Of a DNA stretch of 64,000 nt, positions 1 to 64,000 are shown piece after piece. The notes beneath the pieces were generated by a model. That model was not told the origin of the DNA, ran no database searches, and saw only the letters and a list, made by a program, of their open reading frames with translations. The translations under genes were made by a program, and so were the position numbers. The number at the start of each line of letters is the position of its first letter. Position 1 is the first letter of the stretch. The stretch is from the NCBI GenBank assembly GCA_029288775.1, contig JARIGQ010000006.1, positions 120-64,119 of the forward strand, read 5' to 3'. This DNA is from Candidatus Nomurabacteria bacterium. GTDB lineage: Bacteria; Patescibacteriota; Minisyncoccia; Phycocordibacterales; UBA5272.

Positions 1-14
1 TAAGGGGGACGGGG

Positions 15-632
15 GTGGGGACGCTTGGGAGTGGCAACTCAAGCGCTACTTGTGCCGACCCTCAATCCGTAAGCAACTCCCTTAAAACACCTAACGGCAT
101 ATGTGGTAACACTCAATGTAAAGCATTGACTGGGTGTGCTTACCAAAAATACCTTCCTAGTATAGAAAGGGAAGCCAAGGCTGCAGGAGTTGCTCCTTCT
201 CTTGTCATTGCAGTGATGTGTAGGGAATCTCATGCTAATCCTAATCCACCACCGAACGTAAATAGTGATGGTACGGTGGATTGCGGTCTCATGCAAATCA
301 ATCAAAAAGGAAGCTGCTCTGCACAGATTCTTGACCCTGACACAAATATAAAAATGGGTGTAGATAAGCTAAAAAAAGCCCTTACTTCTGCAAATCAAGT
401 GTATCAAAATATACCTTCCACATTAGGAGCGCTTGCTTCCTATAATTGTTGTTCCAACGGAACAATTCCAAACGCACCAAGCGGGGACTGTACACCAGAC
501 TCCGGTTTTCCATATACCATTCCAAAATGGGCATGCCCCATCAATCCCGGTCAAAGTGCGTCAAATATGTGTACGGTAAAAAACTATGCGTGTGAAATAC
601 AAGCGTGTGCTAATGATTTAGACAGTCTGTAA
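15..632 (+). CDS. Lytic transglycosylase (SLT-domain) protein, Cys-rich C-terminus. The true N-terminus is not determined, because the window begins 14 nt upstream of the first Met and the ORF may continue upstream
   Basis: Catalytic-domain motifs CRESHANP, GLMQIN and a later YN. Many cysteines in the C-terminal half suggest a secreted disulfide-rich module. Confidence 0.5.
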   Translation: MGTLGSGNSSATCADPQSVSNSLKTPNGICGNTQCKALTGCAYQKYLPSIEREAKAAGVAPSLVIAVMCRESHANPNPPPNVNSDGTVDCGLMQINQKGSCSAQILDPDTNIKMGVDKLKKALTSANQVYQNIPSTLGALASYNCCSNGTIPNAPSGDCTPDSGFPYTIPKWACPINPGQSASNMCTVKNYACEIQACANDLDSL

Positions 633-1361
633 ATGGGCAAGTTTACGCTTTATATACACATCCTGAAGAAAACTTACAACATTGCTTGTTAACCAATACA
701 AACCAAGCGCAGAAGGCAATATTGATCCAGAAAAAGCAATAATAATTGGAAGTACATACAAAAGCTGCAATCTCATGGATTTTGCAAACTGATCCTGCAT
801 AGTTTCTTCCTCTGGTTTTTTTCCACTTACCATAGACGCAGTCTGTCGACGAGCAAGCATATAGGAGGATAATCCTGCCAATAACGCGATGAAAATATTT
901 TTCTGGGTTACATCAAAAAGACCAAAAGCACGTGTATGTAATTCTGCTGGAAAATGCACAAAAGAATAGATAGATGCAGGGTCAGCGTGAAGACCTCGTG
1001 AAAATACGAAATAGAGCGCAAAAAAGACAGGGATTTGAATAAGAGCCGTAAACAAACTTCCGAAGGGGTTAACCTTTTCCCGTTTATAAAGCTCCATCAT
1101 GTGTCGAGTAGCTTCCTGAGGATTATCTTTATGTTTCTTTTTAAGCTCATTCATTTCTCCTTCAATACGCTTCATAATGTACTGGCTTCGCAATGTAGAA
1201 AGATTAAGCGGCAAAAGAAGAAGCTTTACAAAAAGGGTAACTAATACAATAGTCGTGCCAATGTCATGCAAAGGCACGTAGGTAAGTGTAAGAACAATGA
1301 GATTATAAATCGGTTCGTAAAAGATGGTGTGGAACATAGGGTATAGATTACAGTGTAGCAA
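618..1361 (-). CDS. yidC: Membrane protein insertase YidC/Oxa1 (short form)
   Basis: Located immediately downstream of rnpA on the minus strand. Multi-TM protein with a charged loop (KKKHKDNPQEATRHMMELYKREKVNPFG) and a hydrophobic tail typical of short YidC. Confidence 0.75.
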   Translation of the reverse strand: MLHCNLYPMFHTIFYEPIYNLIVLTLTYVPLHDIGTTIVLVTLFVKLLLLPLNLSTLRSQYIMKRIEGEMNELKKKHKDNPQEATRHMMELYKREKVNPFGSLFTALIQIPVFFALYFVFSRGLHADPASIYSFVHFPAELHTRAFGLFDVTQKNIFIALLAGLSSYMLARRQTASMVSGKKPEEETMQDQFAKSMRLQLLYVLPIIIAFSGSILPSALGLYWLTSNVVSFLQDVYIKRKLAHLQTV

Positions 1362-1659
1362 ATGCCTTTTTAACCTCTTCTTGCAAATTTGGATAAGGTG
1401 CAGTTAGGAGTGTTTTAGTAGGATAAATGCAAATAGAAGCAGGTGTAGTGGGGACCATATCTCGTACAAGCGAGTAGACCTTACGTTTTGCACGATTACG
1501 GTCTACTGCACGCTTAATACGTTTTTTACTTATAATGCAGGCATATTTTGTTACGAGTGCAGGGGAGACACTTATATCGAAAAACGCGCCGCGGTACGCT
1601 AGGCGCGTTTTCATTCCCTTAAACTCCTTAGTGGTAAGACGGGATGCTTTAGGAAGCAT
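1348..1659 (-). CDS. rnpA: RNase P protein component
   Basis: 103-aa basic protein (KEFKGMKTRLAYRGAFFDISVSP...ISKKRIKRAVDRNRAKRKV), with the RnpA motif (RNRxKR); lies between rpmH and yidC. Confidence 0.8.
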   Translation of the reverse strand: MLPKASRLTTKEFKGMKTRLAYRGAFFDISVSPALVTKYACIISKKRIKRAVDRNRAKRKVYSLVRDMVPTTPASICIYPTKTLLTAPYPNLQEEVKKAFATL

Positions 1660-1665
1660 GATTAC

Positions 1666-1800
1666 TTAGACAGAAAGCTTCTTTCGTCCTGATGCACGGC
1701 GGCGGGCAAGAACCTTACGTCCTCCCTTTGAAGCCTGGCGTACGAGGAATCCGTGTGTTGTTGCTCGCTTCTTCTTCTTTGGGTTATATGTTTGAGACAT
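1666..1800 (-). CDS. rpmH: 50S ribosomal protein L34
   Basis: Hand translation of the minus strand gives [44 protein letters not shown] (44 aa), a canonical L34. It is under the 60-aa cutoff, so it is absent from the ORF track. Confidence 0.85.
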
Positions 1801-1864
1801 GGCGCCATTCTACACGAAGTAGGGGTATAAATCAATAAACGTAAGGAAACGAGCTTCCGTCAAG

Positions 1865-3238
1865 TTGAAGCAAACTGTGAGGCGTGTATACTACCAAACT
1901 ATGGACTATTCTCAACTCTGGAACAGTGCGTTATCACAGATAGAGATTGAACTTTCTCGGGTCAACTTTAATACCTGGTTCAAAAATACTCGAATTATAG
2001 ACTATAAGGACGGCGAGGTGACTATTGGTGTTCCGAATGAATTCGTAAAAGATTGGCTTAATCAAAAATATCATAAATTCATACTGCGTATTTTGCGTAC
2101 CATTCATGAAAGCGTGAGATCGGTTGTATTTACAGTAGTAAAACCAGAAAATCTTCAAAAGAAGGCTCAACATATTGCTATCACCGGGCAAACCCTTCCT
2201 CTTCAGGATTTATATATCAATAAAGATGACGGTTTAAACCCGCGCTATACCTTCGATAATTTTATTGTTGGTCCTTTTAATGAAGTGTCCTATGCTTGTG
2301 CCCAGGCGGTAATTAATAATCTAGGTATTGTCTATAACCCGCTCTTTATTTATGGAAATACCGGCCTTGGTAAGACCCATCTTATGCAAGCGATTGGTAA
2401 TGCGGTTAAGAAAAAGCATCCTGAAAGGAAAGTGTTTTATACATCCTTGGAAAAGTTCTACATGGATTATGTAAATGCTACAAACCTTAATAAAATTAAC
2501 AGTTTCAAGGAGAAATATCGTAAATATGATGTCTTTATTATGGACGATATTCAATTCATTAACGGTAAAGAACGTACCCAAGATGAGTTGTTCCATCTTT
2601 TTAATTCTCTCTACGAGATGAATAAGCAGATTATTTTCTCCTCAGATAAGCATCCAAACCTTATTGTTGGGTTGGAAGATCGTCTCCGGTCACGTTTCAA
2701 TCAAGGAATGATTGTGGATGTAAATATTCCTGCGTTTGAATCCAGACTAGCAATTCTTCAAGTGAAGACAAAGGAGTATGGAGATAAAATTCCACGAGAG
2801 GTGCTTGAATACATAGCTGAAACCATTCAAGGTAATATTCGAGAATTGGAAGGGGTGATGACCTCTATTATCGGCCATATTCAAATTAAACAACAAGCTA
2901 TTACACTTCTTGATGTAAAGAATCTCCTTAAAAATAATATTCGTGCTAAAAAGAGTATTTCTATTCCGGAAATAGTGAAGATGATTGCAGATTATTATCA
3001 TATACCCGATGTATATATCTACAACAAAACACGACGAAAAGATGTAGTGAAACCTCGACAGATTGTTATGTATATCCTACGAGAAGATTTTGACATTTCT
3101 TATCCGATGATAGGTGATAGGTTAGGAGGGAGGGATCATACTACTGTTATTCACTCGTATGAAAAAATTAAAAGTACTTTAAAAGAAAATCCACAACTTG
3201 GTCGTGAAATCGAAGATATTCGCGCAATGTTAGTCTAG
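1865..3238 (+). CDS. dnaA: Chromosomal replication initiator DnaA
   Basis: AAA+ Walker A GNTGLGKTHLMQAIGN and Walker B IMDDIQFI, plus a C-terminal DnaA-box-binding HTH. Divergent from the rpmH operon and followed by dnaN. Confidence 0.95.
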   Translation: MKQTVRRVYYQTMDYSQLWNSALSQIEIELSRVNFNTWFKNTRIIDYKDGEVTIGVPNEFVKDWLNQKYHKFILRILRTIHESVRSVVFTVVKPENLQKKAQHIAITGQTLPLQDLYINKDDGLNPRYTFDNFIVGPFNEVSYACAQAVINNLGIVYNPLFIYGNTGLGKTHLMQAIGNAVKKKHPERKVFYTSLEKFYMDYVNATNLNKINSFKEKYRKYDVFIMDDIQFINGKERTQDELFHLFNSLYEMNKQIIFSSDKHPNLIVGLEDRLRSRFNQGMIVDVNIPAFESRLAILQVKTKEYGDKIPREVLEYIAETIQGNIRELEGVMTSIIGHIQIKQQAITLLDVKNLLKNNIRAKKSISIPEIVKMIADYYHIPDVYIYNKTRRKDVVKPRQIVMYILREDFDISYPMIGDRLGGRDHTTVIHSYEKIKSTLKENPQLGREIEDIRAMLV

Positions 3239-3475
3239 GTAGTTTATTTCTGTGGATAGAATTGTGGAAAAGGGGAGAATAGCACCAGTATAACTATGAC
3301 GGATGTGGGAGTAGAATCTTACAATTCTATTCTTACCCACAAAAAATTGTCCTTTTACCCTCCAAGGACAATTGTTCTAAGAAGGTAAAAAACTATTTAA
3401 ATATAAGCTTTTTTTAACATTCCCCCATAGTCCACATAGCTATACTTAGTATCATTATTTATATATACTACTAGT
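3239..3475. promoter_or_regulatory. Putative oriC in the dnaA-dnaN intergenic region, with DnaA-box-like 9-mers and AT-rich unwinding tracts
   Basis: Sites close to TTATCCACA: CTATCCACA (reverse complement of 3251-3259), TTTTCCACA (reverse complement of about 3262-3270), TTACCCACA (3333-3341) and TAGTCCACA (3428-3436). Tracts at 3361-3420 and 3440-3475 are more than 75% AT. Confidence 0.5.
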
Positions 3476-4567
3476 ATGAAATTCGAATGCAGAGGAGAGG
3501 TATTTATTAAAGCAGTACAGCAAGTAGCTCGCGCTCGAAGTAAACAACAGTCTCAAAATTATCTTCAAGATATTCATATAGAACTTGATACTCATCTCCT
3601 TACACTACAAGCTACCAACCTGGAACTTTTTTGTGAAAAAAGTATTCCCGTAAAAGGTATCACTAATGGATCTTGTCTCCTTCAAGGAGAAACATTTCTT
3701 CGTATTTTATCTACCTATCAATCACTAGATACTGTACTTACTTGTGAATTAGTTGATGAAGTATTTACTATCACTACTGATAAAGGAGTGGTTGAAATTA
3801 AAACAACTCCCTATGAAGATTTCCCAACTCTTCCTCCTCAAGGAACTACTATTGGTACTCTTTCAAAAGATAACCTTAATACCCTTCTTAAAGAAGTGGT
3901 ATTCTGTGCAGCTACAACAGATATTAAGCCGGAAATCGCTTCTATTTACATGTATACCAAAGATGATCTTATCTATACTGTTGCTACCGATTCTTATCGT
4001 TTGGTGGAAAAAAGTATTCCTAATGAAAGTAATTTAGAATGCTCTCTTCTTATTCCTCAAAAACATATTGGAGATATATTACAAATTGTAGGGGAGGAAG
4101 GTGAAGAATTAACATTATCCCAAAATGAAGGTATTCTTTCTATTACCACTTCAAACCTTACTCTTTCTATTCATACAATTACCGGACAATTCCCTGATTA
4201 TCGTCAATTGTTTCCAAAAACTTTCACTACTACAATAACCTTAGCAAAAGAAGAGTTACAGAAAGCACTTACTTTAACCACATACTTTAATGAACAATAT
4301 TCACAAGTTGAATGTGTATTTACGGAACATAAAGTTATTTTCCATAGTCGTAACGAACAGGTGGGTCAGGTTACTCATACTATTAATGCAACTAAAGAAG
4401 GGGATGATATTGAGGCAAAATATAACAACCGATACTTTTTAGATGTGTTACCTCACATAGAAGGAGGAAGTGTTACATGTAAATTTACCACCCCTAATCG
4501 CGCTATGTTTATTCAAGGTACTAAAGATATTAGTTTTACCTACCTTCTAATGCCACTTAATAGATAA
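3476..4567 (+). CDS. dnaN: DNA polymerase III beta sliding clamp
   Basis: 363 aa, directly after dnaA/oriC. Three-domain clamp-like composition; the N-terminal MKFECRGEVFIKAVQQV is typical of DnaN. Confidence 0.9.
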   Translation: MKFECRGEVFIKAVQQVARARSKQQSQNYLQDIHIELDTHLLTLQATNLELFCEKSIPVKGITNGSCLLQGETFLRILSTYQSLDTVLTCELVDEVFTITTDKGVVEIKTTPYEDFPTLPPQGTTIGTLSKDNLNTLLKEVVFCAATTDIKPEIASIYMYTKDDLIYTVATDSYRLVEKSIPNESNLECSLLIPQKHIGDILQIVGEEGEELTLSQNEGILSITTSNLTLSIHTITGQFPDYRQLFPKTFTTTITLAKEELQKALTLTTYFNEQYSQVECVFTEHKVIFHSRNEQVGQVTHTINATKEGDDIEAKYNNRYFLDVLPHIEGGSVTCKFTTPNRAMFIQGTKDISFTYLLMPLNR

Positions 4568-4569
4568 GT

Positions 4570-4800
4570 ATGGACGAAGGACTTTTTAGAAAGCATTTAC
4601 AAGTACTTCACACACGGTTACATAATAAAGAACAACTACTTTCTTTAATAAAAGAAAGTACTGGAGTTACTCTTTTGGAAGAAGAAGTAGGGTTAGAGAA
4701 GAAACAGATTACCCTTTTTACTTCCTCAACAAAGAAAAATACCCTTCTCCGGAAAGGGTTGAAGGATATTTTAGCTTCAGAAGGCTATTCTCTTACTTAG
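4570..4800 (+). CDS. Small hypothetical protein (76 aa), possibly DciA/DUF721-like
   Basis: Starts 3 nt after dnaN. The pattern ITLFTSS...LLRKGLKDILAS loosely resembles DUF721. This is weak. Confidence 0.3.
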   Translation: MDEGLFRKHLQVLHTRLHNKEQLLSLIKESTGVTLLEEEVGLEKKQITLFTSSTKKNTLLRKGLKDILASEGYSLT

Positions 4801-7031
4801 AGTGGTGTATCTGGAATAATAACACCATTAATAGGATCTACACTCGGATTATTAATCACCTGAGGAGGTTGAGTGGGATCCGTGGTTGTTCCTGTTTGAG
4901 GTTGAATAGAAGGGGTTCCGCAAGAAATCCCATGTTTTGCTATCCAGTTTTGAATAGCAGTTTCCCAGTTATTGTATTGAGGATCACTGCGAGGGTTAGT
5001 AGGATAGGCACCATCTGGATCATCTTTATTTACAAATGCAAGAATAGTATGGATACCATCCGTACAATAATCCCCCCGGAGAATCGGCTTGCTTGATGTG
5101 TTCGGAAGAGGATCTGGGAAATACTCAACCGTAGAAGTTCCGATAACTACTTGCATAGCTTTATGCCAAATAGGGGCAAGAACAAGACCGGCAACCTTTT
5201 TATCAATAGGAGTATTATTGTTATTTCCTCCCCACATACCCAGAACTACCGATGGAGTGTAACCAACTACCCATACGTCCCTATAATCGTTTGTAGTACC
5301 CGTTTTGGCTGCTACAGGGCGGTCTCCAAAGTTAAACGGAGAAGAAGAAATAGGTCCATACGCAGGAATCTTAGCAACGTTGTCAGATAGTACACTTGAG
5401 ATAAGAGAAGTCACTGAATCGGGAAGTACCTGATTTTCTTTTTGGGTAAATTTTTCTAGTACTGTTCCATCTCCATCGCGTACTTCTAGAATCCCTGTGG
5501 GAGGATGATAAATGCCATTATCCGCAAATACACCATAAGCATTCGTGAGTTCAAGAAGGGTTACTTCACCACCACCAAGTACAAGCGAAAGCCCGTATCG
5601 TTGAGGGTCTTGGATGGTGGAAAGTCCCATATCTTGAGCCAATTTTACAGCCGTATTAATACCGGTGAGGTAGAGAAGTTTTACAGCAGGAACGTTTAAG
5701 GATTGAGCAAGAGCATTTCGTAAAGAGATTGGTCCACGGAAATTACCATCATAATTTTCCGGCATGTAACACGCGGAAGCATTCACACCCGATTTTGGAT
5801 TACCATATGGATCACATAAGGCGCTGAATTCAGTAGGAACATCATACAACACCGTTTCTGGGGTATATCCTTTTTCAAATGCCGCTGCATACACTATTGG
5901 TTTAAATGAAGATCCTGGCTGGCGATCAGCAAGTGCAATGTTGTACTGTCCTGGGATTTCAGTGTCAAAGAAATCGCGTGATCCAACCATCGCTAGGATT
6001 TGTCCTGTTTTTGGGTCAATGGCAACGGCGGCAGCATTTGAAGCTTTATATTTCTTTTCATTAGAAAGGGCTCCTTCTTTTACTATATCTTCCAGTTGTT
6101 TTTGAAGATTATAATCAATAGTTGTAATAACTTTTAATCCTCCATTTTCAACTACATCACTTCCATATTGTTCTTCGAGGTATTCTCTGATGTACATGAC
6201 GAAATGAAGCGCTTTTCCGCTATTAGAAGTATCTTCAAGGAAAGTTATCTTTTCATTTTGAGCTTCATTTTTCTGGGCTTCGGTTATATATCCGAGCTCA
6301 TACATGCGTTCGAGTACAAGATTTTTTCTTTTTTCTAGCTCATCACGATGTTTTCCGTAAGGAGAATAATAGGTAGGGGATTGAGGAAGGGCAGCCAAGT
6401 ATGCAGCTTGAGATAAAGTGAGTTCTTTTGCGTGAACTCCAAAATACGTAAGAGAGGCTTCTTCTACACCATAAATAGTTCCACCATAAGGACTTTCATT
6501 AAGATAGATTTGGAGAATGGTATCTTTTGGTACTTCTCGATCAAGTTTAATAGCAAGCACGATTTCCATTAATTTTCTCTTAATGGTCTTCTCTCGGGTA
6601 AGGAGGGCATTCTTTACTACCTGTTGATCAATAGTTGAACCACCTTGGGTGTATCCTCCGCTTACAATATTGGCAAGAACTGCGCGAATAAAAGAGGTGG
6701 GACGAAAACCATGATGTTCATAGAAATGGGCATCTTCAATAGAGATCGTTGCTTGCTGTACATAGGGACTCATTTCCGAAATAGGGACTTCGGTTCTTCG
6801 TACATTGTCATGAATATTATAGAGAACAATCGATCCGGTTCGGTCATAAATTTTGGTCGAATTAGCAATGGTGCGGTTTTCGAAGTTATTAAAATCAGGA
6901 AGCTGCAAGCTCGCTATCCAGCCTACAGTTAAAGCAAAGATAGTAATAAGCAGGGCTGCACCTATAAAAAGTACTTCCCGAATAAGCTTTTTTTGCGCAC
7001 GCTTCTTGCGCGAATGAACTTCTGTGGTCAT
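4797..7031 (-). CDS. Class A penicillin-binding protein 1A (transglycosylase plus transpeptidase)
   Basis: N-terminal TM segment. GT51 motifs EDAHFYEHHG and GGSTIDQQVVKN. Transpeptidase SSFKP, SLN and KTGTTND motifs. Pro/Thr-rich C-terminal tail. Confidence 0.9.
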   Translation of the reverse strand: MTTEVHSRKKRAQKKLIREVLFIGAALLITIFALTVGWIASLQLPDFNNFENRTIANSTKIYDRTGSIVLYNIHDNVRRTEVPISEMSPYVQQATISIEDAHFYEHHGFRPTSFIRAVLANIVSGGYTQGGSTIDQQVVKNALLTREKTIKRKLMEIVLAIKLDREVPKDTILQIYLNESPYGGTIYGVEEASLTYFGVHAKELTLSQAAYLAALPQSPTYYSPYGKHRDELEKRKNLVLERMYELGYITEAQKNEAQNEKITFLEDTSNSGKALHFVMYIREYLEEQYGSDVVENGGLKVITTIDYNLQKQLEDIVKEGALSNEKKYKASNAAAVAIDPKTGQILAMVGSRDFFDTEIPGQYNIALADRQPGSSFKPIVYAAAFEKGYTPETVLYDVPTEFSALCDPYGNPKSGVNASACYMPENYDGNFRGPISLRNALAQSLNVPAVKLLYLTGINTAVKLAQDMGLSTIQDPQRYGLSLVLGGGEVTLLELTNAYGVFADNGIYHPPTGILEVRDGDGTVLEKFTQKENQVLPDSVTSLISSVLSDNVAKIPAYGPISSSPFNFGDRPVAAKTGTTNDYRDVWVVGYTPSVVLGMWGGNNNNTPIDKKVAGLVLAPIWHKAMQVVIGTSTVEYFPDPLPNTSSKPILRGDYCTDGIHTILAFVNKDDPDGAYPTNPRSDPQYNNWETAIQNWIAKHGISCGTPSIQPQTGTTTDPTQPPQVINNPSVDPINGVIIPDTPL

Positions 7032-7069
7032 TTCTTCATAGTATCACACCTCTATGGTAGTATGATGGA

Positions 7070-8263
7070 ATGGATAAAATCATCGTGGATGAAGCAAAAA
7101 TTGATGAACTTCTTACGCGCGGCGTAGAAGATATTATCGTTAAGGACGAATTAAAAGCGGCACTTCTGTCAGGCAAGCAACTTCGTGTAAAACTTGGGGT
7201 GGATCCTACCGGGCCTAAGATGCACTTAGGACGAGCGATTCCCCTTAGAAAATTACGAGAGTTTCAGAAATTGGGACATCAAATTGTATTTATTGTGGGT
7301 GATTTTACTGCCCAAGTAGGGGATGCGTCTGATAAAAGTGAGAAGCGTCCCATGCTCACCCGCGCTCAGATTGACGAGAACATTAAAGACTACAAGAGCC
7401 AGGTTTCCAAAATCATTGATATGTCCAAAGCTGAGTTTGTGTACAACAGTGACTGGCTTTCAAAGCTTTCCTTTGAAGAAGTGACCAAACTGGCGGAAGT
7501 TTTTACGGTTCAGCAGATGCTCGCGCGCAGAAATTTCAAGGATCGATATGATAAGGGTATAGAAATCTCTCTTCGTGAATTTCTTTACCCGCTTATGCAA
7601 GGGTACGATTCTGTTGCTGTAAGAGCTGATGTGGAGCTTGGAGGGTTTGATCAGCTTTTCAATGTAAAAGCGGGGCGTGTGGTTCAGGAATATTACGGGC
7701 AACCAAAGCAGCACATCATGGTAGGTACCATGCTTGAAGGGACAGATGGCCGCAAAATGTCGACAAGTTGGGGAAATGTTATCACTATTGTTGATGAGCC
7801 ATTTGATATGTTTGGCAAGCTTATGAGCGTGCGAGATGACCTCATCATTAAATATTTTACGTTATGCACCGATGTCTCCATGGAGGAAATCAAGGACTTG
7901 GAAAAACAACTCACGGAAGGTGTAAATCCTAAAGATATCAAAATGAGGCTTGCAACGGAAATTGTAACCATGTATCACACCGAGAAAGATGCCAGTCTTG
8001 CAAAGAGTGTGTGGGTAGAAACCTTCTCTAAAGGAGGTATACCGGAAGATATTCCAGAACTACACACAACTTCTGATAAGGATATTGCAGAGGTCTTAGT
8101 GGAAGCAGGTATTGTTTCTTCCAAGACAGATTGGCGTCGTTTGATTGAAGAGGGAGCAATTGTGGATGCTGAGGGGAATGAAATGAAGGATCCTAAAGTG
8201 AAAGCTTACAATGTAACGCTTAAAATTGGGAAAAAGCGTTTTGCACGAATAGTGCTTCAATAG
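7070..8263 (+). CDS. tyrS: Tyrosyl-tRNA synthetase (class I, KMSKS-type) with a C-terminal S4-like domain
   Basis: HIGH-like PKMHLGRAIP, QGYD motif, GGFDQ and KMSTS, with a C-terminal S4-like RNA-binding tail. TrpRS is the alternative; the QGYD motif and the S4 tail favour TyrRS. Confidence 0.65.
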   Translation: MDKIIVDEAKIDELLTRGVEDIIVKDELKAALLSGKQLRVKLGVDPTGPKMHLGRAIPLRKLREFQKLGHQIVFIVGDFTAQVGDASDKSEKRPMLTRAQIDENIKDYKSQVSKIIDMSKAEFVYNSDWLSKLSFEEVTKLAEVFTVQQMLARRNFKDRYDKGIEISLREFLYPLMQGYDSVAVRADVELGGFDQLFNVKAGRVVQEYYGQPKQHIMVGTMLEGTDGRKMSTSWGNVITIVDEPFDMFGKLMSVRDDLIIKYFTLCTDVSMEEIKDLEKQLTEGVNPKDIKMRLATEIVTMYHTEKDASLAKSVWVETFSKGGIPEDIPELHTTSDKDIAEVLVEAGIVSSKTDWRRLIEEGAIVDAEGNEMKDPKVKAYNVTLKIGKKRFARIVLQ

Positions 8264-8270
8264 TTCAGTA

Positions 8271-8304
8271 AAAAGAAAGCGCCCTGTGTGGCGCTTTCTT
8301 TTTA
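8271..8304. terminator. Bidirectional rho-independent terminator between tyrS and a convergent small ORF
   Basis: AAAGAAAGCGCC-ctgtgt-GGCGCTTTCTTTTT perfect hairpin, flanked by A-runs and T-runs. Confidence 0.7.
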
Positions 8305-8475
8305 CCAATATCCTTCATCTTCCGTAAAAGCAAGGTCTACCTCATCTTGCTCTTCGTTTGTGCGATACAAGAAGACTTCTTCTTCAGCTACCGCTGCTTC
8401 ATCTTCAAACATCGCCTCAAAGGCCTCCGGGTTGACCTCTGTTACAGTTTTTCCTTCCTCTTCCTCGATAAGCAT
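8302..8475 (-). CDS. Small acidic protein (57 aa)
   Basis: Hand translation gives MLIEEEEGKTVTEVNPEAFEAMFEDEAAVAEEEVFLYRTNEEQDEVDLAFTEDEGYW. It lies downstream of ruvC and ends at the bidirectional terminator. Locally GC-enriched. Confidence 0.3.
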   Translation of the reverse strand: MLIEEEEGKTVTEVNPEAFEAMFEDEAAVAEEEVFLYRTNEEQDEVDLAFTEDEGYW

Positions 8476-8554
8476 ATCTCTTTATTTTTAATGTATGCCA
8501 AAGATACCATGGGCATCTTTTCAATGCAAGGGAATTTTTCCCCTCCTGTTTTGC

Positions 8555-9052
8555 TTATTTCCAGGCCGCCATTTTCCTGTGAGCGCTATGAGTGAGCGCT
8601 ATGGCTATGGCATCAAGTTCGTCATCCAAAAGTGTTTGAGAAAGCGAATGTTTAAGAATTTTTGGCACCATAAGGGCAATATCCTCTTTTGAGGCTTTTC
8701 CATATCCTGTAACCGCCACTTTTATTTCGGGAGGGGAATATTCATAGGCAGAAAGTCCATGGGTATGGCAAAGATAAAGAATTACCCCCCGAACTTCTGC
8801 TACTTGCATGGCAGTAGTTTGGTTCTTTGCGAAAAAGAGTTTTTCTACGGCAAGTTCAGTTGGAGAGAATGTAGTGAGTACTTTCTCTAGCTCCTTACCT
8901 ATGTGTGCAAGGCGTACTTCAAAAGTATCTTTTTTAGAAGTCTCAACGCAAGTAGAGAAAAGAAGTTTTTCAATAGTGCCGCTTTTTTCAAGTACGCATA
9001 TACCCATTCGGTCAAAGCCCGGATCAATACCTAAAATGCGGACGGTTCCCAT
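8555..9052 (-). CDS. ruvC: Holliday junction resolvase RuvC
   Basis: Start MGTVRILGIDPGFDRMG, with the ILGIDPG motif and C-terminal LDAIAIALTHS. The track ORF extends upstream to 9175 and overlaps ruvB; the internal Met at 9052 leaves a 1-nt gap after the ruvB stop. Confidence 0.85.
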   Translation of the reverse strand: MGTVRILGIDPGFDRMGICVLEKSGTIEKLLFSTCVETSKKDTFEVRLAHIGKELEKVLTTFSPTELAVEKLFFAKNQTTAMQVAEVRGVILYLCHTHGLSAYEYSPPEIKVAVTGYGKASKEDIALMVPKILKHSLSQTLLDDELDAIAIALTHSAHRKMAAWK

Positions 9053-9053
9053 A

Positions 9054-10037
9054 TTACTTTTTAAAATAGGTGAGCGCTTTATCAGTTGCCTTACGGCCGC
9101 GTGGGGTGCGTTCCAACATGCCAATTTGTATAAGATACGGCTCGGTGACATCTTCAATCGTTGCTTCTTCTTCACCTGTTGCAGCAGCTAGCGTGTTTAA
9201 GCCAACCGGTCCGCCGTTAAAGGTATTGATGAGTGCATCAAGTACCATACGCTCCGCTACCCCTAGACCAAATTCATCAATCTCAAGCATAGATAAAGAT
9301 ACATCAACAATTTCGCGGTCTATATTTGCTTTGTGTACTTGGGCGTAATCACGCGCGCGCTTTAAATAGTAATTTGCTATGCGTGGAGTAAAACGCGAAC
9401 GCTTAGCAATTTCAAATGCCGCATCGTGAGGAAGCAGGGTACCTAAAATTTTTGCACTTTGCTTTACAATAGTTGCAATCTCATCCTCCGTATAATATTG
9501 CAAACGATACACACCACCTGAGAAGCGCGAACGAAGCGGGGAAGAAAGGAGTGAAATGCGTGTTGTTGCGCCAATCAAGGTAAAGGGAGGAAGGTCGAGC
9601 TGTATAGTGCGGGCTGAAGGGCCTTTGCCAATAACGATATCAAGTTTGCCGGATTCCATAGCTGGATAGAGTACTTCCTCAATCATTTTGTTCAGCCGAT
9701 GAATCTCATCAATGAACAACACATCTCCTGGGGCTAAGTTAGTAAGAATTGCGGCCAAGTCACCCACCTTCATAATCGCAGGGCCACTCGATACTTTAAG
9801 GTTGGCATTCAATTCCTTTGCAATAAGATGAGCAAGGGTTGTCTTGCCAAGTCCAGGGGGACCGTATAAAAGGATATGCTCCGGCGGAGCACCGCGTTCT
9901 TTGGCTGCCGTAAGTAGAATATGAAGATTTTTCTTGATGGTTTCTTGGCCAATATAGTCAGAAAAATGAGCTGGACGGAGTGTGCTGTCTAGGTGCCTGG
10001 TTTCTTCTATGGAAATGATGGGGTCGATGGCGCTCAT
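9054..10037 (-). CDS. ruvB: Holliday junction branch-migration ATPase RuvB
   Basis: Walker A GPPGLGKTTLA, Walker B LFIDEIHRL, sensor GATTR, and a C-terminal winged helix. Confidence 0.95.
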   Translation of the reverse strand: MSAIDPIISIEETRHLDSTLRPAHFSDYIGQETIKKNLHILLTAAKERGAPPEHILLYGPPGLGKTTLAHLIAKELNANLKVSSGPAIMKVGDLAAILTNLAPGDVLFIDEIHRLNKMIEEVLYPAMESGKLDIVIGKGPSARTIQLDLPPFTLIGATTRISLLSSPLRSRFSGGVYRLQYYTEDEIATIVKQSAKILGTLLPHDAAFEIAKRSRFTPRIANYYLKRARDYAQVHKANIDREIVDVSLSMLEIDEFGLGVAERMVLDALINTFNGGPVGLNTLAAATGEEEATIEDVTEPYLIQIGMLERTPRGRKATDKALTYFKK

Positions 10038-10055
10038 GGGGGAGAAGGGAAGGAT

Positions 10056-10083
10056 TTGACAAAAGTTTTTATTGTGATATAAT
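10056..10083 (+). promoter_or_regulatory. Near-consensus sigma70 promoter (TTGACA, 16-17 nt spacer, TGaTATAAT)
   Basis: TTGACA at 10056-10061 and an extended -10 TGATATAAT at 10075-10083. Lies between ruvB and the ATPase gene and points at a region without an ORF. Confidence 0.5.
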
Positions 10084-10089
10084 ATGGAT

Positions 10090-10303
10090 AGATACGTTAG
10101 AAACGTATTTTTGTTTGTCAGAACCTATACATCTCTAAACAATCGGAACTTTTTGTTTCACTTTCTAATTCGGAGGACGGTCTGGTACGCCTTGTGCGTT
10201 TCTGTGCCTATCCTTATGAAGGAATGTTCTTCACCAAGGGGTTGCTTAGAGGTGTATGCGTTGTGACTCCTGCAACAAACCGCCGCTTACTGCGGCGGTT
10301 TGT
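10090..10303 (+). ncRNA. Candidate small non-coding RNA (about 215 nt), class unknown
   Basis: A strong promoter upstream and an intrinsic terminator AACAAACCGCCGC-ttac-TGCGGCGGTTTGTTATTT at 10277-10303. The only ATG (10084) is inside the -10 box, so it would not be on the transcript. There are internal hairpins such as ATACGTTagaaAACGTAT. Confidence 0.3.
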
Positions 10304-10306
10304 TAT

Positions 10307-12010
10307 TTATGCATCTCCATAGAGATCAACCGCCTTACCTAATTCTTCAAGGGACGTAGTACCTTCCAGCACTTTAATTATACCATCCTCCTTAAGTGAG
10401 GGGATACCTTGGTTTTTGGATGCGTCACGCACCTCTCGTTCGCTTGGATTAAGAGGAAGAACTTTCTCCAATTCAGCATCCATAAAGATCGCCTCAAAGA
10501 TACCGATACGTCCCGAGTAGCCTGTGCCGCCACAGTGTTCGCAGCCAACCGGATGATAGAGCGTGTACGTAGGGGCGGGCTCATGTCCCATCATGGAATC
10601 AATTTTTCCCGAAACTTTCATATCGCCAAGCACGTTGGTAATGACTCTCGATTCCTTTTCATCAGCAATGTATTCCTGTCGACATACCTCACAGAGTGTG
10701 CGTACGAGTCGTTGAGCAAGAGCAACTGAGAGAGAGCTTGCAAGTGTTTTTGGATTCACTCCAAGTTCGATTAAGCGTGGCACGGTACCTGCTGCGTTAT
10801 TGGTGTGAAGGGTTGAGAATACAAGGTGGCCGGTAAGTGCGGCATTTACAGCTACTTTGGCAGTATCGTTGTCACGAATTTCTCCCACCATAATGATATC
10901 TGGGTCTTGTCTTAATGCTGCTCGAAGACCAGAAAGGAAGGTATACCCTTTTTCTTCTTCTACTTGGGTTTGAGTTATGCCTTCCAAGTGGTACTCCACC
11001 GGATCTTCAATAGTGATGATTTTTACTTCCGTGTTATAGACATGATGCAAAAAAGCATAGAGTGTAGTGGTTTTTCCAGACCCAGTAGGGCCGGTAGTAA
11101 GGATGACTCCGTTTGGACGAGAGAGCGCATGGTAGAGTTTTTCGCGAAGTATGGCAGGGAAGGCGATGTTATCAAGATTGGAAACACTGTGACGCGGATC
11201 AAGGAGTCGCATTACGAAGGATTCTCCGTAATTGCCAGGAATGACCGAAACACGCACTTCCACTTCCACATCTTCCAAGTCGATAGAGAAGCGACCGTCT
11301 TGTGCGTCTGCTATCGTAGATAACTTAAGTCCGGCGAGAAGCTTGAGACGACTAGTGATATTTTTGAGTGCATTGAAATCAAAAAAAGCAATGTCTTCCA
11401 AAATGCCGTTTAGTCGATAACGAAGCCGAACCTTGTCTTCTTCTGGTTCGATATGAATATCGGAAGCGTCAAATTGAAGCGCTCCTGCCATGATGAGTTC
11501 AATGATGCGCGTGGTTTTATACAACACTTGCGAGTTCATGAGCTGATCGAATTGAGCTTTGAGTTCTTCTACAGTATGAAAACTTTGCATAAGCTTTTCC
11601 ATCTTTGTTTTAGTAAGCTCAAGCATGCCACTTTCTACTTTGGAAGTTTGATTAAGGTCAGCGTACCGGGAAAGTACATGCTCAAGCGATGCATGGGATA
11701 CAAGGTAGAGAAGTATTTCATACCCACGGGTTTCAAGGGGACGAAGCATTTCTTCCATTTTTTCGCGATTAGGCGCAATGGTTGCTACATGGACTTTCCT
11801 TCCCACGATTTTAAAAGGCACGCAGCCTGCTTCTCTTGCGTCTTCTTCTTTTACCAATTGCATTGCGTCTGGTTCCGGAGCTAAACCGCGCAAATCAATA
11901 TACGGAAGGCCGTATTTGTCGGAAAGTATTTTGACCAAATCCTCTTCCTCTTGTCGGCGAAGATCTTCCAGCTCATGATTTTGTATCGTGTCATCGATAA
12001 GGTGGGGCAT
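10307..12010 (-). CDS. Type IV pilus / type II secretion assembly ATPase (PilB/GspE family)
   Basis: Walker A TGPTGSGKTTTLYA, Asp box, Walker B IIMVGEIRD, His box, and a C-terminal tetracysteine CEVC...CEHCGG. The N-terminal domain fits GspE/PilB. Confidence 0.85.
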   Translation of the reverse strand: MPHLIDDTIQNHELEDLRRQEEEDLVKILSDKYGLPYIDLRGLAPEPDAMQLVKEEDAREAGCVPFKIVGRKVHVATIAPNREKMEEMLRPLETRGYEILLYLVSHASLEHVLSRYADLNQTSKVESGMLELTKTKMEKLMQSFHTVEELKAQFDQLMNSQVLYKTTRIIELIMAGALQFDASDIHIEPEEDKVRLRYRLNGILEDIAFFDFNALKNITSRLKLLAGLKLSTIADAQDGRFSIDLEDVEVEVRVSVIPGNYGESFVMRLLDPRHSVSNLDNIAFPAILREKLYHALSRPNGVILTTGPTGSGKTTTLYAFLHHVYNTEVKIITIEDPVEYHLEGITQTQVEEEKGYTFLSGLRAALRQDPDIIMVGEIRDNDTAKVAVNAALTGHLVFSTLHTNNAAGTVPRLIELGVNPKTLASSLSVALAQRLVRTLCEVCRQEYIADEKESRVITNVLGDMKVSGKIDSMMGHEPAPTYTLYHPVGCEHCGGTGYSGRIGIFEAIFMDAELEKVLPLNPSEREVRDASKNQGIPSLKEDGIIKVLEGTTSLEELGKAVDLYGDA

Positions 12011-12083
12011 TCCTTCCAGTATATAAGGCTTTTTCCTGGGGAGGAGGGGATAGAAAGGCAGTCGAAGACAGGGTTCATAGTAC

Positions 12084-12111
12084 TTGACAAAATCTTATTT
12101 TAATGTATACT
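12084..12111 (+). promoter_or_regulatory. Promoter: TACTTGACAAAAT, 16 nt, TATACT
   Basis: It shares the 13-mer TACTTGACAAAAT with the promoter at 13671 and drives the GC-rich ORF at 12200. Confidence 0.5.
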
Positions 12112-12199
12112 ATATACAGCCTCAATAGATTGGCCCAACGTCCGTCTAAAGAGATCAGTGTCCTGACCTTTTCCAATTTTTTGCCCAAAGGAGGGCATC

Positions 12200-12880
12200 A
12201 TGAACCTGAAGAAATTCTTTTTCCTGTGCGCTTTCCTGTTTCTTTCCGGCGTCGCCTCCGCTCAGTACGGTACGTACATGTACCAGCCGAACGCTGGCGT
12301 GTGGGTACCTCCCCCGCGAGTGGGAGTTCCTGTCATCCCGGTGCAACAACCGGTGATCGTCGTGAATCCGGCGCCGCAACAACCGGTGATCCCCATGCAG
12401 ATGGTGACTACTGCCAGCCCTGGAGTTTTCTCCTCGGGTGGCAGCTACTACCGCTGCTCCGCCATTCGGCAAGTCGCCGGCGGTCTTCTCGGTGCCCTGG
12501 GGGGCTGGGCTATTGGCAAGAACATCACCCTGAACGGCCACCACCTGAATACAGGAGGAGCCATTGCAGGAACGATGCTTGGCGCCGAGGTTGCCTGCGA
12601 GATGGTCGGGCCCACGCAAGTGGGCACACCGGCTGGCCAAGTTACCTTGAACGCCTCCGCGCAGCAAGTTGCGGTTCCTGCGGGTTCGAGACTGACCTAC
12701 AGTAACGAGTCCACCGGCGCCGATTCTTGCCGGGCGCTTTCCGACGGCACTCTCGTGCTGAAGGATGGTACTTCCACGCAACATGGGCAGGTTATCGCCA
12801 CCGAAAGCCAATACCCCAAACAGCAAGGCGAAGACTGCAACCATTGGCGCCGTCGCGTGGCGCCAATGGTCGTCCGCTAA
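12200..12880 (+). CDS. Secreted protein with a signal peptide, a Pro/Gln-rich linker and a glycine-zipper-like segment; member of a two-gene paralogous family
   Basis: Signal peptide MNLKKFFFLCAFLFLSGVASA-QY and RBS AAGGAGG. GC about 60%, against about 40% in the flanks. C-terminal block C..LSDG....LK......GQVIATE.Q.P......EDCN.WR.R.A..VVR shared with ORF 13031-13612. Terminator at 12899-12928. Confidence 0.6.
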   Translation: MNLKKFFFLCAFLFLSGVASAQYGTYMYQPNAGVWVPPPRVGVPVIPVQQPVIVVNPAPQQPVIPMQMVTTASPGVFSSGGSYYRCSAIRQVAGGLLGALGGWAIGKNITLNGHHLNTGGAIAGTMLGAEVACEMVGPTQVGTPAGQVTLNASAQQVAVPAGSRLTYSNESTGADSCRALSDGTLVLKDGTSTQHGQVIATESQYPKQQGEDCNHWRRRVAPMVVR

Positions 12881-12940
12881 TCCTTCAAGGATCCCACGAA
12901 ACCCCTCTTTCGAGAGGGGTTTTTCTATTGGTTTTATATG

Positions 12941-12968
12941 TTGACAAAAAATAAAAAACATGTATAAT
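12941..12968 (+). promoter_or_regulatory. Sigma70-like promoter: TTGACA, 16 nt, (TG)TATAAT
   Basis: TTGACA at 12941-12946 and TGTATAAT at 12961-12968, upstream of ORF 13031. Confidence 0.5.
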
Positions 12969-13030
12969 ATATATCGCAAGCACATCACGGTCGTGATGTG
13001 CGATAAGGATGATCTTTTAGTGGAGAACAT

Positions 13031-13612
13031 ATGTTCAAGCGATTCATTGGAGCGCTCGCGTTCGTCATGCTGCTTTCCATCACGGGGTGCGGCTGGTGGA
13101 AGGACAAGCCGGAGATGGTCACTATCTCCAAAACCGAGCACGAGAACCTTAAGGCGCAAGCCTCCAAGGTTCCGGGTCTCGAACAGTCCAACAAGACCCT
13201 GCAAGGCAAGGTCACCGAACTCGAAAAGCGCCCGGCGATCGAGGTGGCGGACACGAAGGATGTGGAGGAGATGGTGAAGAAGTATTGCGGTCCCAAGCCG
13301 CAGGCCTCCGTCCGCCGTGTGGTGCACACTCCGCGTCAGACGCAGATGGTGCCGCCCCCGGGACCTGCTCTGCCAGCACCGAACGGTCAGGCGGACTGGC
13401 TTCGTTCAGGGGAGGTGTGCCGCCTCCTTTCGGACGGCAGTGCATACCTGAAGACGACCCCAGGGGTGATCATTCCGCGAGGACAAGTTATCGCGACCGA
13501 ACCCCAGGATCCGCGCCCTTACGGCTACTTCGTGCAACGGATGGCCAAGCAGAGCACGGAGGATTGCAATCAGTGGCGCAACCGCGCCGCAAGCATCTAC
13601 GTGGTCCGCTGA
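13031..13612 (+). CDS. Lipoprotein-type secreted paralogue of ORF 12200-12880, with a coiled-coil segment
   Basis: Lipobox LSITGC. Coiled-coil stretch KTEHENLKAQASK...LQGKVTELEKR. Same C-terminal block, including EDCNQWRNRAASIYVVR. GC about 60%. Terminator at 13627-13664. Confidence 0.6.
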   Translation: MFKRFIGALAFVMLLSITGCGWWKDKPEMVTISKTEHENLKAQASKVPGLEQSNKTLQGKVTELEKRPAIEVADTKDVEEMVKKYCGPKPQASVRRVVHTPRQTQMVPPPGPALPAPNGQADWLRSGEVCRLLSDGSAYLKTTPGVIIPRGQVIATEPQDPRPYGYFVQRMAKQSTEDCNQWRNRAASIYVVR

Positions 13613-13672
13613 ACCCAGCCTGCTTGCAAAAAGCCCCGCGAAATGCGGGGCTTTTCTCTTTATTTTATGTAC

Positions 13673-13701
13673 TTGACAAAATAGTTCACTTGATGTATAA
13701 T
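13673..13701 (+). promoter_or_regulatory. Consensus sigma70 promoter TTGACA-17-TATAAT
   Basis: TTGACA at 13673-13678 and TATAAT at 13696-13701, inside the shared TACTTGACAAAAT context. RBS AGGAG is 11 nt before the ATG at 13732. Confidence 0.55.
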
Positions 13702-13731
13702 CTCCTTACTTATTAGGAGTAGTAAAAAAGT

Positions 13732-15498
13732 ATGACGCAATCACTAATCAGAAATATATTCGCGGTTCTTACCGTAGCAGCCGTAGTATGTACACCGTTT
13801 TCAGCATTTGCTGATGATGGGTATATTGGGGGAGGGGTGTATAACGATGCTTTCGTTGGTTCTCCCTCTTACAATGATGGTTACATCGGATCTAGTGCTT
13901 ATAATGATGGTTACGTCGGATCCCCGTCATATAATGATGGTTACATCGGTTACTCTTCTCCTTCTTGGACTGGGTATTCATCTCCTTCATACGGATACAC
14001 TACGTATTCTTCCTACTCATATCCAACTACTTATGGATACACAAATTATACGTACCCAACTTATACCGCTCCAGTAGTTACTACTCCTATTGTTGCGCCT
14101 ACAACCGTTGTTCCAACTACTACTTCGACTGTATGTTCGGATGGATTCGCACCAGTAAACGGTTCTTGTGTTCGTACTAACACTATTCCAACTACCGTCA
14201 CAACACTCTGTTCTGATGGTCAGGCACCAATTAATGGTTCTTGTGTTCGTACTAACACGCTTCCTACCGCAGTGCAGACTATTTGTTCTGATGGGTCCTA
14301 TCCAATAAACGGTTCATGTGTTCGTACTCAAGTGGTACCAACGACAACGGTGTCATACCAGACCTGTTGGGATGGTTCTACTATTCCGCTTGGATCAGTA
14401 TGTCCTTCACAGTACAAGACCTGTGCAAATGGAACATCTATTCCTGTGTATCAGACCTGTTATTACGGAAACACCTACGTGCCGTATGTTCCACCTGCTA
14501 CTATCAAGTTCAATAATGTCATCACAAGTGTGACGACTGAAATTACCAACACTTCTGCACGTTGTAACGGCATTGGGCTCATTGCAGCAAATGCTTCTTC
14601 GGTAGGCTGGTTTGAATACGGTGAAACCGCAAACCTTGGTCGCGAAACTGCTCATGCAAATATCGGATCATCTGCGACTTCGCCATTCTCAAATAAGCTC
14701 GTCAATCTTAAGCCTTCAACCACCTATTATTGTCGCGCAGTGATGCAGAATCAGTACGGCACAGTGAAAGGGGAAGTGGTTGCCTTTACTACAAAAGCAA
14801 AGGCTGTTGCCTATGTGAAGCCAGTTACGGTGACAACGGTTAAGGTTACTCCTAAGCCTGTGAAGAAGAATGAGGTTCTCTGTGTTGATGGACAAGTTGT
14901 TACTGTTGGATCACAATCCGCCGCACAGCTTATCAATGCTGGACAGAAACTTATTTCTCTTCAAATAGAAAAGGTAAGTGGAAACTTTGCGCCGAATTCA
15001 CAAGTCATCTATCGTCTTACAGTAAAGAATATTTCGGATCAGGATCTCAAAAATGTTACAGTTAAAGTAACTATTCCTCAAGAAATAATGCTTACGAACG
15101 CATCTGCAGGAACGTATGACTCTATGTCACATGTGCTTACAATTGCTAATCTTCCACTTGCTGCGTATGGAACAATAGCAATTACCTGGACAGGAGTGGT
15201 GGTACCGGAGGCAACTGTTGGCAATTCAACAGTAACAACAGCCTATACAAGCTATTCAGTTCCTGGTTCAAGCGCTGTTGATGAAGTGAATGCGTATGTT
15301 GCAAGCTCTGTAGTACCAACTCCAGATAATGCAACAACGACAGGTGCTAAGAAGGTGATTGGGGTTTCCTCAAGCGGAGCGTCATTCCTTCCAAACACTC
15401 TTGTAGAGTGGCTTGCACTTATTGCTATCCTCTTCATTATCTTCATTCTAGGACGAAGCGTGTACACTTCATACCGTTCAGATAAAGACTCGCACTAA
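13732..15498 (+). CDS. Cell-surface repeat protein: signal peptide, YNDGYIGS repeats, three Cys-pair CSDGxAPINGSCVRTNT repeats, a DUF11-like domain and a C-terminal TM anchor
   Basis: Signal peptide ending SAFA-DD. Four copies of (Y)NDGY(I/V)GS(P/S)(S/A)Y. Three copies of 38-aa Cys-containing repeats. Ser/Thr/Tyr-rich linker. A domain with LTVKNISDQDLKNVTVKVTIP...LTIANLPLAAYGTIAITWTGVV in the DUF11/CARDB style. C-terminal hydrophobic helix followed by basic residues. Confidence 0.75.
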   Translation: MTQSLIRNIFAVLTVAAVVCTPFSAFADDGYIGGGVYNDAFVGSPSYNDGYIGSSAYNDGYVGSPSYNDGYIGYSSPSWTGYSSPSYGYTTYSSYSYPTTYGYTNYTYPTYTAPVVTTPIVAPTTVVPTTTSTVCSDGFAPVNGSCVRTNTIPTTVTTLCSDGQAPINGSCVRTNTLPTAVQTICSDGSYPINGSCVRTQVVPTTTVSYQTCWDGSTIPLGSVCPSQYKTCANGTSIPVYQTCYYGNTYVPYVPPATIKFNNVITSVTTEITNTSARCNGIGLIAANASSVGWFEYGETANLGRETAHANIGSSATSPFSNKLVNLKPSTTYYCRAVMQNQYGTVKGEVVAFTTKAKAVAYVKPVTVTTVKVTPKPVKKNEVLCVDGQVVTVGSQSAAQLINAGQKLISLQIEKVSGNFAPNSQVIYRLTVKNISDQDLKNVTVKVTIPQEIMLTNASAGTYDSMSHVLTIANLPLAAYGTIAITWTGVVVPEATVGNSTVTTAYTSYSVPGSSAVDEVNAYVASSVVPTPDNATTTGAKKVIGVSSSGASFLPNTLVEWLALIAILFIIFILGRSVYTSYRSDKDSH

Positions 15499-15568
15499 AT
15501 GCCTTATGTGAGCCATAGGAAAGAAAAACCGCCCCAAAAAGGGCGGTTTTTCGTGATACACTTCACCC

Positions 15569-16030
15569 ATGAAAGAGGTCTTCATATTGGGAGAGGAAGA
15601 CTTGGGCGAGCTTGCTTCAAAAGTGACAGCTGTCCTCGATCGTGTGTATGAAAAAGGGGAAGATCGGGCCTCGGTCATTTTGCTTGAAGGAGATTTAGGT
15701 GCAGGAAAAACAACCTTTACTAAATCATTGGCTTCGGCCCTCGGTATTCCACAAGAAGAAGTGCATAGTCCAACCTTTATCCTTAAAAAGGAATATCGTG
15801 CAAGTCATCCACGCTTTAAGCGTCTCATTCATGTGGATGCTTATCGATTCAACACCCCTCAAGAGGCAAAAGTTCTTCGTCTTGAAGAAGATATGAAGGA
15901 TAAGCAGGCGGTGATTGTGGTCGAGTGGCCTTCTAAAATGAAACCACTTCCATCTGATATCAGTCTTTTGTTTACAGTAGAAGATGAACGTTCCCGAGAA
16001 ATAACACTATCGTATGAAGAAGACCACTAA
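15569..16030 (+). CDS. tsaE: tRNA t6A37 biosynthesis protein TsaE
   Basis: LLEGDLGAGKTTFTKSL P-loop, SPTF, and a HVDAYR-type motif characteristic of TsaE/YjeE. Preceded by a terminator at 15525-15553. Confidence 0.8.
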   Translation: MKEVFILGEEDLGELASKVTAVLDRVYEKGEDRASVILLEGDLGAGKTTFTKSLASALGIPQEEVHSPTFILKKEYRASHPRFKRLIHVDAYRFNTPQEAKVLRLEEDMKDKQAVIVVEWPSKMKPLPSDISLLFTVEDERSREITLSYEEDH

Positions 16031-18362
16031 AAAAGATACGAGAACAACTATTGTTCTTCTGGATGCGCATGCGATTCTTCACCGTGGGTTTCATGCGATG
16101 AGCGGATTTGCGACGCGTGACGGAAGACCAACCGGAGCATTGTATGGATTTCTCACAATGGTACTTCGTATTTATGAGGAGATTAAGCCGGATTATATTG
16201 CGGCATGTTTTGATTTGCCTAAACCAACCTTTCGTCATGCAAGTTTTGAAGGATATAAGGCAGGACGCGCAAAAGCAGACGATGCGCTTGTAGAGCAAAT
16301 CAAGGAATCTCGGGAATTGTGTAAAGCGCTTCAGATTCCAGTCTATGAATGTGAAGGATTTGAAGCGGATGATTTGCTCGGTACTATCGCCCAAGTACTT
16401 AAAAAAGAAAAGAATACTCGCATTATTATCGCCTCGGGAGATATGGATACCATGCAGCTCGTGGATGATGATACGGTAACGGTGTACACGATGAAGAAGG
16501 GAACGGAAACGGCGCTTTACACGGAAGAAGCGGTCATTGAACGATTTGGATTCGGGCCGGAACTTATTCCTGATTACAAAGGATTGCGTGGTGATCCTTC
16601 GGATAACATTCCTGGTGTAGAGGGAATTGGTGATAAGACAGCGACTGATCTTATCAAGCGCTATGGCACCATTGAACATTTGTACAAGACGCTTAAGAAG
16701 CATCGCGAGCAGCTCCTTCTGGATGGATTCAAGGAACGCATGGTAAAGATTTTGGAGGACAACGAAGAAGAAGCTCTTTTTTCAAAGACGCTTGCAACCA
16801 TTAGACGCGATGCACCATGCGAATATAAAAAGCCGGAGCGAACATGGCTTGAAAGTATCGATCCGCAGGTATATGAAGCCATGTGTGACAAGTATGAGTT
16901 TCGTTCGCTTCGTGGGCGAATGAGCTCGCTTCAAGGCACACAAGTACCGGAAGAAATGGAAGAAGACGTGTCGTCTGATGAATTGGAAGAGCTTCGCGTC
17001 ATGGTGCATTTGCTTCATAGTGAAATGACTAATGCGCCTTTGTCGGATATTCAGAACGTGACTGGTGCTAAAACGGTAGCAGAAATGAAAGAGCGATTGC
17101 TGACAGAACTTACAAAAGAAAATTTGCTTCATTTATTTGAAACGGTAGAAAAGCCGCTTATGCCACTCATTCGCGACATGGAGCGCAACGGTATTATGTT
17201 GGATTGCAAAGAGATGAAGCTGTTAAGCGAACATCTGCACATTGAAGTAAAGAAGCTCGAAAAGGAAATTTTCAAACTCGCAGGAATGGAATTTACTATA
17301 GGTTCACCTAAGCAGCTGGGGGAGGTGCTGTATGAGAAATTGGGGCTTGGAGGAAAGATCAAACGTACAGCAACCGGAGCGAAGAGTACAAATGCAGGCG
17401 AGTTGGAAAAGATAAAAGACGAGCATCCCATTGTTGAAAAGATCGTGCAGTATCGAGAAATGACCAAACTTCTTTCAACGTATATTGATCTTTTGCCAAC
17501 ATACGTACAAGAAGATGGCCGTATTCACGCCCACTTCATTCAGACCGGTGCAGGGACCGGAAGATTTGCGTGTACCGACCCTAATTTGCAGAATTTGCCA
17601 GTGAAAAGCGAGCTTGGACAAAAGGTGCGCGAAGCGTTTATTGCGGCGAAAGGTAAAGTGCTTCTTTCGTGTGACTATGCGCAAATTGATTTGCGTGCCG
17701 CAGCCATGCTTTCTCAGGACAAGCATTTGATAGAGATTTTTGAAAAGAAAATAGACGTGCACACAGGAACGGCTGCGCGTGTGTTTAATGTGAGTGAAGA
17801 AGAAGTGACGCCCGAGATGAGGCGTAAGGCAAAAGCAATTAATTTTGGTATTTTGTATGGAATGGGTGTAACTTCGCTTAAAGAAGGAATGAAGGTGGAA
17901 AGAAAAGAAGCTCAGGAGTTTTATGATCAATACAAAGCGACATTCACGCGCCTCATGGAGTATCTCGAAGAAGTGAAAGCGTATGCTTGGAAACATGGAT
18001 ACACCGAAACCATTTTAGGGCGTCGTCGTGAAGTACCACTCCTTAAAAGCCCGCTTCCGTTTCTCCGTGCACAAGGCGAACGCATAGCAATCAACGCGCC
18101 CATTCAAGGAACCTCCGCGGATATATTAAAGCTTGCCATGATTGATGCTCATGCCTATTTAGCCAAAGAAAAGCTTTTGGATAAAGTGAAATTGTGTCTT
18201 CAAATTCACGATGAGCTCGTTTTTGAAATTGATAAGGAGATTGCAGAAGATGTGGCAGACGAACTAGTGAGAGTACTTGAACATGTGCTTAAGGTACGCA
18301 AGCTATCTACTTTACCGCTTGTGGTATCGCGTTCTTTAGGAGCTAATTTACAAGCGCTCTAG
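16014..18362 (+). CDS. polA: DNA polymerase I (5' nuclease plus polymerase; the 3'-5' exonuclease region is reduced)
   Basis: N-terminal 5'-3' exonuclease (FEADDLLGT, H3TH GIGDKTA). Motif A DYAQIDLRAAA, motif B RRKAKAINFGILYG, motif C QIHDELVFE. 782 aa, with only a short linker where the proofreading domain would be. Confidence 0.9.
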   Translation: MKKTTKKDTRTTIVLLDAHAILHRGFHAMSGFATRDGRPTGALYGFLTMVLRIYEEIKPDYIAACFDLPKPTFRHASFEGYKAGRAKADDALVEQIKESRELCKALQIPVYECEGFEADDLLGTIAQVLKKEKNTRIIIASGDMDTMQLVDDDTVTVYTMKKGTETALYTEEAVIERFGFGPELIPDYKGLRGDPSDNIPGVEGIGDKTATDLIKRYGTIEHLYKTLKKHREQLLLDGFKERMVKILEDNEEEALFSKTLATIRRDAPCEYKKPERTWLESIDPQVYEAMCDKYEFRSLRGRMSSLQGTQVPEEMEEDVSSDELEELRVMVHLLHSEMTNAPLSDIQNVTGAKTVAEMKERLLTELTKENLLHLFETVEKPLMPLIRDMERNGIMLDCKEMKLLSEHLHIEVKKLEKEIFKLAGMEFTIGSPKQLGEVLYEKLGLGGKIKRTATGAKSTNAGELEKIKDEHPIVEKIVQYREMTKLLSTYIDLLPTYVQEDGRIHAHFIQTGAGTGRFACTDPNLQNLPVKSELGQKVREAFIAAKGKVLLSCDYAQIDLRAAAMLSQDKHLIEIFEKKIDVHTGTAARVFNVSEEEVTPEMRRKAKAINFGILYGMGVTSLKEGMKVERKEAQEFYDQYKATFTRLMEYLEEVKAYAWKHGYTETILGRRREVPLLKSPLPFLRAQGERIAINAPIQGTSADILKLAMIDAHAYLAKEKLLDKVKLCLQIHDELVFEIDKEIAEDVADELVRVLEHVLKVRKLSTLPLVVSRSLGANLQAL

Positions 18363-18364
18363 CT

Positions 18365-18994
18365 ATGTTGTATTCTCTTGTCGGCACCAATACGAAAGTG
18401 CGTGAAAAGGCACATCAGTACATAGCGCAATGTGGAAGCCCAACTGCTCATATCTATGGTGAACAATTGGATATGTTGCCTGCTTTTATTGATGCGACGA
18501 GTTTATTTGGTGAAAAAATAGTTGTGCATCTTATTCAAACGCTTGAGCGTGCCGAGGGGAGGGAGAGAGTGTATGAACTTCTTCCGTCTATGCAGGAATC
18601 GCAGACACTCTTTTTTATTGATGAACCATTTGCAGATGCTCATCGTGTAAAGAAATTGGAAAAAGTTTCGGAAAAGCTTTTTGATGCACGAGAAGAAAAA
18701 GAAAAGGAAGTGTCACCCTTCACGCTTACTAATGCATTTGCACGTCGAGATAAAAAAGCGGCATGGATTTCATTCATGGAAATTAAGGATGCTGTAGAGC
18801 CTGAGGCGCTTCAAGGCGCTTTATGGTGGAAGTTTCAGACAGTGTGGGCCGACGCACAGTCAGGAAGTGGTTCCAAGTTTACACTTCCCGAATGTGAAAA
18901 ATTAGGAAAAGAAATACTCGAGTCAAGCATCAAAGCTCACCGAGGGGAACTTGATTTGAAAAGTGAATTGGAGAGAATTATTTTGTCGATATAA
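18365..18994 (+). CDS. Hypothetical protein, possibly a minimal DNA polymerase III delta subunit (HolA-like)
   Basis: Y.LVG....RE.A..YI....IYGE...L..F.D...LFG..VV and a C-terminal PFTLTNAFARRDKKAAW...ALWWKF echo HolA N-terminal and domain III signatures. It is much shorter than canonical HolA. Confidence 0.35.
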   Translation: MLYSLVGTNTKVREKAHQYIAQCGSPTAHIYGEQLDMLPAFIDATSLFGEKIVVHLIQTLERAEGRERVYELLPSMQESQTLFFIDEPFADAHRVKKLEKVSEKLFDAREEKEKEVSPFTLTNAFARRDKKAAWISFMEIKDAVEPEALQGALWWKFQTVWADAQSGSGSKFTLPECEKLGKEILESSIKAHRGELDLKSELERIILSI

Positions 18995-19073
18995 GTAAAA
19001 GCGGCAGGTGTCGGTAGGGGTATATGTAAACCTACGGTAAGGATTGGTTACAGGGTCTAGTGTTGTGTCTCTG

Positions 19074-19146
19074 TGCCCCCAGCAGGGATTGAACCTGCGA
19101 CCGTCGGCTTAAAAGGCCGCTGCTCTACCAACTGAGCTATAGGGGC
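19074..19146 (-). tRNA. tRNA-Lys (anticodon UUU)
   Basis: Folded by hand: acceptor GCCCCTA/TGGGGGC, D arm, anticodon loop CUUUUAA, T loop TTCAATC. 73 nt, no encoded CCA. Confidence 0.85.
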
Positions 19147-19198
19147 ATGTTTTTCTTAATGTTGCTCTATCCTAGCAAAATACGCTCGATTTTTCCAG

Positions 19199-19354
19199 CT
19201 ATTTTTTATAACCTTCCGCAGCTTCGATGTGACCGGAGGTAGCATTGTATTGCACATACGGTTTAGTGCGATCATCACGTAGAGGTCCACCGGTGATATA
19301 CCAGATGATCCAAATAATCCAAAAACCGACAAAGAGTTTTAAGAAAACTGACAT
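19199..19354 (-). CDS. Possible small membrane protein (51 aa)
   Basis: Hand translation gives MSVFLKLFVGFWIIWIIWYITGGPLRDDRTKPYVQYNATSGHIEAAEGYKK. One hydrophobic helix, no obvious SD. It lies between tRNA-Lys and fpg. Confidence 0.2.
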   Translation of the reverse strand: MSVFLKLFVGFWIIWIIWYITGGPLRDDRTKPYVQYNATSGHIEAAEGYKK

Positions 19355-19374
19355 ATAGAAGTAGTGTAGCAAAT

Positions 19375-20295
19375 TTATGCTTGGCAGACTTTGCAGAAGT
19401 GGGCCGATCTACCACCAATGGTTTGTTTTTCAATAAAACCAGTACACCCTCGAGTTTTACATTTTTCTCTGGTGCGCAAATAAACGAGGTGGTTTTCATG
19501 GAATGTTCCACGAGCTCCTTGGATGTTTCGATAATCACTTGTGGAGTCGCCGCCGAAATCAATACCTTTATGAAGTACTTCTTTCATTGCTTTGAAAAGC
19601 AACTTCCATTCCGTTTCACTTAAGCTGCGGGAGGTACGCATAGGAAGGATATGAGCACGGTGAAGCATTTCATCCGAATAGATATTCCCAATACCTGCGA
19701 TGATGGTTTGGTCCATGAGTACCGTTTTGATGGCGCGAGCAGGGGATTTCATTAGGCGTTCTTTGAAGTTCTGTACTGTGAAGTCCGTTTCAAGTGGTTC
19801 AGGACCAAGATGCTTGAAACGCTCAAGATGAAGTGAGTCGGTTTTTTCTACTACCACAGTTCCAAACTTTCTTGAGTCACAAAATACGAGGTGATGTTTA
19901 TCGGAAAGAGTAAACACCACATGAATATGACGATTGTAAGGATCGTTGAGCGGGGACTCTTTTTCGATTGGAATCCAAGACCATTCACGACCATTGTATG
20001 TTGGATTGTGTTTGTACTTGCCATACATAAGATGCCCAGTCATTTTCATGTGAATAATTATCGTGAAACCATTTTCAAGATCAATCAAAATATGTTTTGC
20101 GCGCCGGCGCACGTGAAGAATTGATTGATTGAGTACGTACTTTTTAATATACGGAAAATAACTACGATCTTTGATCGTGTTTTTGGAAAGTTTTGCAGTA
20201 GACCACATGTCCGTCCAGATGTCCGTAATGGAAAGACTAGGCAGGACTTTTTGGAGACCGGTGACAGTGGTGTGTACTTCGGGGAGTTCAGGCAT
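19375..20295 (-). CDS. fpg: Formamidopyrimidine-DNA glycosylase (Fpg/Nei family)
   Basis: Canonical N-terminus MPELPEV, an H2TH region, and a C-terminal zinc finger CKTRGC...CKVCQ. The track ORF extends upstream to 20442, but PELPEV must be at position 2-7, so the start is 20295. Confidence 0.85.
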   Translation of the reverse strand: MPELPEVHTTVTGLQKVLPSLSITDIWTDMWSTAKLSKNTIKDRSYFPYIKKYVLNQSILHVRRRAKHILIDLENGFTIIIHMKMTGHLMYGKYKHNPTYNGREWSWIPIEKESPLNDPYNRHIHVVFTLSDKHHLVFCDSRKFGTVVVEKTDSLHLERFKHLGPEPLETDFTVQNFKERLMKSPARAIKTVLMDQTIIAGIGNIYSDEMLHRAHILPMRTSRSLSETEWKLLFKAMKEVLHKGIDFGGDSTSDYRNIQGARGTFHENHLVYLRTREKCKTRGCTGFIEKQTIGGRSAHFCKVCQA

Positions 20296-20370
20296 GACAA
20301 GACTATACACAATATGATAGGGTACATACAAGCCCACAAGGATTTTTGTTCTCATACAAGGAGATAAACT

Positions 20371-20787
20371 ATGCCTTCCCGTAGACAGCGGAGAATCGCC
20401 AAGAAAGTGCAGCGTAACGCCGTCTTCCAAGGGCGCCAGCACGAAGGTTTGAATGAATCAGCCGAGCCGGAGCCTTCTCTCCCTGAACCGCCCGCTATCC
20501 AGGTAGTTGCAGAAACGTCTCCGGCTTTGGACACGATAGGGGTTGCCTCACCAACTCATATTCCCTCTACTTCGCCGGAACCGATCATCCTCCAGGAGGA
20601 TATCGGTAAGCTTCGCGATTTAGGTATATCGGTATACTTGGTCAAGCAGCTACGAAACGGAGGTGTTCCCCACGTTGCCGCTGTGAAGAGTCTCGGAGTG
20701 AAGGGACTGCAAAGCATTGGTCTGGGTCCCATCCAGATTGGAAAACTTCAAAGGACACTCGCGCCGCACGGTGTCGAGATCCGGTGA
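20371..20787 (+). CDS. Small GC-rich protein with tandem helix-hairpin-helix-like motifs
   Basis: About 57% GC. Basic N-terminus and a Pro/Ser-rich middle. C-terminal LGISVYLVKQL and LQSIGLGPIQIGKL match HhH (GIG) patterns. Strong terminator at 20801-20830. Confidence 0.45.
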   Translation: MPSRRQRRIAKKVQRNAVFQGRQHEGLNESAEPEPSLPEPPAIQVVAETSPALDTIGVASPTHIPSTSPEPIILQEDIGKLRDLGISVYLVKQLRNGGVPHVAAVKSLGVKGLQSIGLGPIQIGKLQRTLAPHGVEIR

Positions 20788-20836
20788 GGTTACACAAGGC
20801 AAAAGCCGCGCACACGTGCGCGGCTTTTTGATTTCT

Positions 20837-22102
20837 TTACTTTATCTTTTCTAATTCTTCGCGAGCAACTGTTGCATCATCCCAAGGAATCTTAGTACCA
20901 CGGGGTCCCATAATATAGGGGTCAGTACCTTTTCCGGATATGAGTACAGTGTCTCCAGGACGAGCAAGCGAGAATGCTTTAGCAATTGCTTCGCGTCTAT
21001 CGATAATGATATGTGGTGTATGATGGGTTACTCCCGAAGCCACTTCACTAATAATCTTAAGCGGGTCTTCATCATAAGGATCTTCATTGGTGATGATAAT
21101 GTCGTCACAATATTCATCCGCAATTTTTCCAAGCACTGGGCGCTTCCATGAATCACGTCCACCTCCTGTGGAACCTAAAACTGCAATCTTTCGAGAAGTT
21201 GAAAACGTCTCATAGAGTTTGCGGAGCGAATCATCGGTATGCGCATAGTCGACAATTACGGTAAACGCTTGGCCGGCATCTACTCGTTCTACTCGTCCGC
21301 GAATAAGCGACAAAGACTCAATGCCGCGCTTGGCATCATCTCGAGAAATACCTAGTTCTTCTGCAAGCGTGAGTGCAGCGAGTGCGTTTGAAATATTAAA
21401 CCGTCCCGGAAGAGGAATGGTAATTTCTGTTCCACGCCATTTGATAATGCTTGATTCATTGGTTTCGGAAAGAAGCTCGGCATCTTTAAGTGAATAACCC
21501 ATATTTTTTTCTACAGGATAAATGAGGAAGGACGGTCCGTGTTCATTATCAATATTGGCAATTGAAAGGCGTACTTTTTTATTGCTATGTGCGAGACGCT
21601 TCACGAGACGAAGCTTGGCTGCTTTATATTTGGCAAAGGAACCATGACTTTCAATGTGCTCAGGGGAGAGGTTGGTAAAAATAAGCGCATCCATTTCTAC
21701 ACCGAGATGACGATAAAAGCGCGCGCCTTCCGAGGTCATTTCCATAACGACGTAGTCACATCCTGCATCCACCGCATCACGCAAAAATTTCTGTACGAAA
21801 AATCTTCCCGGCATAGTCATTTTATATTTATTAGGACGAGAATCAGTTCCAATTTTAAATCGAATGGTGGAAAGCACAGCGGTCTTCTTGCCTCCTGCTT
21901 CAAGGATTGCGTTTACAAATTCCGTGGTTGAAGATTTTCCTTTGGTGCCTGTAATTCCAATTACGTGGATGTGGCGCGAAGGGTGTCGATAGAGCGCTAT
22001 ACCAAGTGCGGCTAACAGGAAATGGTAAAGTGGCTGAAAGAAACGATAGACTTTTTTTGGAATTATTTTTTCAATTGTACGCAATACTTTTTCCATATAC
22101 AT
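20837..22102 (-). CDS. Mur ligase family protein (MurE/MurT-like), membrane-anchored N-terminus
   Basis: GITGTKGKSSTT P-loop of Mur ligases, VVMEMTSEG (compare MurE EVSSHG), and a C-terminal Mur ligase domain. It lacks a MurE-type N-terminal domain, so the exact member is uncertain. Confidence 0.65.
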   Translation of the reverse strand: MYMEKVLRTIEKIIPKKVYRFFQPLYHFLLAALGIALYRHPSRHIHVIGITGTKGKSSTTEFVNAILEAGGKKTAVLSTIRFKIGTDSRPNKYKMTMPGRFFVQKFLRDAVDAGCDYVVMEMTSEGARFYRHLGVEMDALIFTNLSPEHIESHGSFAKYKAAKLRLVKRLAHSNKKVRLSIANIDNEHGPSFLIYPVEKNMGYSLKDAELLSETNESSIIKWRGTEITIPLPGRFNISNALAALTLAEELGISRDDAKRGIESLSLIRGRVERVDAGQAFTVIVDYAHTDDSLRKLYETFSTSRKIAVLGSTGGGRDSWKRPVLGKIADEYCDDIIITNEDPYDEDPLKIISEVASGVTHHTPHIIIDRREAIAKAFSLARPGDTVLISGKGTDPYIMGPRGTKIPWDDATVAREELEKIK

Positions 22103-22104
22103 TA

Positions 22105-22665
22105 TTATTTCATTTTACTTAAAGCGTCTTTAATAAGAAGGGAAGTGCTCGGCTGATTGGCATCTACCTTTTGAAGAACATCATGTATTTCTTTTGAGGA
22201 ATAACCAAGCGCTTCAAGTGCAAGACGTACTTCAAACAAAGCATCAGGCTTACTCGCATCTTGGAATCGAGAGAGTTTACCTTTGAGCTCGAGAATGATT
22301 TTTTCTGCAGTTTTTTTACCAATGCCGGGGGAATGGGAGAGGGCTTGGGCATCACCTTGCTCAACCGCGTCTGCTATTGAGGCTGGCGAATGTACCGAAA
22401 GCATGCCGAGCGCAGACTTTGGGCCAATGCCAGAAACATTAATGAGATGTTCAAATACCTCAAGCTCACTTTTTTGTTCGAAGCCAAACAAAGCAAGTTG
22501 GTCTTCGCGCACATGTGTATGGATATGAAGCTCAATCTCAGATCCCGGTACTTTTGAAAGCAATAAAGGAAGAGGGGAAAGTACACGATAACCTACACCG
22601 CCAGTTAGAACAATGATTTCTTTTTCTGACACAGCGCCCACTACGCCTTTGAGGTACCCAATCAT
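22105..22665 (-). CDS. ruvA: Holliday junction DNA helicase RuvA
   Basis: OB fold MIGYLKGVV...VGYRV, tandem HhH VSGIGPKSALGMLS and PGIGKKTAEKIILEL, and a C-terminal domain III. Confidence 0.9.
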   Translation of the reverse strand: MIGYLKGVVGAVSEKEIIVLTGGVGYRVLSPLPLLLSKVPGSEIELHIHTHVREDQLALFGFEQKSELEVFEHLINVSGIGPKSALGMLSVHSPASIADAVEQGDAQALSHSPGIGKKTAEKIILELKGKLSRFQDASKPDALFEVRLALEALGYSSKEIHDVLQKVDANQPSTSLLIKDALSKMK

Positions 22666-22750
22666 GGAAAAAGTATAGCATGTGGCTATCAGCGCTTGTC
22701 TTGAAAAATAAGCTACTTTGTGGTATAGTTGGAGCTACTTATATAAAGAT

Positions 22751-23017
22751 ATGGCAATTACAAAAAACGCAAAGAAAGCACAGCGCGTAAGTCTCCGCAG
22801 ACGAGTCGTGAATGACGCCCGTCGTCGCACTATGAAGGAAGCGGTTAAGGAAGTGCGCGCAGGTGCCGCAAAGAAGGATCACCAGGCGATTGTAAGCTCG
22901 CTTCCGCTCGCTTACAAGGCGCTCGACAAGGCCGCAAAGAAAGGTATTATCAAGAAAGGTACTGCTGACCGCAAGAAGGCTCGCCTAGCCAAGGCTGTAG
23001 CTAAAGTTTCCAAATAA
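22751..23017 (+). CDS. rpsT: 30S ribosomal protein S20
   Basis: MAITKNAKKAQRVSLRRRVVNDARRRTMKEAVK..., a basic 88-aa S20. The track ORF has an 11-codon upstream extension that is unlikely to be real. Confidence 0.85.
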   Translation: MAITKNAKKAQRVSLRRRVVNDARRRTMKEAVKEVRAGAAKKDHQAIVSSLPLAYKALDKAAKKGIIKKGTADRKKARLAKAVAKVSK

Positions 23018-23049
23018 CTCTCTCCGGAGCACTGTAGGTGCCCGGTATT

Positions 23050-23121
23050 GCTCTCGTAGTTCAATGGATAGAATGCAAGTTTGCGGTACTTGCGATCTAG
23101 GTTCGATTCCTGGCGAGAGCA
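23050..23121 (+). tRNA. tRNA-Arg with the unusual anticodon GCG
   Basis: Hand fold: acceptor GCTCTCG/CGAGAGC, D arm GTTC-AATGGATA-GAAT, anticodon stem CAAGT/ACTTG, loop TTGCGGT, T loop TTCGATT. Followed by a terminator at about 23130-23162. Confidence 0.55.
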
Positions 23122-23228
23122 CCTGAAATAAAAACCACCCGAATAAAGCAGGTGGTTTTTATTTAACAAAAAAGTTTCTGTTGTATACCAAACAGAAAAC
23201 ACACTCTCGGGTGTGTTTCTACTTCTTT

Positions 23229-23513
23229 CTATTCATAAGGAATTTGTAGCACGATACGGAATCGTACCCCGCACATCTCTTTAATAGGTTGATATTCAAT
23301 ACTGGAAAAAGCTAAAGGAAAACTCCTCTTCACTGTATGGAGATACTCGTCGTCTGTTTCCATAAGTACTTTTCTTTTCCGAGAAGATTTTCCTGGTAGA
23401 AGTTTTCGTAAGATGCTTTGCGGGAGCGTGTGGGGCGGGTTACTTTCAGTCCTTACCACCGTGAAGGATTCAAAGTGGCCGGGTTGATGGATGAGATAAA
23501 ACATTTCTGGCAT
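23229..23513 (-). CDS. Hypothetical protein (94 aa)
   Basis: Good SD (GGAGGT, 7 nt before the ATG). No recognisable motifs. Confidence 0.4.
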   Translation of the reverse strand: MPEMFYLIHQPGHFESFTVVRTESNPPHTLPQSILRKLLPGKSSRKRKVLMETDDEYLHTVKRSFPLAFSSIEYQPIKEMCGVRFRIVLQIPYE

Positions 23514-23752
23514 CGGATACCTCCGGAAAGAGCTAGTATTGCGCCTACTCTATACCCGGAACGTGCAAATGTCTATATAAAAACGAAAGCAGCCCAAAAG
23601 CTGCCTTCTCTATTAGAGTATGTCGGACGAGAGACGAAATTCTTACATAACCTTTTTTCCGCCTCATTGTAAGAATGCAAAATAAGCTTACGTCACCAAG
23701 TGACAGGCAGAGCCCTTCCTTTAGGTGTGTCACCTGCATAATCCCGCCTCTC

Positions 23753-23944
23753 ATGAAAAAGATTCTCCTCCAATCTTCATTTGTACTCTTGTTTCTTGCT
23801 GTTCTTGGTCTAACTGTTCTGGTTGTACCTATAGCGTGGCATCTCTTGGAAGAAACCTCATTTAAGTTTGTAGGACTTTTTCTCATTCTTATTGTCGCAT
23901 CGAATGTCCTTTCCAAATTGGCAGTTAAATTCATTACTACATAA
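23753..23944 (+). CDS. Small membrane protein (63 aa) immediately upstream of the GT2 synthase
   Basis: MKKILLQSSFVLLFLAVLGLTVLVVPIAWHLL... with two TM helices. 3-nt gap to the next gene. It competes with an antisense ORF at 23545-23985. Confidence 0.3.
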   Translation: MKKILLQSSFVLLFLAVLGLTVLVVPIAWHLLEETSFKFVGLFLILIVASNVLSKLAVKFITT

Positions 23945-23947
23945 TAT

Positions 23948-25315
23948 ATGTCTCCAAGTACTAGAAAATATATCGTCATTATCATCCTCTATCTTATTAC
24001 TGGAGCTTTGATTTGGTCTACGATGGTATTTACTCCAACGGAAATGAATAGCTTCGCTCTCTTTAGGTTGTTCATTATTACCTTTGCCACCATCCTTCTT
24101 ACAAAGTATTTTCTCTATATGTTTTTGAGTCCGTGGTATGACGTACAAATGGCTATTGAGCGCCAGCTTCTTAAAGAAAGAAGAAAAGCACCATTTAATC
24201 CTAAAGTATCCGTAGTTGTACCCGCCTGGAATGAAGAAGTTGGTTTGGTAAAAACCATCAAGACCATTTTAGAAAGTAAGCATCGAAATTTGGAAGTTGT
24301 GGTGGTGAATGATGGCTCTACTGATAATTCAGATCGATTGATGCGAGAATTCATTGCTGAGTATGAGGGTGAGCATGATGAACAGGATCGCATTCCTATT
24401 ATTTATCATTACAAGCAAAATGCCGGCAAGGGGCATGCTCTTAATGATGGCATTCGCTTATCATCTGGCGATATTATTCTTTCTATTGATGCGGATTGTG
24501 TGCTCTTACCTACCACAATTGGAAATTTCATTTCCTATTTTGAAAATCCAAAAGTAATGGCGGCGGTGGGTAACGTAAAAGTAGGTAATCAGGCAAGCTT
24601 ACTTGAGACTTTGCAATATTTGGAATTTCTTTTTTCTTTCTATTTCAAAAAGGCAGATTCTCTCATGAACGCTATCTACATTATAGGTGGTGCAGCAGGC
24701 GCTTTCCGTCGGGAAGTATTTGAGGAAATTGGTCTCTACAATTCTTCAAACATTACCGAAGACATTGATCTCTCGGTTCGCATTCAAAAGGCGGGCATGA
24801 AAGTAGTATATGCAGCAGATGCAATCGTTTACACGGAAGGGGCGTCCACCTTCAAAGGGCTTGCAGCACAGCGTTTGAGATGGAAACGCGGGCGCTTCCA
24901 GACCTTTATTGAACATAAGGCAATGTTTTTTAGCGAAACCGAAAAGCATAACAAGATACTTACCTGGCTTATTATGCCACTTGCATTGTTTGGTGAAATT
25001 CAGCTTTTCTTTGAAGTGATTTTCATTGGTTTTCTCTATGTGTATTCATTCATGACACAAGACTTTACTTCTTTTATGTCAGGTATTGTGGTTGTGAGTG
25101 CAATGTTTTTTGTGCAGATTATTGACGATAAAAATATTAAGAAACGAAATTTAGTAATGCTTTATCTTCTGGCTCCAATTGGATGGTTGCTCTTTTACGT
25201 GACGACGGCAATTGAGTATCGTGCGCTCGTAAAATCCGTATGGGGATTAGCAACAGGGAAGGAGCTTGCATGGCAAAAGTGGCAGCGTGTTGGTATACAA
25301 GTACACAAATCATGA
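23948..25315 (+). CDS. Processive family-2 glycosyltransferase (PgaC/IcaA/NodC/cellulose-synthase-like polysaccharide synthase)
   Basis: N-terminal TM helices. VVVPAWNEE, VVNDGSTDNS, DAD in SIDADCVL, TED in NITEDIDL, QRLRWKRG (the QxxRW processivity motif), and C-terminal TM helices. Confidence 0.8.
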   Translation: MSPSTRKYIVIIILYLITGALIWSTMVFTPTEMNSFALFRLFIITFATILLTKYFLYMFLSPWYDVQMAIERQLLKERRKAPFNPKVSVVVPAWNEEVGLVKTIKTILESKHRNLEVVVVNDGSTDNSDRLMREFIAEYEGEHDEQDRIPIIYHYKQNAGKGHALNDGIRLSSGDIILSIDADCVLLPTTIGNFISYFENPKVMAAVGNVKVGNQASLLETLQYLEFLFSFYFKKADSLMNAIYIIGGAAGAFRREVFEEIGLYNSSNITEDIDLSVRIQKAGMKVVYAADAIVYTEGASTFKGLAAQRLRWKRGRFQTFIEHKAMFFSETEKHNKILTWLIMPLALFGEIQLFFEVIFIGFLYVYSFMTQDFTSFMSGIVVVSAMFFVQIIDDKNIKKRNLVMLYLLAPIGWLLFYVTTAIEYRALVKSVWGLATGKELAWQKWQRVGIQVHKS

Positions 25316-26892
25316 AGCAGAAATTTTTTATTGCACTCTATACGATAGGTATTGTTATAGCGGTGGGTCTTTTTACGGGTATCGTAACGATATTGCGTCG
25401 CGCTCCCATAGAACCGCTTTCTCCGGAAGAGCGTACTGACGTTGCTCTTTCGCAATACGCAGAGCGACCCAATTCAACAACCACCTATGGCACATCAAAT
25501 ATTCCTGTTTTTTTGACACCATACATTTTCCCAAACAAGGAACCTCTTGCTCCTGGGTGTTCACTTAGGTTTGCTTTGGATCCGGTGAAAAAAGCAGTAG
25601 AACCAGGGGGAACGATCGATTATCGCATTACCATTTCCAATCAAGGTAAAGATACATGCCAGAACACAAGCCTGTCTTTGTACTATTCGAGCATTGAACA
25701 TTATATGGCCTCAGATCCAAAACCAACCGCAAGCGACTACTATTGGTCCTTTGGTGACATTGGTTCGGCTAAAGCAGCTACCATTTCCCTTACTACCAAA
25801 AATACCGCTTCCAATGGTCAGGACATTATTTCAGAAGGGTGTGTAAGTGCAGACAATACTTCAGATGTATGTTCACAAACGGTTATTTTTGTGGAATCTG
25901 GAGCATCCAAAACGCCCGGGTTAGCTGATACCCTGGCACCAGGATTATTGTCGAAAGTAAAAGCGAGTGTCTCCAGTGCGCTCTCCGGAAATGACTTTAA
26001 AGTAAGCCCTTCTAAAGAATTGGGAATTTGGGTGTGGGATTCTCCTAAAAAGATGACTACAGCGTACGCGTCAAAAGTAATTAGTGTTTCTCATTCCAAC
26101 GGGTTCAATGTCATCTATCTCACTATCGATGATTATGTTCCTATTAGTCAGGAATCCGGTTCGCAAAAAGATCAAGATACCAAGGAGTATATGAAGGCAC
26201 TTGCGGCTTTTGTGCAATCTGCTCAGCAATCTGGTATTCAAGTAGATGCGGTGGGAGGGGCAAAAGATTGGGCATTGCCGGAGAATCGCTGGAAAGGGTA
26301 TGCGCTTATTGATTTTGTAAAACTCTATAATGAGACCTATCCTAACGCTCCCATTCGGAATCTGCAGTACGACGTTGAACCGTATCTCTTGAGTGATTAT
26401 GATTCAGACAAAGCATCCATTCTAAAACAGTACGTCGAGTTTATCGATCAATCTGCACAGCGTATGAAGGAAGTGCCGGCCGGATTTTCGGTGGTTATTC
26501 CACATTTCTATGATAAGAATCAAAATTGGACTCCTTCTATTACGTATAATGGTGTCAATGCATATACCTATACACAACTTCTTCGTGTATTGGCTCAGAA
26601 AAATAACACCGAGATGCTTATTATGGCGTACCGAAACTTCTTAGATGGAGATAATGGGGTGCAAAAAATTTCTCAGGAAGAAATTCAAGAAGCATCCTCA
26701 GGAAATTATCATACAAAAATAATTGTTGCACAGGAAACAGGAGATGTGTCTCCGGATTATGTAACCTTCCATGATTACCCGAAGGTGTCCTTATATGACG
26801 CTCTTTCTCAGATTCAGAGTCGTTTCGGGTCGTATCGAAGTTTTGGCGGAACAGCTGTTCACTATTTCGATTCGTTTATGAAATTGGAATAA
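25312..26892 (+). CDS. Membrane-anchored extracellular protein partner of the GT2 synthase, with a possible TIM-barrel glycoside-hydrolase-like domain
   Basis: ATGA start/stop overlap with the synthase, which implies translational coupling. N-terminal TM helix, a beta-sandwich-like region (TIDYRITISNQGKD) and a large C-terminal domain (ELGIWVWDSP...NVIYLTIDDY) reminiscent of GH114/PgaB-C-type hydrolases. The assignment is tentative. Confidence 0.45.
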   Translation: MKQKFFIALYTIGIVIAVGLFTGIVTILRRAPIEPLSPEERTDVALSQYAERPNSTTTYGTSNIPVFLTPYIFPNKEPLAPGCSLRFALDPVKKAVEPGGTIDYRITISNQGKDTCQNTSLSLYYSSIEHYMASDPKPTASDYYWSFGDIGSAKAATISLTTKNTASNGQDIISEGCVSADNTSDVCSQTVIFVESGASKTPGLADTLAPGLLSKVKASVSSALSGNDFKVSPSKELGIWVWDSPKKMTTAYASKVISVSHSNGFNVIYLTIDDYVPISQESGSQKDQDTKEYMKALAAFVQSAQQSGIQVDAVGGAKDWALPENRWKGYALIDFVKLYNETYPNAPIRNLQYDVEPYLLSDYDSDKASILKQYVEFIDQSAQRMKEVPAGFSVVIPHFYDKNQNWTPSITYNGVNAYTYTQLLRVLAQKNNTEMLIMAYRNFLDGDNGVQKISQEEIQEASSGNYHTKIIVAQETGDVSPDYVTFHDYPKVSLYDALSQIQSRFGSYRSFGGTAVHYFDSFMKLE

Positions 26893-26983
26893 AAGATAGC
26901 TTCATACCTGCGATGTACAAAGGTGAGATTCTGTCACCAGAAATTAAAAAGCCAGAGCTTATTGCTCTGGCTTTTTAATTGTG

Positions 26984-27070
26984 CGGAGGAGGTGAGATTC
27001 GAACTCACGGTCCGGTTGCCCAGACTCCTGTTTTCAAGACAGGTGCAATCGACCACTCTGCCACTCCTCC
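26984..27070 (-). tRNA. tRNA-Ser (anticodon UGA), type II
   Basis: Hand fold: acceptor GGAGGAG/CTCCTCC, anticodon loop CUUGAAA, long variable arm AGTCTGGGCAACCGGACC, T loop TTCGAAT. Terminator hairpin at 26947-26978. Confidence 0.85.
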
Positions 27071-27120
27071 GTGTCTATGGACAACCGGACATTAATGATA
27101 GCTCCGGTTGAACAGAATTC

Positions 27121-27150
27121 TGTTTGGCAGACTGGTCGATCGACCACTCT
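27121..27150 (-). repeat. Degenerate duplicate of the 5' segment of tRNA-Ser (pseudo-tRNA fragment)
   Basis: The 21-nt ATCGACCACTCTGCCACTCCT repeats the tRNA-Ser 5' end (27050-27070), then diverges into a palindrome, ACAGAATTCTGT. Confidence 0.4.
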
Positions 27151-27248
27151 GCCACTCCTTCAATTCGATTGTCGTACTACTCTATCATAAATGGTTCCTT
27201 TTTGAAATATGTCGCTTTGTGGTTCGGCACCTTATATACTACTTACAT

Positions 27249-27593
27249 ATGAAAAAATTTTTAGTGCTATTTTCAATGCCGCATGAAGGCATGGAGGAGT
27301 GGATGAAGACTGATGAAGCAACCCGCAAAGAAGCTGAAGCTAAAATGAAGGCGGATTGGGATGCGTGGATGATGTCTCATAAGGATATGATTCTCGAAAC
27401 TGCTGGTGCAGGTAAGATGACAAAAGTAACTCAGGGCGCGTCAGAGGATTCACACAATGACATTATGCTGTATGCCCTGGTACAAGGGGAAGATAAAGAA
27501 AGTGTTGTGAAAATGTTTGAAGCTCATCCACATCTTGGCATTCCGGGTTCATGGATTGAAGTCATGGAAGCAAACACTATTCCGCTTAGCTAG
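27249..27593 (+). CDS. Hypothetical protein (114 aa)
   Basis: MKKFLVLFSMPHEGMEEWMK... The track ORF starts at 27108, but that extension runs across the tRNA fragment. The internal Met at 27249 is preferred. Confidence 0.35.
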   Translation: MKKFLVLFSMPHEGMEEWMKTDEATRKEAEAKMKADWDAWMMSHKDMILETAGAGKMTKVTQGASEDSHNDIMLYALVQGEDKESVVKMFEAHPHLGIPGSWIEVMEANTIPLS

Positions 27594-27676
27594 CACTGGC
27601 TAATACTCAGAGCTCCTTGCTATACTTTGGGCATGGATACTAAGGTACTTGATGAACCAAGGGAAGGCATTAGCGT

Positions 27677-28132
27677 ATGAAAGTATTAGGTATTGATTTT
27701 GGAACTAAAAAGGTTGGATTTGCACAGTCAGATGACGAGGGACGACTTGCTTTTCCGTTGATGATTTCCCCTAATGATGCGCAGCTTTTGAAGGACACGA
27801 TGGAACTCATTCGAGAAATGAAGTTTTCTACTGTGGTGATTGGAGAAAGTGTAGATCAAAAAGGAAAGGCAAATCCTATTGCTAAGGAAGCTCGTGCGTT
27901 TGGCAAAAAATTGGAGGATGCATGCGATGTCCAGATTGTTTTTGAGAAGGAATGGTATTCCACCGTAGAGGCTCGCAAACAGCCTGGGAAGGAGGGGTCG
28001 CATGATGTAGATGATCAGGCGGCTGCGATCGTGCTTCAGCGTTATTTGGATAAGGTAAACGGTCCAGGAGTAGCAGAGGAGGAAACACTTGAGGATGAGG
28101 AAGAAAGTGACGGCGATGCAGATAATTGGTAG
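27677..28132 (+). CDS. ruvX: Putative pre-16S rRNA nuclease / Holliday-junction-resolvase-like YqgF (RuvX)
   Basis: LGIDFGTKKVGFAQSD, VVIGESVD and a DDQAAAIVLQRYLD-type C-terminal motif, all characteristic of YqgF/RuvX. Acidic tail. Confidence 0.8.
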   Translation: MKVLGIDFGTKKVGFAQSDDEGRLAFPLMISPNDAQLLKDTMELIREMKFSTVVIGESVDQKGKANPIAKEARAFGKKLEDACDVQIVFEKEWYSTVEARKQPGKEGSHDVDDQAAAIVLQRYLDKVNGPGVAEEETLEDEEESDGDADNW

Positions 28133-28141
28133 AGTGGAAGT

Positions 28142-28498
28142 ATGAATCAAGAAGAACCACAAGCTACTCCTACCTACGCCTCCATTGAGGATTTTCAGAA
28201 AATAGAATTGCGTCTAGGTACCGTGCTTTCTGTTGATGTTGTTGAAGGAGCAGACAAATTATATTTACTAAAAGTAGATTTTGGAGAAGCTACCCCACGA
28301 CAAATCTTATCAGGCATTCGTGAGTTTGTTTCGCCTGAAGCGCTTCTTCATAAGCAATTTCCTTTTGTTACCAATCTTCCTCCGCGTATGCTGCGTGGTC
28401 ATGAATCGGAGGGGATGATTTTGGCTGCATCTTATGCTGAGCAACTTGCCCTTCTTAATCCAACCACTCCTCTTCCAAATGGAACACGCCTCCGATAA
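28142..28498 (+). CDS. tRNA-binding domain protein (CsaA/YgjH/Myf type)
   Basis: FQKIELRLGTV...ADKLYLLKVDFGE...RQILSGIR...VTNLPPRMLRGHESEGMILA matches the tRNA_bind (EMAP/MetRS C-terminal-like) OB fold. Confidence 0.7.
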   Translation: MNQEEPQATPTYASIEDFQKIELRLGTVLSVDVVEGADKLYLLKVDFGEATPRQILSGIREFVSPEALLHKQFPFVTNLPPRMLRGHESEGMILAASYAEQLALLNPTTPLPNGTRLR

Positions 28499-29099
28499 TC
28501 AAGTTTTGAATCATGATGTCAAGCGGGTTGATAGGTGGATTCGGTATGTGGCGACACGCACTTGGGTGCGTACCGGAGTGTACGTTGTGGCAGTGCTTGA
28601 GGCGACGATTTCTCCACTTTTGCCAGAGCTTGTTGTTGCGGCAATTCTTTCCTATCGAAAAGATATTTCATGGAAACTCCTGAGTATTATCTCCGCTTGC
28701 GGCTCTGCAACAGGAGTAGCTATTTTATACTTGCTTGGTAAATATCTTTACCGAGCACATGAAGCTTTCTTTGAACATGTGTTAGGTGGAGCTTTAGGGG
28801 TGTATACGCAGAAATTATTATCTGGTAATACATTTGTGAGTATGTTCTTGGCTGCTTTTACTCCGCTTCCGGATCGTATTTTCGCATTCCTTTCTGGTGT
28901 CTTTGCGCTCTCTCTTCCGATTACGATTCTAGCTTTTTTCTTAGGGCGACTTATTCGTGTTTCTATCGTTGCTTATTTTTCGTATCAGTTTGGAGATGAG
29001 GCTCGAAAGTATATTTTGCGTCACAGTCGATTGGCTTTAGTATGTGTACTTGGACTTGTCATTCTCTACGTACTCTTAAAACATTTCGGTATACTGTAA
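28479..29099 (+). CDS. Polytopic membrane protein (VTT/DedA- or YqaA-like)
   Basis: Several TM helices. LEATISPLLPELVVAA resembles the re-entrant motif of VTT-domain proteins. The start is uncertain; it is chosen at MEHASD, which still overlaps the upstream gene by 20 nt. Confidence 0.4.
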   Translation: MEHASDNQVLNHDVKRVDRWIRYVATRTWVRTGVYVVAVLEATISPLLPELVVAAILSYRKDISWKLLSIISACGSATGVAILYLLGKYLYRAHEAFFEHVLGGALGVYTQKLLSGNTFVSMFLAAFTPLPDRIFAFLSGVFALSLPITILAFFLGRLIRVSIVAYFSYQFGDEARKYILRHSRLALVCVLGLVILYVLLKHFGIL

Positions 29100-29102
29100 T
29101 AT

Positions 29103-29336
29103 ATGAAGCATCACGTCTGTATTTTTGATGATTATATTGTTTTTGATGGAGAAACAATCCCTGTGGGCAAAATTCTTATCGAAAAAGAAATCACCAGAGC
29201 GTTAAGCGAAGTGCTGGATACTATTGTGCATAAAATTGGAAAAGATGAAGTAATCGTATGTGGATCGGGAGATGCACGGAGAATGCTTGGACGAAAGTTG
29301 GAAGATCGTCTGGGGAGGGAGGTAGTTTACGAATAA
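29103..29336 (+). CDS. Hypothetical protein (77 aa)
   Basis: ORF 3 nt after the preceding gene. No motifs recognised. Confidence 0.3.
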   Translation: MKHHVCIFDDYIVFDGETIPVGKILIEKEITRALSEVLDTIVHKIGKDEVIVCGSGDARRMLGRKLEDRLGREVVYE

Positions 29337-29382
29337 GTATGAATGAAAAAAGCGTTCCTCCGGGGACGCTTTTTCGTGGTGG

Positions 29383-29583
29383 TCAGATATCGCGAGCCAC
29401 GTTGTGCACGGGGCTTGCATGATCTGTCATGGTGACGACATCCGTGTAGTCGGGCGGGGTAAAGGTTTGCCCGCGCCTGCTCTTGGATTCCGTCGGTTTT
29501 CGATGCCCGGTCGTCTGCTTGGATGCAGAGTCAGCGCCAATCTCTTCGTTGCGCGCTTGCCACCAGGGTTTGGTTTCGGTCAT
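29383..29583 (-). CDS. Small GC-rich hydrophilic protein (66 aa)
   Basis: Strong SD (GAGGAGG 6 nt upstream) and a terminator hairpin at 29344-29372. About 58% GC, in a local GC spike. No signal peptide. Confidence 0.4.
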   Translation of the reverse strand: MTETKPWWQARNEEIGADSASKQTTGHRKPTESKSRRGQTFTPPDYTDVVTMTDHASPVHNVARDI

Positions 29584-29668
29584 GAATGGCCTCCTCAGGC
29601 TCTTGGGGTAAAAAGCTTCTGGACTTTAGTGTAGCGCTAATTTGCCATCTGTATAGAGGAATAGTATA

Positions 29669-29743
29669 TGGTGCCTCGGAGTGGAATCGAACCACTATTA
29701 ACGGCTTAGAAGTCCGCTGTTCTATCCATTGAACTACCAAGGC
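29669..29743 (-). tRNA. tRNA-Arg (anticodon UCU), CCA encoded
   Basis: Hand fold: acceptor GCCTTGG/CCGAGGC, anticodon loop CUUCUAA, T loop TTCGATT, 3' ACCA. Confidence 0.8.
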
Positions 29744-29807
29744 AATTGGATTTCCTCATACTAGCAAAAAATAGCGAAATGATGTAGTATGTGGAGACTC
29801 TAAAAGA

Positions 29808-29883
29808 GGGCGATTAGCTCAGTTGGTAGAGCAACTCGTTTACACCGAGAAGGTCGGGGGTTCGAGTCCCTCATCGCCCACCA
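29808..29883 (+). tRNA. tRNA-Val (anticodon UAC), CCA encoded
   Basis: Hand fold: acceptor GGGCGAT/ATCGCCC, anticodon loop UUUACAC, T loop TTCGAGT. Confidence 0.85.
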
Positions 29884-29930
29884 CGTAAAAATGACACGAG
29901 CAACCGTGTCATTTTTGCTAGACTACTTAT

Positions 29931-30656
29931 ATGAAGTTTCCTATTCTCTACGAAGACAATCATACACTCGTTATCAATAAGCCAGCGGGAGTAATGGTGC
30001 ACCCAGATGAGCGATCAAGCGAAGAGACGATTGCGGATTGGTTGCGCGAAACCCACAAAGTGGAAGGAGTAGGGGAGGAGGGGCGCGAAGGGGTGGTGCA
30101 TCGTTTAGATCGTAACACCACAGGAGTGCTTATTCTGGCAAAAGATCAGATTGCATACACTACTTTCAAGAAGCAGTTCAAGGATCACACTACACGAAAA
30201 GTGTATCGATTGATCGTGGAGGGAAATATCAAACACGATACCGGTATGATCTCGCTTCCTATCGCGCGCGCTAAATCAGATTTCCGTAAGCGCACTGTCG
30301 TGGATATGTTTTCGGGAGATGCTCGAGGTGAAGAGCGTGAAGCTATGACTCGCTACAAAGTACTCGCGCGCTCTACTGCGCCAGATGGAAAGCAATACAG
30401 TTATGTGGAAGCCTTTCCGCTTACCGGTCGTACACATCAGCTCCGTGCTCATTTTCGTGGCATTCGTCACCCTATTATTGGAGATGATTTGTATGGGTCC
30501 AAAGATGGGAAAAACGTAGCTCCCCGATCTATGCTTCACGCGTATTCACTGATGCTTAAAATTCCAGGAGAAAAGGAAGGATACATCGAAAAAACCTTTG
30601 TCGCAGAAGTTCCTCAAGATATGAAGGAGACCTTAGAAAAGCTCTTGCTTATATAG
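29931..30656 (+). CDS. RluA-family pseudouridine synthase
   Basis: Catalytic motif HRLDRNTTGVLILAK and the rest of an RluA-type catalytic domain. No S4 domain. Confidence 0.8.
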   Translation: MKFPILYEDNHTLVINKPAGVMVHPDERSSEETIADWLRETHKVEGVGEEGREGVVHRLDRNTTGVLILAKDQIAYTTFKKQFKDHTTRKVYRLIVEGNIKHDTGMISLPIARAKSDFRKRTVVDMFSGDARGEEREAMTRYKVLARSTAPDGKQYSYVEAFPLTGRTHQLRAHFRGIRHPIIGDDLYGSKDGKNVAPRSMLHAYSLMLKIPGEKEGYIEKTFVAEVPQDMKETLEKLLLI

Positions 30657-30693
30657 ATTTTTTGTGCTATCATAGCGTGACTATTTCAAAACT

Positions 30694-31122
30694 ATGAAAA
30701 CGACTATCAAGCTAAGCCCGGTAGACATGGATTCACGCAAGAACCTCCAGTTCGCGTCAGGTGATGTGGTGCGTGTATGGAACAAGATCAAGGAAGCCGA
30801 TGGAAAGACTCGTCTCCAGGCTTTTGAAGGTATGGTACTTGCTCGCAAGCATGGAGCGGAAATCGGAGCGACCTTTACAGTGCGCCGTGTAGCATCCGGA
30901 GTCGGTGTTGAACGTGTGTTTCCACTCTACTCAGTAATGATCGATAAGATCGAAGTAGTACGTCACTCAAAGACTCGCCGAAGCAAGCTCTACTATGTTC
31001 GCGATAAGGCGCTTCGTGATGTTCGCCGAAAGCTTAAGGCTGACACGAAGGTGGTAAAGAAAGGATCTACGACAACTATGGAAGCAGTTGCCGAAGAAGC
31101 TGCAGAAGAAGTAACAGCATAA
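30694..31122 (+). CDS. rplS: 50S ribosomal protein L19 with a C-terminal extension
   Basis: GDVVRVWNKIKE...GMVLARKHGA...TFTVRR...GVERVFPLYSVMIDKIEV is canonical L19. Terminator at 31121-31157. Confidence 0.85.
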   Translation: MKTTIKLSPVDMDSRKNLQFASGDVVRVWNKIKEADGKTRLQAFEGMVLARKHGAEIGATFTVRRVASGVGVERVFPLYSVMIDKIEVVRHSKTRRSKLYYVRDKALRDVRRKLKADTKVVKKGSTTTMEAVAEEAAEEVTA

Positions 31123-31173
31123 AACAAAACCGCTCGTACGAGCGGTTTTGTTTTTTTATGTTTGCAAGAGTGA

Positions 31174-31719
31174 ATGCTTGTATTCGTCAGGAAAATTATG
31201 GGAAACATGCTTACATCTTCCTTTTTTAATAGAAAGACAGAAACTGTTGCTCGAGAACTATTGGGTAAATATCTGGTACGAGACATACATGGCGTGAAAA
31301 CAAATTATGTAATCACTGAAACGGAAGCATATATTGGTCCACATGATTTGGCGTGTCACGCCTCAAAAGGAAGAACGGCACGCACTGAAGTGATGTATGG
31401 AAAGCCAGGAAGAATGTATATTTATTTTGTATATGGCATGCATTACATGCTCAATATTGTCACGGAAGAAGTTGGGTATCCCGCGGCCGTTCTTATCCGT
31501 GGCATCGAAGGTGCTTCAGGTCCCGGAAGACTGACAAAAAAGTTGCACATTGCCAAGAACTTACATGGTATGACGCTTTCAAAGAAGTCTGGTCTATGGA
31601 TAGAAGAAGGCGCTTATGTGAGCGATAAAGATATCCTCCGTACTCCTCGTATCGGTATTGAATATGCCGGAGATGTTTGGAAAAATAAGAAACTTAGATT
31701 TGTGCTTAAGAAAAAATAA
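31174..31719 (+). CDS. mpg: DNA-3-methyladenine glycosylase (Mpg/AAG family)
   Basis: ARELLGKYLVR, ITETEAYIGPHDLACHASKGRTARTEVMYGKPG, YIYFVYGMHYMLNIV and AVLIRGIE. Terminator at about 31717-31745. Confidence 0.8.
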   Translation: MLVFVRKIMGNMLTSSFFNRKTETVARELLGKYLVRDIHGVKTNYVITETEAYIGPHDLACHASKGRTARTEVMYGKPGRMYIYFVYGMHYMLNIVTEEVGYPAAVLIRGIEGASGPGRLTKKLHIAKNLHGMTLSKKSGLWIEEGAYVSDKDILRTPRIGIEYAGDVWKNKKLRFVLKKK

Positions 31720-31742
31720 ATCCCCACACGGGGATTTATTTT

Positions 31743-31829
31743 TGGTGCCCAGGACTGGACTCGAACCAGCATGCCTTTTAAAGCGCTACCACCTCAAGGT
31801 AGTGCGTCTACCAATTTCGCCACCTGGGC
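31743..31829 (-). tRNA. tRNA-Leu (anticodon GAG), type II, CCA encoded
   Basis: Hand fold: acceptor GCCCAGG/CCTGGGC, D arm GCG-AAATTGGTAGA-CGC, anticodon loop UUGAGGU, long variable arm, T loop TTCGAGT. Confidence 0.8.
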
Positions 31830-31861
31830 ATATGTGCTCACTATTTAATTTCACTACCATA

Positions 31862-31925
31862 GGGACGAAATTGGTAGACGCACGGAGTGCGCAGATTTAT
31901 CTTTTGCCAATTTCGCCCCCTGGGC
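31862..31925. repeat. Two inverted degenerate copies of the first roughly 20-28 nt of tRNA-Leu (pseudo-tRNA fragments)
   Basis: Plus strand GACGAAATTGGTAGACGCAC (31865-31884). Minus strand GCCCAGGGGGCGAAATTGG (reverse complement of 31900-31923). Both match the tRNA-Leu 5' end. The track ORF 31658-31990 over this region is spurious. Confidence 0.4.
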
Positions 31926-32005
31926 AGGTGACTTCGTTTGAAGTATTGAAATACTACCATAGATGTAACAAAAGAAAAAGGCTCACTTAAGGTGAACCTT
32001 TCCAT

Positions 32006-32482
32006 CTAGAAGCGAACGTTCAAACCGAAGACAAAAATCATCTTATTGGGGGCGGGAAGTACTGCGACATACGGCATAACGTCGCGGATGATTTCGTATT
32101 CAAACGTGGCCAGTGGCAAGAAGCCGTGATACGTTTTATTTCGTGGGAGAAAGTGATACGACATGTAATCAACCTGAATACCTCCCAAAAGCGGCTTTCC
32201 TGCAATGGTGCCAATTTCAATGTGGCCTCCCAATGCTGCCGTAAGAGTTTCACCTTTTGTGGAATTCTTGTCGATGTAGTTTGCTTCCAGGTAGAAGTTC
32301 TTATTAAGATCGTAGCGGAGGCCGAGACCAGGATTGACTTGGTTGGCCCATGCACGCATTTTGCTGTTTTCGTGCCAGCTGCAGCAGTTGATGTTGAGCG
32401 ACCACTTGGATCGTTCTCCGTCAGAGGCGTGGGCGAGTAGGGTAGAAAAGGATAGCGCACTTGCAAGCAGAATGTTCCGCAT
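32006..32482 (-). CDS. Putative outer-membrane beta-barrel protein (OmpW/PagL-like size), signal peptide, C-terminal Phe
   Basis: Start taken at MRNILLASALSFSTLLAHA, with SD GAGGAG. Alternating amphipathic strands. Ends in ...FGLNVRF, the aromatic terminus expected for BAM-dependent OMPs. Confidence 0.45.
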   Translation of the reverse strand: MRNILLASALSFSTLLAHASDGERSKWSLNINCCSWHENSKMRAWANQVNPGLGLRYDLNKNFYLEANYIDKNSTKGETLTAALGGHIEIGTIAGKPLLGGIQVDYMSYHFLPRNKTYHGFLPLATFEYEIIRDVMPYVAVLPAPNKMIFVFGLNVRF

Positions 32483-32616
32483 TTCCGTCTCCTCAGCAGT
32501 TGTCAGTGAAGGAACCTTTATTAAAAGCCTAGCACTTCCAAAGAAAAGCGCACTCTTCAAAAAAGCGGGAATATGTGTTAGATTGAAGACCTGATTTCGT
32601 CAGAAATCTGTAGATG

Positions 32617-32691
32617 GTGCCTATAGTGTAATGGTTAGCACGCGGGCTTGTGGAGCCCTCAGTTCGAGTTCGAATCTCGATAGGCACACCA
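32617..32691 (+). tRNA. tRNA-His (anticodon GUG), with an extra G at -1; it serves as the integration site (attL) for the downstream island array
   Basis: Hand fold: G(-1) GTGCCTA/TAGGCAC, anticodon loop UUGUGGA, T loop TTCGAAT, ACCA. The 3' 33 nt are overlapped by the recombinase coding sequence. Confidence 0.85.
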
Positions 32692-34281
32692 ATCGCTACG
32701 AACTAAGTCAATTCGTTGATTTCGTTCAGTAGTATCAAGGGTTTTATCCAGTTCCAACCCTTTTAATCTGGTTTCTAATGCTGGATAGCTGTTTTCAACC
32801 TCTTTTACCCATTCATATTTGGAAATACTGAGAATTCTATCTTTGATGACGAAGTTCGAACCTAAAGAAGTGAAAAGTTTCCTCTTCTCTTCTGGTTTTG
32901 TCTCAGGATTATTAAATCTTGCTCTTGAGTAGGTCGCAAAGTCGAAGAATTCTTTCGTGGTATCCAACCACTTAGACGCTCTCTGCTCTGTGGAATACAT
33001 CTCGGACTTCAGTTTCGCTAACTGGGACCGCAAGTCGTCTCTCATTCTTAAAAACTCTTCTTCGCTAATCAGCTCTCTGTAGAACATCTTGGAGAGATTA
33101 TCGAGTTCGTTCTGTGTCTTATTGTAGGAAGACTGTTGGGACTCATATATCGTTGATCGGTCCTCAATCTCTAATTCATTCCTCTCACTCAAATAATCTA
33201 ATGCCCATTGTAGAAACTTCGGGTTAATTTGGCACTTCTGAAGTTCGCTGTCTATCTGTTCTTCCAACTGTTTAACAGTTAAGGTTCGCTTCTGGGAGCA
33301 GGCTACTCGACGTGTCTTTCTTGTGCAGTAGTAATAGGTATAGGATTCAATTTTCCCAGTAGATTTTATCTGCTTTTGTTTTGTTGTTGCCGTATGCAAA
33401 CAGTCGCACTCACCACATCTGATAAGGCCAGTGTAGGCGTGGTTATGCTCCGCCATTCTCGGCTTACCTTTCTTTCCTAAAAGGAATTGAACACGGTCAT
33501 ACTCTTCCAACGTAATCATAGCCTTATGGTTGCCAGTTTTCAGCTCTCGGTTCCAAGTGAATAGACCAGTATAAAAAATATTGTTAAACATCTTATAGAT
33601 AGTTGAATTAGCAAGAGGCCTATCTCCTCCGTGAGAAGTTCTTGGTGTTCTAAAACCCCATTCCTCATTTGCTATCTTTATTATCCTAGGAGGGGTGTAA
33701 TTCCCAGAGAGCATCATTTCCCACATAGACCGAACAAGCGGAAAGAGCTCTTCGTCCACCATAATCTTTTTATTTAGTCTGTCATTCTTGTATCCGAGTG
33801 GCGGTTTTGTAGGATAATCACCACGTTCAGCTTTACCGTTCATTCCACGCTTCACATTCTTACTTAAATCAATAAGGAACTGATTCGCTGAACCTGTTTC
33901 TACGTTGAATAAAATAACATTGTCTTCTGGCTTATATTCCTTATCAATAGTTTGAATGGACTGAATGATTCCTTTTTGTAGTAACCAGCTAAGCTTCCCG
34001 CTGTCGATTGGGTTTCTTGATAGACGATTAATCTGCCAACACAAAATACCCTCGGCTTCTCTATTCTCAATTCTTTGAAGCATATCTTCAAACACCGGTC
34101 GTCCGGGCATTTTTGCAGACTTGGATTCGGTGAGAATGTCTATAGTTTTAATGCCCTCAATACTTGCGAGATGTTTTAATCTTTCAATCTGATCGTCGAT
34201 GGATTGAATCTGCCTGTCTTCACTTTCCGAAGATTTTCTAGCATAGAGGAAGTATCTAAGTTGTGGCTTTTCTTGTTTCAT
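32659..34281 (-). CDS. Large serine recombinase (integrase) of integrated element 1
   Basis: Resolvase catalytic domain YARKSS...QINRLSR. Recombinase domain. Zinc ribbon CGECDC...YYCTRK. Coiled coil. The C-terminus overlaps the tRNA-His 3' end. It has an intact paralogue-like counterpart, frameshifted, at 50964-52624. Confidence 0.9.
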   Translation of the reverse strand: MKQEKPQLRYFLYARKSSESEDRQIQSIDDQIERLKHLASIEGIKTIDILTESKSAKMPGRPVFEDMLQRIENREAEGILCWQINRLSRNPIDSGKLSWLLQKGIIQSIQTIDKEYKPEDNVILFNVETGSANQFLIDLSKNVKRGMNGKAERGDYPTKPPLGYKNDRLNKKIMVDEELFPLVRSMWEMMLSGNYTPPRIIKIANEEWGFRTPRTSHGGDRPLANSTIYKMFNNIFYTGLFTWNRELKTGNHKAMITLEEYDRVQFLLGKKGKPRMAEHNHAYTGLIRCGECDCLHTATTKQKQIKSTGKIESYTYYYCTRKTRRVACSQKRTLTVKQLEEQIDSELQKCQINPKFLQWALDYLSERNELEIEDRSTIYESQQSSYNKTQNELDNLSKMFYRELISEEEFLRMRDDLRSQLAKLKSEMYSTEQRASKWLDTTKEFFDFATYSRARFNNPETKPEEKRKLFTSLGSNFVIKDRILSISKYEWVKEVENSYPALETRLKGLELDKTLDTTERNQRIDLVRSDWCAYRDSNSN

Positions 34282-34420
34282 TTGTGTACCAAAAAAGGGG
34301 TAACAGGAATGCTTGTAATTGCGAAACCACAAGAGCTGTTACCCCATCTTTGGCTACAAACATTCCTATGTATCTTATGGTTTCGCATATACAGTATATA
34401 ACGTTAGAAGTTAAGTTTTG

Positions 34421-35041
34421 TTAGGTTTTCGACAGTAATCTGTTTTCCAGCAGTGTTACGTCTTCATCGGAATACCCTCCTTTAATGTTTAGGTAGCGTT
34501 TATACTTTCTGGTGGGTTTGCCTTTGTAGAATTTCCGTTTTATGTTCTGAACGTAATATTCATCTGCTTTCCATGCTTGGTTTAAAATCTTAAAAGCTCC
34601 TTGATATTTCTTTGATTCGTTACAACTCTGATAACTCAGATTGGCGCATTTACGACATGCGAAATAATTTCCCGCGAAGTATAGATTTCGTACTTTTTTA
34701 CCACAGTAAATGCCATTTTTGTATAAACCGCATATAAAGAACCATTTTTTACCCCCGAATCGACAAGGGTTACTTTCCATTACAAATTCGTACTTCATTA
34801 CTTTCCATGCTTCATTTCCCTCATATCTATTCTTAATCTTATAGTCGAATTCAATATGTGGGGTAGAGCTTGAGGTGTCTATTTTGACTCGAATATTTCC
34901 GCTAGGCTTCCCACCATAAGACCAACTTAACTGTCCGCCAAAATTTCCACCAAGATAGTTATGCTTCCGAAGCCATGCAAGCTCGATCCGCTTGGCTGCC
35001 TCGGTTGTATCTCTAGGGTTTGGGTGATAATACCTAGACAT
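34421..35041 (-). CDS. Cys-rich hypothetical protein (206 aa), possible zinc-binding (primase-like?)
   Basis: CRFGGKKWFFICGLYKNGIYCGKK...FACRKCANLSYQSC cysteine cluster. It is the last gene of a five-gene minus-strand operon. Confidence 0.4.
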   Translation of the reverse strand: MSRYYHPNPRDTTEAAKRIELAWLRKHNYLGGNFGGQLSWSYGGKPSGNIRVKIDTSSSTPHIEFDYKIKNRYEGNEAWKVMKYEFVMESNPCRFGGKKWFFICGLYKNGIYCGKKVRNLYFAGNYFACRKCANLSYQSCNESKKYQGAFKILNQAWKADEYYVQNIKRKFYKGKPTRKYKRYLNIKGGYSDEDVTLLENRLLSKT

Positions 35042-35050
35042 ATTGATTAC

Positions 35051-36319
35051 CTAAATCGTTTGAGATTCTTCCTGTTTATCAGTCACCCCACCGCGGTCCA
35101 CACTATATTCTTCCTCATCAGTAATTACCGCTGGAAGTATGAGCCATCTTCGTTTATCGTTCCCGTCTTGTTCTTGTGTCACCAATCCAGCTGTTTCGAG
35201 CATGGGAATTATCTGTTGGCGTAGTTGGTAAATGTCCAACATACGTCCGTGCAGGTCGAAGTGTTTTTGTAGAATGTCTTGCCGTGATATTCCGGGTCTC
35301 TTGTCCAAGGCAAATTGGTCATCTTTAAGTTGATGTTCCCTAACTTTCCAAAGAGGGACGATAATATCTTTATAGATTTTATAAACATACGGAGGAAGAT
35401 TGAATTCCTGGCTTATTGAAATTTTTTCCCAGATTTTGAACGCTTCTTCAATGTCTTCTTCGTTGGCGATAATGCCAGTTTGGGTCTGATCTCTCCACCA
35501 GTGGTTCAGTAGGGCTATAGACTTTATAAGAGCCATAAACCGCTTAATGTCTCTCTGGTGGCGGGGTTTTAAGAGCTTCTTATCTGCCAAAAACCGCCTT
35601 TTAACCAGCTCCTCCGAACAAATCTGTATATCTCCAATACGGGCTTGTTTTATAGCTAGAATACGGCTTTTTAGGAGTTCTCGTCGTGGGTCGGAATTGA
35701 GCCATTCTTCATACTCTGTTGAATTGGAGCTTTTCCGTATCGCTTGATCGATTCCCAACTTAATCTTCTCAGGGGTGGCTTCAGGGCTAAGAAGTAAGAA
35801 GCGTGTAGATTCCTGCTCGTCTATACGGAGTCCAGCAGAACAGAAAATGACAGAGGGGAAACCTCTTAGTATGACTGTCTTGGTCCTATTCCCACCTTTC
35901 TGATTTTTATCTGTTATTTTCGAATGCATCTCTCTTTCATCGTGAGAGAGAAAAGAGCGTAGTCTCTCTAAAAGTTGGGTGTGTGGCATATCCAAGAAAA
36001 TAATAATCTTTCTTGCCAGGTCCACCACGATACTGTTCGTCTCTTTATTGTATTCTCCTTGTTCGTGAAAGAAAGCTGTAGGGGAACAGTTTCCAATTTT
36101 TATCACATCCTCTTGAGGAAAGAGTCCTGAAATTTCTAGTGGAATGTATGACTTCCCAGACGATGATGGGGCATTAAAAGAAACATTAAATTGAGCGTCA
36201 TGTGTGAATGCTGAAAGCTGACATAGGAAAGTAGCAATTTTGTTCTCTTCGTCTGCTTTTATAGTAAGGGAGAGAATATCTGCTAGCTCTTCAATGCTAA
36301 GCGGTTGATAGTTTTCCAT
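35051..36319 (-). CDS. P-loop NTPase, putative replication helicase/primase-associated ATPase of the element
   Basis: Walker A NAPSSSGKSY and Walker-B-like IIIFLDMPH, with a downstream TVILRGFPSVIFCSAG resembling SF3/AAA+ motif C. The family is not identified. Confidence 0.45.
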   Translation of the reverse strand: MENYQPLSIEELADILSLTIKADEENKIATFLCQLSAFTHDAQFNVSFNAPSSSGKSYIPLEISGLFPQEDVIKIGNCSPTAFFHEQGEYNKETNSIVVDLARKIIIFLDMPHTQLLERLRSFLSHDEREMHSKITDKNQKGGNRTKTVILRGFPSVIFCSAGLRIDEQESTRFLLLSPEATPEKIKLGIDQAIRKSSNSTEYEEWLNSDPRRELLKSRILAIKQARIGDIQICSEELVKRRFLADKKLLKPRHQRDIKRFMALIKSIALLNHWWRDQTQTGIIANEEDIEEAFKIWEKISISQEFNLPPYVYKIYKDIIVPLWKVREHQLKDDQFALDKRPGISRQDILQKHFDLHGRMLDIYQLRQQIIPMLETAGLVTQEQDGNDKRRWLILPAVITDEEEYSVDRGGVTDKQEESQTI

Positions 36320-36320
36320 A

Positions 36321-36495
36321 TTAATCTAATTTGTATTTTTTATAATCTTCTTTGGTAATAGGTTGGTAGGTTATTCGGACAAGCTCAATGAGCTTTACGG
36401 CCTGTATATAAGCTTCTTCCTCCGATATTTCTTCCCCGAACTCTTCTTTATAGAGATTCTGGAACGTCGAGATCTGCTTGCCCGATAAGACCATG
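36321..36495 (-). CDS. Small protein (57 aa), unannotated in the ORF track
   Basis: Hand translation gives MVLSGKQISTFQNLYKEEFGEEISEEEAYIQAVKLIELVRITYQPITKEDYKKYKLD. Tightly packed in the operon: its stop is 1 nt before the next start, and there is 1 nt after the upstream stop. Confidence 0.3.
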
Positions 36496-36496
36496 A

Positions 36497-36763
36497 TTAG
36501 TTAGTTCTAATTCGGCTTTTTAACTCACGGGTGATATTCCAGTAAGCTTTTGGTTCAACAAGTAATAACCCTTCCCAGAAACGATATATAACATTATTAA
36601 GTTCATCTGATTTCTCGAATACGAAAGTAACTTTTGGGTGATCTTTCGGATTTCGGTTGACCGCGACAATGGAGAATCCAAGATATTGAAGGCTAGAGGC
36701 AAGTGCAAGATCTGATACCTCTACGTGTCGATCTATTTTTAGGAATTTGTAATCTGATTTCAT
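36497..36763 (-). CDS. DUF5659-like small protein
   Basis: YKFLKIDRHVEVSDLALASSLQYLGFSIVAVNRNPKDHPKVTFVFEKSDELNNVIYRFWEGLLLVEPKAYWNITRELKSRI has the pattern of the DUF5659 family found in phage and mobile contexts. Recalled from memory, not searched. Confidence 0.45.
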   Translation of the reverse strand: MKSDYKFLKIDRHVEVSDLALASSLQYLGFSIVAVNRNPKDHPKVTFVFEKSDELNNVIYRFWEGLLLVEPKAYWNITRELKSRIRTN

Positions 36764-36832
36764 AATTTAAAAACCCGCAGGTTCCTCTGCAGATTATTAT
36801 TTGTATGTATTCTTGTATAAGAAAAAACTGTA

Positions 36833-37741
36833 CTACACTTTTTTTCCTTTACTTAGAATTCTCATAAATTCTTTTTTTGTATCCTTATCTCTTTTTCCAG
36901 CTAAATATGCCCGTCTTTCTGTTTCAAGAGAGATGATTTTTCCAATATGGCCAACGTCTAGATGTTGATTAAATTTTTTATAGACCTCGTTTGCGACATC
37001 CTTTAAAGGTTTATTCCAATGGATTTTATAAATAAAGTCATTTCTATCTGATGTTTTTTTACCTTTCTTCTTTATTTTTCCAAGCTCAACATGGGGTTTC
37101 CGATATTCATCTTGAAGGTTTTTGATGTGGTCAAAATTTCGGCCTATAAAATCCAAGATGTCTCTTTTGGACGCGTAGGGGCTTATCTTTAAAGATACTG
37201 GGAAAAATCTAAGCTCTTCCTCCATCTCTAATCCAACTCTGTTAATTAAATCTTGATCATTTGACTCTAAAGCGTCTAAATAGCTATAAAATCTTTTTTT
37301 AGCATCACCCACACCACATAAATCTAAGGAGGTTATTTTTAAAAATTGTGGATTTGGTAAACGGTCAAAGAATAGACAATTGGTTATGATTATTTGCCAC
37401 ACAGGTCCAGCGAGCTGAAGTTCTTCCTGGAGTTGATATATGTATGTTGCCACCCGGATTCCTAAATTATTATCTCTGTAGCCGGCCCATTTTTTAGGTA
37501 TTGCTACTGGGTACATCCAATGAATGTCCCCGTCTGCTGGTTTATTTTTGTATTTGTAGCCTGACTCAGGAATTTGAGACATTAGCCTAATAAAATTACA
37601 CTTTTTCTCCAAAAACTTTGAGCGCACTAATTCTTCGTAGTAGGATTCTATTTTTTTGAAACCACTCCCACGTCTCTTCTTTAAGTCTTTGAAATATAGG
37701 CCTATTTCTTCTTTCGACACTTTGTCCTTTTTCAGTTTCAT
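36833..37741 (-). CDS. Hypothetical protein (302 aa), first gene of the element operon
   Basis: Lys-rich. No motifs recognised. Confidence 0.4.
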   Translation of the reverse strand: MKLKKDKVSKEEIGLYFKDLKKRRGSGFKKIESYYEELVRSKFLEKKCNFIRLMSQIPESGYKYKNKPADGDIHWMYPVAIPKKWAGYRDNNLGIRVATYIYQLQEELQLAGPVWQIIITNCLFFDRLPNPQFLKITSLDLCGVGDAKKRFYSYLDALESNDQDLINRVGLEMEEELRFFPVSLKISPYASKRDILDFIGRNFDHIKNLQDEYRKPHVELGKIKKKGKKTSDRNDFIYKIHWNKPLKDVANEVYKKFNQHLDVGHIGKIISLETERRAYLAGKRDKDTKKEFMRILSKGKKV

Positions 37742-37852
37742 AAATATCTTTAAATATACGTCAATCTACACTTTTTTTTGACCGTTGCAATATAGTAGAG
37801 GTATTACATTGTTGCTTTTGCCTACATTAGGTATACACTGAAATGAAACTAT

Positions 37853-40800
37853 ATGAGCAGGGTACGAATGCTAAACGCAACATTCGGTTCGCTCACGAGA
37901 GATTCTCGTAGATTTTTGTATTCTCTTCTCCGAAAAAAGGCACTCATAATGAGTGCTCTTTTAGTTTTTGTGCAGCTTTTGACTCCGGTTGCAACTATAT
38001 ATGCCGCTGCAACGGTTTCTAACGATATAGGATCTGCAGCTTCCTTGGATCCAGTAGGTAATAAAGCGACACGTCTTCAAGGTCAAGGATCTTCAGGTGT
38101 TGACCAATCGTCGGGGGCGCTTACGTATACCTACCCTTTGACTTTACCGGATGGTAGAAATGGAATGGCTCCAAAGCTTTCTTTGTCATACAACTCTCAA
38201 AATAATGATTCAGGATGGTTCGGGCACGCTTGGACAATAAATATTCCCTACGTTGAAAGAACAACAAAAACTGGGTCCGACAAGATGTATAGTAATCCCG
38301 TATTTGTTTCTTCTCTGCATGGTGAGCTTACTTCCAGTAATGGGATTAATTATGAGCAAAAGGTGGATGATGGTTCTTACCCCAAATATACATACTCTGG
38401 AAATACGTGGCAAATGACTGATAGGGATGGCACAACCTATTATTTTGGGAATACTTATACTAGCCGAATACAGGATGATGCTGGAACGCTTATAGGTAGA
38501 TGGTATCTAACTGAAGTTCGCGATAAGTTTGGGAATGGAATTCTTTATGGTTATACCAAGGATTCTGGCACCGTATATCCGAGTACTGTTTCCTATACTG
38601 AACACGCACTGGCACACCCTCTTAATTTGGTTAGCTTCACTTTAGAAAATAAAACAGATCAACTACCAAGCTATAAATATGGCTTCAAAACTACTGATAC
38701 GAAGAGAGTATCTGCTATTAAAGTAAGCACAAACGGCAAAGACAACTCATATTTCTACTTTACTTATACATTCGGGTCAAATGGAGTGCGTTCTCTTCTT
38801 CAATCCATCGAGAAAAAACATCTAAGTACAAATGGCGATTGGACTACCCTCCCTAAAACAACTTTTGATTACGAGAAGTCTGCCCCAAGCTTCTCAGGGA
38901 CTATTTCTAATAGTGTTAACCCTTATGGAGGCAATGTTGTTATGGATACAGACGGTAATGGGATTTTAGACCTTTATAATGCAGGTGATGGATACTTTCC
39001 TGTTGAAATTAACGGTGATTATAAGAAAGACCTTGTTCAAGCAGAAATTACATATGGAGCATACTCTTCTGGGCAAAATATAAATTTTAAGTATAACCAA
39101 GGAAGCAGCACTTTCTTATTAAGAAATCTTAAGAAACCTACATCTTCCGCATATATAAGAAGTATGGTAGCTGGAAATCCTATACCTCCTTTGCGGTACT
39201 TGCCCGAAGGAGGTTCAGGGTGGGGACAAGAGTCTGTGGTAGCTGATGTTAATGGAGATGGGTTTGATGATGTGGTGTATAACGATCCTTATGGGAATAA
39301 TGGTGTTGGTGTGAATACTACAAATAATACTTTTGACTACAGCACTCCTACTAATCTTTGGTTTAGCGTACTCAATGATCAGCTTGTTGATATTAACGGT
39401 GACGGGTTACAGGATAAAATATCTAAGTCTACATCTGGAACTACTACATATAGTATTTATTTAAATACTGGGAGTGGATATTCTACAACAACTTACTATG
39501 TTTACAGTACAGGAACCGCGTTGCCTGCTGAATATGATACGGGTGTTAGATTTGTCGATATAAATAATGATGGTTTGGTTGACTTTGTAAGATCTTATTA
39601 TTCTAATTACTCGGGTACTGGAAATCCTACCTGTACTGATTCATATTCTCCTGTACCTACCACTGCTCCAATTAACCAGTCTGTAAGCCAGTACTATATA
39701 AATACCGGGACTGGTTTTACAGCATCAACCTCACCCCTTAGTGGATACATTATCAATTACGGTAGTTGTGCTTATGGAATGACTTCAGGTTTCTTGGTAA
39801 CAAAAAGTACTAAAGAATACGATACTGACGGTGATCTGGATACCGACTATGATGGAGCTACTAATAATACAAAGAAGCAAGATGTCCTCACCAATGTAAC
39901 TAGCTCTCTCGGGTCCACCCTCAGTGTTTCATATTCATGGACTACAACTGGTGGACTTAATCCTACACTACCTGTTCCAATGTATACGGTTGCAACTACA
40001 ACCGAAAAGTTTTCACTTTCTGATCCAGCTCCTCACATTGTTTCTTATAGCTTCCAAGATGGGCAAATGTACTATGACGATTCCGCTCCTCGTGATCATA
40101 AGTTTGCCGGATTCGGTAAAGTTGAAGTGGTAGATGGAAATAAAAAAACCGTCACCTATTTCCACCAAGGTAATGGTGATAACCTCAGCACAGGAGAAAA
40201 AGGGGATTCTTATTACAATATTGGAAAATCTTACCGTACTGACACCTTCGATCTATCCTCCGGTACCTCAACTTTAGTCAGTAAAGATCTTTCACTCTAT
40301 ACCACGTACTCATATGCTTCCTCTTCGTTTACATACCTAGATAGTCAAATAAAGAATCTATATAATTCTGATGGATCTTATGTATCTTCAGCAAGCAGAA
40401 ATGTGTACGATGAAACTAAGCGTCTTATTAAGACTTCCTACAACTATGGAGATATTGAACCGTTCATTTCCTTTGCTTCTTCAACTATTACAGACAAGGG
40501 GTCGGACCTCACAGTAACTTCATATATATATTCAAATACACGTCCACAACGCTTGGTTAAGCAGACAACTACAGACTACTCAGGACAGACAATAGGAAAT
40601 ACTGCCTACTACTATGATGGACTTCCTTATGGATTAGTAGATAAGGGAGCTGTAACCACAACCTTAGATACTATTTATAATAGTGACGGTACGGTAAACG
40701 CCACAAGCTCAACGCAAGTTGAATATGATCCCACGGGAAATGTAACTAAAACAACGGATGCTCTTGGGAACATAACTAAAGTTTCCTATGACAGCTCTTA

Positions 40801-43800
40801 CTACTTTCCAACACAAAAAGTTGATGCGCTTAACGGAACAACTACGTATTCTTATGACCCTTATACACTTAACTTATTATCTACTAAAGGACCAGATGGA
40901 ATAACCTATACCAAAGAAACAGATGGATTAGGTAAGGTTACTCGATCTTATACCCTGGATTCTGGAGGGGGTGTTCACGATGAAGTAAGGATCAATTATG
41001 TGTACGGAGGTGGTCTTACTGTTTATACACGAAAAATGGGTTCAAGTGGACAGGAAGCTCGCTCTGTAGACATTTACGATAGTTATGGGAGGTTAATTCA
41101 ATCTAAAAAGGAAAGCACCGTTGATTCTTTTTCTACCCAAGACACAACTTACGATGCAAGCAGTAATGTTACCTCAGTATCATTGCCATACATCACAACA
41201 GGGTATGGATATACACCCGGTACTCCAACAAATGGAAAAACCATATATACCTACGATGGTCTTGGAAGAGTGACAACTAAGGAGGCTTTTGGAAGTAAAG
41301 CAACTTACCAGTACGGTGCTCGATCGCTAACTGTCCAAGATAATGCGTCTACTCAGCACAAGAAAACATATATCTATGATGCCAACGGCAACTTGGCTAC
41401 TGTCCAGGAATACAACAATGGTAGTACGTACACAACTTCATATTCCTATACTCCAACAAATAAACTTTCTCGTATAAGTGACGCAAATGGGAACATTAGA
41501 AATTTCAGCTACCTATCTAATGGGCTTTTAACATACCAAGAAGACTCACACCCGTCTTCAGATTCAACATTTACCACTTATTCCTACACCTATGATTCCT
41601 TAGGAAACCTTCTTTCAAAAATAGGACCGCTTGGCTCAATAATTTACTCATATGATGCTCTAAGTCGACCTACAACGAGAGTTGTGTCAGATGCGACTAA
41701 TGGAACATCCACCGTCTCTCTTTCATATACAGGCTGTGCGAACAACTATGTTTCTCCTTGTGTCATTAACCGAGGCACATCTTCAACGACTCTAACTTAC
41801 AATTCTTATGGAAAATTAGGAAGTGAAATGCTTTCTATCGATGGAAAAACCTATACCCGCTCTTACGCTTACGATACCTTTAGTAATCCGACAACTATTA
41901 CATATCCTGACAACGGTCAAGCTATCTACTCCTATACTTTAGATGGGAAACAAGCTTCACTTTCATATATAACCCCAAGTGGCAGCACGAAATCTATTGT
42001 TAGCAACACCACATTTAACTCAATAGGGGATCTTTCTTCCTACTCTTTGGGTAACGGGATACAGCTTTGTAATACATACACTACGACATCTACCGATGGA
42101 GTGATCTCTCCAAAATTAGGAAAATCGGTATACCTCTTCAACTCAGTAGGATGCTCTCTTTCGGGTTCTAACCAAGTTGAGCTCTATAAGGATGAATTTA
42201 CCTATAAGGACTACATGACTCCAAGTAATATTCTTACAACGTACAAGGATATTGCTGGAACTACCCATACAAAGAGTGATAGTTTTACCTATGATAATCT
42301 TGCTCGCTTAACTCAAACTTCTACTTCCTATGATGGGGGAGGGGCTTTAGTGGATAGTCTTGTCTATGATCCGATTGGAAACATTATTAGTGAAAATAAT
42401 GTTTTGTATCGTTATAGCAAGGACGGAATGCAAAATGCTAACGCAGTGACCTCTATTGGAGGTGTTAACGTCTCTTATGACTCTCAAGGAAACCGTATCC
42501 AGTCTGGAGATAACTCGTATGCATGGAATACTCTCAATCAGTTAGTTTTAGCTACAAGTAGTAACGGTACGGAACGTTATACTTATGATGAAAATGGAGA
42601 ACGACTTAAAAAAGTGGTCCAAGCAAGTGTCCTTATCAATCAAAAAGTTACCCCTTCTACTACTGGTCTAGCAATTAGCACCCTATCCCAAGGCGACCTT
42701 TTGGCTCAAGTTGCCACATCAAGTACCTATATTGCCACTTCTACATACAATACGCTATCTTCGCTTTCGTTACTAGATAAGACGTCTTTGTTCAACTTGG
42801 TCACCGGGTATTACGCTTCACCATTTACAAGCAAGTTCTGTGCTGCAACATCTACCGCAAATCGTCAGACGTGTATTTCTGATACGACTAAGCAACTGCT
42901 GGCAAATGACATAAACCAAAGAAGTACGAGTACCGTTGCTACCACAGGACTTATAACCGATATTATTAAAATTTCAACAGGGGAGTATCTTATTCCTTCC
43001 TCATATGTAGGAATAGCTACAAGTAGTATTGCAATCAGTAGTCAAGCGACATTTACAGTAAATAGTGGAACTATTAGTTCATATAACACCTATGTAGCTA
43101 CAGGAATTGTCGTCGCACTTGATCAATATAGTAATCTTCCTTACGTATCCACGAGTACCTACACCACTCTTGCTTCACTTGGACTGATAGATACCACTAA
43201 AGTAAAAACCGTAATGATCCTTGCAGGTTGTAACTCTGTGGCATCTGCTTGTACGACTGCCAAAAAGGTGATCTTTGAAAAATATTACAAAGAAAGTGGT
43301 TATCTCCTTTCTGATCGTGCTCTACAGGAAATGTGGTATGTATATGCTGCTAAAGCTCGATTGCCCGGTAATTCTACTGAATTAACATCTACTTCAACTT
43401 ATCTTGGTAGTATTTCTGTTCCTTCAGTAACCTCTCGAAGTAGCAGTAGTGCTACGAGTACATATTATTCTGGTTTGTACTTTACAACGGAATACACTAA
43501 CCAAAATACAGCGGAGCCGAGGTTGCAATACTTTAATACAATTCCTTATTACATTACTCCCACTGCGTTTGGTGAACTTCAGGCAGCGGGGATTACCCAA
43601 ACAACAGTTCAAAGTTACCAATCTCAAATTGATGATTTACTGTCCATCAAATACGCATCTTCTACGGAGTACATGGTTGCCCTACAGTCATTTGCCAAAA
43701 ACGATAAGGGGGTAACGCTAAGCTGGAACACTCTAAAAGAGCTCTATCTAGTCGTAATTGGCGCAGCAAGTATCCCTAATAATACCGGAGACTATACCCA

Positions 43801-46800
43801 AAACGCAGTATATGACTTATCTAACTATTTAGTGATCAATAGTTATAAGACAGTCAGTGGACAGTTCACTTTACAGTGGACTACAGCTTGTAATGGAGGT
43901 TATGTTTCTAGTCTTACCTACTCTCGTTGTGTGATAGGAACTTCACCCTTTAGCCTTTCCGTTTCATCCTCAACTTCTGTAAGTTATATTCTGTCGCTTA
44001 AAAATAGTCCAAACCCAACAGAAACAACTCTTCTTATGGGTTCTTCGACAAATACTACTATGGGTACAGATAGTTATAACTACGCAACTGATTTACCTCA
44101 TATATTTAACGGTTACTATACGCAAACATTTAGTTCAGATGGTGTTCGTATAGATGCTGATGTTACTCCAACTATACTTACACAGCAAGCTAGTAGTACT
44201 TCGCCATTAAAGATACTTATTAGTAATGATTCGCAATGGTCTTCAGATCCATACACGTGGGAAGCAACCTCAGTAACGCTTAAGGCTTATGCTAATACCT
44301 CGAGACTTACACTAGCTTCTACTACGCTAGTTTCAGGAGTGACAAATGCCACTACTACAAGTTTTACTGCAGGCATCCAGAGCACAATTGCTTCTTACTT
44401 CGGCGAAAATCATGATAGTTCTTTTGATGTAAGTACAGGAACTACATCACCACTTGTTTTCATCTCTCCGGAATCATATCGAGAATTTGCTTCCACTACC
44501 CTCAAGGATGCATATCAGATTACTAAAGTCTTTATGGCTACTTCAACAACGCAGTGTGCTTCAGCGGCCTCGACTACGGAATGTGATAAAACTCTTCGTA
44601 AGGCCGCGTTTAGAGAAATAGTTACCAACTTAAGTGGTTTTACACCAAGTCAGGCTGCTACTGAAGAATTTTGGATGGTGCATAAAGGAATCTTGGCTCT
44701 TCCCAATGTTTCATTTGCTTCTACGACTGCGACAACTACGGTCAATGGTTATTATCAGGCAACTTCAACTATAGGTTCATGGTATATCATGGTTTCTCCG
44801 GGTAATTACACGTATTATGTAGCAACGTCGAGTGCGGTATTGCCTGCAATTGTTTCTTCCACTTCTACTCCGTATCCAGTTTTTGCTAGATCTAACCTAC
44901 CGAATTCACTTTCAACAAGTACTACGTATCTTACATCTACTACAACCATTCCTGGGTTCTGGGTAGACCAGGTGGTGTATCAAGATTCTCCAACTGGTGG
45001 AGCTACGAGCACGACTGGTTCTTACACAGTGCATACGTTTAATTCCTCAGGAACATTTACTGTTCCATCCGGGGCAAGTTTTAACGCTGAAGTTCTTGCT
45101 GTGGGAGGCGGGGGAGGCGGGGGAGGATCTCAAGGTGGTGGAGGAGGTGGTGGTCAAGTAATCGCCAGTTCAACCGTTGCATTCACTGCGGGTTCATATT
45201 CTGTGACTATCGGAAGCGGTGGGGGAGGAGGGGATGCTGGTGGAACTACAGCTGGTGGAGATGGAGCCACGACAACATTTGTAGGCATTACAGCAAAAGG
45301 GGGCAAAGGGGCGCCACGTCAAACCAACTTAAATGGTGGAAATTCTGGAAGTGGTAAAACAGGCGGTACAGGAATACTTTCCGGTTACTACCCATCTGGT
45401 GGAGGCGCGGGAGATTTTGCGAATGGAGTAAATGGGTCAGGTTCTGCATCTGGGAATGGAGGAACTGGAACATCATCCTCTATTACAGGAAGTTCTTTGG
45501 GTTATGGCGGTGGAGGCGGTGGAGGGGGAGATTCGCAAGGTTCTACTCCTGGTAGTGGTGTAGATGGCGGAGGAAATGGAGCAACAGCCTTTGTAAGTTC
45601 ACCAGGTTCATCTGGTACTGCTAATAGAGGAGGCGGAGGAGGTGGGGGTAGTAATGATAATGGTTGTCACTGTGCCGGAACGGCTGGAGGTGATGGCGGT
45701 TCTGGCGTGGTAATTGTTCGTTATCTGACATCTCTGTTCCCATTCAATGCAACGACTACAACTCACGTGTATATTGCAACAACTACTATCATTGCTCCAG
45801 TAACACATCTTGATTTGGTGCCTTCAGGAGTGCTTACGGATACACAATTTACTACTACGTACGCAACATCCAGTTTTGCTTTGGCAACTACGACGAAGGG
45901 AGTAAGTCAAGATACTTACAACGAGCTTCTAAGAACCCCAGTACGCTTAAATTCTGATGTGACCACTGTATTTACTTATGCTCTTCCATTTGCAACAAGT
46001 TCATGCCCGGGTCAGACAGCTACAAGTAGTTGTGTTATTACTGCTCAAAAGACAAAAGCTAAAGACACAATAAGCGCCCTCTCGGGATTCGTCTTGTCAG
46101 ATGCTGCACTAGAAGAGCTATACCGAGTTAATTCAGGAGATTTATCAATTATTCCAATGAATCTCACGAATGCTGCAACATCTTCATCGAATCAAACTAT
46201 TATTCTGCCTCTTGATAAATCTCGAGCCTATACATCCTACAGTACATCAACCGCTTCAGGAACCACTACATCTTCAGTAGGGGGCAGCTGTTCATTCGGA
46301 ACTACTGGCGCTACAACAACGAAGTGTAAAATCGGCTTACCAGATCTGAACACTATAATCCAAAGCGCTACCTTCAAATACGATCTTTCTACTTCTACCG
46401 TCTCAACAAGTACGTTACTGCTTAACTTTACCTATCTTACTCAGGTTGCCTCCACAACAGGTGCAACATCCACTCCTCAATTTACAGCTGTGTCTTCTTC
46501 GACAACAGTTACTGGTCAAAAGTCTGGCACTTCTACGTTTAGCTTCGATCTAAGCTCGTACTACGTAGACTTTATGGCAGCAACGACGTCTACATTTATT
46601 TTGACTCCTGATGCAAATGGAACATCGACTCAAGTTTTCCAAGTACTAAACCCTATACTTACGTTTAATAGATATATTTCTAATCAAAGCATTACATACG
46701 CAACAACCACTCAATTTATTCCATTTGATAGGTCCGCTATCCCTTCTTATGCGACCACAACTGCAACAACCTCAATCGATCTGACAAACACCCCGCCTAT

Positions 46801-48766
46801 CGAGCTATCGATGATGTTTTCTCCAGAAGCTGGGACTTTTGTCCTTAATTCTACGCCTAGTACTTATCTAGTTGGAAACACAGGTATGGTTGCTTATTAC
46901 AAATTAGACAGTAATTCCAATGATGCAGCAGGTTCTACCAACGGATCTGACACCAACATTACGTACTCTTCAGGAAATGGGAAGCTAAACAACGGAGCTG
47001 GATTCAATGGAACCAATAGTACCGTTGCATTAGGAACAGGTCTCAACCTTGCAGGAGGCGGCATGACGATTGCGGGCTGGGTATACATAAATACCAATAG
47101 CCTTTATCAAGAAGCCATCCTCAACAAGCGTGATGTTGGAGGAACAATGCAGTATCAGTTCTATGTAGAAAACAGCGCGGCAAAGCTCGCTTTCTACACA
47201 GGTACTCAATATAATTCAACCTCCGCTGTAGGAAGTAACGGGTGGCATCATGTGGCAGTCACGCTTTCAAATTCCTCAAACGGAAATCTAACTTTCTATA
47301 TAGATGGAGTTCAGAGTGGAACAGCCTCGAGCGTAAACCTTGGTTCAGGAACATCAGCAAGAGTTGCTATTGGTAGTCAAGGATCTGCAGACTACGACTT
47401 CTTCCATGGAGCCATTGACGAACTAGGTGTTTGGTCCCGCACACTTTCTTCTACGGAGATTGCTAATCTTTATAATAGTGGAAGTGGCCTAGCATATCCA
47501 TTTGCAACTGTAGGGTCATCACGACAAGAGTCCTATGCAGGGTCTGAGATAGATGACAGCTATCTGTATTCTACAAGCACGCAGAACATTCTCCCCGCAG
47601 TATCTTATCCATACGCTACAAGTACAGCCACCTCTACTGTATACAGTCTTACAACGGCTACCACTACTTCGTACACCCTCTATACTCCATTCTCAAACTA
47701 CCAAGACGACAGTAGGGGAACCATCACAAGTTATCTAACCTTCAATGGCAAACTCATAGCTGCGTATACATACCAAAGTGGTCAAGAAGCTTCCACCGGA
47801 AAGCTAACGTACATATTGGTGAATTACTTGGGTACCCCTGTACTATCCACGGACGCACATGGAGACATTACGGAGATGGACGTCACCGACTCTTTCGGAA
47901 ACTACGTTCATAGAGATAGGAGAAACGACAATGCAGAGCACACCCGGGGGTTTACTAATCAAGATTTCGACGATGTTACAGGATTAAACTATTTCCATGC
48001 TCGTCTTCTTGACCCGAAGGCCCACACCTTCCTTTCGGTAGATCCAGTAATTTATAACTTAGTAAGTAATAACAACGAAGACAGATTACGCTTTGTTAGT
48101 GCATTAATTAATCCACAAGCTCAAAATAGTTACTCTTATGTTGGTAATAATCCCATAACAAATATCGATCAAGACGGCCGTTGGTGGGTAGAGGTTTCAG
48201 CATCACTTGCTGGATCTGGACGTACGGGTTCTATAGGTTTTAGATTTGATGATACAGGAATTGATTATTTCCAGTCGGGAGGATTTACAGCGGGTTCAGG
48301 AGCTTTTGCTGGGATAGTAATATCTCCGTATGGCTCACTCTCACATCAGGCTCAATCCACTACTAATGTTACTTTTCAAGCAGCAAAAGTTGTAGGAGGT
48401 CAAATTAGTGGAGATCTGGCCACGTATTCTGTCAATGCTAAAAGCATGGTTCCAAATGATAAACCTTCAGGTGGTATAATATTTGGACTAGGAGCGAGCG
48501 CTTCTGTCCAGCAAGAAGTTTCAACTCCATTGGTCAGTTTTGGGAAGAATACTCAGCCAACAAATTCAGTACCTAAGACGTCAACAAATGCTGTTCAAGG
48601 TAGAATGAGTCCGCAGAGTATTATAGGACCAACATTACCCCAGCAGTCAAATCAAACAAAAACTAACACTGCTCCCAAAGTTAACATAAACCCTACTCAG
48701 CAGAGTCAACAGGGAGGAATATTAAATACCGTCAATAATTGGTTCAACAATATATTTAAAAAATAA
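37853..48766 (+). CDS. Giant RHS/Tc-toxin-B-like polymorphic toxin (3637 aa): SpvB domain, FG-GAP/VCBS repeats, RHS/YD repeats, Thr/Ser-rich regions, poly-Gly blocks, LamG domain, RHS core end, and an unknown C-terminal domain
   Basis: N-terminal TM/signal segment. SpvB/TcdB N-domain (GALTYTYPLTLPDGRNGMAPKLSLSYNS...GWFGHAWTINIPYVERTTK). DxDGDG FG-GAP-like repeats (DTDGNGILDL, DVNGDGFDDVV, DINGDGLQDK, DINNDGLVDFV). More than 15 YD repeats (YxYDxxGN(L/V)). G8-G9 runs around 45.1-45.7 kb. LamG/concanavalin fold (WHHVAVTLS...FYIDGVQSG...AIDELGVWSRTLS). RHS core terminus ...YFHARLLDPKAHTFLSVDP...NNPITNIDQDGRWW, then a roughly 195-aa Gln/Asn/Thr-rich tail. Confidence 0.9.
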   Translation: MSRVRMLNATFGSLTRDSRRFLYSLLRKKALIMSALLVFVQLLTPVATIYAAATVSNDIGSAASLDPVGNKATRLQGQGSSGVDQSSGALTYTYPLTLPDGRNGMAPKLSLSYNSQNNDSGWFGHAWTINIPYVERTTKTGSDKMYSNPVFVSSLHGELTSSNGINYEQKVDDGSYPKYTYSGNTWQMTDRDGTTYYFGNTYTSRIQDDAGTLIGRWYLTEVRDKFGNGILYGYTKDSGTVYPSTVSYTEHALAHPLNLVSFTLENKTDQLPSYKYGFKTTDTKRVSAIKVSTNGKDNSYFYFTYTFGSNGVRSLLQSIEKKHLSTNGDWTTLPKTTFDYEKSAPSFSGTISNSVNPYGGNVVMDTDGNGILDLYNAGDGYFPVEINGDYKKDLVQAEITYGAYSSGQNINFKYNQGSSTFLLRNLKKPTSSAYIRSMVAGNPIPPLRYLPEGGSGWGQESVVADVNGDGFDDVVYNDPYGNNGVGVNTTNNTFDYSTPTNLWFSVLNDQLVDINGDGLQDKISKSTSGTTTYSIYLNTGSGYSTTTYYVYSTGTALPAEYDTGVRFVDINNDGLVDFVRSYYSNYSGTGNPTCTDSYSPVPTTAPINQSVSQYYINTGTGFTASTSPLSGYIINYGSCAYGMTSGFLVTKSTKEYDTDGDLDTDYDGATNNTKKQDVLTNVTSSLGSTLSVSYSWTTTGGLNPTLPVPMYTVATTTEKFSLSDPAPHIVSYSFQDGQMYYDDSAPRDHKFAGFGKVEVVDGNKKTVTYFHQGNGDNLSTGEKGDSYYNIGKSYRTDTFDLSSGTSTLVSKDLSLYTTYSYASSSFTYLDSQIKNLYNSDGSYVSSASRNVYDETKRLIKTSYNYGDIEPFISFASSTITDKGSDLTVTSYIYSNTRPQRLVKQTTTDYSGQTIGNTAYYYDGLPYGLVDKGAVTTTLDTIYNSDGTVNATSSTQVEYDPTGNVTKTTDALGNITKVSYDSSYYFPTQKVDALNGTTTYSYDPYTLNLLSTKGPDGITYTKETDGLGKVTRSYTLDSGGGVHDEVRINYVYGGGLTVYTRKMGSSGQEARSVDIYDSYGRLIQSKKESTVDSFSTQDTTYDASSNVTSVSLPYITTGYGYTPGTPTNGKTIYTYDGLGRVTTKEAFGSKATYQYGARSLTVQDNASTQHKKTYIYDANGNLATVQEYNNGSTYTTSYSYTPTNKLSRISDANGNIRNFSYLSNGLLTYQEDSHPSSDSTFTTYSYTYDSLGNLLSKIGPLGSIIYSYDALSRPTTRVVSDATNGTSTVSLSYTGCANNYVSPCVINRGTSSTTLTYNSYGKLGSEMLSIDGKTYTRSYAYDTFSNPTTITYPDNGQAIYSYTLDGKQASLSYITPSGSTKSIVSNTTFNSIGDLSSYSLGNGIQLCNTYTTTSTDGVISPKLGKSVYLFNSVGCSLSGSNQVELYKDEFTYKDYMTPSNILTTYKDIAGTTHTKSDSFTYDNLARLTQTSTSYDGGGALVDSLVYDPIGNIISENNVLYRYSKDGMQNANAVTSIGGVNVSYDSQGNRIQSGDNSYAWNTLNQLVLATSSNGTERYTYDENGERLKKVVQASVLINQKVTPSTTGLAISTLSQGDLLAQVATSSTYIATSTYNTLSSLSLLDKTSLFNLVTGYYASPFTSKFCAATSTANRQTCISDTTKQLLANDINQRSTSTVATTGLITDIIKISTGEYLIPSSYVGIATSSIAISSQATFTVNSGTISSYNTYVATGIVVALDQYSNLPYVSTSTYTTLASLGLIDTTKVKTVMILAGCNSVASACTTAKKVIFEKYYKESGYLLSDRALQEMWYVYAAKARLPGNSTELTSTSTYLGSISVPSVTSRSSSSATSTYYSGLYFTTEYTNQNTAEPRLQYFNTIPYYITPTAFGELQAAGITQTTVQSYQSQIDDLLSIKYASSTEYMVALQSFAKNDKGVTLSWNTLKELYLVVIGAASIPNNTGDYTQNAVYDLSNYLVINSYKTVSGQFTLQWTTACNGGYVSSLTYSRCVIGTSPFSLSVSSSTSVSYILSLKNSPNPTETTLLMGSSTNTTMGTDSYNYATDLPHIFNGYYTQTFSSDGVRIDADVTPTILTQQASSTSPLKILISNDSQWSSDPYTWEATSVTLKAYANTSRLTLASTTLVSGVTNATTTSFTAGIQSTIASYFGENHDSSFDVSTGTTSPLVFISPESYREFASTTLKDAYQITKVFMATSTTQCASAASTTECDKTLRKAAFREIVTNLSGFTPSQAATEEFWMVHKGILALPNVSFASTTATTTVNGYYQATSTIGSWYIMVSPGNYTYYVATSSAVLPAIVSSTSTPYPVFARSNLPNSLSTSTTYLTSTTTIPGFWVDQVVYQDSPTGGATSTTGSYTVHTFNSSGTFTVPSGASFNAEVLAVGGGGGGGGSQGGGGGGGQVIASSTVAFTAGSYSVTIGSGGGGGDAGGTTAGGDGATTTFVGITAKGGKGAPRQTNLNGGNSGSGKTGGTGILSGYYPSGGGAGDFANGVNGSGSASGNGGTGTSSSITGSSLGYGGGGGGGGDSQGSTPGSGVDGGGNGATAFVSSPGSSGTANRGGGGGGGSNDNGCHCAGTAGGDGGSGVVIVRYLTSLFPFNATTTTHVYIATTTIIAPVTHLDLVPSGVLTDTQFTTTYATSSFALATTTKGVSQDTYNELLRTPVRLNSDVTTVFTYALPFATSSCPGQTATSSCVITAQKTKAKDTISALSGFVLSDAALEELYRVNSGDLSIIPMNLTNAATSSSNQTIILPLDKSRAYTSYSTSTASGTTTSSVGGSCSFGTTGATTTKCKIGLPDLNTIIQSATFKYDLSTSTVSTSTLLLNFTYLTQVASTTGATSTPQFTAVSSSTTVTGQKSGTSTFSFDLSSYYVDFMAATTSTFILTPDANGTSTQVFQVLNPILTFNRYISNQSITYATTTQFIPFDRSAIPSYATTTATTSIDLTNTPPIELSMMFSPEAGTFVLNSTPSTYLVGNTGMVAYYKLDSNSNDAAGSTNGSDTNITYSSGNGKLNNGAGFNGTNSTVALGTGLNLAGGGMTIAGWVYINTNSLYQEAILNKRDVGGTMQYQFYVENSAAKLAFYTGTQYNSTSAVGSNGWHHVAVTLSNSSNGNLTFYIDGVQSGTASSVNLGSGTSARVAIGSQGSADYDFFHGAIDELGVWSRTLSSTEIANLYNSGSGLAYPFATVGSSRQESYAGSEIDDSYLYSTSTQNILPAVSYPYATSTATSTVYSLTTATTTSYTLYTPFSNYQDDSRGTITSYLTFNGKLIAAYTYQSGQEASTGKLTYILVNYLGTPVLSTDAHGDITEMDVTDSFGNYVHRDRRNDNAEHTRGFTNQDFDDVTGLNYFHARLLDPKAHTFLSVDPVIYNLVSNNNEDRLRFVSALINPQAQNSYSYVGNNPITNIDQDGRWWVEVSASLAGSGRTGSIGFRFDDTGIDYFQSGGFTAGSGAFAGIVISPYGSLSHQAQSTTNVTFQAAKVVGGQISGDLATYSVNAKSMVPNDKPSGGIIFGLGASASVQQEVSTPLVSFGKNTQPTNSVPKTSTNAVQGRMSPQSIIGPTLPQQSNQTKTNTAPKVNINPTQQSQQGGILNTVNNWFNNIFKK

Positions 48767-48769
48767 ACT

Positions 48770-49027
48770 ATGATTAAAACAATTTTATTTCTCGGGATCG
48801 TAATTATTACTAGCTATGTTGTTTCTAGGAATATAAACGAATGGAGTGAGAGTTTTCGTGTGTTCAATTTAAAAAATATTAAAAATTCATTTGGTGATAA
48901 ATTTGGTTTTTTGAAATCAGGAGAAAAGAAGTGGTTCTTGTACTTTTGTAAGATATGGATTATTTTTGTCTCTCTATTGTTTCTAACTTTAGTTTATCTC
49001 GTTCTTTTTGGAACTATTGTTTTATAG
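48770..49027 (+). CDS. Small two-TM membrane protein, candidate immunity protein for the RHS toxin
   Basis: Starts 4 nt after the toxin stop, as in classic rhs-rhsI layouts. Two hydrophobic helices. Confidence 0.4.
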   Translation: MIKTILFLGIVIITSYVVSRNINEWSESFRVFNLKNIKNSFGDKFGFLKSGEKKWFLYFCKIWIIFVSLLFLTLVYLVLFGTIVL

Positions 49028-49068
49028 TCCCCTAAAAAGCCACCATTTAAAGATATAGTGAAAGATAC

Positions 49069-49112
49069 AGTGTGGAGAGGGGTAGGGTAAAGCTAAAAAG
49101 AGGAGTAAACTT
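49069..49112 (+). promoter_or_regulatory. Conserved 44-nt island motif, copy a
   Basis: AGTGTGGAGAGGGGTAGGGTAAAGCTAAAAAGAGGAGTAAACTT. The four copies differ only at a handful of positions; the other three are at 50437, 60029 and 61548. Confidence 0.5.
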
Positions 49113-49160
49113 GATTTAGAGGGAAAGGTATGGCCATTAATAACGCAATCAACCATAACC

Positions 49161-49664
49161 ATGAAAAAGCTATTAGTTTTAATAATCTTACTTGTTGGTG
49201 TCACTCAGTTTTCATCAGCTGCAATTACTACTTGTACAGTAATTAGCAGAGATTTAACATATAAAAGTAGTGACTACGGTTCCGGTGGAGATGTGGCAAA
49301 TCTTCAATATTTTCTTAATCAAACAGGAGACCTTATAAACTACCCTTCTGGGTATTTTGGACCGTCTACCTTAACAGCTGTTAAGCAATTTCAAAGTGCT
49401 TATGGGATTTCCCCAACAGGGTATGTGGGAAGCCTTACAAGGGCAAAAATCCAGTCTCTGTCATGTGGAAACACAACCACATTATCTAACGATAATCATT
49501 ACACAAACAGCGCAGGAAATACGGTTCACTCCCCAGCTTATACGAGTGATAACTCAATACCTTCAGGAGCAAGTGCGCAGTGTGGTGACGGAACCTATAG
49601 TTTCAGTCAAAGCAGTAGAGGTACCTGCTCACATCATGGAGGTGTAAGTAGGTGGTTAAGATAA
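49161..49664 (+). CDS. Secreted protein with a peptidoglycan-binding domain (PG_binding_1-like)
   Basis: Signal peptide MKKLLVLIILLVGVTQFSSA. GDVANLQYFLNQTGDLINYPSGYFGPSTLTAVKQFQSAYGISPTGYVGSLTRAKI matches the three-helix PG-binding repeat. Confidence 0.6.
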   Translation: MKKLLVLIILLVGVTQFSSAAITTCTVISRDLTYKSSDYGSGGDVANLQYFLNQTGDLINYPSGYFGPSTLTAVKQFQSAYGISPTGYVGSLTRAKIQSLSCGNTTTLSNDNHYTNSAGNTVHSPAYTSDNSIPSGASAQCGDGTYSFSQSSRGTCSHHGGVSRWLR

Positions 49665-49665
49665 T

Positions 49666-50172
49666 ATGAAAACCATTTCAGAACTAAACAATAAATGGTG
49701 GTATAGATTGATTAAAGTTGCTTTTTTCGTTGCTATTCTTTTGTCTATTTGTGTGGCGGTTTCAGTAGAGTGGGATGAATTATATAGCTACGATTCGGAC
49801 TATAGAATATTGTGCAATTATGGCAATAAAGCCAGTTTCCTAGCGTATAAAGAGAGGCAAATTTATATTCCTAGTTATTACAATTACTCCGACAGTATTG
49901 CTGATATTCCGGACTCAACCAAAACGCAGATTCGATCTATATGTCAAATTACTGACGCAGAAATCCAGGCCTTAATGAACGACATAATGAATGGTAATTA
50001 TGATGGGAAAAAACTGTTTGATGTTATTCCAACCAGCATTCCGAGAGCTACCCACTTATCTGTTACCTTATGGTCCGTCTTGTATATTGTGATTATCCTG
50101 GTGATTAGTGAGATTATTCATCGAGTATTCTATTACATTTTATTGGGTACCTTTAGACCTAAGAAAACTTAG
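49666..50172 (+). CDS. Membrane protein with N- and C-terminal TM helices (168 aa)
   Basis: ATGA overlap with the preceding gene. Hydrophobic helices at both ends. No motifs recognised. Confidence 0.4.
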   Translation: MKTISELNNKWWYRLIKVAFFVAILLSICVAVSVEWDELYSYDSDYRILCNYGNKASFLAYKERQIYIPSYYNYSDSIADIPDSTKTQIRSICQITDAEIQALMNDIMNGNYDGKKLFDVIPTSIPRATHLSVTLWSVLYIVIILVISEIIHRVFYYILLGTFRPKKT

Positions 50173-50197
50173 TTCCGTTATTATTTAATTTTCATCT

Positions 50198-50410
50198 ATG
50201 TCACTTTGGAATAATTTGTTTGGGCTAAGATGGATTAGAACCCCAAAAGCAAAAATAATATTTGGATTATCAATGCTGGCCCTGGCTATTTTTACTTTGG
50301 GAGTTGTAGGGTTAAAAGATTCCTGGGAGTTAATTATTATTTTAACTGTTGGAGGTTTGTGGCAAATCGTTACAGGCCGAAAGAAATTTTGGCAGGAAAA
50401 ACAGTTATAA
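50198..50410 (+). CDS. Small two-TM membrane protein (70 aa)
   Basis: Two clear hydrophobic helices. It competes with the antisense ORF 50185-50430; the membrane topology makes the plus-strand ORF the preferred reading. Confidence 0.3.
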   Translation: MSLWNNLFGLRWIRTPKAKIIFGLSMLALAIFTLGVVGLKDSWELIIILTVGGLWQIVTGRKKFWQEKQL

Positions 50411-50436
50411 TTTTCTCGGACAAGGCGCACGATTAA

Positions 50437-50480
50437 AGTGTGGTAAGGTGTAGGGTAAAGCTAAAAAGAGGAGTAAACTT
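50437..50480 (+). promoter_or_regulatory. Conserved 44-nt island motif, copy b
   Basis: AGTGTGGTAAGGTGTAGGGTAAAGCTAAAAAGAGGAGTAAACTT. Confidence 0.5.
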
Positions 50481-50592
50481 TAGATATGAGAACTAACTAT
50501 AGGGTTCCTAAACTTGATTTAATTTCAAGTTATTCTAGTTATTTTGATTCATGGTTTATGGCTAAGAATTAATTTAATTTTATAAAACCGAA

Positions 50593-50988
50593 ATGTTAAA
50601 GATATTTGACTACAATCTACACAAAAGACAAGTATTTTGGTACTTTTTGTTATCTAGTATAGGAATCATTTACTTGTTGTGGTCCAATTATCAGTTGCAT
50701 AATGAAATTAAAGAAAAGGAACTCGAAGTAAGGATATATAACGAGAATATCGATAAAACCAATGACTTAGATTTAAGATATTCAAAGTGTCTTGATAAAG
50801 CAGACAATGATGCAAAATGGAGTATTTATTCTTATTGCATGAATTCTCCTTGGTATCCAGATAAAACAGCATGCAAATTAGACGAGCTCCCGTCTGGTGG
50901 AACTTTGTTGGAGTCATATCAAAAAGACAAAAGTAATTGCTCACAGCAGTTTAAGGGGGCAATTTATAAAGAACCTTGGGAAAGGTAG
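50593..50988 (+). CDS. Hypothetical membrane-anchored protein (131 aa)
   Basis: N-terminal TM helix, then a Cys-containing extracytoplasmic segment. Its stop abuts the att-like repeat. Confidence 0.35.
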   Translation: MLKIFDYNLHKRQVFWYFLLSSIGIIYLLWSNYQLHNEIKEKELEVRIYNENIDKTNDLDLRYSKCLDKADNDAKWSIYSYCMNSPWYPDKTACKLDELPSGGTLLESYQKDKSNCSQQFKGAIYKEPWER

Positions 50989-52624
50989 CTAGTTCTAATT
51001 GTCTCTACCGCGGCACACCAATCGAGACGAATAGCGTCAGTTCGCTCACTTCGTCCAGTAGTATCAAGGGTTTCTTCCAGTTCCAACCTTTCTAGGTCGC
51101 TTTTAAGCTGGAAATAGTTACTTTCTATAGGTTCCAGCCATTTATGCTTGGAAATAGTAAGTATCTGGTCAGTTATGGTGTGGTTCCAACCTAAGCCAAG
51201 CAAAATAGCTTTCTTGTGCTCTGGAGGAGATTCAGGGTTGACGAAATGCTTCTTCGCGTAGGCCGCAAACTTGAAAGTCTTCTCCGTCAATTCCAACCAT
51301 TTTTCTTCACGGTCTTCTGATTCTGCCAGTTGGTCCTTACTCTTTGCAAGCTTTGCTCGTAAGATGTCTCGTTCTTTAATGAAGCCTTGTTCATCAATCA
51401 GCTCCTTGTAGAGCATCTTAGTCAGATTATCCAATTCTCGCTGAGTGTCGTCACAAAGCTTTTGATTACTCTTCTTAACTTCAAGACTGTCCTGAATTTC
51501 GACCACATTTCTCTCCTTCAAGTAATCCAGTGCCCAAGTTAGAAACTGAGGATGAATCTCACACCCCTCTACAAACTTAAGTATCTGCTTTTCAAGCGCA
51601 CTTTCAGTAAGTGTCTTCTTCTGAGAACACTGAATACTTTTCTTTTTACGAGTACAGTAGTAGTAAGTGAATGACTTATATTCTCCAGTTGAAAGAATAA
51701 GTTTGTTTTTAGTTACGGCGGTATGCATACACCCACATTCACCGCACGTAATTTCTCCTGTATAAGCATGCACATGTTTTGAGGGGCGAGGTTTGCCATA
51801 CTTTCCTAGTAGTACCTGTACACGGTCGTACTCCTCTAGAGTAATCATAGGGTTATGATTACCTTTGTATTCTTTTCCATCCCAAACAAACGTTCCAGTG
51901 TAGAAGAGATTCGTGAATACTCGATAGATACTTGAACGTCCAAAAGGAACTACTTTGCTTTTGAATATTTTGCAGTAAGACCCCATTCTTCAGTTGCTAT
52001 TGCATGAACCTGAGGAGCTGTGTAAGCACCGGTAAGCATAAGGTCCCACATTTTTCGTACAAGTGAAAATCTTTCTGGGTCATTCACGATAGTCTTTTCC
52101 AGCTTGTCATTAAGGTAGCCGATAGGCGGACGAGATGGAAGCCATCCACGACTAGCTTTACCTTCCATCCCACGGTAACAATTCTTACGAAGGTCCAGGA
52201 TGAACTGGTTTGCCATACCGCTTTCAACACTAAACAAGAGGACGTTGTCTTCTGGTTTGTACTCTTTATCGATGGTTTGAATTGACTGAAGAGTTCCTTG
52301 CTGGAGCATCCAACTTAACGTTCCGCTATCAATAGGATTACGCGAAAGGCGGTTAATTTGCCAGCACAGAATCCCTTCTGCTTCGCCGTTTTTAATACGT
52401 TCAAGCATACTCTCGAAAACAGGACGATCGTAAGGTTTTTTGGCAGATTTTGCCTCTTGGAGCACCTCCTTCACTCGTATACCGAGAGTTCTGGCCAGGT
52501 CTTGAAGTTTGTTTACCTGGTCTTCTATGGATTGCACCTGTCGTTCCTCCGACTCAGAGGATTTACGGGCATAGAGAAAGTATTGAATTGTCTTGCTTTC
52601 TTCTGTTTTCATCTGTAAGTTCAC
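50964..52624 (-). pseudogene. Large serine recombinase of element 2, disrupted by a frameshift near 51985 and split into ORFs 51950-52624 and 50964-51986
   Basis: The N-part has YARKSS...QINRLSR. The C-part has the zinc ribbon CGECGC...YYCTRK. Both show about 60-70% similarity to the recombinase at 32659-34281 by eye. The reading frames switch after the shared EEWG motif. It could equally be an assembly indel. Confidence 0.7.
50991..51020 (+). repeat. att-like degenerate copy of the tRNA-His 3' end (island junction 1/2)
   Basis: AGTTCTAATTGTCTCTACCGCGGCACACCA, against tRNA-His AGTTCGAATCTCGATAGGCACACCA. The GGCACACCAATCG 13-mer is identical to the tRNA-His end plus its flank. It lies inside the recombinase 2 3' coding region, mirroring how recombinase 1 overlaps tRNA-His. 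Confidence 0.6.
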
Positions 52625-52765
52625 CTCGTGTCAATGTTTCCGCAAAAGTAGTAAAGAAGCTTGCTGGTATTACGAGAACTATGGTGCCTAGAATAATTTC
52701 GGCACGCGAAACTGCACCTTTGATAAGGACACTTGTTTTAAATAACTGATATATTTCTTTATTGT

Positions 52766-53341
52766 TTACCATATCTTTTTTCTATCTTTAACTACTTTCC
52801 TGGGTTTAATACCTAGAAGCGGACTTATATATGTACATGTTAGCCAACCACAAAGAATTCCAATCATTGCTCCTGCTACTATGTCCGACGGATAGTGAAC
52901 ACCTGCCATGACTCTCGCAATGGTCATACAAATTGTTGCTATGTAAAAGAATACCCCTAACTTCTTGTGATGAAAGTAGATAATTGTTGAGAACGCAAAG
53001 AAGAATGTAGAGTGACCAGAAGGAAAAGAATATGAATTTTCACTTAATAATTGATGCACGTGGTGTGATAAGAAAGGCCTTGGTCGGTGCCAGAAATATC
53101 GTATAGGTGTTGCTATTCCATAACGAGCAATCCAACCCGCTATAAGAGCAGATAACCCAGTCATTACCTTCTCCTTTAGTGGATGATGATGGAAAAGTAC
53201 ATATGCAACAACTATACCAAGTAGGATGAAAGCCAAGTAATGTGCGAAGAAAACAATAGCAAAATCTATTGCCTTACTTTGTCCGGCAAAGTTATTTAAA
53301 AAGTAAAATAGGTTAGTATCAAAATTCATAATAGAAATCAT
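52766..53341 (-). CDS. PAP2-family membrane phosphatase (undecaprenyl-PP/phosphatidate phosphatase type)
   Basis: KxxxxxxRP-like WHRPRP, PSGH (SFPSGHSTFFFAF), and SRxxxxxHxxxD in ARVMAGVHYPSDIVAG. Confidence 0.8.
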   Translation of the reverse strand: MISIMNFDTNLFYFLNNFAGQSKAIDFAIVFFAHYLAFILLGIVVAYVLFHHHPLKEKVMTGLSALIAGWIARYGIATPIRYFWHRPRPFLSHHVHQLLSENSYSFPSGHSTFFFAFSTIIYFHHKKLGVFFYIATICMTIARVMAGVHYPSDIVAGAMIGILCGWLTCTYISPLLGIKPRKVVKDRKKIW

Positions 53342-53381
53342 TATTATGGGAAAAACTACCCCTCTGGTGGTGGGTAGTTTT

Positions 53382-53546
53382 TTATTTACGTATTATCTTA
53401 CTGTTGTTGATGCCGTTTCGGTGGCCGTGACCTTCACCGTCATGTCCTTCAAAAGAACCAAGAGAACCGCCGATACCACCACCGATAATACCTCCCACAA
53501 GAGCAGAAGATACTATGATTGTGATTAATTTTTTATCTAAGTGCAT
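53382..53546 (-). CDS. Small glycine-zipper membrane protein with a His/Gly-rich tail (54 aa)
   Basis: Hand translation gives MHLDKKLITIIVSSALVGGIIGGGIGGSLGSFEGHDGEGHGHRNGINNSKIIRK. Terminator hairpin AAAAACTACCCctctggtggtGGGTAGTTTTTT immediately downstream. Under the ORF track cutoff. Confidence 0.35.
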   Translation of the reverse strand: MHLDKKLITIIVSSALVGGIIGGGIGGSLGSFEGHDGEGHGHRNGINNSKIIRK

Positions 53547-53619
53547 ATGTTTTTATTAACTAATAATATGTAAACCATACCCTTCAATAGTACAAAGTAA
53601 AAATGAAGAAAACATGAAT

Positions 53620-54630
53620 CTAAGCAATTGGCAGTGTAATGGTAACGAGCGTACCTTTCTGAAGTGTGCTTGAAATGGAAATTTCACCGTTGAATTTCTC
53701 TATAAATTCCTTTGCTATTGAGAGTCCTAGGCCTGAGCCTGTTTCGTCATTTCTAGAGTGTGATGCTTTATAAAATCGCTCAAAGATATGTACCAGATCT
53801 TGTTCGCTTATTCCAACCCCGGTATCTTCTATTGTAAGTAGAAACTGGTGATTCTTCTTACTAAGATTCACCCTAATTGACCCGCCTTTTGGAGTATAGT
53901 GAATGGCATTAAGGAGAATGTTTTGAATAGCGCGCACTAAATTTGATTCATGAGCTAGTACCGATCCATTTACATTAATCTCCTTTGTAAGAAGGATATC
54001 TTTTTCATCGGCTTGTGCTTGTACTTTTTCAAGAATTTTATAAAGGCATGAAGCATATTCTATACGTACCATTTGTTTTTCGTTGATATTTTCTCCACGA
54101 GCAAGTGTAAGTAAATCTTCAACTAAGGTAGACATTGCCTTAATCTCCTCTAAACCACTCCTAAGAACTTTCTTATAAGTATCGGGATCAGTGTGGTTTG
54201 CTTGAAGAGCCACCTCCATTTCAGTACGCATAATCGTAAGCGGAGTACGCAAGTCATGAGATGCGTCTGCTGTAAACCTCTTCTGCAAATCAAGATTTTT
54301 CTTTATAGGTTTGAGTGTCTTACCAGCTAAAAAATAACTCATGCATCCTATAATAACTAAAATGAAAATATCCGCACCTGTGGTTGCTGCTTGTGCCATG
54401 TCTTGCGTATTTTCAAAAAGCACGTGACGCTGATGGGGATCAGATATAGTAGCACTTAGTGTGTCACTCAGATTTTTTTCTATAACACTAAGCAGCACAA
54501 AACTGAAGATACTAATGATAAATATCATCGCTCCTAGATAATATGCAGTAAGCTTTAAGCGTGCCTGTTCAAAGGGATTATGCTGTAAGCTTGTAACCCA
54601 CTCCATGAATTGTTTCAAGTAATGTTTCAT
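53620..54630 (-). CDS. Sensor histidine kinase (HisKA plus HATPase_c)
   Basis: Two N-terminal TM helices. H box ASHDLRTPLT. N box LLNAIHYTPKGG. G1 DTGVGI. G2 GSGLGLSIAKE. The start is uncertain; the ORF overlaps the response-regulator stop. Confidence 0.85.
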   Translation of the reverse strand: MKHYLKQFMEWVTSLQHNPFEQARLKLTAYYLGAMIFIISIFSFVLLSVIEKNLSDTLSATISDPHQRHVLFENTQDMAQAATTGADIFILVIIGCMSYFLAGKTLKPIKKNLDLQKRFTADASHDLRTPLTIMRTEMEVALQANHTDPDTYKKVLRSGLEEIKAMSTLVEDLLTLARGENINEKQMVRIEYASCLYKILEKVQAQADEKDILLTKEINVNGSVLAHESNLVRAIQNILLNAIHYTPKGGSIRVNLSKKNHQFLLTIEDTGVGISEQDLVHIFERFYKASHSRNDETGSGLGLSIAKEFIEKFNGEISISSTLQKGTLVTITLPIA

Positions 54631-55249
54631 TATTGTTTTGAAGCTTCTTGCGAAGATTCTTAATGTGCACATCGATGACATTACTAAATGCATCGAATGT
54701 ATGATCCCATACATGGCTTATGATCTGATCTCTTGTAAGTACCTGGTTTGGGTTTCTCATGCAGTATTCTAATATTGCAAACTCTTTTACAGTAAGAGGA
54801 ACTTCAATCCCGCGTTTAGTGACTTTGCGCGTAGTTGCATTTAGCACTATATCATTTACAACAAGTTCTTGATGAAGTGCTGTGTGCGGGCGACGTAAAA
54901 GTGCCCGTATACGTGCCAAAAGCTCCTCAAAGGCAAACGGTTTTATAAGATAATCATCTGCTCCGGCATCGAGGCCCTCTATTTTGTTTTCTAACGTGTC
55001 TTTAGCGGTCAACATTAAAATAGGAATCATGATGTTCTTGCTACGAAGCGTAGAGCACACAGCTATCCCATCAACCTGCGGAAGCATGACATCAAGGATT
55101 ACAAGGTCAAAATTATAATATCCATACTCTAGTATGGAAAGTGCTTTCTTTCCGTCATGAGTAATATCGGCAGCATACCCATGCTGTTCGAGGCCCTCTT
55201 TTATGGATTTCGCCAATTTTTCCTGGTCTTCAACGACTAGAATCTTCAT
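54578..55249 (-). CDS. OmpR-family response regulator
   Basis: Receiver domain (MKILVVEDQ..., D in LVILDVMLP, K in LTAKD) and a winged-helix output domain (...HVWD...RKKL...IETIHGVGYKL). Confidence 0.9.
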   Translation of the reverse strand: MKILVVEDQEKLAKSIKEGLEQHGYAADITHDGKKALSILEYGYYNFDLVILDVMLPQVDGIAVCSTLRSKNIMIPILMLTAKDTLENKIEGLDAGADDYLIKPFAFEELLARIRALLRRPHTALHQELVVNDIVLNATTRKVTKRGIEVPLTVKEFAILEYCMRNPNQVLTRDQIISHVWDHTFDAFSNVIDVHIKNLRKKLQNNNETLLETIHGVGYKLTA

Positions 55250-55355
55250 ATACCTAGTATCCTATCAAGTTATGAAGAATACATGAAATGTAATCTTCAT
55301 AATAAATTCATCATTTTTTTATATGATTTTTATATATTAATAAGTACGCAATCAC

Positions 55356-56132
55356 ATGGACCATTCTTCAAAAAACACAGTTTCTAAAGTTGCGGCAGTT
55401 ACTTTCGGATTTTGGATCATAAAAGTCCTATGTACCACTCTTGGAGAAACCGGAGGTGACGCGGTCACCATGACGTGGAATCTTGGCTATTTGGTTGGTA
55501 CAGCAATTTTCCTTACTCTTCTTGTTGTGCTCATAGTTGTTCAGACAAAAGCAAAAACCTATCATCCATGGTTGTACTGGGCAACTATTATTGCTTCTAC
55601 TACAGCTGGCACAACGATGGCGGACTTTTTTGATCGGTCGCTTGGTATTGGATATACAGGCGGGTCACTCATATTAATTACTTGCGTTCTTGCAACCCTT
55701 GCATTGTGGAAGTGGGCTTGTGGAACAATTTCGGTAAACACTATCAATACCTCAAAAGCTGAGACGTTCTACTGGGTAGCAATTACCTTCTCGCAAACAC
55801 TTGGTACAGCTCTTGGGGACTGGATGGCTGATACAAATGATTTCGGATATCTGAAAGCCTCTTTGGTGTTTGGAGCAGGATTACTTGCCATAGCATTCAT
55901 GTACTACAAGACCAACATATCTCGTGTATGGTTATTTTGGGCAGCATTCATCCTCACACGCCCACTCGGTGCGACCCTAGGAGATTTTATTGACAAGCCT
56001 ATTGCCAAGGGTGGACTTAATTTCAGTAGACCTATGACATCCCTTATCCTGCTTGTTGCTGTAGGACTTCTCATCGCATTACTCCCCCAACGGGCTGGGA
56101 AACATTCTCCTGAGAGGATAGCATTACAATAA
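55356..56132 (+). CDS. Polytopic membrane protein with internal repeats, paralogue 1
   Basis: Repeated hhhhh-T-LG-T/E-x-G-D motifs (FWIIKVLCTTLGETGGD, ITFSQTLGTALGDWMAD, FILTRPLGATLGDFID). It resembles an uncharacterised conserved membrane-protein family often found next to two-component systems. The family name is not certain. Confidence 0.5.
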   Translation: MDHSSKNTVSKVAAVTFGFWIIKVLCTTLGETGGDAVTMTWNLGYLVGTAIFLTLLVVLIVVQTKAKTYHPWLYWATIIASTTAGTTMADFFDRSLGIGYTGGSLILITCVLATLALWKWACGTISVNTINTSKAETFYWVAITFSQTLGTALGDWMADTNDFGYLKASLVFGAGLLAIAFMYYKTNISRVWLFWAAFILTRPLGATLGDFIDKPIAKGGLNFSRPMTSLILLVAVGLLIALLPQRAGKHSPERIALQ

Positions 56133-56136
56133 AAAC

Positions 56137-56892
56137 ATGAAACCATCTTACCTAAACAAAGTACCAGAGATAACGCTCTACTTTTGGATCATAAAAATCC
56201 TTTGTACTACGGTGGGAGAGACTGGTGCTGATTTTTTAAACACTCAATTTAATCTTGGCCTCACGGGAACAACTCTTATTATGAGCATGTTACTTGCCCT
56301 AGCATTAGTTTTTCAATTCATCTCTCAAAGATACAGACCTCCCGCGTATTGGTTAGCCGTGGTACTTCTTAGTGTTGTTGGCACCCTCATTACTGATAAT
56401 TTAACTGATAACCTTAATATTCCGCTTGAGCTTACTTCTGGCATATTTGCGGTAATACTTGGTGTTGTGTTTGCAGTCTGGTACAAATACGAACGGACTC
56501 TTTCCATCCATTCAATTTATTCTGTACGAAGAGAAGCTTTTTACTGGTTGGCAATATTGTTTACCTTTGCTTTGGGTACTGCCGTGGGTGATCTCATTGC
56601 TGAAGCGTTCGGAATCGGATATCTTCTTTCTGCACTTATTTTTGCATGTATTATAGCCCTTGTATATGTTGCATTTAGATACTTTAAATTAAATGCCGTG
56701 CTCGCATTTTGGATAGCATATGTAGTTACTCGCCCACTCGGAGCTTCGCTTGGTGATTACCTTTCCCAAGCAAAATCAGATGGCGGACTGGAGTTAGGAA
56801 CTACTATAACGAGTGTATTGTTTCTTGTAGCAATCCTAAGTACGGTAGTGTATTTAACCGTAACCAAGAAGGACTCTTACGATAAAGAGTAA
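56137..56892 (+). CDS. Polytopic membrane protein with internal repeats, paralogue 2
   Basis: Same architecture and motifs (FWIIKILCTTVGETGAD, ILFTFALGTAVGDLIAE, YVVTRPLGASLGDYL). Tandem duplicate of the preceding gene. Confidence 0.5.
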   Translation: MKPSYLNKVPEITLYFWIIKILCTTVGETGADFLNTQFNLGLTGTTLIMSMLLALALVFQFISQRYRPPAYWLAVVLLSVVGTLITDNLTDNLNIPLELTSGIFAVILGVVFAVWYKYERTLSIHSIYSVRREAFYWLAILFTFALGTAVGDLIAEAFGIGYLLSALIFACIIALVYVAFRYFKLNAVLAFWIAYVVTRPLGASLGDYLSQAKSDGGLELGTTITSVLFLVAILSTVVYLTVTKKDSYDKE

Positions 56893-56896
56893 ACCT

Positions 56897-57550
56897 ATGA
56901 AAGTCTTTCTTGAAAAGCATATTATCTTTTGGAAAGATAAGGCTATAAGACGACATGTACTTGTAAGTGTTTTGCTTCTTGTGATTGCAATGGCGCTGAC
57001 ATATTTTGCAACTAGATATACAAATCGTCATGCTGGTGATGTTGCTTCTGATTTGCTCTTAGACAATCTACCTGTATACCAAGTAAGTTACATATTTTTT
57101 CAAGGTGCTTTTACATTTGTGATTGTAGTTCTAGGGATCCTTTTTGTTGAGCCTAAATATATACCTTTTGTCTTTGAATCGAGTGCTCTCTTTTTCGCAA
57201 CCCGCTCATTCTTTATGGTGATGACACATTTGTCTGCTCCAAATGTGGAGTACTATAACTATATCCAGCACGAGCATCATGCTCAAGAGGTATTGTTTAC
57301 GGTAAGTTCCGGCAATGATTTATTTTTCTCGGGACACGCCGGGTTTCCATTTCTTCTGGCGTTGGTCTTTTGGAAGATCCCCAAACTAAGATACTTCTTT
57401 CTTGTGTGTTCTTTTATTGGAGCCTGTGCTGTTATATTAGGACATCTCCATTATTCAATTGATGTATTCTCATCTTTCTATATAGCCTTTGGAGTATTTC
57501 ATACCGCCAAGTTTTTCTTTAAGAAAGAATTTGATATTTCACATTCATGA
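56897..57550 (+). CDS. PAP2-like superfamily membrane protein (PAP2_3 / IPC-synthase-like)
   Basis: FFSGHAGFPF (the SGH motif) and GHLHYSIDVFSS (HxxxD). It lacks the KxxxxxxRP motif. Confidence 0.5.
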   Translation: MKVFLEKHIIFWKDKAIRRHVLVSVLLLVIAMALTYFATRYTNRHAGDVASDLLLDNLPVYQVSYIFFQGAFTFVIVVLGILFVEPKYIPFVFESSALFFATRSFFMVMTHLSAPNVEYYNYIQHEHHAQEVLFTVSSGNDLFFSGHAGFPFLLALVFWKIPKLRYFFLVCSFIGACAVILGHLHYSIDVFSSFYIAFGVFHTAKFFFKKEFDISHS

Positions 57551-58122
57551 CTTTAGACCATATCATCACGTTCATAAGTCAGTATGGTTATTTGCCACTT
57601 TTTCTCATTGCTATCATTGAAGGCCCGATAATTATTATCATTGGAGGCTTTCTTGCATCCATACATGTATTAAATATCTATGTGGTATATGTTATTGCCG
57701 TATTGGGTGATGTTATCGGGGACGCAATCTATTACTGGATAGGACGTAGAGGAAGGAAGTCTATACTCCCTAAATATGGTAAATATTTAGGAGCAACTGA
57801 AGAAAGACTTAAAAGAGCAGAAGATCACTATGGGAAGCATCTATTGAAAACTATCCTTCTTTCAAAGCTAAGTCAGGTGGGTATAACCACCATGATTGTC
57901 TTGGCTGGAGTAACAAAAGTGGATTTTAGGAAATTCATGGGAATCATCTTCCTTGTAAGTCTGGTAAAAGGATTAGTATTTACTCTCATTGGGTACTATT
58001 TTGGAAGTTCGTATCAGGTAATTGGAAAGTATTTAGACAAATATACTCTGGCGGGCACCATTGTAATTATTGTCGCGATCATTATATATGGCGTGTACAG
58101 GAAAAGAAAAACCAATGAGTAA
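57547..58122 (+). CDS. DedA-family membrane protein
   Basis: LPLFLIAIIEGPIIIIIGGFLAS...LGDVIGDAIYYWIGRRGRK is the DedA/SNARE-associated signature. Confidence 0.8.
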   Translation: MTLDHIITFISQYGYLPLFLIAIIEGPIIIIIGGFLASIHVLNIYVVYVIAVLGDVIGDAIYYWIGRRGRKSILPKYGKYLGATEERLKRAEDHYGKHLLKTILLSKLSQVGITTMIVLAGVTKVDFRKFMGIIFLVSLVKGLVFTLIGYYFGSSYQVIGKYLDKYTLAGTIVIIVAIIIYGVYRKRKTNE

Positions 58123-58804
58123 TATATCTTGTATCATTCCAGCGTTTAATGAAGAGGAGAACCTAAGGCATACCCTGAGGGCTGTAACAGGTATTTCCTC
58201 CTTACTTAAAGAGATCATTGTTATTGATGACGGGTCCACGGATAGGACTGCTGATATAGTGAGGGAATTTAGTTCTGTACATGTATATACTCAACCTAAC
58301 CAAGGTAAAACACAAGCGGTTACGAATGGGATAGAGAAGTCCACAGGAGACTATATTCTCCTCCTTGATGCCGATCTTAAAGGTATTACTTCTCGTGCAA
58401 TCAAAAACCTTATACAGCCTATTTTAGACAATAGTGCTCAAGTGAGTATGAGTATGCGAGAAAACACTCCTTATTGGATGAAAATGATTTCACTTGATTT
58501 TATGTCGGGGGAACGTCTTTTCCCCAAGGAAATGGTGATAGGAAAGTTAGATGAAATGAAGAAGATGAAAAGTTTTGGACTAGAAGTTTACTTAAATCAG
58601 CTCATACTAGAACGTAACTACAAAGTAACGTCTGTTCTCTTGAATGGAGTGTTTAATAATTTTAAATGGAATAAACGGGGCCTCTGGAAAGGAATCAAAG
58701 ATGAGCTTTCTATGTGGAAGGATATTTTTTCAGTAGTATCTCCTATTCGATTAGTGAAAGATGTATTTTATCTTTCAAAACTTGTACATGAAAAGCAAAA
58801 ATAG
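58115..58804 (+). CDS. GT2 glycosyltransferase, polyprenyl-phosphate sugar transferase type (ArnC/DPM1-like)
   Basis: MSNISCIIPAFNEEENL, VIDDGSTDRT, LLLDADL. Small soluble GT2 domain with a C-terminal amphipathic tail. ATGAGTAA overlap with dedA. Confidence 0.75.
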   Translation: MSNISCIIPAFNEEENLRHTLRAVTGISSLLKEIIVIDDGSTDRTADIVREFSSVHVYTQPNQGKTQAVTNGIEKSTGDYILLLDADLKGITSRAIKNLIQPILDNSAQVSMSMRENTPYWMKMISLDFMSGERLFPKEMVIGKLDEMKKMKSFGLEVYLNQLILERNYKVTSVLLNGVFNNFKWNKRGLWKGIKDELSMWKDIFSVVSPIRLVKDVFYLSKLVHEKQK

Positions 58805-59864
58805 AAATTTCAATAAAGAATATTTTAATCTCTGGAAGGAACTTCCTTTGTTTGTGCTTTGTTTTATCAGATCTCTATTTCTTAAAAAGAAACAGAACAG
58901 CAAAAGAATTCTTATTGTAACACCGTGCCTCATAGGGGAATTTGTTGCAATTATTCCAGCTATTTTTGATTACATAGAAAGATACAAAGATTATGAGATA
59001 GATATTTTAGTAACCCCACAGTTAGAAGAGTTAGCTCGTAAAATTAAAGGTATTAAAGATGTTTACGTTACAAGTTCAGTGTATGAAAGGTTTGAAGAAA
59101 AAAAGATCACAGTAACTTTTCCTGCTTATAAAGCAACTCTTTGCCTTCGCATGAGTCCGCAAGCCTATAAAATAGTTAAATCACTTAATACAAATACAAT
59201 ATTTACCTTTACTACACCAATTCTTGCCTATGGACTTCATCTTCTACTTTGTCTAGTTAAGAGAACGAATCCAAAACGTTGGAGAGATGTCACTTTTGAA
59301 ATACTGCGAGGGGTAGACAGAAAGCTGCCAATTGATGATATGGTCATTCTTAATAAAGATAGCCCTATTAATTCATTACCAGGTAAGAAGATTGTACTAC
59401 ACACAACTGCGCACTGGGAAAATAAAAACTGGAGCAAGAACAAATGGATTGAATTACTCACTAAGATTAATTCTCTTGGAAATTTTTCCTTTATATTTAT
59501 AGGCGGAAAAGAAGACATGGAGACTTACAATCATATTTCAAAAAGTGTGTCATTTGAAACCTATTCTCTCATTTCAAAAACAAACCTTTCGGACACGCTA
59601 TCTCTTATGAGGGACGCAGATTACTTTATCGGTATTGATAGTGGGCCTAGTAATATGGCACACTTAGTTGGAATTAGAAGTATTACGCTTGTTGGGGTTT
59701 CTCCAAATATGTATATTTCCCCACATGAAGAAGATATCACGATTGATAAAACAGGAAAAAACAATTTACTTGCCATGTTTTTAAAGCTACAACACCCACC
59801 AATTAATCGAATCACTGCCGATGAAGTTTTTATTGAACTTGATAGTTGGGTCCATGGCACTTAA
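58788..59864 (+). CDS. GT9-family glycosyltransferase (heptosyltransferase-like)
   Basis: ILIVTPCLIGEFVAIIPAI (compare GDxL/V in RfaC/RfaF), and a C-terminal DADYFIGIDSGPSNMAHLVGIRSITLVG matching the GT9 donor-binding motif. Confidence 0.65.
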   Translation: MKSKNRNFNKEYFNLWKELPLFVLCFIRSLFLKKKQNSKRILIVTPCLIGEFVAIIPAIFDYIERYKDYEIDILVTPQLEELARKIKGIKDVYVTSSVYERFEEKKITVTFPAYKATLCLRMSPQAYKIVKSLNTNTIFTFTTPILAYGLHLLLCLVKRTNPKRWRDVTFEILRGVDRKLPIDDMVILNKDSPINSLPGKKIVLHTTAHWENKNWSKNKWIELLTKINSLGNFSFIFIGGKEDMETYNHISKSVSFETYSLISKTNLSDTLSLMRDADYFIGIDSGPSNMAHLVGIRSITLVGVSPNMYISPHEEDITIDKTGKNNLLAMFLKLQHPPINRITADEVFIELDSWVHGT

Positions 59865-59930
59865 TTGGTACTACTCAATTTCACCAAGCGGTGGAATGTA
59901 TATGGATGTATCATTTAACTCTCTAAATAC

Positions 59931-59962
59931 AGTTCTAACTTCCTCTACTACGGCACACAAAC
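59931..59962 (+). repeat. att-like degenerate copy of the tRNA-His 3' end (junction 2/3)
   Basis: AGTTCTAACTTCCTCTACTACGGCACACAAAC. Confidence 0.5.
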
Positions 59963-60028
59963 TAATTTTTACTAAGAATCTCCTTATGAAAGGGGGGGTT
60001 TTTAGTTCTAACCTAAGCCATTGCATTA

Positions 60029-60072
60029 GGTGTGGAGAGGTGTAGGGTAAAGTCCAAAAGAGAGATAGACTT
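60029..60072 (+). promoter_or_regulatory. Conserved 44-nt island motif, copy c
   Basis: GGTGTGGAGAGGTGTAGGGTAAAGTCCAAAAGAGAGATAGACTT, 6 nt before the ATG at 60079. Confidence 0.5.
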
Positions 60073-60078
60073 AAACAT

Positions 60079-60903
60079 ATGCTGTATTTTCTGCTAACTA
60101 TTATAGCCATAGGGGTTTTACTAATGAGTGAGCCAGGAAAAGCATTACTTAGATTCTTTTTGGGAGGAGGGTTGTTATTGGCGATATTGGGTGTAGTGCT
60201 AGCTATTTTATTTTTTGGTTTCTTTTTTATACACGATAATTTTCAAGAGATTTTAAACGTAATTGGAATTTTGCTCGTATTTGGAATTGGTATTTTTATA
60301 TTCGACAAAATTCAGAAATGGACCAGTAAGCATATTAAAGAGAGACACAAGAAATGGATTCCATGGTTATTGGTATTTTCGCCTGTTTTAATTCTTATTA
60401 TCGCTATACCAATTATGTGGGTTTCCTCAACGAACTCAACATCACAAGTAATAAATCAGGATATTCCAGCTATAGGAGCAAATGAGGAATATGCATCAAC
60501 CTCAAAATCCTTTAAGACTTTTAGTAACGAGCTATTTTCTTTCCAATACCCATCGCATCTTAAAGTTTTCCAAGACCCAAATAGCCCAGGTCAAATCTTT
60601 CTTTTAACTACTGAACAACCCGAAAAAGATGCTCGTGCAATAGTCGTTAGTTATGCAAATAACATTAACAATTTGACCCCAGAACAATGGATGCTTGGAC
60701 CTTACTCTGGTTATGATAAAAAAACTCAATTATTTAGAACTAAAATAGACGGGCAAGACGCCGTGTATGTTAAAGGCGGAATGTGGACGGTTGTAGATAC
60801 ACCAGATAAGAAGGTGCAGATAAGTATCGCGGACTTCCCATTTGAACAGTCTGAACTTTGGACTGAGATGGGAATAGTAATCCAAAGTTTTAAATTTAAG
60901 TAA
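60079..60903 (+). CDS. Membrane protein with three N-terminal TM helices and an extracytoplasmic C-terminal domain (274 aa)
   Basis: Hydrophobic helices within 1-110, then a soluble domain. No motifs recognised. Confidence 0.4.
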   Translation: MLYFLLTIIAIGVLLMSEPGKALLRFFLGGGLLLAILGVVLAILFFGFFFIHDNFQEILNVIGILLVFGIGIFIFDKIQKWTSKHIKERHKKWIPWLLVFSPVLILIIAIPIMWVSSTNSTSQVINQDIPAIGANEEYASTSKSFKTFSNELFSFQYPSHLKVFQDPNSPGQIFLLTTEQPEKDARAIVVSYANNINNLTPEQWMLGPYSGYDKKTQLFRTKIDGQDAVYVKGGMWTVVDTPDKKVQISIADFPFEQSELWTEMGIVIQSFKFK

Positions 60904-61030
60904 TATGAAAAAATTTCTTTATAACAATTGGCTACAAATTCTAATTCTTTTACTAATATTTATGTTTTATAGACAATATAATATAGATAGGAATCTCCTT
61001 ACATAAGAGGGGAGTACCTTTTCATCTAAC

Positions 61031-61330
61031 ATGTGGTGCTATACTTTTCGAATGGACCAATTCAAACCCAAGGAAAATAAAATTGAATCTCTACCGCAAA
61101 TGACATTGGGGGATGTGACATCCTTTATCCAAGATTGGAAACAAATGCTCGAAAGTGACTTTGTAAACGTTTCATTGATTGATAAAATCCTTAAAAATAT
61201 CAAAGAAGCTAAAGAGACATTAATCAAGGTCACACCAGAGAATGATGATCAAGAAGAGCGGATTAAGTCCGTTCTACAAGATTTGGATGACTTAGAAACT
61301 ACTTGTAATCAACGCAAGACGTTACATTAA
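61031..61330 (+). CDS. Hypothetical small protein (99 aa)
   Basis: Acidic, helical-looking. Its stop lies within the att-like repeat. Confidence 0.3.
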   Translation: MWCYTFRMDQFKPKENKIESLPQMTLGDVTSFIQDWKQMLESDFVNVSLIDKILKNIKEAKETLIKVTPENDDQEERIKSVLQDLDDLETTCNQRKTLH

Positions 61331-61353
61331 TTCAGTTCTAATTATCTCCACCA
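61324..61353 (+). repeat. att-like degenerate copy of the tRNA-His 3' end (junction 3/4)
   Basis: AGTTCTAATTATCTCCACCACAGCACACCA. Followed at 61357-61400 by a 17-bp perfect inverted repeat, CCACAAACAAAAAGCAG tcgcaagg CTGCTTTTTGTTTGTGG. Confidence 0.55.
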
Positions 61354-61547
61354 CAGCACACCACAAACAAAAAGCAGTCGCAAGGCTGCTTTTTGTTTGT
61401 GGTGTGCCGTCGAGGTGGGAAGAGGGTCGGAGAAACGGGAGTTTCTCCGTGGCGGAAAACAGCAAGCTTGCGAGCGTTAGAAACCGAGGGGTTTCTAAGC
61501 CAGCCAATAGCTGGCCGATAAGGCACACGGGTTGACTATTGCAATAT

Positions 61548-61591
61548 AGTGTGGAGAGGTGTAGGGCAAAGGCAAAAATAGGAGTAAACTT
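61548..61591 (+). promoter_or_regulatory. Conserved 44-nt island motif, copy d
   Basis: AGTGTGGAGAGGTGTAGGGCAAAGGCAAAAATAGGAGTAAACTT, 31 nt before the ATG at 61623. Confidence 0.5.
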
Positions 61592-61622
61592 AAGACAACG
61601 CAATTAACAATAATAACCAGAT

Positions 61623-62810
61623 ATGTTTTGTAAAAAATGTGGTAACAATGTTTCGGCTGGCACAAAATACTGTGGCAAATGTGGAGAAAGGGTCGCTGAC
61701 ATTCCTAATGGTGACTACTCCAAGTATGTTGCTAGTCGAAGTAAGCGCTTTACCAACTATGTACTGGACCATATCTTCGGAATAATTCCTGTTTTCGTTT
61801 TTGTAACTATATGGGGGCTCGTAGGTTTTATCAATTCAGTTACTGGAAGCGAGGGAAATATTGCTTCTGAAATTACAAGCAGAATAATTCCTTTTCTAAT
61901 TGGGTTGTCAGTTTTAGGAGTTTTCCCTTTTTATCATGTTTTCTTTGAATACTTCTGGCAAAAGACACCAGCAAAATGGGTAACAAAAACTAAAGTTGTT
62001 AAGTTGGATGGTTCAAAGCCTGGCTTTTGGAGATTGATGGGAAGGAACTTTGCCCGATGGATTCCTTTCGAAGCTCTATCTTTTCTTTTTACTACTTATC
62101 CGAGAGGTTGGCACGATAGAGTAAGTGGAACCATGGTGGTGCCCGATAACTATACAACCCATGATGTACTTGCAACTAACCCTAGGAGTTCTGGTAAACT
62201 TTCAAAAACCTCTTTTGTACTTTCAGTAATTCTCGCCATTCTGTACGTTCTTGGCCTGCTTACGGGAGGTATAATCAATAGTGCTAATAATAATTCAGAA
62301 GTAAGCAAAGACTCATGGGTGAATTATGTTTCCACTGAGGATTCTTTTACTGTTTTGTTGCCTAAGTATCCAACCATAGAAAAGAAACAAGATATACCTA
62401 TAGAGGATTCTGACGTTACCTATGGTTACCATGAGTATCAAGCTGTGGACGGAAAGACATCATACTTTATTTTTAAATATGCTTATTCGGGGCTAAACAT
62501 TCAAGACGAAGACAAGGCGCTTAATCTTCTTGTTAACGGAATGGTTAACGCAACCGATGCAGAGAATCCTATTTCTTCGTTTGGATATTATAAAGGTTAC
62601 AGAAGTATAGACTTTTCATTTACTGCGAAGGGAGAGATGATAAAAGGTCGAGCGATGGTGGTAGGGCAGACCCCGTACCTCTTAATGATGGACTACTACC
62701 CAGAAAATTATAAAGAAGAAAATTATAACAAGTTCATAGATTCTTTTGTTATAAATTCATCCCAAAGCAATAATGAGTCACCACTTTTACTCCGTTTACT
62801 GCCACTTTAG
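61623..62810 (+). CDS. Zinc-ribbon plus RDD-family membrane protein with an extracytoplasmic C-terminal domain
   Basis: N-terminal CKKCGNNVSAGTKYCGKCG zinc ribbon. RDD hallmarks (R...D in RFTNYVLDHIFG; GWHDRVSGTMVV). Further TM helices. A roughly 170-aa C-terminal soluble domain. Confidence 0.6.
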   Translation: MFCKKCGNNVSAGTKYCGKCGERVADIPNGDYSKYVASRSKRFTNYVLDHIFGIIPVFVFVTIWGLVGFINSVTGSEGNIASEITSRIIPFLIGLSVLGVFPFYHVFFEYFWQKTPAKWVTKTKVVKLDGSKPGFWRLMGRNFARWIPFEALSFLFTTYPRGWHDRVSGTMVVPDNYTTHDVLATNPRSSGKLSKTSFVLSVILAILYVLGLLTGGIINSANNNSEVSKDSWVNYVSTEDSFTVLLPKYPTIEKKQDIPIEDSDVTYGYHEYQAVDGKTSYFIFKYAYSGLNIQDEDKALNLLVNGMVNATDAENPISSFGYYKGYRSIDFSFTAKGEMIKGRAMVVGQTPYLLMMDYYPENYKEENYNKFIDSFVINSSQSNNESPLLLRLLPL

Positions 62811-62998
62811 TAATTCCAGCCGCAATGAGGAGTTGCGCTTCCACTACTTGTAATGTCGTCAGATATTACAGCGAAACGGCTGTAGTAAAAATTGTTGGTA
62901 TAGATTCTACTGGAAAGTGGTACAACATAAACGCCAAGGATGATTACGGTAACCCCTTGGAAGGATGGATGACGGTATCAGCTTTTTAAATAAAATAT

Positions 62999-63397
62999 AT
63001 GCACTGCGAAAATTGTGGCAATCAAATAAAAGATGGAAACACTTTCTGTGTAAACTGCGGACACAAAGCTCCAGAAAAGAGTGTTCGTGCTCTTAATGAG
63101 CTAGAGACAAAACCCTGGTTTAGATTCTTAAAGGTTTTATACATATTTGCCTTTTTTATTTTGTTGGTAATTGTATATTTTGTTTTCGATGAAAGTAGTA
63201 AGACATGGAATTATAGTTATTACTCAGGAGGCTCATACACCTATGATTATGGAGATGGGATCTGGTACGCCTTTCTTACTTATTTAGGTGGGTCTGCCTT
63301 TCTGAAGCTCATAAAAGTTTCTCTCTATTACGTTATGAGAGGTAGAAATCCTGATTGGGCGGTTGAATTCAAACGAGTGCTTAATCCTTTTTACTAA
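62999..63397 (+). CDS. Zinc-ribbon membrane protein (132 aa)
   Basis: CENCGNQIKDGNTFCVNCG, then a TM helix. Confidence 0.45.
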   Translation: MHCENCGNQIKDGNTFCVNCGHKAPEKSVRALNELETKPWFRFLKVLYIFAFFILLVIVYFVFDESSKTWNYSYYSGGSYTYDYGDGIWYAFLTYLGGSAFLKLIKVSLYYVMRGRNPDWAVEFKRVLNPFY

Positions 63398-63401
63398 AAA
63401 C

Positions 63402-63878
63402 ATGATTATATTTGGCTGGAATCACGTAACAATAAAGCAGATAGGAGTTACTTTTAAGAATCTTTGTGGCCATTGCCATAATAATGAATATTGGATTCTA
63501 ACTAGAAGGATAAAGTGGTTTACTCTCTTCTTTGTTCCTATTATTCCTTACTCAATAGAATACATATTAAGCTGTCCTATTTGTCAGTATGGTTCCGCCC
63601 TCCAAGAAGGAAAGCAATTAGAAGATATAAAGTTCTTAGCTGAAAATAACCAACTTTTAATGGACGGCAAAATTACTGTGGAGCAATATCAGGCAAAGTT
63701 TAATCAATTAGGCACAGGAGAAGAAAGCCAGATTCAAAACGTAGTAGCGGAAGTAAAAGAGGAAACGAAAGAACCAGAAACACTTAGTTTCTGTACAAAC
63801 TGTGGGACGAGTGTAACCAAGGAAATAAATTTTTGTGGTAATTGTGGAGTTAGTGTGGCTCAGCCTGTATCAGTTTAG
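63402..63878 (+). CDS. Double zinc-ribbon membrane protein (about 158 aa)
   Basis: Internal CGHCH...CPICQYG and C-terminal CTNCGTSVTKEINFCGNCG, with one TM helix between. Start taken at the Met after the upstream stop. Confidence 0.45.
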   Translation: MIIFGWNHVTIKQIGVTFKNLCGHCHNNEYWILTRRIKWFTLFFVPIIPYSIEYILSCPICQYGSALQEGKQLEDIKFLAENNQLLMDGKITVEQYQAKFNQLGTGEESQIQNVVAEVKEETKEPETLSFCTNCGTSVTKEINFCGNCGVSVAQPVSV

Positions 63879-63906
63879 TTATCATCCTCTTCATCACAGC
63901 ACACCA
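63872..63906 (+). repeat. att-like degenerate copy of the tRNA-His 3' end (junction 4/5)
   Basis: AGTTTAGTTATCATCCTCTTCATCACAGCACACCA. Confidence 0.45.
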
Positions 63907-64000
63907 TGTAGAGGTTGTTTAAATTGGTTTACAAACGCTAGGAAGATACCTTCTCTCGAAGTTAGTCAAAGAGTAATAAGTGGGCCGCGTTTATTGTAGT

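Follow-up and report, generated by a model that had tools for sequence, protein, structure and literature searches.

The DNA analyzed here (the window, a stretch of 64,000 nt) contains two protein-coding genes of the minus strand that are separated by 269 nt, and this gap holds a promoter, a folding transcript and a terminator, all of them on the plus strand. The gene divergent from this element is ruvB, and the convergent one encodes a PilB/GspE-type ATPase; the Pfam domains of the two products (RuvB and T2SSE/PilB-type ATPase, respectively) bear out the neighbours named in the original prediction, according to which a small RNA gene lies between them. The start codon of ruvB is 19 nt away from the -35 box of the RNA, and the end of the predicted terminator hairpin is 3 nt away from the stop codon of the ATPase gene. 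The features of the locus, in window positions, are the following.

9054-10037, minus strand: ruvB, the divergent neighbour (Pfam RuvB_N, AAA_lid_4 and RuvB_C)
10056-10061, plus strand: -35 box TTGACA, part of the 12/12 promoter match
10075-10083, plus strand: extended -10 element, with TG at 10075-10076 and TATAAT at 10078-10083 (TGnTAnnnT in most homologues)
10090-10110, plus strand: predicted 5' end and 5'-terminal hairpin of the leader (-6.1 kcal/mol, z = -3.0)
10117-10144, plus strand: 5' strand of the closing helix P1, pairing with 10240-10267; its junction-proximal half, AUCUCUAAACAAUC, is nearly invariant
10145-10159, plus strand: hairpin P2, GGAAC-UUUUU-GUUUC, with compensatory changes in 3/3 modelled pairs
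10164-10223, plus strand: P3, a long irregular hairpin with covariation and invariant internal motifs
10228-10239, plus strand: mini-hairpin P4, UCUU-CACC-AAGG, which abuts the 3' strand of P1 without a linker
10240-10267, plus strand: 3' strand of the closing helix P1 (GGUUGCUUAGAG...), pairing with 10117-10144
10274-10309, plus strand: intrinsic terminator predicted from the fold, a G+C-rich 13-bp hairpin (10274-10304) with a U-rich tail
10307-12010, minus strand: gene of the PilB/GspE-type (T2SSE) ATPase, the convergent neighbour (Pfam T2SSE and MshEN)

The distribution of the element was studied in two collections of loci. The first one consists of 80 genome loci fetched via RuvB proteins that are 67-93% identical to the one of the window. 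A search with nhmmer identified the intergenic element in 64 of these loci, and the covariance model R1, built on an alignment of 59 copies (A1), identified it in 78, always just upstream of ruvB and on the opposite strand. The two loci without a match are a contig that retains only about 190 nt upstream of ruvB (L071) and a locus with the full flank (L072). The second collection was obtained with a DNA pattern derived from the RNA alone, which is present in at least 120 metagenome contigs. In the contigs among the matches listed, RuvB is 58-91% and the ATPase 44-73% identical to the window proteins, and since both proteins are so diverged in RNA-bearing contigs, the RNA has been kept over a wide evolutionary span.

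Among the matches listed, ruvB is divergent from the element in 105 of the 106 metagenome loci with enough flank, all of them found through the RNA alone, and the convergent ATPase gene is present in 75 of 82, sometimes at a distance of up to 2.4 kb. There is one copy per locus and one per 64-kb window. A mobile or phage element was considered and rejected, given the single copy at a syntenic site and the lack of matches to the RNA-derived pattern in viral contigs. The RNA is found without ruvB in one metagenome contig (L143), the flank of which contains no long ORF and looks poorly assembled or chimeric.

The promoter of the RNA (10056-10083) consists of TTGACA, a 16-nt spacer and TATAAT, with matches in 12 of 12 positions and the additional TG of an extended -10 element. 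Three perfect TTGACA-N16-18-TATAAT sites are found in the 64-kb window, compared to 0.07 expected from shuffled sequences. In 119 of 142 homologues a sigma-70 promoter (counted at a score of at least 10 of 12) lies upstream of the element on the RNA strand, the corresponding numbers being 11 for the opposite strand and 5 for shuffled sequences, and exact TTGACA precedes the element in 128 of the 142.

We infer that transcription starts near 10090 (an A, 7 nt past the -10 hexamer) and ends near 10306, the predicted transcript, from about 10090 to 10306-10309, thus comprising approximately 215-220 nt. The segment 10088-10306 has a predicted folding energy of -84.7 kcal/mol (z = -7.1), and none of 200 shuffled sequences folds as well. 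From the start site to P1 the leaders have a median length of 42 nt, and they show no sequence conservation. Still, a hairpin that begins at most 5 nt from the predicted 5' end is present in 79 of 107 homologous leaders, as would be expected if a 5' stem-loop stabilises the RNA.

At the 3' end, the terminator hairpin 10274-10304 (-24.1 kcal/mol, z = -5.8) is followed by UAUUUAU. Since this hairpin folds equally well on the minus strand, it is a predicted two-way terminator, common to the RNA and the ATPase gene. The 3' ends of 141 homologues fall into several types. In 50 of them a U-run directly follows P1, so that in this approximately one third of the homologues P1 itself would be the terminator stem; 48, the window copy among them, have a separate hairpin terminator; and about one third have, by the simple heuristic applied, neither a U-run after P1 nor a recognisable terminator. 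By its promoter and 3' end, the element thus has the characteristics of an independent sigma-70 transcription unit with a terminator or a U-run, and the predicted unit of about 215 nt holds up at the coordinates initially proposed, with a perfect extended -10 promoter at one end and a terminator of -24 kcal/mol at the other.

The core of the RNA (10117-10267, about 150 nt) is predicted by RNAalifold on A1 to fold as a four-way junction of the helices P1, P2, P3 and P4, with 50 base pairs, 26 of which show compensatory changes. The linkers between the helices are short, in window coordinates about 0-1 nt (P1/P2), 4 nt (P2/P3), 4 nt (P3/P4) and 0 nt (P4/P1); for the junction as a whole, about 1, 4-10, 4-6 and 0 nt stay unpaired. 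Mutual information extends P1 to a continuous helix of about 26 bp, and it revealed no pseudoknot or tertiary pairs above background.

The invariant parts of the RNA are concentrated near the junction, in the inner part of P1 and the middle of P3, and the base of P4 is also conserved, while the outer half of P1, P2, the apex of P3 and P4 vary with compensation. In particular, the inner 12 bp of P1, AUCUCUAA-R-CAAUC paired with GAUUG-Y-UUAGAGAU, are invariant. In P3, invariant AGGAC (10174-10178) lies opposite CUAUCCU (10208-10214), forming an invariant 1x2 internal loop C/UA, and further towards the apex there are invariant U-G, G-U and G-C pairs (10183-10185 with 10202-10204), with the apical hairpin itself (10188-10198) being variable. 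P4, a mini-hairpin of 4 bp in the window copy, is a longer covarying hairpin of 8-9 bp in distant homologues. No single-stranded seed is conserved across the family.

The fold was tested on 68 independent sequences, that is, distinct metagenome sequences among the matches listed, none of which had been used in model building. The alignment of these sequences was fitted to the model, and the motifs of the search pattern are invariant in it by construction; the AUCC and UGG/CUG positions of P3, which are absent from the pattern, are nevertheless invariant in 66-68 of the 68. Altogether 92.4% of the cells pair, and 34 of the 50 pairs have changes in both partners. The covariation score of 0.419 exceeds the 0.151 of shuffled alignments, and none of 500 shuffles reaches it. 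In slid controls, with the partners moved by 1-3 columns, pairing is 35-53% and the covariation score is 0.05-0.12. By this comparative evidence the element is a structured RNA with a conserved secondary structure. A check of conservation and covariation in related genomes had been suggested together with the original prediction, and its outcome is clear: the element is kept in 78 of 80 genomes and its helices covary strongly.

The same helices indicate the strand. The G-U and U-G cells in them outnumber the A-C and C-A cells about ten to one (503:37 in alignment A1 and 459:54 in alignment A3), which fixes the plus strand as the one that is folded; if the sequences are read as the minus strand, pairing falls from 92-96% to 80%. 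It is therefore extremely unlikely that the minus strand is the active one, with the element as a structured spacer in a pilB-ruvB operon transcript or as its 5' leader, even if the two genes have the same orientation, no canonical promoter precedes ruvB and the other strand also folds well (z = -5.2). The G-U/A-C asymmetry and the conserved promoter on the plus strand led us to reject it.

An equally poor prospect, considered jointly with the former, is a gene of a 60-aa peptide (10084-10266). The window and some of its close relatives keep this 60-codon frame open, while its ATG precedes the predicted start site, and 46 of 57 close homologues differ from the window in length by a non-multiple of three between two invariant anchors. 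The frame is open for at least 40 codons in only 48 of 141 homologues and closed in most distant ones. A conserved small protein, named initially as the finding that would speak against an RNA gene, was thus looked for and rejected, as the frame is shifted by indels and not conserved and its ATG lies upstream of the predicted start. Two details of the original prediction have to be corrected here. The ATG said to lie inside the -10 element is located directly 3' of the hexamer, at 10084, upstream of the predicted start at 10090, and it is not the only one, further ATGs being found at 10216, 10224 and 10256. The reading as a stand-alone small RNA, on the other hand, gains support from the conservation, the covariation, the strand bias, the conserved promoter and the non-conserved ORF. 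Judged from the sequence, the gap between ruvB and the ATPase gene holds a non-coding RNA gene of about 215 nt, the fold of which is kept by approximately 200 related CPR/Paceibacteria bacteria.

The multi-helix junction with conserved junction-proximal nucleotides, the convergent gene directly downstream and the one third of homologues without an obvious terminator could suggest an orphan riboswitch-like aptamer for a ligand or signal, on which termination or read-through antisense to the pilB-type gene would depend. We consider it very improbable. P1, with its perfect 26 bp or so, is far too stable for ligand switching, no conserved antiterminator (alternative) pairing is seen, no riboswitch model of Rfam matches, and the terminator of the window copy is very strong. 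The element does not have the arrangement of a cis-acting leader either, as the next downstream gene is convergent and P1 is about 26 bp long.

The element was also compared with known RNA families, as had been proposed initially. Rfam 15 (4227 families) was searched with the whole window at gathering scores and with the element and two of its distant homologues at E-values up to 10. The former search yielded only tRNAs and the latter no relevant family, 6S included, the few weak matches (E from 0.75 to 10) being to the terminator hairpin or to unrelated eukaryotic snoRNA models. In particular, no match was found in Rfam 15 to models of SRP RNA, tmRNA, RNase P RNA, Y RNA, riboswitches or self-cleaving ribozymes, in agreement with the earlier impression by eye that the element is not SRP RNA, 6S RNA, tmRNA or RNase P RNA. 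In the literature, we found no small RNA described for CPR, Patescibacteria, Parcubacteria or Saccharibacteria, and no 6S RNA report among them.

This gap in the literature is one of the features that make a divergent 6S-type RNA worth considering, that is, an RNA that would bind the sigma-70 RNA polymerase holoenzyme as a mimic of the open promoter. In this view, P1 would correspond to the downstream duplex, P3 to the upstream "-35-like" arm and the junction to the central bubble, with the conserved 5' strand of P1 as the template for short product RNAs. As 6S RNA (ssrS; RF00013 and variants such as 6S-Flavo, ~150-200 nt), the element is a stand-alone, single-copy RNA with predicted strong transcription: its promoter is very strong, and its size is ~150-215 nt, with a core of about 150 nt in a unit of about 215 nt and one copy per locus. 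In both RNAs the 5' and 3' ends make a long closing helix, a second long arm, capped by a loop, lies on the other side of the centre, and the central region bears a small hairpin on its 3' side, as in the 6S RNAs of E. coli and B. subtilis (PMC8876501). The most conserved sequence of the element is the closing helix beside the centre, where the template of the product RNA would be. Both genes also stay in synteny with a neighbour of unrelated function, which for ssrS in proteobacteria is ygfA/fau.

The details of the structure are different. 6S RNA is a rod in which a relatively unstructured central bubble separates two imperfect arms with loops and bulges (PMC8876501), whereas the centre of the element is a tight four-way junction with only ~1, 4-10 and 4-6 nt unpaired, and covarying hairpins occupy both of its strands, P2 and P4 each being backed by compensatory changes. 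The closing helix is a perfect one of about 26 bp, unlike the interrupted arms of 6S RNA (PMC8876501), and the apical arm P3 holds invariant internal motifs that are unusual for 6S arms. Moreover, covariance models do not match in either direction: the 6S models of Rfam miss the window copy and the two distant homologues at E-values up to 10, and with model R1 the score of E. coli ssrS does not exceed chance. Since covarying hairpins fill both sides of the centre, P1 is perfect and ssrS is not recognised, we do not file the element as 6S RNA, and such an identity seems to us unlikely.

Other likenesses are to RNAs of more complex shape. The element resembles orphan lineage-specific structured RNAs (raiA motif RNA and "phylum-1" motifs) in intergenic conservation and covariation, in having its own promoter and terminator, in its complex fold with conserved internal loops and in being restricted to one lineage. 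It differs from them in that it matches none of them in sequence or structure (Rfam 15), belongs to CPR/Paceibacteria and has a promoter interlocked with the start codon of a protein gene. The element also shares with tRNA-like cloverleaf RNAs and bacterial Y RNAs (YrlA) a four-way junction that is closed by pairing of the two ends, and its linkers follow a tRNA-like pattern (P1/P2, 1 nt; P3/P4, 4-6 nt; P4/P1, 0 nt). Y RNAs, moreover, have a long terminal stem ending in a U-run, a trait shared by the element. Unlike tRNA and Y RNA, the element has no T-loop or D-loop sequence and is not matched by tRNA or Y RNA models, and its P1 has about 26 bp compared to the 7 bp of tRNA; nor was a Ro/Rsr gene noticed beside it. 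The gene is of an already known kind, a lineage-specific structured small RNA gene, and the RNA is, by these sequence and model comparisons, new at the family level, with no membership in any known family tested.

The position of the RNA promoter relative to ruvB is strongly constrained. In 33 of 54 loci of the window's clade, 43-45 nt separate the start of the RNA -10 element from the ruvB ATG, and in 71 of 108 loci of distant clades the distance is exactly 16-17 nt. Moreover, the first codons of ruvB read ATGTCAA, in an open frame, at 97 of 139 distant loci. This is TTGACAT in reverse complement, so that codons 1-3 of ruvB overlap the RNA's -35 box there.

The ruvB gene itself is not preceded by a Shine-Dalgarno sequence, and only 11 of 142 loci have a canonical ruvB promoter on the opposite strand. 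(Most genes of the window likewise lack a Shine-Dalgarno sequence and have -10-like TAnnnT 6-9 nt before the ATG.) The -10 region of the RNA, read on the minus strand, gives TATTAT (10084-10079), which is a possible -10 element of ruvB. The two arms have predicted start sites at A 10090 (plus strand) and A 10072 (minus strand), which gives a spacing of 18 bp. For distant clades, the predicted ruvB start lies 0-11 nt ahead of the ATG. Bidirectional promoters with -10 symmetry have been documented (PMC10268837; PMC12825309), 18 bp being, in the summary given by the former source, the commonest spacing of their start sites (PMC10268837).

Compared with the bidirectional promoters of Warman et al. 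2021, as they are summarised in PMC10268837 and PMC12825309, the predicted arrangement has the same pairing of TATAAT with TATTAT, with reciprocal -11A/-7T, and one arm would lead to a non-coding RNA and the other to an mRNA, the start sites being predicted ones here. The differences from the promoters so summarised are that the predicted strong arm produces a conserved structured non-coding RNA and not a spurious antisense transcript, and that in distant relatives the -35 box of this arm overlaps the start codon of ruvB. The cause of the linkage to ruvB thus appears to be the shared promoter region: the RNA and ruvB would never separate because their promoters share one pseudo-symmetric -10 region.

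A different tie between the two genes, pairing of AAGGGG in the RNA with a C-rich motif before the ruvB ATG, was considered and rejected. The motif is confined to the closest clade, AAGGGG lies buried within P4 and P1, and both features are absent from distant clades.

The interlocked promoters raise the question of whether the locus acts mainly in cis. The strong promoter would then throttle ruvB by occupancy, perhaps also colliding with read-through from pilB, and the RNA would be a stable by-product with a structure that serves only as a terminator or an insulator. The RNA promoter is indeed in a fixed register with the ruvB start codon, overlapping it in most distant loci; ruvB is adjacent in 105 of 106 loci among the matches listed, the adjacency of pilB being looser; and P1 with the U-run is the terminator in many homologues. 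Against this, a by-product would not be expected to keep four compensated helices, invariant loops and tandem G-U pairs at 58-70% RuvB identity, and a simple hairpin suffices for a terminator. We regard a locus acting mainly in cis as improbable, its effect on ruvB being compatible with, and already a part of, the explanation that we prefer.

According to the latter, the element is an independent, non-coding structured small RNA gene specific to Paceibacteria (Parcubacteria-type CPR bacteria), whose product would be stable, abundant, trans-acting and protein-binding and whose promoter would also limit ruvB in cis; we hold it to be fairly probable. The variable 5' hairpin and the long terminal helix would make the RNA stable and abundant. 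The folded RNA would act in trans, bound to a protein via the invariant junction-proximal parts of P1, P3 and P4. Base-pairing with mRNAs is not the likely mode of action, since no single-stranded stretch is conserved across the family. The RNA and ruvB would be the strong and the weak arm, respectively, of promoters that share one pseudo-symmetric -10 region, and because this region is shared, RNA polymerase could load in only one direction at a time. A perfect helix of 26 bp would be a substrate of RNase III, so that the mature RNA could differ from the primary transcript. As for a protein partner, the neighbouring genes are those of a pilus ATPase and of recombination and not of RNA-binding proteins, which counts against the partner idea.

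Going further, the RNA might found a new class of housekeeping RNA-protein complexes, unrelated to 6S, SRP, tmRNA, RNase P and Y RNAs, confined to a major branch of CPR and genetically welded to the recombination motor gene ruvB. We put this forward tentatively, as a possibility that we lean slightly against.

CPR bacteria (Patescibacteria) have tiny genomes and few known regulators. As the locus, the consensus promoter and the covarying fold are kept at 58-70% RuvB identity, the RNA is likely to be central in these bacteria. It is a candidate for an apparently missing 6S-like or other RNA-protein function in CPR bacteria. New structured RNA families turn up fairly regularly, and for this one the analysis yields an alignment, a structure and a covariance model, fit for Rfam and for the annotation of hundreds of MAGs. 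The locus also illustrates cleanly, in a natural setting, how a strong non-coding promoter can be interlocked with the first codon of a gene for DNA repair.

We give hardly any credence to a direct action of the RNA on the recombination or DNA-uptake machinery, for instance as a Holliday-junction-like decoy for RuvA/RuvC or as a cofactor of RuvB. The tie to recombination is one of location, and RuvA is encoded elsewhere in the window. The related idea that the RNA replaces RuvA upstream of ruvB was rejected, since a search with an E. coli RuvA query places ruvA at 22120-22665 on the minus strand.

The helix P1, which closes the small RNA, contains one conserved irregularity, being otherwise perfect: positions 10139/10245, within its invariant part, form an A-C opposition in the clade of the window, whereas in distant clades the pair is G-C or G-U. 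A protonated A-C opposition can be isosteric to the G-U wobble.

The clade closest to the window has a further feature, absent from more distant clades, namely a C-rich motif immediately 5' of the ruvB ATG, at 10038-10055 in the window, which in the sense of the ruvB mRNA reads CCCC/CCCU. Here and at equivalent positions in the closest homologues, the motif occupies the place expected for the Shine-Dalgarno sequence. In the whole window, Shine-Dalgarno-like motifs precede only 5 of 32 long ORFs, and many long ORFs have a -10-like TAnnnT (TATACT, TAGACT, GATACT) ending 6-9 nt 5' of the ATG, for example:

1901, 3476, 7070, 29931: -10-like TAnnnT before the ATG
12010, minus strand: the same, at the start of the ATPase gene

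Such -10-like elements so close to the ATG suggest that leaderless mRNAs, or mRNAs with very short leaders, are widespread in this genome.

The arrangement of the ruv genes differs from the classical ruvAB operon, where ruvA lies directly upstream of ruvB; in the window this upstream position is filled by the small-RNA gene, and ruvA is found approximately 12 kb away.

22120-22665, minus strand: ruvA
9054-10037, minus strand: ruvB
8555-9175, minus strand: ruvC ORF as listed, GTG start

As listed, the ruvC ORF shares approximately 120 nt with the 3' end of ruvB. Since the Pfam RuvC domain begins only at residue 47 of this ORF, the real ruvC start is probably further downstream than the listed GTG, and the overlap with ruvB is probably small or absent.

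Among the matches listed, a single locus carries the RNA and its promoter with no ruvB upstream (L143, a metagenome contig found by the DNA pattern of the RNA alone; OUNP010007072.1, 1-300). The divergent ORF there has 51 codons, and the remainder of the 2-kb contig contains no long ORF; the assembly may be chimeric or of low quality.

Three further promoters are clustered inside a G+C-rich island (G+C 0.54 vs. approximately 0.42 elsewhere), together with a terminator and two ORFs:

12084-12111: near-perfect promoter
12200-12880 and 13031-13612: paralogous ORFs with similar C-termini
12898-12923: strong terminator
12941-12968: perfect consensus promoter
13673-13701: perfect consensus promoter

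Neither of the two island ORFs has a Pfam match. A giant ORF of 3637 aa is located elsewhere in the window (37853-48766, plus strand).

Follow-up and report, generated by a model that had tools for sequence, protein, structure and literature searches.

A GC-rich pair of exported-protein genes beside pilB is a long-resident locus in low-GC Paceibacteria/Nomurabacteria-like bacteria

Two tandem genes (A and B) of unusually high GC content form a native, long-resident locus that lies between pilB and tsaE-polA in a low-GC, Paceibacteria/Nomurabacteria-like clade. Compositional islands are routinely taken as marks of recent horizontal transfer. This locus is native rather than a recent import, because many related genomes carry the same GC-rich locus in the corresponding position. 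We analysed a 64,000 nt stretch of DNA (hereafter the window) from an uncultivated, ultra-small, Paceibacteria/Nomurabacteria-like CPR (Patescibacteria) bacterium, together with related loci from other assemblies. The GC-rich coding sequence appears to be kept in place either by mRNA selection or by a GC bias linked to recombination. Searches of the literature turned up no account of such a locus or of the phenomenon.

The GC content of the window averages 0.413 (sd 0.048) when computed in 500 nt windows over the 64 kb, and positions 12001-13750 contain the only windows above 0.52. Both gene A (12200-12880, + strand, 226 aa) and gene B (13031-13612, + strand, 193 aa) have a GC content of 0.61, with GC1/2/3 values of 0.63/0.50/0.68 for A and 0.62/0.46/0.76 for B. 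Recomputation gives 61% versus 41%, where the original prediction had put open reading frames of about 60% GC in a context of about 40%. Specifically, the GC3 of 42 background open reading frames is 0.360 ± 0.058 with a maximum of 0.546, and the values for A and B are approximately 5.5 and 6.9 sd above this mean. The edges of the island are sharp, with GC falling to 0.18 in the spacer between A and B (12920-12979) and to about 0.30 at 13640-13759.

Within both A and B, G and C are present in about equal amounts. Codons ending in G or C are favoured for every amino acid (Lys AAG, 85% in the island genes versus 38%; Glu GAG, 65% versus 29%), and the encoded proteins use more Gly, Ala, Pro and Arg and less Phe, Tyr, Ile, Asn and Lys. 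When recoded with host codon usage, A and B reach a GC content of just 0.47-0.49. The base composition and codon usage of the two genes are atypical for the host, and the shift reflects a pervasive GC pressure rather than translational tuning. The genes of the window include no ribosomal-protein or other reference genes of high expression. Long open reading frames on other frames, which had also been predicted across the island, do exist (e.g. 12155-13327, − strand, 390 aa); their translations are of low complexity and nothing suggests that they are functional.

The protein encoded by A begins with a signal peptide of the signal-peptidase-I type (aa 1-21, 12200-12262; MNLKKFFFLCAFLFLSGVASA|QY) that can be read off the sequence, followed by a P/Q/V-rich linker. 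Downstream lies a glycine zipper flanked by two Cys residues (C86-C133, 12455-12598), and the protein ends in a two-Cys module (C177-R226, 12728-12877). This reading agrees with the signal and glycine-zipper segment first proposed for A. The zipper consists of two Gly-x3-Gly-rich helices (GGLLGALGGWAIG ... GGAIAGTMLGAEV), and small-x3-small (GxxxG/A) motifs are directly visible at aa 88-131. AF2 predicts the helices at residues 88-104 and 116-127 with low confidence, as is most of its full-length model (pLDDT 53), and the C-terminal module with high confidence (pLDDT 82-90). C86, C133, C177 and C213 are invariant across the alignment of A-type proteins, among which P0008 is a full-length homologue with 30% identity; over the zipper segment, A and its L004 homologue are 53% identical.

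The arrangement of A resembles that of glycine-zipper envelope proteins (PF05433 Rick_17kDa_Anti or ‘Glycine zipper 2TM’, PF13488, PF13441), which likewise have two Gly-x3-Gly-rich helices and are exemplified by the rickettsial 17-kDa antigen and the SlyB/Pcp lipoproteins. Pfam glycine-zipper families match 5 of 11 A-type relatives (best E 2.6e-7). In contrast, protein A of the window gives no Pfam match at E<=1 and no match to the glycine-zipper models at E<=0.1. Protein A also differs from these families by having a signal-peptidase-I signal instead of a lipobox, two invariant Cys residues flanking its zipper, and a C-terminal two-Cys module that is foreign to them. The host of A is a CPR bacterium, a group generally regarded as having no outer membrane.

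Gene B encodes a protein with the positively charged n-region, hydrophobic h-region and lipobox of a lipoprotein signal (MFKRFIGALAFVMLLS-ITG-C20; 13031-13090, cleavage predicted at ITG|C20 within LLSITG|C), as had been expected. By this signal B would be a bacterial lipoprotein, and its lipid modification is predicted. A charged region that looks like a coiled coil and then a Pro-rich linker separate the signal from the C-terminal two-Cys module (C130-R193, 13418-13609). The same architecture of lipobox or N-terminal membrane anchor, coiled coil and module is found in the B-type proteins P0010, P0016, P0005 and P0012, and a lipobox is present in several B-type relatives (e.g. P0016, P0025 and L078).

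The C-terminal blocks of A and B align with 45-51% identity (E 2e-11) and share two invariant Cys residues, which bears out the proposal that the genes are tandem paralogues for exported proteins. The module is autonomous, comprises about 50-65 aa with two Cys residues, beta strands and a terminal helix, and is modelled by AF2 with pLDDT 74-90. Exhaustive HMMER searches recovered about 20 further cluster representatives that carry it (E down to 4e-12), a count that leaves out A, B and four repeat proteins whose matches seem spurious. What is conserved is the protein sequence, in which Cys and Trp residues are invariant. In at least seven other organisms an A-type and a B-type protein are encoded as a pair on the same contig, and in one protein, encoded in L089, the module is repeated three times in tandem. 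The module, whose candidate functions are proposed from its architecture, has no structural match in PDB or BFVD. Neither A nor B matches anything in Pfam, NCBIfam, PHROGs, PADLOC, PDB, plasmids or phages. The A/B family comprises unannotated, fast-evolving and probably abundant envelope proteins with a new two-Cys module.

Each gene carries its own expression signals, much as the original prediction had it. The putative promoter of A (12084-12111, + strand) has the form TTGACA-16-TATACT, matches the sigma-70 consensus at 11 of 12 positions, and has TG immediately 5′ of the −10 box. The A leader of about 82 nt (approximately 12118-12199) includes a 5′-proximal hairpin (12121-12153; CTC..TAGAT.GGC-loop-GTC.GTCTA..GAG) and a Shine-Dalgarno sequence GGAGG (12190-12194), and a predicted intrinsic terminator with an 11-bp stem and a T tract follows the gene (12898-12931, hairpin 12898-12923). 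The promoter of B (12941-12968, + strand; TTGACA-16-TATAAT) is a 12/12 match. Its leader has a 5′-proximal hairpin (GCACATCAC-GGTC-GTGATGTGC; 12980-13001) and a Shine-Dalgarno sequence GGAG (13022-13025), and its terminator has a 12-bp stem and a T tract (13629-13665, hairpin 13629-13655). Only four promoters matching at 11 or more of 12 positions occur in the 64 kb, all inside 10056-13701. A promoter 13-mer thought to be common to the island and the neighbouring surface-protein gene is only partly so: the exact sequence TACTTGACAAAAT is found 5′ of A and of the surface-protein gene and nowhere else, and B keeps just TTGACAAAA.

These signals recur in relatives. In 12 genomes the TTGACA-16-TATA(A/C)T layout is present 5′ of island genes, whose promoters score 9-12/12 regardless of protein family (at least 10/12 in all but one), compared with 7-9/12 for housekeeping neighbours. 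The island genes of these genomes have leaders of 60-95 nt, AGGAG Shine-Dalgarno sequences and, in most cases, a terminator of their own. Compared with shuffled sequences, the leaders show more structure (mean z −2.15, n=23, p 2e-8); structure was scored by shuffle z-scores, and MAFFT alignment displaces the 3′ arms of the hairpins. In the window, the A leader folds with an MFE of −11.5 (z −1.8) and the B leader hairpin with −15 to −17 kcal/mol (z −2.1). In the orthologous A leader of L086 the flanks are kept and the inner stem is exchanged with pairing intact. Every island gene in all genomes examined thus combines a strong promoter, a hairpin leader, a strong Shine-Dalgarno sequence and a GC-rich coding region, with a terminator in most.

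The pilB-like gene for a type II/IV secretion ATPase (10307-12010, − strand) is divergent from A and was the reference point by which the island was placed in relatives. On the other side lies a surface-protein gene (13673-15498, + strand) encoding a Tyr/Thr-rich protein of 588 aa that has a DUF11 domain and is anchored in the membrane at its C terminus. The gene has a normal GC content (0.44; GC3 0.33) and was used as an internal control; it is syntenic in L084 and L087. The gene order RuvB-PilB, A, B, surface protein, TsaE-PolA repeats in independent assemblies, and the synteny of A and B is kept in L084/L085, L086 and L087. Among the 15 close relatives, which are those with enough sequence at the locus, a GC peak more than 0.10 above pilB is present 5′ of pilB in 15 of 15 loci (mean +0.174), and the downstream control has a peak in 0 of 14. 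Island GC rises with host GC with a slope of about 1.1. In the four syntenic genomes that were compared, A and B are richer in GC than the adjacent genes at each codon position and are separated by AT-rich spacers.

Proteins encoded by the flanking genes are 62-93% identical to those of the window, whereas A and B are just 26-38% identical to their positional orthologues, and the two genes are therefore old residents. The island holds two, at times three, single-gene transcription units, and its gene content and C-terminal modules vary between close relatives at the fixed position. The assemblies L084 and L085, which are 99.8% identical, have no SNPs in the island. In distant high-GC relatives, pilB directly abuts tsaE-polA with no gene between them, and a very old insertion of the island is possible.

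An island of +0.17 GC (up to +0.4 in GC3) is thus stably inherited at one chromosomal site throughout the clade. Because of this stable inheritance, some force acting in place must keep two to three coding sequences far from base-composition equilibrium. We tentatively favour, at a little short of even confidence, a reading in which the locus encodes fast-evolving, predicted highly expressed envelope proteins and its GC content is upheld in place by mRNA selection. A and B would be abundant envelope or surface proteins whose common, rapidly evolving C-terminal module is displayed to a single shared partner. Candidates for this partner are the other protein of the pair, the cell wall, and the host-cell surface to which these episymbionts attach. 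A GC-favouring pressure confined to coding sequence would act over the base composition of each host, and a GC-rich, structured, nuclease-resistant message might allow high and stable expression.

With a 5′ hairpin and a 3′ terminator, such a GC-rich message may behave like the lpp and ompA messages of E. coli, which are very stable mRNAs with a stabilizing 5′ stem-loop. Like A and B, lpp and ompA are single-gene envelope or lipoprotein units with a strong promoter, a 5′ stem-loop, a strong Shine-Dalgarno sequence and a strong terminator. Unlike A and B, they show no excess of 20 GC points over their genome, and the proteins that they encode are unrelated to A and B. Expression-linked GC3 offsets are usually far smaller than 0.3-0.4. 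The neighbouring surface-protein gene, which has a 12/12 promoter (13673-13701, + strand) and yet a GC3 of 0.33, is a point against the expression reading. Its perfect promoter and low GC3 indicate that promoter strength alone does not predict the GC shift.

Recombination-linked GC-biased fixation ranks as a close second to mRNA selection. On this account, which we regard as possible but less probable, the locus is a hot spot, a hypervariable ‘expression site’ where coding cassettes repeatedly undergo exchange or conversion among alleles and paralogues. The conserved promoter-leader and the terminator would provide the homology arms, and GC-biased heteroduplex repair would raise GC only where alleles differ, in the coding sequence. 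Several observations fit. The variation in gene content and modules at a fixed position is what such exchange would leave, and sharp edges suit a bias that acts at mismatched sites alone. All codon positions are shifted, and amino acids move toward Gly, Ala, Pro and Arg, as predicted for a fixation bias at the nucleotide level. Furthermore, a leader motif (TAGATTGG..GTCCGTCTA) is common to A of the window, L030_A and L012_i2, the last of which encodes an unrelated protein family. The modules of A and B in the window are 0.62 identical, above the value for either with any orthologue, and two island genes of L062 have identical C-terminal stretches of about 105 aa.

Other results do not fit this account. 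In a family-wide permutation, A and B modules of the same genome did not resemble each other significantly more than modules taken from different genomes did (p 0.10), and the adjacent surface-protein gene, which also evolves fast, has no raised GC. The 64 kb contain no silent cassettes, partial copies, G-quadruplex motifs or GC skew: blastn-short and tblastn searches of the window with A and B returned only self matches and the A-B paralogy, and no G4 motif was found in or near the island. Moreover, the effects reported for biased gene conversion on bacterial GC3 usually amount to a few points, not to 30-40.

A more elaborate version, to which we assign a rather low probability, holds that the clade keeps a dedicated ‘expression site’ beside pilB, with conserved promoter-leader-terminator frames and interchangeable GC-rich cassettes whose surface modules for host-cell recognition are swapped by population recombination. 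Swapping might proceed through pilus-dependent DNA uptake, and the extreme GC would be either a footprint of the conversion process or its functional requirement. If true, ultra-small episymbiotic bacteria would have, at the level of populations, a counterpart of the surface variation of the vls/pilE type. The vls locus of Borrelia encodes a surface lipoprotein, is GC-rich although its genome is AT-rich, and is diversified by gene conversion; vlsE/vls shares with A and B a GC content far above that of the genome and fast diversification. In contrast to vls, the 64 kb around A and B contain no silent cassettes, GC skew or G-runs, and the diversity of A and B is seen between genomes.

Recurrent import is improbable. 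It would make the gap between pilB and tsaE an integration hot spot, refilled from a GC-richer mobile pool (other CPR lineages, phages or plasmids) and then partly ameliorated. The direct junction of pilB and tsaE-polA in distant high-GC relatives makes the island a clade-specific insertion, which is a point in favour, as are the differing island content among relatives and the GC-rich islets of related loci that encode non-exported accessory proteins. The triple-module protein of L089 adjoins IS66-family genes in a context of 0.51-0.61 GC. Against this, the A/B pair, the module and the order persist across genomes whose synonymous sites are necessarily saturated, and island GC follows host GC with a slope near 1. 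Nearly all family members whose context can be read belong to AT-rich CPR genomes, where they lie at or near the pilB locus. No integrase or transposase, tRNA or flanking repeat was found at the island, whose neighbours encode RuvB, PilB, the DUF11 protein, TsaE and PolA; the closest tRNA is at 19073, and island DNA is not repeated elsewhere in the window. Searches of plasmids and phages by tblastn gave no match to A or B.

The original prediction, that the genes were recently acquired from a donor of high GC and came under native promoters, is now very improbable. Composition atypical at all three codon positions would suit it, as would the result that A and B came out as singletons when 5.8 billion proteins were searched by word index. 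However, all 15 of 15 close relatives keep the position, the offset in GC scales with host GC, and the positional orthologues have diverged to the low identities given above. No donor homologue was found in GTDB representatives, plasmids or phages. Specifically, word-indexed protein searches with A, B and a 22-sequence module alignment returned the queries alone or nothing, an exact query of the contig index with P0001 gave no record, and scanning GTDB representative genomes with a 2-sequence module pattern revealed no relatives. The relatives found for A and B are distant (30-50% identity), and where the context could be read, nearly all come from AT-rich CPR genomes. The locus has the atypical composition and accessory exported proteins of a horizontally acquired genomic island and is likewise absent from distant relatives. 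It differs in being GC-richer than the core rather than AT-richer, in having no mobility genes, tRNA or flanking repeats, and in occupying one site throughout the close clade with a composition that follows the host.

An artefact, either a contaminant chimera or a GC-rich structured non-coding RNA with spurious reading frames, is the least credible explanation: high-GC DNA does give rise to long reading frames in several frames, but chimerism, which had been named as grounds for doubt, is excluded because the arrangement recurs in many independent assemblies from different studies, and a structured RNA was rejected because Rfam at E<=1 yields only weak matches overlapping the terminator regions and conservation is that of a protein family with invariant Cys residues, signal peptides and lipoboxes.

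The locus offers a clean natural test of whether bacterial GC is upheld by mRNA or expression selection or by biased gene conversion. It would be mis-flagged by composition-based callers of horizontal transfer and by contamination filters for metagenome-assembled genomes. The A/B family also bears on the CPR cell surface and host attachment, aspects of biology that are little known. GC-richness as a general mark of exported proteins was considered and rejected: the exported DUF11 neighbour is not GC-rich, and GC-rich islets elsewhere in related loci encode accessory proteins that look cytoplasmic.

GC content in the 64-kb window averages 41.3% (sd 4.8%, 500-nt windows) and exceeds 52% only at approximately 12.0-13.75 kb. 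This island comprises two tandem ORFs, termed A (12200-12880; 226 aa, GC 61%, GC3 0.68) and B (13031-13612; 193 aa, GC 61%, GC3 0.76), whereas GC3 in the other ORFs of the window is 0.36 ± 0.06, with a maximum of 0.55 (n = 42). The original prediction of an ORF pair of about 60% GC in a context of about 40% is borne out, and its coordinates proved accurate. The GC steps at the boundaries of A and B coincide with start and stop codons, and GC dips to 18% within the A-B spacer.

Codons ending in G or C are raised in A and B for every amino acid (Lys AAG, 85% versus 38%; Glu GAG, 65% versus 29%). tRNA-matched translational selection would not shift all codons so evenly; among the tRNAs seen in the window, Lys is represented by anticodon UUU alone. 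Computational recoding of A and B with host codons yields GC values of 0.49 and 0.47, indicating that about 60% of the GC excess is synonymous and about 40% compositional. Gly, Ala, Pro, Arg and Val are increased in the proteins, while Ile, Phe, Tyr, Asn and Lys are decreased. The 5′ leaders have a GC of 0.46-0.48, and the promoter regions fall far below the leaders. GC enrichment of the locus is limited to coding sequence, and the combined codon and amino acid shifts, with lower-GC leaders and promoters, indicate a pressure that is pervasive at the nucleotide level yet confined to the coding regions. A 390-aa antisense ORF (12155-13327, minus strand), whose translation is Arg/Leu/Gly-rich and of low complexity, covers both GC-rich genes and the AT-rich spacer. 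Long antisense ORFs likewise occur in the islands of four related loci (L012, L013, L028 and L062), and they look like by-products of high GC.

The island was originally suggested as a possible recent acquisition, for example from a high-GC source. The best PilB matches (65-79% identity) all come from metagenome-assembled genomes labelled Paceibacterota, Parcubacteria, Nomurabacteria or Saccharibacteria, which identifies the host as a CPR/Patescibacteria bacterium. Housekeeping genes surround the island: those for PBP1A, TyrRS, RuvC, RuvB and a PilB-type ATPase to one side, and for a DUF11 surface protein, TsaE and DNA polymerase I to the other. Its borders carry no integrase or transposase gene, tRNA or repeat. 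In a scan of 80 PilB-anchored loci, many relatives had GC-rich islands, on the divergent strand, immediately upstream of pilB. We then used an ORF-independent test, in which the highest GC of any 500-nt segment in the 2.5 kb upstream of pilB is set against that of pilB. The upstream peak exceeded pilB by more than 0.10 in each of the 15 close-clade loci (PilB identity of at least 64%; mean +0.174, sd 0.034). In contrast, the same measure downstream gave +0.021 and exceeded 0.10 in 0 of 14. Island GC tracks host GC (slope 1.1, r 0.71).

The exact order RuvC, RuvB, PilB (minus strand), A, B, surface protein, TsaE, PolA recurs in four further contigs from three independent sources (L084/L085, JGI; L086, Logan; L087, JGI). 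Flanking proteins in these contigs are 62-93% identical to those of the window, versus 26-38% for A and B, mostly within a shared C-terminal block. In each syntenic genome, A and B exceed their neighbours in GC at all three codon positions (0.48-0.51 versus 0.35-0.41; 0.59-0.60 versus 0.43-0.47; 0.50-0.51 versus 0.33-0.37), and the spacers are AT-rich. Because synonymous sites must be saturated at such divergence, we infer that a recent import cannot explain the sustained offset. In distant high-GC relatives pilB directly adjoins tsaE-polA, so the island is either an old clade-specific insertion or was later lost there. The islands of other close relatives hold other families of exported proteins with Cys, or variants of the C-terminal module, and some of these proteins align at the same Cys positions. 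Recent horizontal transfer is effectively excluded by the GC peak in 15/15 relatives, the synteny and the low identity of A and B, and the ‘foreign DNA’ reading is wrong. A chimeric join is ruled out by recurrence of the arrangement in many assemblies, and a non-coding RNA reading of the island is effectively excluded. The locus is native, positionally conserved and fast-evolving, and consists of single-gene units with strong expression signals that encode exported envelope proteins.

As read from the sequence, A has a typical N-terminal signal-peptidase-I signal (…SGVASA↓QY), and B starts with a lipobox (…SITG↓C). Their C-terminal 50-65 residues are 45-51% identical (E 2e-11) with two invariant Cys, in agreement with the suggestion of a paralogous exported pair sharing this block, here called the module. 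Word-indexed protein searches with A and B returned the queries alone. With the module as query, an exhaustive HMMER search across 1.84 billion cluster representatives recovered 24 further proteins, about 20 of which are true family members (consensus C-R-L-x-S-D-G-T-A-R-L-K … G-x-V-[IL]-A … E-D-C-x-x-W-R-x-R). Family N-termini are of two types: A-type, with a signal peptide, a Cys-bracketed glycine zipper and often one more Cys pair; and B-type, with a lipobox or N-terminal membrane anchor followed by a coiled coil and a Pro-rich linker. At least seven other organisms carry both types together on one contig. Family-wide, A and B modules are not significantly more alike within a genome than between genomes (p 0.10); the window's pair is the exception (0.62 identity, the most similar in the matrix).

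Pfam glycine-zipper families are matched by 5 of 11 A-type relatives (best E 2.6e-7) and not by the window's A; neither A nor B has a match in Pfam, NCBIfam, PHROGs or PADLOC. AF2 models the module as strands plus a terminal helix (pLDDT 74 alone, 82-90 in the full-length model), with no fold match in PDB or BFVD and no sequence-profile match. Three tandem copies in one protein indicate that the module is an autonomous domain. Among family members, that 288-aa protein (L089, contig Ga0208398_100615, 23-889, plus strand) alone was seen in a setting other than an AT-rich CPR one; IS66-family transposase-like ORFs (1248-4017) adjoin its gene on a mosaic contig of 0.36-0.61 GC. We infer that A and B are abundant envelope or surface proteins whose modules bind a common partner.

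Promoters of A, B and the DUF11 surface-protein gene score 11/12, 12/12 and 12/12 against the sigma-70 consensus, and strong hairpins with T-tracts lie 3′ of A and of B, as expected from the proposal that each has its own near-consensus promoter and terminator. The promoter 13-mer TACTTGACAAAAT, also noted originally, is shared by A and the surface-protein gene but not by B. Whatever their protein family, island genes in 12 genomes are preceded by TTGACA-16-TATA(A/C)T promoters that score 9-12/12 (only one is below 10/12) and by leaders of 60-95 nt. Their Shine-Dalgarno sequence is AGGAG, often as AGGAG-N3-CATC-ATG, and usually they have their own terminator; promoters of housekeeping neighbours score 7-9/12. 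Folding places the start of a leader hairpin no more than a few nucleotides from the predicted 5′ end, and leader stability exceeds that of dinucleotide-shuffled controls (mean z -2.15, n = 23, p 2e-8). Between the orthologous A leaders of the window and L086, the flanks CCTCAATA…TAAAGAGATC are kept, and the inner stem has been exchanged for another that still pairs. The stem TAGATTGG…GTCCGTCTA is common to the leaders of A of the window, A of L030 and an island gene of L012 with an unrelated coding sequence.

Only four promoters in the 64-kb window reach at least 11/12, all within 3.7 kb (10056-13701), and they serve A, B, the surface-protein gene and a candidate small RNA. This last candidate gene, apparently unannotated, occupies the RuvB-PilB spacer (10056-10300, plus strand). 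Its promoter (10056-10083; TTGACA-16-TATAAT with an upstream TG, 12/12) scores 11-12/12 in 16/16 related loci examined. A conserved core of about 150 nt (about 10114-10267), with the invariant stretches GGACGGTCTGG and TTCTTCACCAAGGGGTTGCTTAGAG, precedes a terminator hairpin (10282-10299), all on the plus strand. RNAalifold on 15 sequences predicts a long closing helix and three internal hairpins, with 48 pairs, 14 of them showing compensatory double changes. No Rfam 15 family matched at E ≤ 1.

An ongoing force probably holds the GC-richness in place. We favour selection on the mRNA, wherein a GC-rich coding sequence would give a stable, highly expressed message, because such coding sequence accompanies the promoter, 5′ hairpin, Shine-Dalgarno sequence and terminator whatever protein is encoded. 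The main rival, recombination-linked GC-biased fixation at a hypervariable cassette site, would also account for the sharp boundaries and the shift in amino acid composition. It is weakened by the surface-protein gene, whose GC is not high even though its promoter is perfect and it, too, evolves fast; selection on the mRNA is weakened likewise. A vls-like silent-cassette system has no support within the 64 kb. We found no description of the locus in the literature. A GC-rich envelope-protein locus that persists across a clade of AT-rich CPR genomes is moderately surprising and, as far as we found, undescribed; it comes with a new protein module and conserved leader hairpins.

Two GC-rich island genes of L062 (5399-6331 and 7208-7906, both minus strand; GC3 0.66-0.69) encode C-termini that are identical over about 105 aa, which suggests very recent duplication or gene conversion within that island; a third gene (6529-6996) has a GC3 of 0.91. 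GC-rich islets 0.13-0.22 above background, with mostly cytoplasmic-looking products, occur in other related low-GC CPR loci (L038 2838-3518, L061 11167-11784, L032 5698-6378 and L074 2793-4204), so GC-rich accessory genes also occur away from the pilB-adjacent site, and not all of them encode exported proteins. One 21.6-kb locus appears twice, inverted and with identical GC profiles, on a 53-kb contig (CAZNZQ010000005.1; L015, 30884-52506; L016, 527-22149 reversed), probably a palindromic assembly artefact of that metagenome-assembled genome. Elsewhere in the window, a large serine recombinase gene (32659-34332, minus strand; Resolvase, Recombinase and Zn-ribbon domains) adjoins a tRNA-His (32617-32691, plus strand), with AT-rich stretches beyond at 36.5-37.3 kb; the region 32617-34332 may be an integrated element. 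A giant ORF (37853-48766, plus strand; 3637 aa) combines a high GC2 of 0.50 with a low GC3 of 0.31 and probably encodes a huge surface protein.

Follow-up and report, generated by a model that had tools for sequence, protein, structure and literature searches.

Much is known about RHS toxin-immunity modules from Proteobacteria and Firmicutes, but very little work has been done on them in the ultra-small, episymbiotic Patescibacteria, where possession of a host may be settled by surface weapons. Bacillus subtilis WapA is a Sec-exported RHS toxin of a monoderm, and several membrane-depolarising toxins are paired with small membrane immunity proteins (CdiA-CT EC93 with CdiI, Tse5-CT with Tsi5, TelE with TipE and TspA with TsaI). 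Together with these (for streptococcal WapA, PMC12704120) and the Rhodococcus equi Vap proteins, the TcdB/TcaC-class RHS toxins (Zhang et al., 2012, PMC3482391) and the TcB-TcC cocoon of the Tc toxins are the described systems closest to the locus considered here. With the latter two, the toxin encoded in the 64,000-nucleotide stretch of DNA that we analysed (the window) has in common a probable signal peptide, an SpvB domain, an integrin-like propeller, a YD-repeat shell, an RHS core aspartyl-protease plug, a variable C-terminal domain and a candidate immunity gene directly downstream. It resembles WapA in its Sec-type N-terminus, RHS shell, polymorphic C-terminal domain and downstream immunity candidate, with no T6SS or T7SS marker, a likeness under which contact-dependent competition is the expected role.

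We take the locus for a bacterial weapon of a well-known type whose C-terminal warhead is new. We regard it as fairly probable that it constitutes an element-borne RHS polymorphic toxin-immunity module of the TcdB/TcaC class, with a membrane-acting C-terminal barrel that is neutralised by a two-TM protein.

Architecture of the toxin gene and its mobile element

The 10.9-kb toxin ORF is intact, and the architecture proposed for it in the first-pass annotation (SpvB N-domain, FG-GAP repeats, RHS/YD shell and LamG domain) is borne out by Pfam matches for each part (Table 1). SpvB matches at aa 86-171 (E 4e-17) and RHS_repeat (PF05593) in three stretches (E 2e-13); FG-GAP_3 (PF13517) at aa 513-579 scores 26.8 bits, 0.1 under its cut-off of 26.9, and the propeller is further supported by three DxNxDGxxD motifs of Ca-binding type at aa 465, 513 and 569. 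The shell also yields TIGR01643 at 29 bits against a cut-off of 15.8, and ten YDxxG motifs at aa 958-1578. TcdB_toxin_midN, which had been proposed for the HMM search, was not detected in the toxin, and the longest Gly run is 8 instead of the 9 first reported. The signal-like N-terminal stretch is kept in the orthologue at locus L004. With this signal peptide, read by eye, followed by SpvB, integrin-like propeller and RHS shell, the toxin is by its sequence a member of the TcdB/TcaC trafficking class. No TcA-type translocator partner was found, the toxin being the sole ORF of >800 aa within the 64-kb window.

Table 1. Coordinates of the features of the locus (positions in the window; L numbers designate loci of relatives).
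Feature	Position	Strand	Basis or remark
tRNA-His, left boundary (attL side)	32617..32691	+	ARAGORN, Rfam; direct repeat; alignment of degenerate tRNA-3' copies
Intact large serine recombinase, 557 aa	32659..34332	-	Pfam Resolvase, Recombinase, Zn_ribbon_recom
RHS toxin ORF	37853..48766	+	3637 aa
Probable Sec signal peptide, aa 1-52 (basic stretch and hydrophobic segment up to YAAA|T)	37853..38008	+	Read by eye from sequence
SpvB-type N-domain, aa ~86-340	38108..38872	+	Pfam PF03534, E 4.2e-17, two stretches
Integrin-like FG-GAP beta-propeller region, aa ~350-690	38900..39922	+	PF13517, DxNxDGxxD motifs
RHS/YD-repeat shell, first part, aa ~700-1590	39950..42622	+	PF05593, TIGR01643, YDxxG motifs; aligns with L072/L073 shells
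Ser/Thr-rich insertion of ~1650 aa in shell loop, aa ~1590-3243	42620..47581	+	Window aa 1461-1589 and 3243 onwards contiguous in L072/L073 RHS proteins
Gly_rich_2, aa 2399-2624, inside insertion	45047-45724	+	Pfam, E 1e-16
Laminin_G_3, aa 3052-3204, inside insertion	47006-47464	+	Pfam, E 6e-23
Last shell strands and RHS-associated core/aspartyl-protease plug, aa 3244-3443	47582..48181	+	TIGR03696, alignment
Motif D3439-Q-D-G-R3443	48167-48181	+	Cleavage predicted after R3443
C-terminal domain, aa 3444-3563, predicted eight-stranded, Gly-rich beta-barrel	48182..48541	+
Asn/Thr/Gln/Pro-rich linker, aa 3564-3622, and C-terminal amphipathic helix ending KK, aa 3623-3637	48542..48763	+	Composition; structure model
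Two-TM immunity candidate, 85 aa, K/R-rich central loop	48770..49027	+	Relatives' HMM, alignment, topology count
Second serine recombinase, frame-split, after right boundary	50964-52624	-	Pfam
Repeat of tRNA-His 3' end GGCACACCAATCG, right boundary (attR-like)	51012..51024	+	Direct repeat

The shell is interrupted near its C-terminal end by the long insertion, which is common to the window toxin and the L004 orthologue. Besides the two domains listed in Table 1 it contains five modules of ~80 aa, each with four helices and two Cys, which were spotted by eye and confirmed by alignment; comparing the insertion with itself by blastp revealed no repeats. Speculatively, the LamG domain, the glycine-rich domain and the helical modules might project from the shell loop, probably for cell binding, and the insertion could serve as a built-in targeting arm, taking the place of the delivery partner (TcA, T6SS or T7SS) that is missing here.

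That the locus lies inside a mobile element, as first annotated, agrees with the serine recombinase beside tRNA-His, the tRNA 3' repeat on the far side ~18.3 kb away, and the missing cargo in L077 and L078, where the recombinase-206-422-57-DUF5659 module is 86% identical and RHS cargo is absent. The toxin locus is, as far as sequence comparison tells, variable cargo of this ~18-kb serine-recombinase element integrated beside tRNA-His.

The C-terminal domain and its relatives

The RHS-core terminus recognised at first reading matches NCBIfam TIGR03696 at aa 3346-3442 (nt 47888-48178) with 42.3 bits, above the curated cut-off of 32.5. The core ends in NNPITNIDQDGR|WW, with the terminal motif NNPITNIDQDGRWW at aa 3432-3445, and the alignment also contains an earlier core motif, SVDP. 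The boundary, P-ITNI-D-Q-D-G-R, retains the catalytic Asp and the Gly and has Gln in place of the Pro. The remark that this motif deviates from canonical DPxGL is correct as to the Pro but overstates the deviance: the Pro is likewise absent from 13 of 88 related cores, D and G never vary, and the change is thus ordinary for the clade. The cleavage position after R3443 follows PMC8636562, and the core aspartyl protease, with its catalytic Asp present, would be expected to cut there.

The final ~195 aa had been described as Gln/Asn/Thr-rich and as matching nothing recognised. The composition holds for the last ~75 aa (3564-3637), but the preceding 120 aa are Ser/Gly/Ala/Val-rich and form a conserved domain, predicted by AlphaFold to be all-beta with pLDDT >90. 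A mere low-complexity anchor would not fit this conservation, nor the 36 homologues found after RHS cores. The linker is modelled with pLDDT <50, and in the family alignment the terminal helix (model residues 192-205) falls on the tail motif SLGQxLSxLxSALSxL. The family comprises 36 homologues by exhaustive phmmer, 13 of them at E <=1e-10, and nearly all sit directly after NNPxxxxDPxG. Conserved positions are mostly Gly, with no catalytic-type residues.

The domain is unnamed rather than unique: Pfam, NCBIfam and PHROGs gave nothing above threshold for the domain or the 85-aa ORF. A word-indexed search with the domain alone returned no match, a false negative of the index given the family recovered by phmmer, and tblastn of domain and 85-aa ORF against 65 RHS loci of CPR bacteria found nothing significant, so that profiles were required. 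A PDB sequence search with the family profile produced only chance matches to antibody light chains, the plasmid and phage collections held no relative of the domain, and a metagenome scan with a narrow alignment recovered only three short loci. The toxin domain family and the accompanying immunity family, neither in Pfam nor in NCBIfam, appear to be previously undescribed.

The relatives scan covered species representatives, the window's own genome not being among them. The relatives are 50-62% identical to the window toxin through the core and unrelated after DPxG. L004 encodes a near-orthologous backbone of 3632 aa (64% identity over aa 24-2321), which bears another C-terminal domain than the window toxin and is accompanied by an immunity gene of its own and a core fragment that is an orphan; conversely, the window-type domain occurs on backbones only 28-30% identical (L072, L073) and, in L067, as an orphan cassette that follows a complete RHS+Imm33 pair. 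In this comparison the C-terminal domain varies among related proteins and the cassettes appear exchangeable.

Nearly all of these relatives belong to the Patescibacteria, and many bear the label Saccharibacteria, a group that lives on Actinomycetota hosts; the bacterium that carries the locus is itself probably a member of the Patescibacteria (CPR), likely resembling Saccharibacteria. One might accordingly imagine a weapon against the episymbiont's host bacterium, or a protein mainly for attachment with the insertion as adhesin, the immunity protein only preventing self-harm during export; LamG and repeated modules in a ~1650-aa insertion are indeed typical of surface proteins. We hold this to be rather improbable, since swapped domains, together with cassettes and immunity genes that occur as orphans, are what characterises antagonism within a guild as described for polymorphic toxins (PMC3482391).

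Foldseek with the domain model gave no match at E <=1e-3; the best fold matches are membrane-active Vap proteins of R. equi and membrane barrels, with VapB, a weakly membrane-active paralogue, at the top. On the basis of one AlphaFold model, the domain may have the same predicted fold as the Vap proteins. At the sequence level, profile-profile comparison (hhalign) with six Vap sequences gave a probability of 0.1%, and Pfam R_equi_Vir had no match at E <=1 to the window domain or any of 30 family members. VapD has a Gly-rich, 'bald', detergent-binding surface (PMC4118825), to which the mostly-Gly conservation of our domain is parallel, and both VapA and VapN render liposomes permeable and neutralise phagosome pH (PMC10100859). 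Membranes are the probable site of action of the window domain. A glycine-zipper helical pore of the Tse5-CT or TelE type was considered and rejected, as the GxxxG-like strings GGFTAGSGAFAG and GGIIFGLGASAS fall in predicted beta-strands. An internal duplication of the barrel halves was not significant (P 0.05-0.14).

The two-TM immunity candidate and the predicted mode of action

The 85-aa ORF, with two hydrophobic segments, starts 3 nt past the TAA stop of the toxin, at a point where GC drops to 27%. Its standing as a two-TM protein in immunity-gene position, noted from the outset, has been strengthened by an HMM built from the relatives' downstream ORFs (window excluded), which detects it with E 2.9e-9 (36.4 bits) among 11,205 ORFs and is also significant for eight ORFs from seven other loci. 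A small two-TM ORF adjoins the domain in all nine loci having downstream DNA; that of the most distant locus, L079, lies on the opposite strand, and the small ORFs of L079 and L080 have no significant sequence similarity to the immunity family. Extra copies of the family stand in tandem in L073 and as an orphan in L031. Weak matches to lspA/Peptidase_A8 were rejected as merely reflecting hydrophobic TM sequence. From its conservation, position and topology, the 85-aa protein is likely the antidote of the C-terminal domain.

It might be argued that the barrel is a structural or ligand-binding end-piece next to an unrelated small ORF, or that the gene is inactive through its degenerate DPxGL, considering the Gln in place of Pro and a domain without enzymatic signature. 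This seems to us very improbable: the domain invariably follows the cleavage motif, exactly where a toxin sits, and is swapped between backbones, the small ORF varies together with it and additionally exists as an orphan copy, Pro is dispensed with in other cores that retain D and G, and the reading frame is uninterrupted.

The loop of the immunity family carries 5-9 K/R against 0-1 in the termini, which by the positive-inside rule places the loop in the cytoplasm and only the short ends outward; the topology count gives 0-13 residues exposed outside the membrane. Let us assume, then, the module that we favour. The toxin would be exported by Sec, as its N-terminus suggests, and, as in solved RHS/Tc structures, the YD-repeat shell closed by the core plug would enclose the last 194 residues. 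Once freed by cleavage, the barrel with its flexible linker and amphipathic helix would most likely permeabilise or depolarise the cytoplasmic membrane of the target. In the producer membrane, the 85-aa protein, with almost nothing exposed outside, might neutralise the toxin within or at the bilayer.

Alternatively, the pair could be toxin and immunity with a target other than the bilayer, the barrel binding or modifying an outer-face envelope component, such as lipid II, a membrane protein receptor or a wall precursor, and the two-TM protein masking it. We consider this unlikely, given a domain without conserved polar or catalytic residues, an immunity protein with so little surface for masking an external target, and fold matches led by membrane-active proteins.

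Comparison with known systems

Vap proteins are, to our knowledge, not known as interbacterial toxins. Perhaps, and we put this forward as a tentative possibility only, the domain is the founder of a group of Vap-fold beta-barrel membrane-permeabilising toxins that RHS cocoons deliver in Patescibacteria and that a dedicated two-helix immunity protein counters from within the membrane. If so, the enigmatic R. equi virulence factors would be tied to interbacterial toxins, with a first genetic antidote for dissecting Vap-fold action on membranes and a bearing on how Vap virulence proteins work; if not, the domain is a new cassette of the routine sort within a known system. The locus offers a defined, recurrent toxin domain with a matching immunity family, both outside Pfam and NCBIfam, and a concrete hypothesis of a Vap-like barrel on membranes, blocked inside the bilayer. 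The differences from the Vaps (VapA/B/D/G; Pfam R_equi_Vir) are considerable: there is no detectable sequence homology, the Vaps act on phagosomes of the host as free-standing virulence proteins, either secreted or at the surface, they are not RHS cargo and have no known immunity partner, and their disordered part is N-terminal, whereas that of the window domain is C-terminal.

Unlike TcB-TcC, the window toxin has no TcA-sized partner within 64 kb, and it departs from both TcB-TcC and the TcdB/TcaC class in its insertion and in C-terminal and immunity families that have no Pfam or NCBIfam entry. WapA has wall-binding repeats N-terminally where the window toxin has its SpvB/propeller module, and WapA C-terminal domains are cytoplasm-acting nucleases with soluble immunity, in contrast to a non-enzymatic-looking barrel with an integral-membrane partner. 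With CdiA-CT EC93/CdiI, Tse5-CT/Tsi5, TelE/TipE and TspA/TsaI the pairing logic is shared, a membrane toxin against an adjacent small integral-membrane protein; those toxins, however, are helical or glycine-zipper helical, whereas the prediction for the window domain, which showed no relation to them in sequence, is an all-beta fold.

A giant RHS protein with a variable end

The uninterrupted ORF of 3637 codons bears the parts that the first-pass annotation had read from it. The RHS-associated core scores above its curated cut-off, and SpvB, RHS repeats, LamG and an integrin-like FG-GAP match, the last 0.1 bit below its cut-off, lie together in one frame (table); TcdB_toxin_midN found no match in the product. 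Two compositional details need amendment: the longest Gly run is 8 rather than 9, and the Gln/Asn/Thr richness ascribed to the final ~195 aa holds for the last ~75 residues and not for the rest. SpvB and an integrin-like propeller behind a basic-hydrophobic signal characterize the 'TcdB/TcaC' trafficking class (Zhang et al., 2012; PMC3482391), and from its matching N-terminal layout the protein is most probably an RHS polymorphic toxin of this class. No TcA-sized gene was found in the 64-kb window. Two hairpin-plus-T-run sites lie within the first 105 nt of the ORF, the second spanning the in-frame ATG of Met33, and terminator-like matches at the ORF start number 3 versus 0.2 expected; these hairpins may act in attenuation or as a leader, or may have a bearing on which start codon is the true one.

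Features of the window and of the RHS protein (nt, window positions; aa, residues of the RHS protein)
Feature	Position	Strand	Remarks
GC-rich patch	nt 12100-13700		GC 0.54 vs ~0.42 around
Paralogous secreted or lipoprotein-like proteins	nt 12200-12880; 13031-13612		within the GC-rich patch
PilB/GspE-like ATPase gene	nt 10307-12010	minus	as judged from sequence; adjoins the GC-rich patch
tRNA-His	nt 32617-32691		left end of element
Large serine recombinase, intact	nt 32659-34332	minus	directly after tRNA-His
RHS gene	nt 37853-48766	plus	3637 aa
Hairpin-plus-T-run sites	nt 37895-37909; 37939-37957		at RHS ORF start
SpvB	aa 86-171		Pfam, E 4e-17
FG-GAP_3	aa 513-579		Pfam, 26.8 bits vs cut-off 26.9 (just below)
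RHS_repeat			Pfam, E 2e-13
Gly_rich_2	aa 2399-2624		Pfam
Laminin_G_3	aa 3052-3204		Pfam
RHS-associated core TIGR03696	aa 3346-3442		NCBIfam, 42.3 bits vs curated 32.5
Two-TM immunity candidate	nt 48770-49027	plus	85 codons
Repeat TATTGCAATATAGTGTGGAGAGGTGTAGGGTAAAG..AAAAAGAGGAGTAAACTT, 45-68 nt	nt 49066-49133; 50434-50501; 60030-60074; 61545-61612		also L077 3990-4047
First part of that repeat	nt 37778-37796		ahead of RHS gene
Downstream cargo genes	nt 49161-49664; 49666-50172; 50593-50988
Second serine recombinase, frame-split	nt 50964-52624	minus	224 aa + 340 aa
Degenerate tRNA-His 3'-end copies	nt 50983-51020; 59923-59960; 61326-61363; 63869-63906

Metagenomic fragments found with aa 3206-3637 as query are 50-62% identical across the core, which in these ends in the canonical NNPxxxxDPxG and is followed by unrelated sequence. 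Scanning species-representative genomes gave 65 related loci, nearly all in Patescibacteria MAGs (Saccharibacteria, Nomurabacteria, Paceibacterota and others). In one Saccharibacteria MAG (L004), the orthologue is 3632 aa long, shares 64% identity over aa 24-2321 and ends in another C-terminal domain; a 138-aa gene of its own lies downstream, and an orphan core fragment is also present. For RHS polymorphic toxins, new C-terminal cassettes are the norm.

Residues 1461-1589 and those from 3243 onwards align with contiguous parts of the RHS proteins of two related loci (L072 and L073), so that aa 1590-3243 constitute an insertion of ~1650 residues in a single shell loop, directly ahead of the last strands and the plug. 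This large insertion, shared with the L004 orthologue, is a new feature compared with known RHS toxins; it holds Gly_rich_2, Laminin_G_3 and an ~80-aa module in five copies, and a role in cell binding is speculative.

The core ends NNPITNIDQDGRWW (aa 3432-3445), where D3439-Q-D-G-R3443 aligns with the second DPLGL motif, the Asp and Gly being invariant throughout the alignment of RHS-core ends. The motif had been singled out for departing from DPxGL; its Pro is indeed replaced by Gln, but such loss is ordinary, since Pro gives way to S, K, R, E, T, A or Q in 13 of 88 core termini from the fetched loci (the remaining 75 read DPxG), and one homologue of the C-terminal domain reads DQNG. Photorhabdus Rhs1 has its catalytic Asp within the second DPLGL motif and is cut behind this motif, and D1338N abolishes cleavage (PMC8636562); by analogy, cleavage after R3443 is predicted.

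The C-terminal domain and its two-TM partner

While a word-indexed search with the C-terminal domain found nothing, exhaustive phmmer against 1.84 billion representatives gave 36 proteins at E <=1e-3, of which 13 reach E <=1e-10, and in about 30 of the 36 the match starts right behind the NNPxxxxDPxG of an RHS core. In the family alignment, nearly every invariant position of a ~120-aa core is a Gly (G31, G38, G46, G50, G84); P128 and a near-invariant Asp are also conserved, and there is no catalytic-type residue constellation. The core is followed by a variable low-complexity linker, behind which many members have an amphipathic helix at the C-terminus. That the domain matches no recognised family held up: Pfam has none for any of 30 members, and NCBIfam and a PDB sequence search gave no match for it. 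AlphaFold2 with this alignment reached pLDDT >90 over model residues 11-131 (aa 3442-3562), with eight long strands, the first starting exactly at W3444, a linker below 50 and a predicted terminal helix. With its conserved ~120-aa domain, 36 homologues and pLDDT >90, the tail is more than the low-complexity anchor that had been considered.

Foldseek with the model gave no match at E <=1e-3, the highest probabilities being 0.97 for VapD and 0.90 for VapG, virulence proteins of Rhodococcus equi; profile-profile comparison with six Vap sequences from pVAPA1037 was likewise negative (probability 0.1%). The likeness to Vap is thus confined to the predicted fold. VapD is an eight-stranded barrel in which glycines are 12 of the 30 invariant residues and make up a 'bald', detergent-binding surface (PMC4118825). 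VapA and VapN neutralise the phagosomal pH, and they bind to liposomes and make them permeable (PMC10100859). The domain represents a new, unnamed toxin-position family with a Vap-like predicted fold. A toxin of the Vap fold that acts on membranes and is countered by an antidote inside the bilayer is a tentative proposal, and we would not be surprised to see it fail.

The candidate immunity ORF begins 3 nt behind the TAA stop of the RHS gene, and an ORF of 63-92 aa with two hydrophobic segments adjoins the domain gene in every locus with downstream DNA (L066, L067, L068, L069, L072, L073 and L081/L082, which are family members, together with the distant L080 and L079, in the last of which it lies on the opposite strand). 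An HMM of six relatives' small ORFs, with the window ORF left out, recovered the latter at E 2.9e-9 (36.4 bits) among 11,205 ORFs as the sole significant match in the window, bearing out the two-TM ORF in immunity position that the annotation had pointed to. By this HMM, L073 has a second copy in tandem, and L031 an orphan one that follows an RHS gene with an unrelated C-terminal domain; in L067, domain and small ORF together follow a complete RHS+Imm33 pair as an orphan cassette. GC in the window ORF drops to 27%. In all members, Lys/Arg residues number 5-9 in the central loop but 0-1 in the terminal parts, and by the positive-inside rule the loop would therefore be cytoplasmic, with <=13 residues facing outward. 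This topology suggests that toxin contact, if any, occurs inside the bilayer. The ORF has the properties expected of an immunity gene, and its two-TM family of putative immunity proteins is new.

Small-gene arrays behind the RHS genes of L031 (10919-11929) and L073 (11486-13262) are immunity-gene islands, with orphan two-TM copies and an Imm33-like gene. In L066 (2339-4550), an orphan domain-immunity cassette adjoins a CBASS-like SAVED and SMODS gene pair and an S24 peptidase; conflict systems are grouped there at one spot.

The integrated element and its surroundings

The RHS locus had been placed inside a mobile element, and the surrounding DNA agrees: besides the tRNA-His and serine recombinase on the left, the tRNA 3' end GGCACACCAATCG is repeated at 51012, ahead of the second recombinase. 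Degenerate copies of this end lie farther downstream, and suggest that several elements, now decayed, had integrated one behind the other at a single site. Two metagenomic contigs (L077 and L078), 86% identical over 32546-36768 (tRNA, recombinase and four small genes), carry other genes beyond this point in place of the RHS locus, and an integrated element of ~18.3 kb thus carries the RHS-immunity pair as variable cargo. The element, in which no phage genes were found, sits at a hot spot of tandem integration.

The TATTGCAATATAGTGTGGAGAGGTGTAGGGTAAAG..AAAAAGAGGAGTAAACTT repeat lies just upstream of four window ORFs (49161, 50593, 60079, 61623) and one L077 gene, and resembles a common promoter/5'UTR that includes a strong Shine-Dalgarno. 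The three cargo genes downstream of the immunity gene encode a secreted PG_binding_1 + DUF3761 protein, whose PHROG matches are only to the wall-binding part of endolysins, and two small membrane proteins without family. Elsewhere in the window, the paralogues of the GC-rich patch share a C-terminal GQVIATE.Q.P...EDCN.WR.R motif.

A proposed mode of action

Starting from the observed domain architecture, polymorphism, conserved domain-immunity pairing and predicted fold, we propose the following scenario. The RHS protein would be exported by Sec, with the shell enclosing the last 194 residues and aspartyl autocleavage perhaps occurring between R3443 and W3444; the barrel would act on the cytoplasmic membrane of the target, and the two-TM protein would neutralise the toxin in the producer's membrane. 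An envelope component as the target ranks lower, and so do a host-directed or adhesive role and a domain that is a non-toxic end-piece. A membrane-acting cargo would suit a monoderm with a Sec-exported RHS protein, because no crossing of the target membrane would be needed, and it is the WapA-type Sec-exported RHS toxins that the locus most resembles in its likely working.
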